Of a stretch of DNA of 32,000 nucleotides, positions 1 to 32,000 are shown piece after piece; the first letter of the stretch is position 1, and each line of letters opens with the position of its first letter. The position numbers were made by a program, and so were the translations under genes. The stretch lies in contig NZ_FUWK01000002.1 in NCBI RefSeq assembly GCF_900167395.1, positions 126,797 through 158,796 on the forward strand. The letters are read 5' to 3'. The notes under the pieces were generated by a model that did not search any database, had not been told where the DNA came from, and saw nothing but the letters and a program-made list of their open reading frames with translations. The stretch comes from Nitrosomonas europaea (lineage in GTDB: Bacteria > Pseudomonadota > Gammaproteobacteria > Burkholderiales > Nitrosomonadaceae).

Positions 1-483
1 CGCACGATGATTCCTGGCTGGTACGGGTTTGGTACAGCCGTGGAAAATTTCGTGCAGCAAGCCGGGAATGAGCAGGAAGCATTGAAACAACTGCAGGAGA
101 TGTATCGCACCTGGCCTTTTTTGCAAACCCTGCTGTCCAACATGGACATGGTGCTGTCAAAGAGCGATCTGGGTATCGCCTCGCGCTACGCCGAACTGGT
201 AACTGATCCCGAATTACGACAAAGCGTTTTCACCAGCATCCGCACTGAATGGGAGCTTTGTATGAAATGGCTGTTTGCCATTACCGGCTATTCTGAACTT
301 CTGCAGGATAACCCGACTCTGGCGCGCAGCATCCGTATCCGGACACCCTATATCGACCCGCTGAACCACTTGCAAATAGAACTGCTCCGCCGCTATCGCT
401 CGGGAGATGATGACGATACCGTTCGTCGTGCAATTCATCTGACTATCAATGGAGTCGCTACCGGGCTCAGGAACAGCGGTTAA
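1..483 (+). CDS. ppc: Phosphoenolpyruvate carboxylase, C-terminal fragment (5' end lies outside the window)
   Basis: Frame 1 is open from base 1. The C-terminus ...IDPLNHLQIELLRRYR...HLTINGVATGLRNSG* matches the conserved PEPC tail (E. coli ends ...GIAAGMRNTG). Confidence 0.9.
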   Translation, partial: RTMIPGWYGFGTAVENFVQQAGNEQEALKQLQEMYRTWPFLQTLLSNMDMVLSKSDLGIASRYAELVTDPELRQSVFTSIRTEWELCMKWLFAITGYSELLQDNPTLARSIRIRTPYIDPLNHLQIELLRRYRSGDDDDTVRRAIHLTINGVATGLRNSG

Positions 484-736
484 TATTTCCCGGAAACCAC
501 CTGCCTGAATTTCTGTGGTTAAAATAACTGCAACTCACGATAACAGCGGATAATATTTAAGTATAGGATTACTGGCCGGTTACCGGCATTAATTAAACTG
601 TGAATTGCCTGGCTTGCATTCATGCTGGCGTCGTATTTAATCGAACCAGGAAACAGACCGGAAGCCATGAATTGAAGCGTTACTCCTTCAACCGGTTTTT
701 TCCTGAACCTGACTGTCGTCACTACCGGGAGGAATA

Positions 737-2722
737 ATGAAACAAGAGAGTCCTCGATTGGAAAACACCACACCCGTCGAAGAAAAAATGACCCGCTCTC
801 TTCTCGATCACCTCACCCGACTCAAACCAACCCGACTGGTCATTTTCACCTCTGTTTTTTTATCCTGCCTGTTACTTTCGCTCGGTTTCGTTTTTTTACA
901 ACCGGCAACTTATCAGAGCTATGCCACCCTGCTGACCGTTGCCAAAACAGCCATCGATCAGGCAAGCAGGGAAGCCGACATCCAGCATGTTGCCATTCAG
1001 AAACAGGTTCTCCTCGGTTCGGAACTGCTGACCGAAACGGCAGATCGTCTGCGGAAAGGCGACGATGCTGAAGCGGGAATCAATCTGACACACGCTGCCA
1101 TTCGCGACATGCTGGATGTCCGGCCGGTAGACGACACCAATCTGGTCGAAATGGTGGCTGAAGGGAATGAACCCGGGTTACTGCCACGCCTCATCAATAC
1201 CTGGATCGACGTCTATCTGGATGCACGATCAGCAGAAATTGCCCGATCCAAAGGCTCGACGGTAGAAATGATGCAGGAGGAACTGGTTGCGCTGACCGAA
1301 AAGATTCAACAAAAAAGGCTCGAGCTCGAGCAATTCCGACAGCATAACGAAATCGTCTCGACCGAACGGCAGGACAATGAAGCACTGGCACGTCTCAAAG
1401 GACTGACTGATTCGCTGAATAAAGCCAGCGAAGAAGAAGTCAAGGCCAAAGCACGTCTCGACACCATCAGGAAATCGATCGAAAGGGGACAGATCGTCGT
1501 ACCCAATGAAGATACACGCACACTGAGTGCGCTCGAGAGACGTGCACAGGAGTTACGAGAACAACTGGAAGAACTGGATCGGCAATACACCCGTGAATAC
1601 ATGGCTTTATCCCCTGATCTCAAAGTGATTCCGGACAAACTGCGAGCACTCGAAGATGAAATTCAGCACATCCGTCGGAAAGGTCAGACCGTAGTCGTCA
1701 GTGATGCCGAGCAGGAATATGCTGCTGCCCGGCAGGCTACCCGTTCAATCCAGGAACAACTCGACCAGCACAGAAAAAAAGCGGCTGAATTCACAGCCCG
1801 CTTCACCGAACATGATGCATTGAAATCCGATCTGGAAGAACTGGAGCAGCTCTACCGCGATACTCAGGCAAGACTGGCTCAGATCGAGGCGCAACATACC
1901 GGAAAATACCCCTACGTCGATGTCATTGAACGTGCTTTCCTGCCCCATCACCCGATCGGACCGGATTACCTGTGGAACGCCATGATCGCGACACTGGCGT
2001 CTTTGTTGCTGGGCCTGACTGCGATCTGGATCCTTGAATTCCTGATGCACAAGGAGCAGGAAAAACTGGCAATCCATCTATCCGGTATCCATCTTCACAA
2101 TCAGGATAATTTGCCCCACAGTGCCTTCGATGTCCTGCCGTCGACATCAGTCAATCTGCCTCGGCAACCTGCTCAGGCACTCGAACATACCAGTATGAAC
2201 GGGCTCACGCCACAGCAGATCGCCACCCTGTTTCAGACAGCGAACATCCGGGAAAAACAGCTGCTGCTCTTGCTGCTGAGTGGTTTGACGCCGGATGAAA
2301 TCACCCATTTGCAGCAGGATGACATCGATCTTGAACACAATTCACTCACGGTCAGAAGCGTGCCGGCCAGAACGATTCCTCTACATCCTGTCCTGGCCGC
2401 GCTCTACGGTAAATACGGCCACTGTCTGACGGATCCTGCCGGGAATCGTTTGAATCAGGAAGAGCTGGAAGCCTTACTGATCTGCCTGCAGATCGATGCC
2501 GATCTGTCAGCAGATAACCAGATTTCGGCTGAAATATTGCGCCAGACTTATATTCTCTATCTGGTAAGGCAAGGCATTCGCCTCGGTGATCTCGAATCGG
2601 TCACGGGTTATATCTCACCGACAGAACTGTCCGGTTACGGCACTTATGCTCCTGCAGGTACCAGATACCCGGTCGAATCAGTCAATCTGTTCTACCCGAT
2701 CGATTACAAACAGGATGTGTGA
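737..2722 (+). CDS. Polysaccharide co-polymerase (Wzz/GumC/EpsF-like chain-length determinant) with two TM helices, a long periplasmic coiled coil, and a degenerate tyrosine-recombinase-like C-terminal domain
   Basis: GGGAGG RBS lies 5 nt upstream of the ATG. TM1 is VIFTSVFLSCLLLSLGFVFL. About 330 aa are coiled-coil rich in E/R/Q/L. TM2 is AMIATLASLLLGLTAIWILEFL. The C-terminal 170 aa resemble an integrase catalytic fold (SGLTPDEITHLQQDDIDLEHNSLTV...RTIPLHP...LRQTY...GY). Confidence 0.6.
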   Translation: MKQESPRLENTTPVEEKMTRSLLDHLTRLKPTRLVIFTSVFLSCLLLSLGFVFLQPATYQSYATLLTVAKTAIDQASREADIQHVAIQKQVLLGSELLTETADRLRKGDDAEAGINLTHAAIRDMLDVRPVDDTNLVEMVAEGNEPGLLPRLINTWIDVYLDARSAEIARSKGSTVEMMQEELVALTEKIQQKRLELEQFRQHNEIVSTERQDNEALARLKGLTDSLNKASEEEVKAKARLDTIRKSIERGQIVVPNEDTRTLSALERRAQELREQLEELDRQYTREYMALSPDLKVIPDKLRALEDEIQHIRRKGQTVVVSDAEQEYAAARQATRSIQEQLDQHRKKAAEFTARFTEHDALKSDLEELEQLYRDTQARLAQIEAQHTGKYPYVDVIERAFLPHHPIGPDYLWNAMIATLASLLLGLTAIWILEFLMHKEQEKLAIHLSGIHLHNQDNLPHSAFDVLPSTSVNLPRQPAQALEHTSMNGLTPQQIATLFQTANIREKQLLLLLLSGLTPDEITHLQQDDIDLEHNSLTVRSVPARTIPLHPVLAALYGKYGHCLTDPAGNRLNQEELEALLICLQIDADLSADNQISAEILRQTYILYLVRQGIRLGDLESVTGYISPTELSGYGTYAPAGTRYPVESVNLFYPIDYKQDV

Positions 2723-2741
2723 CAGGCCTCGTAACGTAATT

Positions 2742-4178
2742 CTATAACGCTGGATTTTTCAACAACGCATCGATCAGTCTTTTTTCGATCGAGCTGTACT
2801 GCCGGGTATCGTCCGTATGCAGTCCTGGTGATCTGCCCCAGGCTGGGTTCTGCCTGAGCATATCGATGATCTGCTGCCAGCCGTCCGGCAGCTCACCACG
2901 CTCCGGCTGCTGACTTACCTGATCGGTATGACAGGCAGCGTGCCCCCGGTTCATCAGTTTATCCAGCAGTTGGCGCTGGCGCAGATACAGCAACTGCAAG
3001 GTGCTGTCATCTACACATAACCACCGGGTACCCCGGATTTTCGCCTGAATCTCCTTGCCGTAACGTCTGAATGTAGACCAGCCGGTTCCGGCAAGTGCGC
3101 CCAGCATGCTGGCAACCCCAAGACTCAATCCTCCTGTCATCAGATCGATTCCTGCTCCAGCAGCAGCCCCCTTGAGTGCCGCACTGCCGATATCCAGACC
3201 ATAGGCTTTCAGTACACCGGGTGCAAACAGATCAAGCTGCCAGTAGCCATTCTGTACCGGGATCTTTTGCAGTTCGATATCCTTATCCGTGAAATTGAAC
3301 ATCTTCAGCAAATCAACCAGACAGTGCTGCTCTGCCTGACGGATGAAATCCTGCAATCTGATCGCTGCAGATGAAGTATCACCAGCCGAACTGCGTTCAT
3401 CACCCGTATGCTCCCGGTAACACGCCGTAGTAATGATCAAGCCGGCAATCCGCCTGGCGGCAGACATGCAAAGCTGATTCCAGACTCTGGCACGGTGGTC
3501 GATCAGACGTTGCAGGCGGGTATAGTGCACTTCCAGCAGGCTTTGTATTTTCTGGTACAGGCGCTTTTCCGCTTCAAAGGCAAATGCCACGGTATCCAGT
3601 TCAAGCGAGGCGTATATGTTGAACGCCGCCAGCTTTTTTCTCCACAGATCGAGCTCGGCCCGATGCGCCGCAGTAAAATTGAATATCGGGATCATCGGCT
3701 TCATTGCCTTGCCGAGTATCTCGATTTCGATGAGATATTTTTCCAGCACCGGCTCACGCACGTCGATCACATATAACAGCACATCACTACGCAACACCTG
3801 CCGGATAACCTTGGCTTCCTGTTCCAGCGGATCGTTGAGAGGCGTCGCAGCAACAAATTTTTCCAGCAGTTCACTTTGCGTGCTGCGCTTGTTTCTGGTC
3901 GCAATCAGATGGAGTTTGTCCTGCAGTGCATAGACATCTTCGATTCCGGGTGTATCGTGCAAATTGAGCACCGCTTCACTTCCGGCAAAAATGGTAGCCC
4001 GTTCGACATGACGGGTCGTCCCCGCTGCATCATCCACTCTGCCAAAGCTGGTACTGCGCAGCAAAGTACGAATCAGCGAGGTTTTTCCGGTATTGGTATG
4101 GCCAACGACAGCAATCTCCAGCAGCGGTGCTTCCTGCATCGAGACTGTCCCGACAGATTTCATATCAGTATGCATCAT
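2742..4178 (-). CDS. P-loop GTPase with a DUF3482-type C-terminal domain and a glycine-zipper membrane segment
   Basis: G1 motif is VVGHTNTGKTSL and G3 is LHDTPG. The C-terminal region GAAAGAGIDLMTGGLSLGVASMLGALAGTG is a glycine-zipper hydrophobic segment. The start overlaps the upstream gene's stop (TGATG). Confidence 0.75.
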   Translation of the reverse strand: MMHTDMKSVGTVSMQEAPLLEIAVVGHTNTGKTSLIRTLLRSTSFGRVDDAAGTTRHVERATIFAGSEAVLNLHDTPGIEDVYALQDKLHLIATRNKRSTQSELLEKFVAATPLNDPLEQEAKVIRQVLRSDVLLYVIDVREPVLEKYLIEIEILGKAMKPMIPIFNFTAAHRAELDLWRKKLAAFNIYASLELDTVAFAFEAEKRLYQKIQSLLEVHYTRLQRLIDHRARVWNQLCMSAARRIAGLIITTACYREHTGDERSSAGDTSSAAIRLQDFIRQAEQHCLVDLLKMFNFTDKDIELQKIPVQNGYWQLDLFAPGVLKAYGLDIGSAALKGAAAGAGIDLMTGGLSLGVASMLGALAGTGWSTFRRYGKEIQAKIRGTRWLCVDDSTLQLLYLRQRQLLDKLMNRGHAACHTDQVSQQPERGELPDGWQQIIDMLRQNPAWGRSPGLHTDDTRQYSSIEKRLIDALLKNPAL

Positions 4179-5572
4179 CAGGAAAGGATATGTTCGGCTG
4201 GAATCGCACAGGTTTGTGCCAGCCGGTACCAGGCCTGTCTGCGTGATTCCGCCACCGGAATTGCAGGGCTGCTTTGCAACAATATCAACCAGATCTGACC
4301 GGATACCAGTGTTGCAAGCTCTCTTACCATCCGCTGCACTCCACGATCAGGCAACCGATGTGCCGCCACGCCAATGACTAACGCTCCTTTGGATTTTTTG
4401 AGCATTTCCGAGACCCGGGCAAATGTTTTCTGATCCGCCACATTTTCCTGGCAAACCAATCCTTCCGGCCAGATGGCATGGCTGTCCAGTTCGACACCGA
4501 TCACCAATGCATTTTCGGGAAAACGACGACTGTGTTTCGCACGGGTAATCGGTTCCAGCGATTCTTTTGCCATTCCGGGATCGCGGTCGATCACACTGGT
4601 CACGAATTCTTTTGCGATCAGGCTCTGCCGCAGGGTGACGTAGTAAGGCAGGTATAAATCCAGTTTGTAGCGATACTCGGACAGCTTCAACATGAAAAAG
4701 GCAAGCAGCATCAGGATCAGCCGGGGCAGCAATCCATATACGATCAGTGCTCCCACCAGAAATTCCGCCCAGGCGCTTCTGATGACTGAATCCTGCACAC
4801 CTGCCCCGATCCGGCTGGCTGCGATCTGCTGGCCGTCAGGAACAGCGAGGCCAATATGCTGCATGGGAACACCCAACAGACGAGTCAGCTCTGGCAGGCT
4901 GTTTTCCGGCAGCAATGTCGTCCCCCAGACGAAATCGTACTGTTTTGCCAGCATCAGCAGAATCAGCACGCCCATCCCTGCAAGCAGATAAACCAGCCAG
5001 AACTGATGAGTCAACATGCTGATTCGCCACCGGCCCACCCTGCCGGACAGGCAGGTTTCCCACCAGGCACGTGCAGCAAACGTACCAGTGGAGTCACTCT
5101 CTCTTTTCTTGAGCTGAAAAGGCAGCCAGCAGGCCAGTTGCGCAGCAATGCCCGAGCTCAATCCCTGAACACTCAGCAAAATCCCGGCACACCACAGCAA
5201 CATCGACAGGAAATTGAACCCAAGCAACACGACCAGCAACCAGTAAATATTCAGCGTCGAAGATTCGCTGGCTGCATTGACCGCGGCCAACCCTCCGAGA
5301 ACCGCCGCCAGCAGCAGAATGATTCTGCTTGCACGTATGAACAGCTTCTCCGGCTGCTGGAGCACCTCGTCCAGATGATTGTCATGAACCAGATGATGAG
5401 CGCGATCCAGTAATCTTTCCAGAAAAGCAGCGTAACTGAAACCGGAAGCAGGGTACGCTTCCATACTCGCAATACCGGCGTAAGAAAGTGCCTGAGGCTG
5501 GCCTGTTTCAATATGCCGCAATTGTTCCAGTCGAACCAGATCATTGAAATCGTGGTTTTTTAATGCCATCAC
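4178..5572 (-). CDS. Polytopic membrane protein, DUF2868-like, partner of the downstream GTPase
   Basis: 464-aa ORF with several hydrophobic helices (LLLAAVLGGLAAV, IYWLLVVLLGFNFLSMLLWCAGILL, FWLVYLLAGMGVLILLML, LVGALIVYGLLPRLILMLLAFFML). One-nucleotide stop/start overlap with the GTPase gene. The family name comes from memory of the conserved DUF2868/DUF3482 gene pair. Confidence 0.6.
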   Translation of the reverse strand: MMALKNHDFNDLVRLEQLRHIETGQPQALSYAGIASMEAYPASGFSYAAFLERLLDRAHHLVHDNHLDEVLQQPEKLFIRASRIILLLAAVLGGLAAVNAASESSTLNIYWLLVVLLGFNFLSMLLWCAGILLSVQGLSSGIAAQLACWLPFQLKKRESDSTGTFAARAWWETCLSGRVGRWRISMLTHQFWLVYLLAGMGVLILLMLAKQYDFVWGTTLLPENSLPELTRLLGVPMQHIGLAVPDGQQIAASRIGAGVQDSVIRSAWAEFLVGALIVYGLLPRLILMLLAFFMLKLSEYRYKLDLYLPYYVTLRQSLIAKEFVTSVIDRDPGMAKESLEPITRAKHSRRFPENALVIGVELDSHAIWPEGLVCQENVADQKTFARVSEMLKKSKGALVIGVAAHRLPDRGVQRMVRELATLVSGQIWLILLQSSPAIPVAESRRQAWYRLAQTCAIPAEHILS

Positions 5573-5840
5573 TATCGATATCTAAACAGAAAAATAAAAA
5601 TGAGATCACCTCGCCATAACCCGGGCGACCTGGAAAACCTGTCACCAGCCGATGAGGCAAGCAGCATAAACGGCCGGAATACGATAATGGAAAACGGTTA
5701 TCTCACTTCGGAATATCGTAATACAACCTGATCCCCGTAAAAACTTGGAAAACCGTACAATCCACGCTCTATCGAACAAAACAGAGTATCCGCAAGAGGA
5801 CAGTAAAGTCCGTTCATTTATTTCAGGAAGGATGTCATCA

Positions 5841-6551
5841 ATGAAACCCGTCGCAATTCTCAGGTTTTTCCCGATCGAAGGGCCCGGCTATTTTGCCACA
5901 TTTCTCAACCACCATCACATACCATGGCAACTGATCTGTCTGGATGAAGGAACGCCTCCGCCGAAAAATATGAACAAATACAGCGGCCTGGTATTGATGG
6001 GCGGGCCGATGAGCGTACATGATGATCTACCCTGGATCGGCTCGGTACTGTCACTCATCAGGCAAGCGACAAGTACCGATATTCCGGTACTGGGCCACTG
6101 CCTGGGTGGGCAGCTTTTATCAACCGCTCTGGGAGGTGTGGTAACAAACAATCCGATCAAGGAACTGGGCTGGGGACGCGTGGATGTCACTTCTTCATCC
6201 ATCGCGCATGACTGGTTTGGTACTGATCTCACGGAATTCGATGCCTTTCACTGGCACGGCGAAACTTTCAGCATACCGGCAAACGCAGTCAGGCTGCTAT
6301 CCAGCCCTTACTGCCCCAATCAGGCCTTTGCCCTGGGGATTCACCTGGGCCTGCAGTGTCATATCGAAATGACCGCCGAGATGGTAAAAATATGGTGTGA
6401 GGCAAATGCTGCCGAGCTGGTACAAAGCCGGGAAAGTCCCGCTGTCAGCAGCAGTGAAGAGATTCAGGCGAATCTCGATGACCGCATTGCTGCACTGCAA
6501 TCAATCGCAGATCGCCTGTACAAAAAATGGATTAAGGCATTGAAAAACTGA
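5841..6551 (+). CDS. Class-I glutamine amidotransferase (GATase1, GuaA-N-like)
   Basis: Nucleophile elbow GHCLGGQLL and catalytic His-Glu in LQCHIEM. AGGAAGG RBS lies 9 nt upstream of the ATG at 5841. The TTG at 5745 in the ORF track looks like an over-extension. Confidence 0.8.
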   Translation: MKPVAILRFFPIEGPGYFATFLNHHHIPWQLICLDEGTPPPKNMNKYSGLVLMGGPMSVHDDLPWIGSVLSLIRQATSTDIPVLGHCLGGQLLSTALGGVVTNNPIKELGWGRVDVTSSSIAHDWFGTDLTEFDAFHWHGETFSIPANAVRLLSSPYCPNQAFALGIHLGLQCHIEMTAEMVKIWCEANAAELVQSRESPAVSSSEEIQANLDDRIAALQSIADRLYKKWIKALKN

Positions 6552-6607
6552 TGGTCGCCACCAACACGCAACCATCAGCCCAAGGCATGTTCATGATTCG
6601 TACCGGT

Positions 6608-7462
6608 TCAGATGGCGATCTCGGCTCGCATTTTCTTCATGGCTTTTGCTTCGATCTGACGCACACGCTCAGCAGAAACGCCCAGCTCATCAGCCAGCTC
6701 ATGCAAGGTGGCAGCCTTGTCTTCCCGCAGCCAGCGTGCCTCGATGATACGGCGGCTGCGTTCATCCAGACTGTCCAGCGAATTTTTCAGCCGGGCGTGT
6801 GTCAGTCGCTCCAACTGCTCTTTTTCCAGCTCCCTGGAGGGATCGGATCCATCCGTCAGCCAGGCAATCGGGCTGAAATCATCTTCATCACTGTCCGTCA
6901 CCGGTTCCAGTGAAATATCCCGGCCGCTGAAACGTGTTTCCATCTCGACGACTTCCTCAGCTTTGACACCCAACTGTTCCGCCATCGAAGCCACTTCAGC
7001 CTGGCTCATCGTATCCAGCCCTTTTTTCATGCTGCGCAGATTGAAAAAAAGCTTTCTCTGCTGTTTGGTCGTGGCGATCTTGACCAGCCGCCAGTTACGC
7101 ATGATGAATTCATGAATTTCCGCCCTGATCCAGTGAATCGCAAAGGAAATCAGCCGGACACCCCGTTCAGGGTCAAACCGTCTGACAGCCTTCATCAGGC
7201 CGATATTACCCTCCTGTATCAAGTCAGCATGCGGCAGCCCATATCCCAGATAACCGCGTGCAATGGTAACCACCACGCGTAAATGGGAAAGCACCAGCTG
7301 ATGCGCTGCATTGACGTCACCCTCTTCTCGCATACGTTTAGCCAGGGAAGCTTCCTCTTCCCGGGATAAGACAGGAAAGCTGCTGGTCGCACGAATATAG
7401 CTGTCCAGATCACCGCCTGCCATCACCGGTAAAGCCATAATCTCATTCATGATTTTCTCCAT
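6608..7462 (-). CDS. rpoH: RNA polymerase sigma-32 (heat-shock sigma factor)
   Basis: Sigma-70 region 2 (DLIQEGNIGLMKAVRRFDP) and the diagnostic RpoH box (TTKQQRKLFFNLRSMKK). Region 4 HTH is TLHELADELGVSAERVRQIE. An alternative start at 7450 is preceded by GGAG. Confidence 0.93.
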   Translation of the reverse strand: MEKIMNEIMALPVMAGGDLDSYIRATSSFPVLSREEEASLAKRMREEGDVNAAHQLVLSHLRVVVTIARGYLGYGLPHADLIQEGNIGLMKAVRRFDPERGVRLISFAIHWIRAEIHEFIMRNWRLVKIATTKQQRKLFFNLRSMKKGLDTMSQAEVASMAEQLGVKAEEVVEMETRFSGRDISLEPVTDSDEDDFSPIAWLTDGSDPSRELEKEQLERLTHARLKNSLDSLDERSRRIIEARWLREDKAATLHELADELGVSAERVRQIEAKAMKKMRAEIAI

Positions 7463-7509
7463 TGATTTTCAGAATGTACTTGCGTGATTTGAAGCGAATA
7501 GACATATCC

Positions 7510-7534
7510 TAGCACTCTTAGTTCATGAGTGCTA
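7510..7534 (-). promoter_or_regulatory. Perfect 8-bp inverted repeat (TAGCACTC-N9-GAGTGCTA) in the rpoH upstream/leader region
   Basis: Read directly from the sequence. It lies 48-72 nt upstream of the rpoH ATG at 7462. Function unknown. Confidence 0.25.
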
Positions 7535-7736
7535 ATTTCATCAGTACCTGATTATCCCTCTTAACCGCATATTCACGCTGCTGCTCAATCAAAACAATCT
7601 CTCATATATTAAATTCAGATAAAGAAATCATTATTTATTATTTTTATAAATAAGAGATTATTGTTATCTTTGCTTCGCTCGAACGACGTCGAGAGCCATA
7701 AACCAATAAACCTACAACTATAAAACAGAGGCATAA

Positions 7737-9311
7737 ATGAAACACCGTACATGGATATGGCTTTATCTGATTACTCTCCCATCGCTGACAAACATGGTTC
7801 ATGCAAAAGAAACGCTTCCAGACAACCAGAATGGCCAGACAACAGCAGTCGATTCCGGTTCTGCAGCATCCAAGGAAGTAATTATACAAACTGCGGCCAA
7901 CCAGCAAACTGAATCGACCAAACCAACATTCATCGCTGGTAATGCACCCTCCAGTTTCTACCAGCGCGCGCGCAGTTACAGCACCCACCCGGAATCCGAT
8001 CCGCCCCGTTATGTTCGCACGCTGTCCAAAACGGGGATCGACGCTTTCAAAAATCTTTACTGGCTGGATGTCGGGTTGGATTACCGCGTACGTTATGAAC
8101 ATCGCCACAATGATATCCGGCGCTCACGTATCACCACGGATGACCCTGTTCTCCTGCGAACACGGGCTTATCTGGGTATCAAAGAAATCCTGGATCCTCT
8201 GCGCTTCGTCGTCGAATTTGAAGATGCACGCCGCTATAACGGTAAATTCCCTAAAGATAACCGCGACTGGAATGAATTCGAACTGATCCAGACCTATGGC
8301 GAACTCTATTTCAAAGATGCGCTGGGGCGAGATGACCTGGGTAATTATCGTCCTGTCAGAATCCGGGGTGGTCGCATGGCATGGGAAACGCTGGATCGGC
8401 GCTTACTGGGTAGTAATCAATGGCGCAACACTACCAATAATTTTGAAGGCTTCCGCGTTACACTCGGCCAGGAATCGAATGACTGGGAGTTCGATGCATG
8501 GGGAGTGCAACCGGTCATAAGACTGATAGACAAATTTGACCGGCGCGACAAAGGCCAGTGGTTTTATGGCGCAATCGGACATTTTCGTCAATGGTCAAAA
8601 ATAATCACCATTCAACCCTACTATATGGGGTTAATACAGGATGACGATGGTGGAACACGAGTCAAACGTGAAATCCACTCTCCTGCCATACGAGCCTATG
8701 GTGTTGTGCCCAACACTGAAGTCGATTTCGATCTCGGTGCCATTTATCAATTTGGCCGTGACGGTGGACAGAAAAAATCAGCACATGCCTATCTGCTCGA
8801 ATTCGGCTATACCTTCCAGCAGGCTGCCTGGAAGCCCCGCGTCAGTGCCTTTTACGGTTATGTAAGTGGTGATCGTGATCCTAACGATCGCACAAACAAC
8901 CGTTTTGAAAGATTCTTCGGTTTTGCACGCCCCTGGTCAGCTGATGACTACATCATTATGGAAAACATCCAGGCACCGAAAATCAAGGTAGAGTTCCAGC
9001 CACATCCCGACTTACAAATCGACGGAGGCTATAACGGCTTCTGGCTCGCCAGTAAGACTGACCGTTTCAACAACCTTCTCAACGGCAGTGGAAATAACCG
9101 TGATCGCAGCGGGAACAGTGGCAGCTTTATCGGGCATTCAGCCGATATTCGCGCCCGTTACAAGCTGACACCTCATATCAGTACCACACTAGGCTATTCA
9201 CACTGGTTCAACGGCGGATTCATAAAAAACCAGCAGTTGGCGGAACTGGGAGAAACCACTGCCGGGACGGATTTTTTCTATGTTGAAGTCGCTATCAGCG
9301 CATTCAAATAA
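7737..9311 (+). CDS. Outer-membrane porin of the alginate-export (AlgE-like) beta-barrel family. It is the first gene of the sulfate-uptake block.
   Basis: Signal peptide [23 protein letters not shown]. Motifs DYRVRYEHR and [10 protein letters not shown]...[10 protein letters not shown] are typical of the Alginate_exp family as I recall it. Alternating beta-strand pattern with an aromatic C-terminus (...VAISAFK). Confidence 0.65.
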
Positions 9312-9339
9312 CATCAACTTATCTATAAAAGGGAATCAA

Positions 9340-10347
9340 ATGAAATTCAATATATGGTTGTCAGTCGGATTACTGACGTTTGCTCTGGCAGGTGCCAGTC
9401 AGGCATTTGCTGACCGGACTCTTCTCAATGTTTCCTACGATCCGACACGCGAGTTGTATGAGGAATATAACCGCGAGTTCATCCGCTACTGGCAGGAAAA
9501 AACCGGGGAGAAAATTACTGTCAAACAGTCACATGGCGGCTCCGGCAAACAGGCACGTGCGGTCATTGACGGTGTGCCTGCAGATATAGTGACACTTGCC
9601 CTTGCTCATGACATTGACGCGATCAGCGAGCAATCGGGGCTGATCCCGGCAGAATGGCAGAAACGCTTACCCAACAACAGTTCGCCCTATCTCTCAACGA
9701 TCGTCCTGCTGGTACGCAAAGACAATCCCAAAGGAATCAGGGACTGGGATGATCTGATCAAACCGGGTGTCGCCGTCATAACGCCCAATCCGAAAACATC
9801 GGGTGGTGCACGCTGGAATTATCTGGCGGCGTGGGGTTTTGCACTGAAAAAATACGATGGCGATGAAGCAAAAGCACAAGAGTTCCTCACCCGACTTTAT
9901 AAGAATGTCTCAATACTTGATTCAGGGGCACGTGGATCAACCATCAATTTCATCCAGCGCGGCATAGGGGATGTTCTGATTTCCTGGGAAAACGAAGCTT
10001 TTCTGGCGCTCAAGGAATATGGCCCGGAGAAATTCGAAATAATCATTCCCTCGATCAGCATTCTTGCCGAACCCCCTGTCGCTGTCGTCGACAAGAATGT
10101 CGACAAACATGGCGTACGTAATATTGCCCAGGCCTACCTCGAGTACCTGTACGACAAAAAAGGGCAGGAAATTGCGGCACGCAACTTCTATCGACCGAGC
10201 GATCCGGAAATCGCCAAAAAATATGCTCATCAGTTCCCGGCAATCAATCTGTTTACGATCAATGAAGTATTTGGCGGCTGGCCGCAAGCCCAGAGCATCC
10301 ACTTCAAGGACGGCGGCCTGTTCGACAAAATCTATGTAAATCAATGA
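9340..10347 (+). CDS. sbp: Sulfate/thiosulfate ABC transporter periplasmic substrate-binding protein
   Basis: Signal peptide [41 protein letters not shown]...[24 protein letters not shown] closely parallels E. coli Sbp/CysP. The start is trimmed from 9280 to the ATG at 9340. Confidence 0.9.
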
Positions 10348-10405
10348 TCGATTCTGTATCCGGCACATTGATTGCTCATAACCTCAAACTCGAAAAGAAT
10401 CAGAA

Positions 10406-10711
10406 ATGACAGTACTGATAGTGGGTGGAGATTACATTGCATCTCTCAAACAGAGAATCACGGCACACGGCTATTCCCGTATAGAACACTGGAACGGTCG
10501 TAAAAAAGGGTTCAACAAGCGAGCACTGCCCGGCAGAACAAAGCTGGTCGTGATTATCTACGATTACGTCAGCCACAACCTTGCCAATTCAGTGAAAGAT
10601 CAGGCCAGCCGTATCGGGATCCCGATGATTTTCTGCCGTCATGCCATGCACGAAATCGACACGATCTTCGATGAGAAAAAAGCTGAAGAAAGTTGTTGCA
10701 ACTTTGTATAA
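10406..10711 (+). CDS. DUF2325-like small cytoplasmic protein
   Basis: The 101-aa ORF matches the pattern I associate with DUF2325: VLIVGG...(linker)...KLVVIIYDYVSHNLANSVKDQASRIGIPMIF. No TM segment or signal peptide. Confidence 0.55.
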   Translation: MTVLIVGGDYIASLKQRITAHGYSRIEHWNGRKKGFNKRALPGRTKLVVIIYDYVSHNLANSVKDQASRIGIPMIFCRHAMHEIDTIFDEKKAEESCCNFV

Positions 10712-10714
10712 GTA

Positions 10715-11734
10715 ATGAACAAGTCCAGTGAAGCAAGAAGTGCGCAGATCCCGTTGAAATGGATGAACGATTTACCCGCTTCTCTTGCTTCAATTCAGAT
10801 AGCTTCTTTGCTGGAGTTACAAATGCTGCCATCAACGTTAAAAACACTGGTACACGGTGATTATATGATTCGTACGATAGAACGCATTATCACAAGCACC
10901 GGTTTTTCCTTACAACACTCTGATAATGGCGAGATTACTGGCCTTTTTTACCATTGCAAGTTATCAAGCGCTTATCAACCTGTTTTTGAAGCTGCCCGGA
11001 ACAATATCATTGGACAAGAAGCTCGTATCCGCGCTGATTTAAATGGAAATGGAGAAATACAACTTTCTCCCTGGCATATATTCGCACTCGCCCCCGACGA
11101 TGAACAGCTCATCAAGCTGGATCGCCTCTGCCGAACGATTCATGCCCTCAATTTTCTTGACAATATTACTAACAAACAGATGAAGCTGTTCGTCAGCGTA
11201 CAGCCCCGTTTGCTGGAAAGTGTCAAGGATGATCATGGCAGCGCATTTGAGCAAATACTCGACATTATCGGAATACGTACCTCCAGAATCGTTATCGAGA
11301 TCCCAGTTGAAGCCAATCGTGACTGGCGGCTGCTGAAACGCGTGATCATGAACTATCGTGCACACGGGTATCTGATCTCAGTCAATTACAGCGGTACCAA
11401 TAATGACCGGATATCCGAACTTGGCAAGCTATATCCTAATGTCATACGTATTGATGCACGTGATCTGTTACGGCGTAGCGTACTGGATCCGTTGATAGTC
11501 ACTGCTCATAATCAAGGAGCAGATGTTCTGGTAGGCAACATAGAAACTTCATATCAACTGACAGATGCAATACACGCAGGTGCAGATCTGCTACAGGGAA
11601 ATTTCCTGGCCAGATATTCGCGTAAAGCCGACAACATGCTGACTCCCTTTTCCTGGCAGATACCAGACGAGCGGAATGGATACAGATTCGATAATGAATC
11701 ACTGCAGGAAAATCAACCTTACAGAAGCATATAA
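10715..11734 (+). CDS. Stand-alone degenerate EAL-domain protein (YdiV-like, predicted non-catalytic), paralog 1
   Basis: EAL-fold landmarks are present: YQPVF...GQEARIR, LDRLCR, IVIEIP, LLQGNF. Catalytic motifs are lost: DDFG becomes NYSG, the K of (I)KID becomes R, and EGVE becomes GNIE. An alternative start is the ATG at 10865. Confidence 0.6.
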   Translation: MNKSSEARSAQIPLKWMNDLPASLASIQIASLLELQMLPSTLKTLVHGDYMIRTIERIITSTGFSLQHSDNGEITGLFYHCKLSSAYQPVFEAARNNIIGQEARIRADLNGNGEIQLSPWHIFALAPDDEQLIKLDRLCRTIHALNFLDNITNKQMKLFVSVQPRLLESVKDDHGSAFEQILDIIGIRTSRIVIEIPVEANRDWRLLKRVIMNYRAHGYLISVNYSGTNNDRISELGKLYPNVIRIDARDLLRRSVLDPLIVTAHNQGADVLVGNIETSYQLTDAIHAGADLLQGNFLARYSRKADNMLTPFSWQIPDERNGYRFDNESLQENQPYRSI

Positions 11735-11824
11735 CCCGTTCTATTTACGAGACATCGAATCATGTACCCGAAAACAGCCTTGCATATAAAAACAGCGACA
11801 AACCATCTTGAAAGGAGCGCTTTC

Positions 11825-12613
11825 ATGAATAGAACCACTGCCAAGCCTTTTACCGTAATGGATGAGTTCGAATTGATCAAAGCTGCTACCGACTACTCGC
11901 TGGAACAGGATGAAAATGGCCGGATCAGTGGAAATTTCTACCATTGCAAACTGACCAGTGCCTTTCAGGTAATCCTCGATATTCATGAAAATAACATAAT
12001 TGGGCACGCAGCCTACATTCGCTCTGAATCAAATGGTGAAGTCTCGCTCTGGCCCTGGCAGGTATTTGCACTTGCTTCCAAAGATGAACAATTGATCGAC
12101 CTCGACCGCCTGTGCAGAGCAATTCACGCCCTGAATTATTTTAAGAAGAACTTTGACACCAACACTGGTCAGCTTTTCCTGAGTGTACATCCACGCCTGC
12201 TGAGCAGCATCCAGAATGAACACGGACGAACATTCAAAGATTTTCTGGATTTAACCGGAATCAGTACTTCACGGATCGTGATTGAAATACCGCCAGCCCT
12301 GAATCACGACTGGAAACTGCTGCAGAAACTGATCATTAACTACCGCTCATACGGTTATCAAATAGCCCTTAATTTCAGCAGTACCAACGGACACTGGTTA
12401 CTGGGAACAGATGATCTCCATCCGGACATCCTGATCGTGCAAGCACACGAATTATTACACTATCAGCTGAATGACTATCCGGAAGACAACAGCACCCGTG
12501 ATGCCGGCTTCCGCCTGCATGTCAGAAAAATCGAAACGCAAGAGCAGCTGACAGCGGCAAAGCAAGCGGGCGCACATTACCTGCAGGGTAACTTTCTAGG
12601 AAAAACAGTATGA
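11825..12613 (+). CDS. Stand-alone degenerate EAL-domain protein, paralog 2
   Basis: About 45% identical to the upstream paralog (FYHCKL.SA.Q...NNIIG, LDRLCR.IHALN, TSRIVIEIP, YLQGNF). The EAL glutamate is replaced (GHAAYIR), and the DDFG, K and EGVE motifs are lost. AGGAG lies 7 nt upstream of the ATG at 11825. Confidence 0.62.
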   Translation: MNRTTAKPFTVMDEFELIKAATDYSLEQDENGRISGNFYHCKLTSAFQVILDIHENNIIGHAAYIRSESNGEVSLWPWQVFALASKDEQLIDLDRLCRAIHALNYFKKNFDTNTGQLFLSVHPRLLSSIQNEHGRTFKDFLDLTGISTSRIVIEIPPALNHDWKLLQKLIINYRSYGYQIALNFSSTNGHWLLGTDDLHPDILIVQAHELLHYQLNDYPEDNSTRDAGFRLHVRKIETQEQLTAAKQAGAHYLQGNFLGKTV

Positions 12614-12678
12614 CTCACAACATGATCCCGGCAATCACCCAAAAGGATTTTTACAATCGAATAACAGGAGTCTGAATT

Positions 12679-13512
12679 TTGAGCACTTTCAAACAATACA
12701 GTGTACTACCAGGCTTCAATCTGGCACTGGGATTTACCCTGCTTTACCTGAGTCTGGTCGTACTGATTCCTCTGTCGGCAGCATTCATCCACAGCGCGAA
12801 ACTGACCTGGCCGGAATTTTGGAGTACGGTGACTGCACCCCGAGTCGTCGCGTCCTATCGGCTGACATTTGGAGCCTCGTTTGCAGCCGCAGTGGTTAAT
12901 ACATTTTTCGGATTGCTGGTAGCCTGGGTACTAGTACGTTACCCGTTTCCGGGTAAGCGCCTGGTCGATGCCCTGATCGATCTGCCTTTCGCACTACCCA
13001 CCTCCGTTGCCGGTATCACGCTCACCGCAATCTATGCGGGTAACGGCTGGCTCGGTCAGTATCTGGAACCATTGGGAATCAAGGTCGCCTTCACCCCGGT
13101 CGGTGTTTTCGTGGCACTGACATTCATCGGGTTGCCGTTCGTCGTTCGCACCGTTCAACCTGTACTGGAAGATATCGAGAAAGAACTGGAAGAAGCTGCT
13201 GCCATGCTGGGCGCAACACGCTGGCAGACTTTCCGGTACGTTATTTTCCCGGCAGTTCTACCTGCACTGACCACCGGTTTTGCACTGGCTTTTGCCCGCG
13301 CCATCGGAGAATACGGCTCCGTTATTTTTATTGCCGGCAATATCCCGATGGTCTCGGAGATCACGCCATTACTCATCATCACCAAACTCGAACAATATGA
13401 TTACGCTGGTGCAACGGCCATTGCCGTCGTGATGCTGGTGATTTCATTCATTCTTCTGCTGATCATCAACCTGCTGCAGTGGTGGGTTCGTCATCGCAGC
13501 ATAAAGGCATAA
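12679..13512 (+). CDS. cysT: Sulfate ABC transporter permease CysT (CysU)
   Basis: Six-TM permease with the EAA loop [24 protein letters not shown] start with AGGAG 8 nt upstream. Order sbp-...-cysT-cysW-cysA. Confidence 0.9.
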
Positions 13513-13521
13513 AGGAAAATC

Positions 13522-14400
13522 ATGACTGCCGTCCCGTTACTCCAAACCTCTCCGGCACCGCACAAGGTGGTTACGCAGGAATCACCGTGGGCGCGCTGGA
13601 CACTCATCCTGCTGGCCCTCTCCTTCCTGTCGCTTTTTCTTTTACTGCCCCTGGTAGCAGTTTTCTTTGAGGCACTGAGAAAAGGATGGGAAGTTTATCT
13701 TGCAGCCATCACTGAACCCGATGCCCTCGCCGCCATCCGCCTGACCCTGATTGCAGCCGCCATCGCCGTACCGCTCAACCTGATATTCGGTATCGCAGCC
13801 GCCTGGGCAATTGCCAAATTTGAGTTCCGCGGCAAAAGTATCCTCACCTCCCTGATCGATCTGCCATTCTCCGTCTCTCCCGTCGTCGCCGGATTGATTT
13901 ACGTACTGATATTCGGCCTGCAGGGCTGGATCGGTCCATGGCTGCGGGAGCATGATCTTTCCATCATTTTTGCCGTGCCCGGCATCGTTCTGGCAACGAT
14001 TTTCGTGACTGTGCCGTTCATTGCACGTGAGCTGATTCCACTGATGCAGGCACAGGGAAGCGAGGAGGAAGAAGCCGCCATCATTCTGGGCGCAAGTGGC
14101 TGGCAGACACTGTGGTACGTCACGCTTCCCAACATCAAATGGGGATTGCTGTATGGCACCATTCTCTGCAATGCCCGAGCAATGGGCGAGTTTGGCGCCG
14201 TCTCGGTCGTTTCCGGACATATTCGCGGCCTGACCAACACTCTTTCCCTGCACGTCGAAATTCTCTACAACGAATACAACTTTGTTGCTGCTTTTGCAGT
14301 GGCTTCCTTGCTGGCATTACTTGCACTGATTACGCTGGTACTGAAAACGCTGGTTGAAGCAAAAGTGGCACAACAAACCTCCAGAGGAAATCATTCATGA
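13522..14400 (+). CDS. cysW: Sulfate ABC transporter permease CysW
   Basis: Paralogous permease with the EAA loop [26 protein letters not shown] overlap with cysA. Confidence 0.9.
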
Positions 14401-15485
14401 CTATCGAAATACACGATCTCTCCAAGCAATTCGGCTCTTTCACCGCACTGAACGACATCAATCTGAAAGTCAACCCGGGAGAGCTGCTCGCGCTGCTGGG
14501 TCCTTCCGGCTCCGGTAAAACCACTCTGCTGCGGGTCATTGCCGGCCTTGAAACAGCTGATTCCGGTCAAGTGCTGTTCAACGAGGAAGATTCAACCGAC
14601 AAACACATTCGTGATCGGCATGTCGGATTTGTCTTCCAGCATTACGCACTTTTTCGCAATATGACCATTTTCGAGAACGTAGCATTCGGCTTGCGTGTAC
14701 GCCCTAGAAAACAGCGCCCCAACGCTCCGGAAATCAATCACCGCGTGACTGAACTGCTGCAACTGGTGCAACTCGACTGGCTGGCAGATCGTTATCCGCA
14801 CCAGCTTTCCGGGGGGCAACGCCAGCGCATCGCATTGGCACGGGCACTGGCAGTCGAACCCAGTGTTCTGTTACTGGATGAGCCATTCGGTGCGCTCGAT
14901 GCCAAAGTGCGCAAGGAGCTGCGTGCCTGGCTGCGCAAACTGCACGATGACATGCACATTACCAGTGTCTTCGTGACACATGATCAGGAAGAAGCACTGG
15001 AAGTGGCAGATCGGATCGTCGTCATGAACCGGGGCCGTATCGAACAAATCGGCACTCCCGATGAAGTCTATGAGAAACCGGCCAACCCGTTCGTATATGA
15101 ATTTCTTGGACACGTCAATCTGTTCCACGGGCGTGTGCATCAGGGCCATGCATGGATTGGCGATCTCGAAGTCGATGCCCCGGAGTACTCAGAAGCAGAA
15201 GATCTCAGTGCCATCGCCTATGTGCGGCCGCATGACATCGAAGTGGACCGGACATTAAACGGTGAACCGGCTCTGGCTGCTCATATCGTCCATATTCTCG
15301 CTATCGGACCGGTCGTACGGCTGGAGCTGGCAGGCAAAGACAATCAAAGTACAAACAGTATTTATGCCGAGATCAGCAAGGAGCGTTTTCGTGAGTTGCA
15401 ACTGGCAAGAGGAGATCAGGTTTTCATCAAGCCGCGCAAGCTCGATCTGTTTCCAAACCATGCCCAAAACGGATCGATACATTGA
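14397..15485 (+). CDS. cysA: Sulfate/thiosulfate import ATP-binding protein CysA
   Basis: Walker [10 protein letters not shown], signature [15 protein letters not shown], Walker B LLLDEPF, plus a CysA-type C-terminal regulatory domain. Confidence 0.93.
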
Positions 15486-16423
15486 TGACAGCCTCTGAAA
15501 AAACGGTTTTGCCGGAATTATCCTATCTGCGCACGACAATCAGCAACGTTGTCATTGAGTTGCGTAATTTACGCGAGACTTCACTGGAGCATCGGCAGAG
15601 ACTCAACAATCCGCCCAAACTTCCCTCACGCAAAACGCTGGCGGACATCATCGACAAATTGAGTGCCGCATTGTTTCCCAACCGCCTGGGTCAACCCGAC
15701 CTGACCGGAGAAAGTATCGATTACTTCGTAGGGTACACACTGGATACCGCCCTGCGCGATCTGTCGGCAGAGGTAATCCGGGAGCTCCATTTTGCTTCCG
15801 GGCTCGAGGCCGTCAGCCATACGGTTCGAGAGCGGGCGGTGGAAATCACGCATGTATTTGCCGGGCAGTTGCCTGCCATACGCCATATTCTGGACAGTGA
15901 CATTCGTGCAGCCTATGAAGGCGATCCGGCTGCACACAATATCGACGAGGTACTGGTCTGCTACCCAGGGATCACCGCCATCATCCATTACCGGCTGGCA
16001 CATGAACTGCACAAGCTGGGAGTCCCTCTGATTGCACGCATGATTTCAGAAATCGCGCATTCTCTGACCGGCATAGAAATACATCCCGGAGCCCGGATTG
16101 GTGACAGTTTCTTCATAGATCACGGAACCGGAGTCGTCATCGGGGAAACGGCCATCATCGGTCGTAAAGTACGCCTGTATCAGGCAGTCACTCTAGGCGC
16201 CAAACATTTCCCGGTAGATGAACAAGGTGCCTTGATCAAGGGAAATCAGCGTCATCCTGTCGTCGAAGACGATGTCGTGATCTACGCGGGAGCGACCATC
16301 CTCGGGCGTATCACTATCGGACATGGCTCCACGATAGGCGGAAATGTCTGGCTGACACACGACATCCCCCCCGGGAGTCATATCACCCAGGCGCAGATGC
16401 GCCATGAAAAAGTACCCGGTTAA
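15485..16423 (+). CDS. cysE: Serine O-acetyltransferase, long (EpsC-like) form
   Basis: SATase N-domain (AAYEGDPAA...VLVCYPGITAIIHYRLAHEL) and hexapeptide repeats (IHPGARIGDSFFIDHGTGVVIGETAIIG). The ATG at 15485 overlaps the cysA stop (TGATG). Confidence 0.85.
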   Translation: MTASEKTVLPELSYLRTTISNVVIELRNLRETSLEHRQRLNNPPKLPSRKTLADIIDKLSAALFPNRLGQPDLTGESIDYFVGYTLDTALRDLSAEVIRELHFASGLEAVSHTVRERAVEITHVFAGQLPAIRHILDSDIRAAYEGDPAAHNIDEVLVCYPGITAIIHYRLAHELHKLGVPLIARMISEIAHSLTGIEIHPGARIGDSFFIDHGTGVVIGETAIIGRKVRLYQAVTLGAKHFPVDEQGALIKGNQRHPVVEDDVVIYAGATILGRITIGHGSTIGGNVWLTHDIPPGSHITQAQMRHEKVPG

Positions 16424-16531
16424 TTTCAATTGCATATCTTTATTTCGTATATGCGAATAACGCCGGATTATTCAGAATAGTTCGGTGACACAAAACGCTG
16501 TTTCTTCCCAACAATCTTCAGGAGAATTTAA

Positions 16532-17449
16532 ATGACTGATATTCATCAGGCACAGACCGCATTAGGTGATGTTGCGGCCCGTACACTTGCCAACGCGACT
16601 AAAACCATTCCCATGATGGGCACGATCACGCCACGGTGGCTAACTCATCTGCTGCAGTGGGTTCCGGTCGAGGCGGGTATCTACCGCGTCAATAAAGTCA
16701 AAGATCCTGACGAGGTTGAAGTCGACTGCTCCAACAAGGATGAGCGCGAATTACCTGCCACTTACGTAGATTATGAGGAATGGGGGCGTGAGTATGTACT
16801 CAGTGCAGTCAATACCGTGCTGGATGTCCACACTCGCGTCGCCGATCTTTACAGCAGCCCGCACGATCAGACCCGCGAGCAACTCCGGCTGATCATTGAA
16901 ACCATCAAGGAACGCCAGGAAAAAGAACTGGTGAACAACAAGGAATACGGTTTGCTCAACAATGTTGCCAGAAACATGAAGATCAAAGCGCGTACAGGCG
17001 CACCCACCCCGGATGATCTGGATGATCTGATCTCACTCGTCTGGAAGGAACCGGCCTTCTTTCTGGCACATCCCAAAGCCATTGCGGCATTTGGTCGGGA
17101 GTGCACACGGCGTGGCGTACCTCCTCCCACCGTATCGATGTTCGGCTCACAATTCCTTACCTGGCGCGGGCTACCCCTCATTCCATGCGACAAGATAGGC
17201 ATTACCGGAGGGAAAACAAGTATCCTGCTGCTACGCACGGGTGAAAGCCGGCAAGGGGTGGTAGGACTCTATCAGCCGGGACTGCAAGGCGAACAGGGCA
17301 TGGGATTATCTTTACGTTTCATGGGGATCAACCATAAGGCCATCGCTTCTTATCTGGTTTCACTGTATTGCTCACTGGCCGTGTTGACTGAAGATGCACT
17401 CGGTGTTCTGGAAAATGTCGAAGTGGGTAAATACCATGAATACAAATGA
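16532..17449 (+). CDS. Family 2A encapsulin nanocompartment shell protein (HK97 fold, no cNMP-binding insertion)
   Basis: 305 aa. The blocks ITPRWLTHLLQWVPVEAGIYRVNKV, HTRVADLYSSPHDQTREQLRLIIETIKERQEKEL, GAPTPDDLDDLISLVWKEPAFFLAHPKAIAAFGRECTRRGVPPPTVSMFGSQFLTWRGLPLIPCDK and the C-terminal KYHEYK match my memory of SrpI-type family 2A shells. AGGAG RBS. Flanked by cysE and a cysteine desulfurase, as in the canonical operon. Confidence 0.85.
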   Translation: MTDIHQAQTALGDVAARTLANATKTIPMMGTITPRWLTHLLQWVPVEAGIYRVNKVKDPDEVEVDCSNKDERELPATYVDYEEWGREYVLSAVNTVLDVHTRVADLYSSPHDQTREQLRLIIETIKERQEKELVNNKEYGLLNNVARNMKIKARTGAPTPDDLDDLISLVWKEPAFFLAHPKAIAAFGRECTRRGVPPPTVSMFGSQFLTWRGLPLIPCDKIGITGGKTSILLLRTGESRQGVVGLYQPGLQGEQGMGLSLRFMGINHKAIASYLVSLYCSLAVLTEDALGVLENVEVGKYHEYK

Positions 17450-19061
17450 GTTCAACCAGTGGATAGATAAAGTATCGGGTGAGGCATCCGCTTATGTACC
17501 CGATATTGAGTCACTGACGCAAATGGGCAATGCGTTATTCAACACTCCTCCGCTTTCCCGATCGACCGAACCGCCTGCTTTGACGGTTCCCGGTGCTGAA
17601 GTCAGTCATTCACGCCCGGCCACCGGGTCGAGCTACCCTTCGACCATTCCACTGCCTTGCGAAGCGGAACTGAAAGCCCTGTTCACACCGAATCAGTATC
17701 GTGCGCCGGCTCATATCAGCCTGTCTGATTCAGATCATTCCGGTCATCCACCGTGGGAATCATCATTTTATTTCCTCGATGAAGGGATAGCACCCGAGCG
17801 CCATGACCGGGCAGCACAAATTCCTGCTGCCCATCCCCCCTTCGATATCCATGCGATCCGGCGTGATTTCCCCATTTTACAGGAACACGTCAATGGGCAT
17901 TCCCTGGTCTGGCTGGACAATGCGGCAACGACACAGAAACCTCAGGCCGTCATCGATCGGCTGACCTATTTCTACACGCACGAAAATTCCAATATTCACC
18001 GGGCAGCACATGAACTGGCAGCCCGTGCGACAGATGCGTATGAGGAATCGAGGAATAAGGTTCGCCAGTTTCTCAACGCCGCATCCACCGATGAAATCAT
18101 CTTTCTGCGGGGAACGACGGAAGCGATCAACCTCGTTGCCCAAAGCTGGGGGCGGCAGCATATCAGCGCCGGAGACGAGATCATCATTACCTGGCTGGAA
18201 CATCATGCCAATATCGTTCCATGGCAGATGCTGTGTAATGAAACGGGCGCCCGATTGCGCGTGGTACCGGTCGATGAGGATGGACAGGTTTTGCTGGAAG
18301 AATATCAAAAGCTGCTCAACTCACACACCAGACTCGTTGCATTCTCACAGGTTTCAAATGCACTCGGGACCATCACACCTGCCAGACAAATGGTGGAAAT
18401 GGCACACCGCGTCGGTGCACGTGTACTGGTCGATGGAGCACAATCGGTTTCACACATGCGGGTCGACGTCCAGCAACTCGATTGTGACTGGTTCGTTTTT
18501 TCCGGGCATAAGGTATTCGGCCCGACCGGTATTGGTGTTCTATATGGCAAGACAGAACTGCTCAACGACACACAGCCATGGCAGGGTGGCGGCAATATGA
18601 TTCAAGATGTCACTTTCGAAAAGACAGCTTATCACGGTGCCCCTGCCCGGTTCGAGGCGGGGACCGGTAATATTGCCGATGCAGTAGGACTGGGCGCCGC
18701 AATCGACTATGTGGAACGTATCGGTCTTGAAAATATCAGCCGCTACGAGCACGAATTGATGACCTATGCTACCGGGTGCCTAAAATCGATAGCAGGACTG
18801 CGACTCATTGGTACCGCACCAGATAAAGCAGGTGTACTGTCTTTTACCCTGAAGGATTTCTCTACGGAAGAAGTCGGTACTGCTCTCAATCGTGAAGGTA
18901 TTGCGGTACGTGCCGGTCATCATTGTGCCCAGCCTATTCTGCGCCGCTTCGGCGTGGAAAGTACCGTCCGCCCCTCGCTGGCTTTTTATAACACGTATAC
19001 GGATATCGACAGGCTGGCCGCTGCCATAGACCGTATCCGGGGAAAGAAAAACGCATTCTGA
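17436..19061 (+). CDS. SufS/CsdA-type (group II) cysteine desulfurase with a ~135-aa disordered N-terminal extension (predicted encapsulin cargo)
   Basis: PLP-lysine motif FSGHKVFGPTGIGVLYG and catalytic Cys in RAGHHCAQP. LDNAATTQKP begins the fold-type-I core. The N-terminal 135 aa are Pro/Ser rich and low complexity. The start is ambiguous (17394, 17415 or 17436) and every option overlaps the shell gene's 3' end. Confidence 0.88.
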   Translation: MNTNEFNQWIDKVSGEASAYVPDIESLTQMGNALFNTPPLSRSTEPPALTVPGAEVSHSRPATGSSYPSTIPLPCEAELKALFTPNQYRAPAHISLSDSDHSGHPPWESSFYFLDEGIAPERHDRAAQIPAAHPPFDIHAIRRDFPILQEHVNGHSLVWLDNAATTQKPQAVIDRLTYFYTHENSNIHRAAHELAARATDAYEESRNKVRQFLNAASTDEIIFLRGTTEAINLVAQSWGRQHISAGDEIIITWLEHHANIVPWQMLCNETGARLRVVPVDEDGQVLLEEYQKLLNSHTRLVAFSQVSNALGTITPARQMVEMAHRVGARVLVDGAQSVSHMRVDVQQLDCDWFVFSGHKVFGPTGIGVLYGKTELLNDTQPWQGGGNMIQDVTFEKTAYHGAPARFEAGTGNIADAVGLGAAIDYVERIGLENISRYEHELMTYATGCLKSIAGLRLIGTAPDKAGVLSFTLKDFSTEEVGTALNREGIAVRAGHHCAQPILRRFGVESTVRPSLAFYNTYTDIDRLAAAIDRIRGKKNAF

Positions 19062-19070
19062 ACACCATGC

Positions 19071-19103
19071 GGTACAGATAACAGGCCTGCATAATTTCTG
19101 TAC
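19071..19103 (+). terminator. Hairpin after the desulfurase gene (GGTACAGA-N17-TCTGTACC), no U-tract
   Basis: An 8-bp perfect stem starts 10 nt after the stop at 19061. The large loop and missing T-run make terminator function uncertain. Confidence 0.25.
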
Positions 19104-19155
19104 CACATCCATTCCTCCACGCCACCACACACGTATCGACAACAGGTATAAACAC

Positions 19156-20073
19156 GTGAATTTTCAGCAACTCCGCATCATCAGTGAAACAATTCGGCAG
19201 AATTACAATTTGACGGAAGTGGCCAATGCCCTGTTTACCTCGCAATCCGGGGTCAGCAAGCATATCAAAGATCTGGAAGATGAACTGAACATCGATCTGT
19301 TCATCCGAAAGGGCAAACGCCTGACCGGACTGACCGCACCGGGCAAGGAACTGGTCAAAATCGTTGACCGCATTCTGCTGGATACCAGAAATATCAAACG
19401 ACTGGCAGAACAGTTCAGTCAGCATGACCAGGGTGAACTGACCGTGGCTACCACCCACACCCAGGCACAATACGCCTTACCGGATGTTGTTAGGCAATTC
19501 AAGGAAATATTCCCAAAAGTACATCTCGTACTTCACGAATCCAGTCCCGGCGAGATCGTATCCATGCTGCTGAATGGCCAGGCGGATATTGGCATCGCAA
19601 CCGAAGCGCTGGAGAGTACTTCTGAACTGGTATCGTTTCCGTACTATACCTGGCATCATGCGATCATCGTACCGGCAGAACATCCGCTGCAATCGATACA
19701 CCCTCTCACACTCGAAGCTGTTGCGCAATTTCCGATCATTACCTATCACAAGGGTTTTACCGGGCGTTCCCGAATCGATCAGGCGTTCTCTCGCGCGGAA
19801 TTGACACCCAATATCGCCATGTCCGCTCTCGATGCAGATGTCATCAAAACCTATGTCACTCTGGGTATGGGAATTGGTATCGTTGCATCTGTCGCATTTA
19901 CACCGGAACGGGATACAAAACTGATCAAACTGGATGGTTCTCATCTGTTCGAGCAGAATACCACCTGCATATCCATACGACGTAACCACTATCTGCGCGG
20001 ATACGCCTACCGGTTCATCGAGCTGTGCATCCCTTCACTGAGCAGAGATACCATCTGCTCAGAAATACAATAG
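19156..20073 (+). CDS. cysB: LysR-family transcriptional regulator of the cysteine regulon (CysB/Cbl type)
   Basis: GTG start. Collinear with E. coli CysB along its whole length: QQLR.I...NLT.VA..L.TSQ.G.SK.I..LEDEL, TVATTHTQA.YALP.V...F...P.V.L.LH..SP..I, TGRS..D.AF.RA.LTP.I...A.DADVIKTYV.LG.G.GI.AS.A. Confidence 0.88.
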   Translation: MNFQQLRIISETIRQNYNLTEVANALFTSQSGVSKHIKDLEDELNIDLFIRKGKRLTGLTAPGKELVKIVDRILLDTRNIKRLAEQFSQHDQGELTVATTHTQAQYALPDVVRQFKEIFPKVHLVLHESSPGEIVSMLLNGQADIGIATEALESTSELVSFPYYTWHHAIIVPAEHPLQSIHPLTLEAVAQFPIITYHKGFTGRSRIDQAFSRAELTPNIAMSALDADVIKTYVTLGMGIGIVASVAFTPERDTKLIKLDGSHLFEQNTTCISIRRNHYLRGYAYRFIELCIPSLSRDTICSEIQ

Positions 20074-20085
20074 AACGACTACTGA
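19990..20085. repeat. Direct repeat copy 1: the functional 3' end of cysB plus 12 nt downstream
   Basis: TATCTGCGCGGATACGCCTACCGGTTCATCGAGCTGTGCATCCCTTCACTGAGCAGAGATACCATCTGCTCAGAAATACAATAGAACGACTACTGA recurs at 21181-21272 with a few substitutions and two small indels. Confidence 0.85.
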
Positions 20086-20382
20086 TGCGAGATTGGCATG
20101 AGTCCATATTCCAGCGTTTCAAATGACTGATTGGTGCCGTCGTATAGCGTAAACTCTTACAGTTCGGCGCGTTCAGAACTTCATGGATGGTTGTCCGGCT
20201 GACACAGAAGCGTTCCGCCAGCTGTGTTATTTTCCAGAGTCAAATTTAATAAAGATGCAAAATTTCCTGATGATCCGGTAAAGTCAGGCATGTGCATCTA
20301 TGTACGTTCATCTGCAGTATTTTTCTGAATACTGTAAATAACACTAGAAATTCTTATATATAAAAGAAGAAGGGGAAATTGC

Positions 20383-21144
20383 GTGTTTAAAAGAGTCGGT
20401 ATTTTTGTTGCGCTCGTTACATTGAGTTTGATATTTAATCAACCCGCCACGGCTGGCAGAACCGTAGAGGATTTTCAGGTTTGGGGAAATATTACTGCAC
20501 TTGGTAATTTTGGCTTCGTCAATCCGGGCAACCCCGATTTGAAGAAATTCAGATGGTGGATGGAAGGACAGGGACGATTCGGTAATGATTCCTCACAGTT
20601 TACGCAGGCTATCATCCGCCCGGGTTTGGGCTATGCGATCACTGATAAAATCATCATCTGGGCGGGCTATGCCTGGATTCCCTCGGATGAACCGCTGGTA
20701 CCAAAGTCAGGGCTCCCGTTCGATGAGCATAGAATCTGGCAGCAGGTAACCTGGGCGGATGAATTTTCTTTCGGTAAATTGTCATTGCGCAGTCGCTTTG
20801 AGCAGCGCTTCTTTGATCACAATGCACCTGTTTCTGGTAGTGACGATGTGGCTTACCGTTTCCGTCAGCTGGTAAAACTGGCGATTCCAGTCGCCATGAT
20901 CGATCCCAATCTTACTTTTATCATTCAGAACGAATTGTTCATCGGGTTGAACACGGTTAGTAACCCGGGCTTTATTTCTCGCGGCTTCGATCAGAATCGC
21001 GCTTTTGTGGGTCTGGGTTACAAAGTTCATCAGAATGCGACCGTTGAACTGGGTTATATGAACCAATTCATTGACAGGCGCCATAATCCTCGTCCTGATC
21101 AAATGATGCACAATTTTGCAGTTAACCTGTTTCTGAATTTCTAA
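20383..21144 (+). CDS. Small outer-membrane beta-barrel protein (DUF2490-like)
   Basis: GTG start with a GAAGGGGA RBS. Signal peptide MFKRVGIFVALVTLSLIFNQPATA. Alternating amphipathic strands and a C-terminal ...AVNLFLNF. The DFQVWGN...RWWMEGQGRF pattern is recalled for DUF2490. Confidence 0.5.
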   Translation: MFKRVGIFVALVTLSLIFNQPATAGRTVEDFQVWGNITALGNFGFVNPGNPDLKKFRWWMEGQGRFGNDSSQFTQAIIRPGLGYAITDKIIIWAGYAWIPSDEPLVPKSGLPFDEHRIWQQVTWADEFSFGKLSLRSRFEQRFFDHNAPVSGSDDVAYRFRQLVKLAIPVAMIDPNLTFIIQNELFIGLNTVSNPGFISRGFDQNRAFVGLGYKVHQNATVELGYMNQFIDRRHNPRPDQMMHNFAVNLFLNF

Positions 21145-21180
21145 TATGCAAAGTCATTAATCCAGAGAGGTAATCACTAT

Positions 21181-21272
21181 TATTTGCGCGGATGCCTGCC
21201 AGTTCATCGAGCTGTGCATCCCTTCACTGAGCAGAGATCATCTGCTCAGAAATACAGCAGAACGATTACTGA
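21181..21272. repeat. Direct repeat copy 2: a decayed, out-of-frame copy of the cysB 3' end
   Basis: Aligns to 19990-20085. Differences are a 1-nt deletion (GATACGCC vs GAT-GCC), a 2-nt deletion (GAGATACCATC vs GAGA--TCATC), and TAG changed to CAG at the stop position. Homology ends at ...ACTGA on both copies. Confidence 0.85.
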
Positions 21273-21616
21273 AACCAGCTGGTCTTTTCCGGATTCTCGT
21301 TCGGAGTACGATTATCTGCATTGTCCGAGGTACGGTTATCTGTATCAGAAGGCCAGGAAGAAAATGGAAACGGGCGTTGTTCGCTGTTGAATGTCAGGAA
21401 CAGACTGATCTGGTAATCATACATTGCCAGCTGGCGGCCCAGTTTGAGCAGTCGGGTATTGGCCTGCCCGGTCAGGACAGTCGATCCGAGCTGAAACAGG
21501 GCCAGCAGCACGATCAGAAATTTCACACTCCCCTGGATAAACATGAACAGCAACATAAAAAGTACACGAATCCAGGTTTCAGTACTCTGCAATCGTTGTT
21601 TTACTTCGTCATTCAT
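21266..21616 (-). CDS. Small membrane protein, DUF4389-like
   Basis: Two hydrophobic helices (WIRVLFMLLFMFIQGSVKFLIVLLALFQL) followed by QISLFLTFNSEQRPFPFSSWP, as recalled for DUF4389. An alternative start lies at 21631. Confidence 0.5.
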   Translation of the reverse strand: MNDEVKQRLQSTETWIRVLFMLLFMFIQGSVKFLIVLLALFQLGSTVLTGQANTRLLKLGRQLAMYDYQISLFLTFNSEQRPFPFSSWPSDTDNRTSDNADNRTPNENPEKTSWFQ

Positions 21617-21666
21617 AAAGTGATGTCTCAAACGGGTTGATGAATTCGGCTATATATTTACTACTT

Positions 21667-23169
21667 TCAATCGGTGCGGGATTTGCTCATTCTTTTCTGC
21701 AGGATCTTTAGTATCTCCTGCAGAAAATGCATTGACCAGGTCACACCAAAACCGGTAACTTCCGTACCCACCGCACCCAGTCCATCCTGATGACGGCAAG
21801 CAGAAAGATCCATGTGCAGCCAGGGAATATCATTCACAAAATGCCGCAGAAAACAGGCGGCAAGAATATGGTCAGCTTCGCTTTCTATAGTGCACTGTTT
21901 GATATCAGCGATTTTACTGTCGAGATCAGCCTCGTAATCACTGTCCACCGGTAATACGCACACCCGCTCACCACTTGACCGGCCAACAGCCACCGCATTC
22001 TGCGCCAGATAATCCCGATTGGTGAAGACTCCGCTGTAACGTGATCCCAGCGCGGTAATCAGACTGCCCGTCAGCGTGGCGTAATCGATGATCAGATCCG
22101 GTTTTTCCCTGGCGGCAAGCGTCAGCGTATCAGCCAGCACCAGACGGCCTTCGGCGTCGGTATGAACGATTTCTATGGTCATACCATTCAGAGCGGTGAT
22201 CACATCGTTTTGCTTGAATGCCGCGGGACTGATGTGATTCTGTGCGATGGCAAGCCAGCAGTCGATATTGATCGGCAGATCGGCTCGCGTGGCTGCCAGC
22301 AGCACACCGAGCGCCACTGCGGAACCATTCATATCCTCATGCATGCCATACATATAGCGTGCCGGTTTCAGATTATGACCGCCGGTATCGAAGCAGATCC
22401 CCTTCCCCACCAGCGCAATCGTTTTACCGGTTTCCCCGTGCCCTGCGGTTCTGCGCAAATGGACGATCGCTGCATCGTCCGTGAGGCTGCCCTGGGCAAC
22501 GGCACTGAATGCACCTGCTCCCAGTTCGCGCAATCGGGACAGCTCATATTCCTCATATTGCCAGTTCTCACTGGCGGCCAGCTTTCTGATCTGCTCGCGG
22601 TAAGTTCTGGGTGTCAGTTCATTAGGTGGCAGAATGGTCAATCCTCTGGCAAGAAAATTTCCCTCTGCCTGCGCACATTGCATGGCAAACCCGGTGGAAT
22701 CCACTATCCCGTGCAGGCAAATTCGCTCCAAAGGCTTATCGTCCGGCTTACGCTGCTTGCGTACCGGCAGAATTGCTCCATTGACCCAGGCAACATACAC
22801 TGCAAGCTCAGCCAGATGACGCCTTTGAGCATCATCCCCATAAACAGCGAGATGGATTTCGGCCGGATGTTCATTCAGCAGCAATTGCATGGCCTTGCGC
22901 AGACTGGTCTGCTGCTCGAACAGCGATCTACCGGGATCCACCATCACCCAGGCATACAACCCTCCATGCTGCAAACTGGCCGACAAAGGCGTTTCAGCCA
23001 GCCGGTTTACCGGTATACCCTGCCGTTGCAGCAAATCATTCAATACCTGCTCGGCAGGCAATTGATATTTCCCGGGGATTTTGTCTGTCTTGGGAAAGAT
23101 AATCAGTAAGTGAGAAGTCCGGGTTGATTCGTCGAAAGTGTTATCGTTTTGTATAAGTGTGGCGAGCAT
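21667..23169 (-). CDS. M17-family leucyl aminopeptidase
   Basis: M17 motifs VGKGICFDTGGHNLKP and HTDAEGRLVLADTL (NTDAEGRL signature). The start is trimmed to MLATLIQ...; the ORF is open up to 23220. Confidence 0.85.
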   Translation of the reverse strand: MLATLIQNDNTFDESTRTSHLLIIFPKTDKIPGKYQLPAEQVLNDLLQRQGIPVNRLAETPLSASLQHGGLYAWVMVDPGRSLFEQQTSLRKAMQLLLNEHPAEIHLAVYGDDAQRRHLAELAVYVAWVNGAILPVRKQRKPDDKPLERICLHGIVDSTGFAMQCAQAEGNFLARGLTILPPNELTPRTYREQIRKLAASENWQYEEYELSRLRELGAGAFSAVAQGSLTDDAAIVHLRRTAGHGETGKTIALVGKGICFDTGGHNLKPARYMYGMHEDMNGSAVALGVLLAATRADLPINIDCWLAIAQNHISPAAFKQNDVITALNGMTIEIVHTDAEGRLVLADTLTLAAREKPDLIIDYATLTGSLITALGSRYSGVFTNRDYLAQNAVAVGRSSGERVCVLPVDSDYEADLDSKIADIKQCTIESEADHILAACFLRHFVNDIPWLHMDLSACRHQDGLGAVGTEVTGFGVTWSMHFLQEILKILQKRMSKSRTD

Positions 23170-23267
23170 TGGTTTCCGGCCGGGTGGCACTCCCAAAAAG
23201 CCCACCGGCATCATTGTCAAAATAACGTTGTATTATATCCGCTTGATTCACCCTTTCAGGATTATTC

Positions 23268-24062
23268 ATGTATCAGTACCTCGACCTGATGCGACATGTG
23301 TTGCAATACGGCCATAAAAAGAGTGATCGCACCGGCACCGGCACACTCTCCGTTTTTGGCTATCAGATGCGCTTTGATCTGCAAACGGGTTTTCCGCTGG
23401 TGACAACCAAGAAATGTCATGTCAAATCGATCATTCATGAACTGCTATGGTTTCTGCGCGGCGAAACCAACATCGATTACCTGAAAAGAAACGGGGTTTC
23501 CATCTGGGATGAATGGGCAGATGAAAACGGTGATCTGGGCCCGATCTACGGCCATCAGTGGCGATCCTGGGCAGCTTCCGACGGCACTGTCATTGACCAG
23601 ATATCGCAAGTGATCCAGCAAATCAAAGAAACACCGGACTCACGCCGGATGATCGTCTCCGCATGGAATGTAGGTGATCTCGACAAAATGAAGCTCGCCC
23701 CCTGTCACGTACTGTTCCAGTTTTACGTGGCGGATGGCAGACTCTCCTGCCAGCTTTACCAGCGCAGTGCCGATATCTTTCTGGGCGTTCCCTTCAACAT
23801 TGCCTCTTATTCACTGCTGACACTGATGATCGCACAATGTTGCGACCTGCAGCCCGGCGAATTCGTCCATACCTTTGGTGATGCGCATCTGTATCTGAAC
23901 CACCTTGAACAGGCGCGGTTGCAACTGGAACGCGAACCCAGAGCACTCCCAGCCATGCAACTGAATTCAACAGTCAGAAATATCTTTGATTTCGGATACG
24001 AGGATTTTACCTTGCACGATTATGATCCTTACCCGCCTATCAAGGCACCGGTGGCTGTATGA
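23268..24062 (+). CDS. thyA: Thymidylate synthase
   Basis: [13 protein letters not shown]....[18 protein letters not shown], catalytic Cys in [12 protein letters not shown]. 264 aa, as in E. coli ThyA. Confidence 0.95.
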
Positions 24063-24607
24063 CCATCCCGTCGCTTTCACCCCCCCGGCTGGCGATTCTG
24101 GCTGCTGTTTCAGCCAACCGGGTAATCGGGCTGAATAATACACTGCCTTGGCATCTGCCGGCTGATCTCAAGCATTTCAAGCAACTGACCACCGGCCAGA
24201 TCGTCGTGATGGGGCGCCGGACGTTTGATTCGATTGGCAGGCCACTGCCTGATCGTACCAATGTCGTGCTCACCCGACAACGTCACTTTAATCAGCCCGG
24301 TATCCTCACGGCAGGTTCGATACAGGAAGTGCTGGAGCATTTTTGTGGTGACGATCGGCAGATCTTCATCATCGGTGGTGCTGAAATCTATCAGCAGACG
24401 TTGCCGTTCTGCCAGCGTTTATATCTGACCGAGATTCAGCAGGATTTCGCAGGAGATACTTTCTTTCCGGAGTATGATCGTGACAACTGGCGGGAGATCT
24501 CCCGTGAAATGCATCAGGCAACAGATAGCGGCATCGAATATCACTTCGTGGTACTGGACCGCAAGCAGCCGGTCAATGCAGGTGCCTGTTCGACAGATTT
24601 ATCCTGA
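24059..24607 (+). CDS. folA: Dihydrofolate reductase
   Basis: ATGA overlap with thyA. Motifs are [46 protein letters not shown] and [10 protein letters not shown]. Confidence 0.9.
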
Positions 24608-24649
24608 CTTTGAACGGTATCGATCTCCCTGATCGGCGGTAAACGCTTA

Positions 24650-25897
24650 TCACAACGCCTTGCCTGCTTTTGGAGAAACCAGCGATTCAGCCTCGATTCG
24701 CACATGCCATTTCTCCATCCACTCACCCAGCGCTTCGGCCGGCATCGGTCGCGAGATGAAATTACCCTGTGCCAGATCACAACCGGTCTGGCGCAGTAAT
24801 TCCCAGTCTTCACGATCTTCCACCCCTTCGGCAACGGCTTCCATATTCAACTGCTTTGCCAGGGCCAGACTGGCATCATATATCGCGCGCAGTGTTTCAT
24901 CGCCCGAGGCCCGATGTACGAACCCCTGATCGATCTTGAGTTCATCAAACGGAATATCCCGCAATTGTGTCAGTGAGGAATGGCCGGTACCAAAATCATC
25001 GATAGACAAATGAAAACGTTTCAGACGCAAGCGGGTTAAAATCTCCAGCGAGACACGCACATCCCCCATCAGCTGGCTTTCAGTGATTTCCAGTACGATT
25101 TTGCCGGGAAGAATTTCAGCCTCGGCAGCCAGCCTTACCACAGCATCCTGAAAATCGAGCGATGTCAGATTATCCATCGATACATTGACGGCCACTTTCA
25201 GCTCATATCCGCTTTGCTGCCATACTTTCGCCTGGATGAAAGCCCGGCTGAGCACGGTGTGAGTCAGCCGGCCGATCAGACCGTTTTCCTCTGCCACGCC
25301 GATAAACTGATCGGGATAAACCATTCCATCCACGGGATGATGCCAGCGCACCAGCGCCTCGACACCGGCAATCACACCGGTATCGACCCGAACCTTGGGC
25401 TGGTAATAATTGATCAATTGACCGGAATCGATGGCGGTTCTGATTGTGTCGGCATCGTAGATCTTTCGGGTATTTCTTTCCCCGCTCCGCATGGATGACG
25501 GCACATCCAGCTTCATCAGCAGCATACGCAAACTTTCGGGTTGTACCGGCTTTTGCAGGTAACCCAGAATAGGGATCCGATGTGCCTGCACCAGTTTCTC
25601 TGTCGTTCTGAGCATTCGCTCATCCTCGCCACTGACGAGAATCAGGCTGCCGGAAAACTTTCGTTCGACCAGATGACGAACGAATTCGATACCATCCATA
25701 CCGGGCATGTTGAGATCCAGCAGAATCAGATCGGGCCGGGTTGCGACATCATCCAGCAACTTCAAGGCATCTACTCCGTTTTCACAACAAATGACGGATG
25801 AAAACCCCATATTCGCCAGCATTCGCATCAGCAGTTTCAGTATGAACGGATCGTCATCCAGGATCAGGATTCTGGTGGTAAATATGTCAGCCTTCAT
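24650..25897 (-). CDS. Response regulator with a REC domain and an intact EAL c-di-GMP phosphodiesterase domain
   Basis: REC: ILILDDDPF...DLILLDLNMPGMDG. EAL: YYQPKV...GVEALVRW, NVS, LEITES, SIDDFGTGHSSL, LKIDQGF, AEGVE, AQGNFISRP. All catalytic motifs are present. Confidence 0.88.
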   Translation of the reverse strand: MKADIFTTRILILDDDPFILKLLMRMLANMGFSSVICCENGVDALKLLDDVATRPDLILLDLNMPGMDGIEFVRHLVERKFSGSLILVSGEDERMLRTTEKLVQAHRIPILGYLQKPVQPESLRMLLMKLDVPSSMRSGERNTRKIYDADTIRTAIDSGQLINYYQPKVRVDTGVIAGVEALVRWHHPVDGMVYPDQFIGVAEENGLIGRLTHTVLSRAFIQAKVWQQSGYELKVAVNVSMDNLTSLDFQDAVVRLAAEAEILPGKIVLEITESQLMGDVRVSLEILTRLRLKRFHLSIDDFGTGHSSLTQLRDIPFDELKIDQGFVHRASGDETLRAIYDASLALAKQLNMEAVAEGVEDREDWELLRQTGCDLAQGNFISRPMPAEALGEWMEKWHVRIEAESLVSPKAGKAL

Positions 25898-26109
25898 TCT
25901 GAAAACCTCAAGTAAGAGTGCTTGGATGCACAGATGGATAACAGCTTAACCTGTCGATAAACATTGCGTCAGAATATCAATACTCCTGACACCGGCAAAG
26001 ATGACAATCTAAAACAGAATCAGCCCTGTTTCACTATATTCTCGAACACCAGCAACAATATATAAAAAGACGATATGTTTAGAACTACTGAAATATCCAT
26101 GCGCGCCGG

Positions 26110-26316
26110 GTGGTCAGTAATTCGGCTGGAGAATCGCCAATTATCATTGGATACAGGTTGCGTCTGATCTGTTACACCCGGCTGGGTCAACCTGCCAAAG
26201 CACTAACTACTTACCAGCGTTGCCGTCACACGTTTCTTTCTCATCTGGGCACCAGTCCCAGTCAGGAAATCCAACTTCTCTACCAGTCACTGATAACAGA
26301 TTTACGTACCGAGTAG
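26110..26316 (+). pseudogene. Remnant of the C-terminal end of a BTAD (SARP/AfsR-type transcriptional activator) domain
   Basis: YRLRLICYTRLGQPAKALTTYQRCRHTFLSHLGTSPSQEIQLLYQSL matches the last TPR-like helices of BTAD domains (...G....AL..Y...R..L..ELG.ePs.el..ly..l). There is no N-terminal wHTH domain, no ATG or RBS, and an in-frame stop 21 nt upstream. Confidence 0.45.
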
Positions 26317-26658
26317 TCCTGGTATTCCGGGTATGACGATCTCATACCACCCGCACTTCGGATAGATACTCCGTCAGGTAGCCTAAAATCAGGAAAGACA
26401 TCTTCTATAGATAGTCGATATGTCCACGTGACGGGTCATGCAAGTACCAGAAAAATATCCCTCCCGCCTTCTTGTCCTTTGACTATTTTCCAATCTGTAA
26501 CCGATATGTAACGCCTGGTTTGCCACAATCCTACCTCTTGTCATATTTCCGGGAATGAAACGGCTATCCGGATCTGTTACAGGAAATGAAATATGAAATT
26601 TACATTCAAGAGCGAATTAAACGCCTGATTCATAACATTCAACAGAGGAGAAAGTAAA

Positions 26659-27678
26659 ATGGAGCTCGAGTTCGGTTGTGGATTCCCCACACATGATTCT
26701 CATCCATTGCACCATCTGAAAAGGTCGTGCAAAACATTATCGACTGGAATAGCCTGGTCGATGGCCACCCTCGCATTGCTGCTACTGTTTTCCGGAACCA
26801 CAGCGGCAGCAGGAAATTTACACAACATCGTCATATATGCTGAAAGACTGCCCGGTAACCTCTATGGATACCGCATGGCCGGACACATAGTCAGACAACC
26901 GGATGGAACACAGATTGATATCACAAACCGTTATGTCACCAGTACCGCCACAATTCCGGGGCCGACCATCATTCTGGACGAAGGAGATATAGCCGACATC
27001 GAACTCCTGCATCAGTTCGATCCGCATACCCCCTTCCAGGAGCATGTCAGCCTGCATGTCCATGGTGTGCATTACGATCGGGAAAGTGACGGCACGCTGA
27101 AATACATCAATCTGTACAAGGATGAGAGTGCTGTTCCTCACCTCTCCTACGTTTATCGCTGGAATGCCGCACCCGGTACAGCCGGAACCTGGCCCTACCA
27201 TGACCACAACATGGAGAACCACAACGGAGCAGAGGACAAAGGTTTGTTCGGTGCTCTTATCGTTCGTTCAGCTGCGGAAGCCAGACAGGCCAAAACCAGC
27301 AGCAATCGGGCTCATGTTTCACCGAATGTTGCCAAGGATTACGTGTTCTACCTGGGTGACGATGCCTTCTGGGCCATGGAAATCGATAACGCCACCGGCA
27401 AACAGACTGCTCTGGGTACGAACCCTCCACTTACTGCACAGCGCAATACCAATGTCAGATTCCATCTGATTGCACTCGGTACCAACTTTCATCAGTTCGA
27501 ACTACCGAAGTATCAGTGGATCGATCCAGGCACACGCAACACGATCAACCGGAAAGTCCTCGGGCCACTCGAAAAGCACGTCTTTACAGTCAAAGCGACC
27601 CATTCCTCTCGCTACCAGGATACTGCCTTCGCCAGCAGATTACTGGGGATGCGGGGTGACTTCATCATCACCCGTTGA
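26659..27678 (+). CDS. Secreted two-cupredoxin-domain multicopper-oxidase-like protein. Domain-1 trinuclear-cluster histidines are intact; the domain-2 copper ligands are lost.
   Basis: AGGAG RBS lies 8 nt upstream. The signal-like segment is WSMATLALLLLFSGTTAAAG. HVHG (27055-27066) and WPYHDH (27196-27207) are present. The positions of HxxHxH and HCHxxxHxxxxM read NFHQFELPKYQW and AFASRLLGMRG. Confidence 0.75.
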   Translation: MELEFGCGFPTHDSHPLHHLKRSCKTLSTGIAWSMATLALLLLFSGTTAAAGNLHNIVIYAERLPGNLYGYRMAGHIVRQPDGTQIDITNRYVTSTATIPGPTIILDEGDIADIELLHQFDPHTPFQEHVSLHVHGVHYDRESDGTLKYINLYKDESAVPHLSYVYRWNAAPGTAGTWPYHDHNMENHNGAEDKGLFGALIVRSAAEARQAKTSSNRAHVSPNVAKDYVFYLGDDAFWAMEIDNATGKQTALGTNPPLTAQRNTNVRFHLIALGTNFHQFELPKYQWIDPGTRNTINRKVLGPLEKHVFTVKATHSSRYQDTAFASRLLGMRGDFIITR

Positions 27679-27719
27679 TCGCGCACATATTGATCTGTTT
27701 CTCAAATCAAGGAAAAAAA

Positions 27720-30458
27720 ATGAGATCCAACACTTTTATACAATTTGCAGCAACGCTGGTTGCATTCGTTGCTGCCTGCCTGTTTCCCGCCTGGTCGATG
27801 GCAGCAACCCACAACGTCGTACTATCGGCTGAAACCTTGCCAAACGGCCAGCCCGCCTATAAATTGCTCAGCCATACCAGCAGTAACGGTACCGTACCAG
27901 GCTATGCAACCGAGGCCACTATTCCCGGCCCTACGCTGTTCATCAAAACAGGGGATAAAATCAATGTTCAACTCACCAACAATACTCAGTCCCCGGTCAG
28001 TTTCACTGCCCCCGGTCTTTCAACGGGCAATAGCGCTCTGGCTGCTCCGGGGCAAACAAAAAGCTACCGGCTGAATGCCAGAAAAGCCGGTACTTTTGCT
28101 TACCATGATGAGAAAGCGCCGATGCTGGGCTTATTCGGTGCGATCGTGGTCGATGAATCGAACGGTCATGTTCAGAGCTATGTGGATGGTGATGGCACTA
28201 TCGTTTCCACCAAACGCTCTCAACTGAGCAAGGAATTCGTGCTGTTCATGGTCGGCTCCACTTTCTGGGGAGCCGAGATCAGTCGTAATGGCAATCAGCA
28301 GCCTCTGTGGGCCAATCCTGATCTGGGTGCCTATCAGGATGATCTCCTCCGATTCCACGTACTGGCAGTAGGCCCGGGACATACTTTCCATCTGCATGCA
28401 CACCGCTGGATCGAACCCGGCAGTAGTCAGAAGACCCCCCATATCATCGATACCCATATCCTGGATGACCTGAACAACAGCCATGTCTTCACCATCAAGG
28501 CTGGAACCGGTGTCGGCCCGGGTGTCTGGCAACTTCACTGCCATCTGATATCGCACATGCAATCCGGGATGAACAGCCGCATTCATGTGGTTGCCCGTGA
28601 CTCAGGACAGTCTGCAGACAGTATCGTTGGTGCATCTCCCAGCGGAGCCATTTTTCTCAATGATAGCGATCAGCCCGGACTGGTCACATTTATCGTAAGT
28701 GATGAACCTGCCGGCTGGTTCAGAAGTGCCCGCGGAGACGCACTGAGCCCGGTCACGCATACGAAATCACTGGAAATCATCCCTCCGGGCAGCAGCGTTC
28801 ACTTCGTCATGTCGGATACTGCAGGTGTGCACACCATCACCAGTCTGTTGTGGCCAAGCGAAGCCGGACATAACGACCATGGCGGTGATCATTTCATGAT
28901 TCCATTCGATGAAACCAAGGCTTACCGGGGTGGCGCCATCCTCAAACTCAACGTACCTGGTCTGTATGTGTTCACCTGCAAGATCCATCCCTTCATGTTT
29001 GCCGCTGTGATTGTCGATGATCCGGCAACAGACGGTCTGGATCTGGGCAACACCATCGATCTGATTTCAGGGGTCAAAAATTTACCGACCAGCAGTGATC
29101 TCGCCACACGTTTGCTGCATACCTTCTTTGTGACAACCGTACCAAAGAACTGGCAGGACTTTACTTCTCCCAATCCGTGGAAGATCGCTTATCCGGATGT
29201 GGATGTCGTCGTGGATATCGGTAAAGTTTCACTGCCAGCTGTGTTGAATGCGCGTTATGGTAACGATATCAGCCTGTCACCCTTACCTCGCCCGGCAGTA
29301 CCGGGCATAGGTGAGGTCTGGGTCGATACCCAGTTCGAGAAAACTGCCGGCAAAACCAAACCAGGTACCATCACTGTAGTTGACACCAGTAACTGGACGC
29401 TCAAGCGAAAAATTGCCCTGCCACAAATCAATATGAACAATCCGCACAACATGTGGCCTAATCGCGATCATTCGATTGTCTATACCACTCAGTGGTTCGA
29501 CAACAAACTGACCGCGATCAAACAGAAAACGGGCAAACTGGCCAGTAACGTCCAGGTGGGTGATTCACCTTCTCATGTCATGACACTACCCAACACGGAT
29601 GATATTACCGTGGCCATCAACGGTGAGAATGACATCGTTATCATTCCGGCCGGCACGACCAAGGTGAACTATGCCTTACTGACACAGAGTCATGGACAGG
29701 CACCTGGCAATCCGCACGGTCACTGGATTTCAGCAGACGGCAAACGCATCATCACACCCAATATCAATACTCATGATGCAGGTTTCTATGATGTCGAGGA
29801 TGGCAAAATCGTTGCCAGGACGGCTACCGGTGAAGGACAACCAGGCGCGCATCCGATTGCAATCGGTATGCTGCCGGATTCCAGCAAGGTATACGCGGCC
29901 AACTTACTGCATCACAGCGTCAGTGTCATGGATGGGGACGGCAACTTCATCAAAAACATCAATCTGATCGAGCATTACGATCCGATTTCCGGTGCAATCA
30001 ACGGGCCAATCGGAATATTGCCGATCCAGTCACCAGTATCACCTGATGGCAAAGTCATGGTAACGGCTTCTTATGGGGGTCAGATTGTCGTGATCGATAC
30101 GAGAACGGACAGCATCGTCAAGTCATTGCCGTGCGATCCCGGTTGCCATGGGGCCAATTTCGGAGCCAAAAAAGGTGGAGGATACTACGCCTATATCACC
30201 AACAAATTCTCCAATCGGCTGATCGTAGTCGATCCGGATCCAAACGGTGATGGTGATCTGAGTGATGCTGAAATTGCCGGTGCCGTTACACTTGTGGCTG
30301 ATAGTAGGGTACCTAAGGACGACAAGATCAGCAGTCTGGCGGGTTTTGGCGGCCAGGGAATAGTGGCGTTACCCAACGTCTATAACGGCTGGGTACAAAA
30401 TCTCAACTCTCAATGGTCAGCCGGTCTCACTGATCAGCAACGTAATCCGGTTCAGTAA
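27720..30458 (+). CDS. Secreted multidomain copper protein made of a two-domain MCO module, an amicyanin-like type-1 cupredoxin, and a YVTN-type beta-propeller. In the MCO module the domain-1 ligands are lost and the domain-2 ligands are intact.
   Basis: Signal peptide MRSNTFIQFAATLVAFVAACLFPAWSMA. HTFHLHAHRW (28380-) and HCHLISHMQSGM (28536-) are present, but VSFTAPG and FAYHDE replace HxHG and YHDH. The cupredoxin has GVHTITS...YVFTCKIHPFMFAAVIV (CxxHxxM, cf. amicyanin CTPHPFM). Six to seven repeats follow the pattern G.PH....s.DG..vy..n...n.v.viD. Confidence 0.75.
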   Translation: MRSNTFIQFAATLVAFVAACLFPAWSMAATHNVVLSAETLPNGQPAYKLLSHTSSNGTVPGYATEATIPGPTLFIKTGDKINVQLTNNTQSPVSFTAPGLSTGNSALAAPGQTKSYRLNARKAGTFAYHDEKAPMLGLFGAIVVDESNGHVQSYVDGDGTIVSTKRSQLSKEFVLFMVGSTFWGAEISRNGNQQPLWANPDLGAYQDDLLRFHVLAVGPGHTFHLHAHRWIEPGSSQKTPHIIDTHILDDLNNSHVFTIKAGTGVGPGVWQLHCHLISHMQSGMNSRIHVVARDSGQSADSIVGASPSGAIFLNDSDQPGLVTFIVSDEPAGWFRSARGDALSPVTHTKSLEIIPPGSSVHFVMSDTAGVHTITSLLWPSEAGHNDHGGDHFMIPFDETKAYRGGAILKLNVPGLYVFTCKIHPFMFAAVIVDDPATDGLDLGNTIDLISGVKNLPTSSDLATRLLHTFFVTTVPKNWQDFTSPNPWKIAYPDVDVVVDIGKVSLPAVLNARYGNDISLSPLPRPAVPGIGEVWVDTQFEKTAGKTKPGTITVVDTSNWTLKRKIALPQINMNNPHNMWPNRDHSIVYTTQWFDNKLTAIKQKTGKLASNVQVGDSPSHVMTLPNTDDITVAINGENDIVIIPAGTTKVNYALLTQSHGQAPGNPHGHWISADGKRIITPNINTHDAGFYDVEDGKIVARTATGEGQPGAHPIAIGMLPDSSKVYAANLLHHSVSVMDGDGNFIKNINLIEHYDPISGAINGPIGILPIQSPVSPDGKVMVTASYGGQIVVIDTRTDSIVKSLPCDPGCHGANFGAKKGGGYYAYITNKFSNRLIVVDPDPNGDGDLSDAEIAGAVTLVADSRVPKDDKISSLAGFGGQGIVALPNVYNGWVQNLNSQWSAGLTDQQRNPVQ

Positions 30459-30560
30459 CCCTCTGATGAACTGAGCACTACAGGCCGGGAGCAAGTAGCA
30501 CACTCCCGACCTGTCTCACACTGTAACTTCCCTTCTTACAGATCAAAGCACTCCCGCTAA

Positions 30561-30596
30561 CTAAACAACCACCGGCTAAAGCCGGTGATTGTTTAG
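30561..30596. terminator. Strong hairpin between convergent genes (16-bp stem with one mismatch, 4-nt loop), overlapping the last codons of the PepSY gene
   Basis: CTAAACAACCACCGGC-TAAA-GCCGGTGATTGTTTAG. There is no clear U-tract on either strand, so it may be a Rho-independent terminator variant or an RNA-stability element. Confidence 0.4.
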
Positions 30597-31688
30597 TCGC
30601 CGTACGGACGTAGCATTTCTCTTATGCAGCCAACGAATCACCCCAGTCACAAACAGTACAGGGCAGGCTAACCCTGTCAAAAACACCAATATACGCCCCG
30701 TCATGCCAAACCCTTGGCCAGAATGCAAAGGCCATTGCCAATGCGTGAATACTTCGCCCGCCGTAGCATTTGGAAGAGCAGGATCATCAACATCAAGCAC
30801 CTTGCCGGAATAACGATCCATGACAACGCATACCCGTTGCAACCAGCTTCCAGGACGGTCGACATCATCCTTGCACACAGTGTAAGTCGCCGTTTGTTCG
30901 GTAGCACCATAAGCACCGTAAATCCAGTGCGGACGGCCCTTTGGATAAAGCTGACCGGCGCGTGCGATGGCTTCGGCCATACTGATCGACTGTTTTCCCG
31001 GCACGGGCGTGGAACGAAACCAATAGCGGTAAGTTACTGGAGAAAACACTTCCAATACCGGCACTACGTTGTGTGGCAAGACCATGTAAATACCGGAAAA
31101 CAATACCGGCAGTAAAATCAATGTACTGTAAAAACCAGCTGTTTTGTGCAAATCATAATTCAACCGTTCACCACTGGCCTTGCGCTTGATCATTAAAGCC
31201 TGTTGCCACTTTCCGGTCAACGGCCACCAGACAATCAAGCCAGTCAGCACTGAAATAATCAACAAAGCAGCGGAAAGGCCGACTATTACGGTGCTCAACT
31301 CCCCCTCTATCAATAAGGCATAATGCAATTCGAATACAAAACCGATAAAAGTAAGGGTAAATAAGCTGTCAGAGGTTTTCATCAGACGCTTGCCAAGAAC
31401 TTTTAAAGAATAGGGATCAACATAAACCTGCCAGCTTTCGGTTTTTCCGCCAATGGATGACACCGAATAATTCAACCGAAAAGCAGCATTGTCGTTGCGG
31501 GGATAAGTTGCAAAAGTATGCTTGGCACCTTCCGGTACAGCGGATGTACCGATCTCAAAAATATCAGCTAACGGTTTGTACACTGCACCGCCTGTTGGTC
31601 GAACGACGGTTAGCAGCTTGGGGTTCAAAAGCTCATCGATTTCGGCATGAAAGACCAGAATACTGCCCGTGACACCGTAGATCGCCAA
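30576..31688 (-). CDS. PepSY-associated TM-helix (PiuB-like) membrane protein, apparently 5'-truncated by the adjacent IS
   Basis: The layout matches this family as I recall it (TGSILVFHAEIDELLNP, four TM helices, C-terminal WQWPLHSGQGFGMTGRILVFLTGLACPVLFVTGVIRW). The ORF begins at a TTG in the middle of TM1 with no ATG or RBS. Transposase sequence starts 9 nt upstream. Confidence 0.6.
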   Translation of the reverse strand: MAIYGVTGSILVFHAEIDELLNPKLLTVVRPTGGAVYKPLADIFEIGTSAVPEGAKHTFATYPRNDNAAFRLNYSVSSIGGKTESWQVYVDPYSLKVLGKRLMKTSDSLFTLTFIGFVFELHYALLIEGELSTVIVGLSAALLIISVLTGLIVWWPLTGKWQQALMIKRKASGERLNYDLHKTAGFYSTLILLPVLFSGIYMVLPHNVVPVLEVFSPVTYRYWFRSTPVPGKQSISMAEAIARAGQLYPKGRPHWIYGAYGATEQTATYTVCKDDVDRPGSWLQRVCVVMDRYSGKVLDVDDPALPNATAGEVFTHWQWPLHSGQGFGMTGRILVFLTGLACPVLFVTGVIRWLHKRNATSVRRLNNHRL

Positions 31689-31689
31689 T

Positions 31690-32000
31690 AAAAACCCTAG
31701 GTGTTTAGTCCCACTTTGTGATGGTATGGATTGATGATAAAACGTTCAGGTTCGTTTTGCCAGCATTTGATGATGTATTCGTAAGGTGTGAGTCCTCGTA
31801 AGGTTTTGAGTCGCCTGGCGAAGTTGTAGGCATTCAGGAAGCTGTAAAGATGCTCTCGCAACTGTTGATGATTTTCATAATGATAGCGTTTGACGGTTGC
31901 TTCCTTGAGGGTGCGGTTCATGCGTTCGACTTGACCATTGGTCCAGGGGTGATTTGGCTGGGTCAGGCGATGTTCCGTACCATTTTCCAGGCAGACACGG
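31690..32000 (-). mobile_element. Partial insertion sequence (IS481-like). The end lies next to the truncated PepSY gene and its exact terminus is not resolved.
   Basis: The transposase stop (TAG, 31697-31699) lies within about 10 nt of where PepSY homology begins. The inverted repeat cannot be defined because the other end is outside the window. Confidence 0.6.
31697..32000 (-). CDS. IS481-family (DDE/rve) transposase, C-terminal part; the gene continues beyond the window
   Basis: The minus frame is open to the window edge: ...HRLTQPNHPWTNGQVERMNRTLKEATVKRYHYENHQQLREHLYSFLNAYNFARRLKTLRGLTPYEYI.... The TNGQVER(M/F)NRTLK block contains the catalytic E of the rve fold. Confidence 0.8.
   Translation of the reverse strand, partial: RVCLENGTEHRLTQPNHPWTNGQVERMNRTLKEATVKRYHYENHQQLREHLYSFLNAYNFARRLKTLRGLTPYEYIIKCWQNEPERFIINPYHHKVGLNT

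Follow-up and report, generated by a model that had tools for sequence, protein, structure and literature searches.

The question raised by this locus is whether a shell-like gene in the sulfate-uptake region of Nitrosomonas europaea, together with the desulfurase gene that overlaps it, encodes a sulfur-handling encapsulin, and what would switch such a compartment on. The window analysed here is the whole stretch of 32,000 nucleotides around these genes, and the features at its centre are the following.

16532-17449, + strand: predicted family 2A encapsulin shell (SrpI-like, HK97 fold), 305 aa; matches NF041162, PF19307, 6X8M and 8T6R
17436-19061, + strand: predicted cargo cysteine desulfurase of SufS type, 541 aa; NE0573 / CAD84484; matches NF041166, PF00266 and 8KG1
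17436-17840, + strand: putative cargo-loading N-terminal domain of the desulfurase, ~135 aa, Pro/Ser/Ala-rich, with two loading motifs

The original prediction took the 305-aa reading frame for a family 2A (SrpI-type) shell, and this was borne out by profile and solved-structure searches, which returned significant matches to HK97-fold family 2 proteins. Against NF041162 (encap_f2a) the protein scored 527.9 bits (cut-off 380), with an alignment that covered residues 11-304 of 305 and model positions 1-295 of 295, and it matched PF19307 with E=2.6e-106 (354.7 bits, cut-off 22.8). The match to SrpI (PDB 6X8M; E=5e-150) was ungapped with 219 of 300 residues identical (73%), and that to the A. baumannii shell (8T6R) had E=2.8e-148. 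Judged by this closeness in sequence to two solved shells, the protein should have the HK97-type fold that forms a T=1 60-mer. PF19307 is its sole domain and it carries no cNMP-binding insertion, the feature by which family 2B is told from 2A. The family 2B model NF041163 also scored 430 bits, aligned over model positions 210-449 only, and the HK97-type shell domain of the family 2B proteins with terpenoid cargo (9BJE, 9BHU, 9BIX) can be aligned with E=1e-84 to 2e-92, but these shells are ~470 aa long, contain the inserted domain and have terpenoid gene neighbours. We conclude that 16532-17449 is, as far as sequence can tell, a family 2A encapsulin shell.

The regulator, cargo, shell and serine acetyltransferase (SAT) discussed here match CAD84483-CAD84486 of N. 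europaea ATCC 19718 exactly, and RefSeq already names two of them as the shell and the cargo of a family 2A encapsulin. The shell itself is identical to CAD84485, which by its position between tags named in PMC11024918 is NE0574, and which is called “Major membrane protein I” in UniProt. This legacy name originates from the mycobacterial MMP-I shells (9KSL, 8WOL, 8WON), which are family 2A homologues (E=2e-132) of more distant sequence and from an actinobacterial context.

Since PF19307 and the HK97 fold are also found in phage capsids, and a weak integrase-like match lies far upstream (737-2722, E=0.0018), the shell gene might be the remnant of a prophage capsid gene that came to lie beside sulfur genes by chance. 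This reading is effectively refuted, as the window holds no terminase, portal, protease or tail genes and all of the neighbours are cellular, the GC content of the shell gene resembles that of the genes around it, its product passes the family 2A equivalog model, and shell and cargo genes remain paired in hundreds of loci from many taxa.

The desulfurase passed the cargo-specific model NF041166 (884.5 bits, cut-off 800), with an alignment that begins only at model position 188, and matched PF00266 (E=1e-148) and PDB 8KG1 (E=4e-185). Its open reading frame spans 17394-19061, but the supported start is the ATG at 17436, which was chosen by independent gene callers, gives the exact 541-aa protein CAD84484, and is found 11 nt ahead of the stop codon of the shell gene in 67 of 78 related loci. 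With this start, the overlap between the two genes is 14 nt (ATGAATACAAATGA) rather than 56 nt. The prediction of a SufS-type desulfurase with a long disordered N-terminus in a frame overlapping that of the shell therefore stands in substance, with the start moved and the overlap shortened. The catalytic domain contains SGHK at 18501-18512 (residues 356-359 of the 541) and GHHCA at 18915-18929 (residues 494-498), which are the PLP lysine motif and the motif of the catalytic, persulfide-forming cysteine, respectively.

The N-terminal domain contains LTQMGNALF at 17514-17540 and SSFYFLDEG at 17760-17786, which match the published cargo-loading motifs LARLANEFFS and AASPYYFLDG (Nichols 2021, PMC8049743). 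Its disorder was judged from composition (TOP-IDP 0.18 vs 0.05 for the catalytic domain) and from the variability of its length, which is 69-469 aa in a set of 75 relatives.

The name of the shell protein in UniProt, and the discussion of NE0573 as sufS for Fe-S assembly in a transcriptomic study in which the encapsulin went unrecognised (PMC11024918), imply a much plainer arrangement, namely an ordinary SufS for Fe-S cluster biogenesis next to a membrane protein. The catalytic domain is indeed strong against SufS structures and the SufS model TIGR01979 (570.7 bits, cut-off 475). We consider this arrangement very improbable, however, because NE0574 so closely resembles a soluble T=1 shell of solved structure and NE0573 passes the cargo model, has ~135 extra N-terminal residues with two encapsulin-loading motifs, and has its start codon embedded in the shell gene at a conserved position. 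Profile searches of the window also found no sufBCD or sufE genes. From its sequence features, 17436-19061 is the desulfurase cargo of the family 2A encapsulin.

Upstream of the shell gene the module continues with two further features.

15485-16423, + strand: predicted serine O-acetyltransferase (SAT) of EpsC/SrpH type, 312 aa; NF041874 171 bits, cut-off 150
16424-16531, + strand: SAT-shell spacer, 108 nt, with two dyads and a Shine-Dalgarno sequence

The SAT is an exact match to CAD84486, and in 62 of 80 loci a SAT gene immediately precedes that of the shell. The predicted order of cysE, shell and desulfurase was thus found, with 108 nt between the first two, and profile searches of the open reading frames of the window found no rhodanese gene, which places the locus in the AT-Enc-CD operon type of Benisch 2024. 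Within the spacer, GCATAT-N11-ATATGC at 16432-16454 has the T-N11-A geometry of LysR-like sites, GAATAA-N7-TTATTC follows at 16455-16473, and the shell gene is preceded by a strong Shine-Dalgarno sequence, AGGAGA, at 16520-16525. Both dyad positions are retained in one related locus (L001), and the predicted folding of the spacer RNA has z=-2.6. Since the pattern of the first dyad, which occurs once, was not enriched over shuffles, it is no more than a candidate, and the regions ahead of the shell gene in other gene arrangements showed no common motif. We propose the spacer as a candidate internal promoter/operator or pair of RNA hairpins.

The module is part of a same-strand block of 12 genes (porin, sbp, DUF2325, two EAL-like genes, cysT, cysW, cysA, SAT, shell, cargo and cysB), whose remaining members are listed here with the hairpin that precedes the last of them.

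7737-9311, + strand: outer-membrane porin (Alginate_exp family), first in the block; PF13372 E=1e-107
9340-10347, + strand: sulfate/thiosulfate-binding protein Sbp, called as 335 aa; NF008022 519 bits, cut-off 288
10406-10711, + strand: DUF2325 protein, 101 aa; PF10087 48.1 bits, cut-off 33.6
10715-11734, + strand: stand-alone EAL-like protein 1, degenerate catalytic motifs; PF00563 127.5 bits
11762-12613, + strand: stand-alone EAL-like protein 2, more degenerate; PF00563 67.8 bits
12679-13512, + strand: cysT, sulfate ABC permease; TIGR02139 428 bits, cut-off 246
13522-14400, + strand: cysW, sulfate ABC permease; TIGR02140 415 bits, cut-off 329
14397-15485, + strand: cysA, sulfate ABC ATPase; TIGR00968 398 bits, cut-off 343; PF17850 CysA_C_terminal
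19067-19108, + strand: hairpin after the cargo gene and before cysB, arms of 12 nt and no T-run; -13.4 kcal/mol, z=-2.0
19156-20073, + strand: CysB-family LysR-type regulator, GTG start; NE0572 / CAD84483; NF009327

A same-strand porin-sbp-cysTWA-cysE block had been described, and the genes named in it exist, but three genes, for the DUF2325 protein and the two EAL-like proteins, had been overlooked. The porin gene is likewise called in two related loci (L081 and L083), and the longest open reading frame of sbp begins at 9280, whereas gene callers start it at 9340. The placement of the module directly upstream of cysB was also correct, as the regulator scored 444.1 bits against NF009327 (cut-off 402) and RefSeq names NE0572 a CysB-family regulator. 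It passes this subfamily model only, and does not reach the equivalog cut-offs for Cbl (426 vs 491) or CysB (375 vs 436). The hairpin before it makes separate transcription possible, and cysB may therefore be transcribed separately from the cargo gene. By eye, relatives appear to have other inverted-repeat sequences at the same site.

Successive genes from the porin through the cargo are on one strand and spaced by -14 to 108 nt, including a 4-nt overlap of cysA with cysW (ATGA) and an overlap of the SAT start with the cysA stop (TGATG), and no terminator signal exceeded shuffled controls. The linkage recurs amongst relatives, sulfate-transporter genes being present within 10 kb in 34 of the 47 loci with full flanks and CysB-like genes in 15 of them. 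The transporter operon of the N. oligotropha lineage contains the shell-cargo pair, between the EAL gene and cysT, and one Nitrosomonas genome carries the same transporter operon but lacks the module. In an RNA-seq study of N. europaea from 2024, NE0572-NE0583, which we equate with the 12-gene block by gene count, were up-regulated together under low-dose ionising radiation (PMC11024918). Since the tight same-strand spacing, the recurrent synteny and the joint rise in RNA-seq agree, co-regulation of the module with sulfate uptake is supported. The context is less distinctive than the original prediction held, as Supplementary file 2 of Nichols 2021 already tabulates BPD_transp_1 (37.9%), ABC_tran (29.8%) and LysR (26.6%) amongst the neighbours of family 2a shells (PMC8049743), and most of the relatives with full flanks share the transporter linkage. 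In the literature searched, we found no mention of encapsulin and CysB together.

We propose, with a probability of about 0.8 for the explanation as a whole, that the locus is a standard AT-Enc-CD family 2A operon which, by homology, assembles a shell, loads its desulfurase and deposits sulfur, and which forms part of a 12-gene block that its CysB-family regulator would switch. By analogy with the studied systems, 60 copies of the shell protein would form a T=1 shell of ~24-25 nm, into which the desulfurase would be loaded via LTQMGNALF and SSFYFLDEG in its disordered N-terminal domain. Inside, L-cysteine would be converted to L-alanine and the sulfur laid down as poly-persulfide or elemental sulfur, protected there from the reductants of the cytosol. 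The module would be expressed as the 3' part of the block, with an additional promoter possible in the 108-nt gap; the strong Shine-Dalgarno sequence would drive translation of the shell, and the cargo start, buried in the shell stop region, may give low, coupled translation of the cargo. Following established CysB biology, the SAT of the operon would produce O-acetylserine, which becomes N-acetylserine and would activate the adjacent CysB-family regulator, which in turn would switch the block on when sulfur is limiting. Cysteine sulfur would then be buffered and stored in the compartment when uptake overshoots.

The closest support for these steps comes from two studied systems. For SrpI/CyD of S. 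elongatus PCC 7942 (6X8M/6X8T), assembly, loading that depends on the N-terminal domain, and induction by sulfate starvation have been shown (Nichols 2021, PMC8049743). In addition to a shell that is 73% identical over 300 residues without gaps, N. europaea has in common with it the SufS-type cargo, the disordered N-terminal loading domain with both conserved motifs, the linked SAT gene and the tie to the sulfur-starvation response. The N. europaea locus is chromosomal and joined to a sulfate ABC-transporter block and a CysB-family LysR regulator, whereas the srpI genes of S. elongatus are plasmid-borne and have another regulator, CysR. The N-terminal domain of the cargo is also shorter in N. 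europaea, at ~135 aa compared with ~225 aa in both studied systems. In A. baumannii 118362, induction was ~10-fold under sulfur limitation and the shells contained crystalline elemental sulfur (Benisch 2024, PMC10836720). The SAT-shell-desulfurase core is common to both species, but the A. baumannii operon is a four-gene R-AT-Enc-CD with a rhodanese, whereas that of N. europaea is AT-Enc-CD without one, and Benisch 2024 describes no transporter or CysB linkage (PMC10836720).

The physiological role, which had been called open, is no longer fully so since Benisch 2024 showed storage of elemental sulfur in A. baumannii (PMC10836720). It is nevertheless conceivable that the compartment, instead of being a long-term store of elemental sulfur, is a reactor that mobilises sulfur in starvation, scavenging it from cysteine and passing persulfide to acceptors to supply Fe-S clusters and thio-cofactors. 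This is one of the two models in Nichols 2021 (PMC8049743); encapsulation increases the activity of the desulfurase, and induction in starvation makes storage look paradoxical. We regard it as unlikely, though to be kept in mind, since the sulfur found in A. baumannii shells was crystalline and its level followed the sulfur supply in vivo (PMC10836720), the fivefold pore of ~6 Å keeps protein acceptors out, and the N. europaea operon has no rhodanese acceptor gene.

For the control of the block, the expression data for N. europaea concern low-dose ionising radiation only and not sulfur limitation (PMC11024918). The block, or at least the shell-cargo pair if it has a separate promoter in the 108-nt gap, might thus respond mainly to redox or oxidative stress or to cysteine toxicity, the LysR neighbour being either a specialised paralogue or not the regulator at all. 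The conserved dyads in the gap, the hairpin before cysB and the failure of the regulator to reach the CysB and Cbl equivalog cut-offs would fit such control, and cysteine detoxification under redox stress was raised by Benisch 2024 (PMC10836720). However, the transporter and CysB-like genes rose with the whole block under radiation (PMC11024918), sulfur limitation induces both of the homologous systems studied, and the pair is inside the transporter operon in the N. oligotropha lineage. All of this makes a primary role in redox stress doubtful. Oxidative stress raises the demand for cysteine and therefore itself triggers the cys regulon.

The family, its structure, cargo loading, induction by starvation and sulfur storage are already known from published work and the exact proteins are labelled in RefSeq, so that little is gained scientifically. 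As a nitrifier that has been studied in depth, and whose encapsulin belongs to a co-regulated 12-gene block together with a CysB-family regulator, N. europaea is a convenient organism for testing what controls desulfurase encapsulins. Since its transcriptomics took NE0573 for an ordinary SufS and missed the NE0574 shell, the conclusions drawn are open to re-reading (PMC11024918).

Least understood in this locus is the DUF2325/EAL-like pair, which lies inside the sulfate operon and for which no function has been described. The DUF2325 gene adjoins sbp in relatives too. By eye, from an alignment with YkuI (2BAS), the closest PDB relative of EAL-like protein 1, and from the raw sequences, both EAL-like proteins lack the intact phosphodiesterase residues (EAL, N, DDFG, K, EGVE). 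The first reads EAR, VNYSG, RID and GNIE, the second AAY for EAL, LNFSS for DDFGT, IVQ and RKIE, and S replaces N. They are thus probably not active c-di-GMP phosphodiesterases. A more ambitious reading, which we hold to be a rather long shot, makes the 12-gene block one self-reinforcing unit of sulfur acquisition and buffering, in which the SAT would feed the CysB co-inducer, the transporter would import sulfate, the desulfurase would bank the cysteine overshoot as elemental sulfur, and the DUF2325/EAL pair would be an undescribed regulatory or sensing component through which a second-messenger-like signal might act on ion transport and sulfur storage. The pair is found in Nitrosomonadales sulfate-uptake operons with or without the encapsulin, and once beside an RND efflux operon.

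The identification of a family 2A encapsulin shell and its desulfurase cargo is correct, and the ORFs named in the original prediction do exist in the window. The four core proteins are exact matches to proteins of Nitrosomonas europaea ATCC 19718 (CAD84483-CAD84486), a model organism in which these annotations are already in place. RefSeq names them family 2A encapsulin shell protein, family 2A encapsulin cargo cysteine desulfurase, serine O-acetyltransferase EpsC and CysB family regulator, whereas in UniProt the shell still goes by its older name, 'Major membrane protein I'. These genes and three of their neighbours, all on the same strand, are:

10406-10711, same strand, DUF2325 protein, between sbp and cysT
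10715-11734, same strand, first stand-alone EAL-domain protein, between sbp and cysT
11762-12613, same strand, second stand-alone EAL-domain protein, between sbp and cysT
15485-16423, same strand, serine acetyltransferase (SAT) of the EpsC type (171 bits, cut-off 150)
16532-17449, same strand, family 2A encapsulin shell, 305 aa (PF19307, NF041162, PDB sequence matches)
17436-19061, same strand, cargo cysteine desulfurase, 541 aa (NF041166, SufS models, 8KG1)
19156-20073, same strand, CysB-family regulator (CysB-family subfamily model, 444 bits against 402)

The shell ORF matched the SrpI-like Pfam family PF19307 (E=2.6e-106) and, over nearly its full length, the NCBIfam equivalog NF041162 ('family 2A encapsulin nanocompartment shell protein') with 527.9 bits against a cut-off of 380 bits. 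Its best PDB sequence matches were Synechococcus elongatus SrpI (6X8M, E=5e-150), with 219 of 300 ungapped positions identical (73%), and the Acinetobacter baumannii shell (8T6R, E=2.8e-148). No cNMP-binding insertion was found in the shell with the Pfam and NCBIfam profiles, and the family 2B model aligned over its own C-terminal half only. The profile search that had been proposed as a check on the shell returned significant family 2 encapsulin matches, and the assignment to the SrpI type holds. Family 2 was established by Nichols et al. 2021 (PMC8049743), together with a structure, loading through the N-terminal domain of the cargo and induction by sulfate starvation.

The cargo passes NF041166 ('family 2A encapsulin nanocompartment cargo protein cysteine desulfurase') with 884.5 bits (cut-off 800) and likewise passes the NCBIfam SufS models. 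Its nearest desulfurase structure by PDB sequence search is 8KG1, and it retains both SGHK, with the PLP lysine, and GHHCA, with the catalytic cysteine. An ordinary SufS encoded beside a membrane protein, the reading to which the SufS matches and the legacy UniProt name would lend themselves, is effectively excluded given the matches of both proteins to the family 2A models. The longest ORF would start the desulfurase at 17394, but this start was dropped in favour of the ATG at 17436. On four public contigs, independent gene predictions begin the 541-aa product there, and its sequence is identical to CAD84484. In 67/78 related loci an ATG precedes the shell stop codon by exactly 11 nt, and 9 of the remaining 11 retain the same ATG inside a longer shell tail. 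With this start the shell/cargo overlap is 14 nt (ATGAATACAAATGA). Since the spacing is so widely kept, the position of the cargo start inside the last shell codons suggests conserved translational coupling. In many taxa (17436-17449 in the window, and the related loci L001-L080) the shell C-terminus reads Y-[H/Y]-[E/D]-Y-K, where CAT or TAT followed by G maintains the ATG.

The N-terminal domain of the cargo is Pro/Ser/Ala-rich and approximately 135 aa long; among 75 relatives its length ranges from 69 to 469 aa (median 213), so that the domain is short but not unusual. The SufS-type desulfurase and the overlapping reading frames were borne out. The domain carries LTQMGNALF and SSFYFLDEG, counterparts of LARLANEFFS and AASPYYFLDG, two motifs that most desulfurases associated with SrpI were reported to have (Nichols et al. 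2021, PMC8049743).

The SAT gene, which had been noted as cysE, does precede the shell gene, and its start codon overlaps the cysA stop codon. The first ~137 SAT residues gave no match to Pfam SATase_N, and the C-terminus (16400-16423) is ...MRHEKVPG, without a C-terminal isoleucine. Since CysE docks into CysK through such an isoleucine, this SAT may not form the cysteine synthase complex. The 108-nt gap between the SAT and shell genes holds a strong Shine-Dalgarno sequence (AGGAGA) and two dyads, GCATAT-N11-ATATGC and GAATAA-N7-TTATTC. The dyads are adjacent (16432-16473), approximately 100 and 77 nt upstream of the shell start codon, and could represent a LysR-type site or RNA hairpins; as RNA, the gap has a fold z of -2.6. 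Both are positionally kept in L001, the closest relative, with no other statistical support. Allowing up to 2 mismatches, GCATATN11ATATGC occurs 3 times in the window against 1.9 expected, so that the first dyad is not a repeated operator and is a candidate only, and the sequences preceding the shell gene in the remaining Nitrosomonas arrangements (L004-L009) showed no dyad in common. A hairpin follows the cargo stop codon (19067-19108), a position at which relatives, judged by eye, appear to have differing inverted repeats.

The surrounding genes had been described as a porin-sbp-cysTWA-cysE block. All of these genes are present, but three between sbp and cysT, encoding the DUF2325 and the two EAL-domain proteins, had been omitted. 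Eleven genes, the first being the porin gene and the last the cargo gene, follow one another on the same strand with spacings of -14 to 108 nt, and the regulator gene begins 94 nt after the cargo gene, confirming that the module lies directly upstream of a CysB-family gene. The regulator is below the equivalog cut-offs for CysB and Cbl. Over 6500-21500, a sigma-70 promoter scan gave 9 sites (17.5 in shuffled controls) and an intrinsic-terminator scan 14 (13.2 in shuffled controls); since the counts are not above the controls, the scans are uninformative on operon boundaries. Rfam at gathering thresholds detected no RNA family within the window, and aligned porin-upstream regions shared one short AT-rich conserved stretch only.

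At least 578 genome loci encode a relative of the shell. The best 80 were surveyed by tblastn with the window proteins, and in 62 of these 80 the shell gene was immediately preceded by SAT. Among the 47 that had at least 5 kb on both sides, sulfate-transporter genes were found within 10 kb in 34 and a CysB-like gene in 15. The sulfate-uptake context that had been singled out is therefore real but recurrent, and is already tabulated in Supplementary file 2 of Nichols 2021 (PMC8049743), where the neighbours of family 2a shells include BPD_transp_1 (37.9%), ABC_tran (29.8%) and HTH_1-LysR (26.6%). In Andreas and Giessen 2021 the principal accessory genes are SAT and rhodanese, and Benisch et al. 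2024 (PMC10836720) defined four operon types, AT-Enc-CD among them. The N. oligotropha lineage has the shell-cargo pair inside the transporter operon, in the order porin, sbp, DUF2325, EAL, shell, cargo, cysT, cysW, cysA, SAT with gaps of at most 98 nt. The module is divergent from sbp-EAL-cysTWA in Methylophilaceae, and one other Nitrosomonas genome has porin-sbp-DUF2325-EAL-cysTWA without any encapsulin module. In Nitrosomonas the module is repeatedly rearranged yet stays within the sulfate-uptake block, and overall it resembles an add-on, found at several different places inside or next to sulfate-uptake operons, which argues for selection for co-expression. A prophage remnant is effectively excluded as an alternative. 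Across the Nitrosomonas arrangements (L004-L009 among them, for example L005 5902-16583) the shell-cargo pair occupies the 3' end, behind SAT, in the window and in L001 and L002, and the EAL-cysT interval in the N. oligotropha group, and the order in L008 is sbp-EAL-shell-cargo-SAT-cysB.

By homology with relatives, in which these steps were shown, a T=1 shell would enclose the desulfurase via its disordered N-terminal domain, and the enzyme would convert cysteine to alanine and deposit the sulfur inside the shell. The shell gene has a strong ribosome-binding site and the cargo start is buried in the overlap, both of which fit a high shell-to-cargo ratio. On established CysB biology, SAT would supply O-acetylserine, from which cysteine is made and the CysB co-inducer N-acetylserine is derived. 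The adjacent CysB-family regulator could therefore turn on the block when sulfur is limiting, and the compartment would then store cysteine sulfur whenever uptake exceeds demand. The CysB step is the least secure part of this mechanism, and control driven mainly by redox stress is possible. The physiological role, previously called still open, is no longer fully so, since Benisch et al. 2024 (PMC10836720) reported crystalline elemental sulfur in loaded shells, protected from glutathione, as well as ~10-fold induction under sulfur limitation; a role in mobilisation instead of storage is possible.

Together with the window sequence, a 2024 RNA-seq report on low-dose ionising radiation (PMC11024918) points to co-expression of the module with the porin, binding protein, ABC transporter and SAT, as NE0572-NE0583 were up-regulated together. 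That report names NE0572 CysB-like, NE0573 sufS and NE0575 SAT, and never mentions encapsulin. The locus tags number twelve, as do the same-strand genes running from the porin through cysB, and we infer the assignments of NE0574 and NE0576-NE0583 by counting. NE0573 was read there as a SufS for Fe-S clusters, overlooking the adjoining shell gene (NE0574 by position), and the existing N. europaea transcriptome data could be reinterpreted with the encapsulin in mind. Literature searches with the locus tags, or with N. europaea and 'major membrane protein I', found nothing beyond PMC11024918, and no paper was found containing both 'encapsulin' and 'CysB'.

The least understood element of the locus lies outside the original finding, namely the DUF2325/degenerate-EAL pair, for which the literature search found no paper on an association with sulfate operons. 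The EAL-domain proteins are apparently catalytically degenerate, with YkuI as best PDB relative, and the GC content of the three genes is 0.45-0.46 (neighbours 0.49-0.54). The pair also occurs within an encapsulin-less Nitrosomonas sulfate operon (L085 9601-10876) and after a czcCBA-like RND efflux operon (L087 9553-10852), and sbp-EAL-cysTWA recurs in Methylophilaceae. Judging from its signal-peptide-like N-terminus and its C-terminal Phe, the DUF2490 protein after cysB (20383-21144) looks like an outer-membrane barrel. A DUF2490 gene also abuts cysA in the encapsulin-less locus (L085 13912-14502), and its presence beside both sulfate loci suggests another conserved sulfate-operon neighbour. 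Elsewhere in the window, 737-2722 and 2742-5572 hold a 661-aa ORF with weak matches only (GNVR; Phage_integrase, E=0.0018) and, on the opposite strand, a DUF3482 GTPase/DUF2868 pair. Two adjoining genes with multicopper-oxidase domains occupy 26659-30458, the second (927 aa) combining cupredoxin-like and beta-propeller repeat matches.
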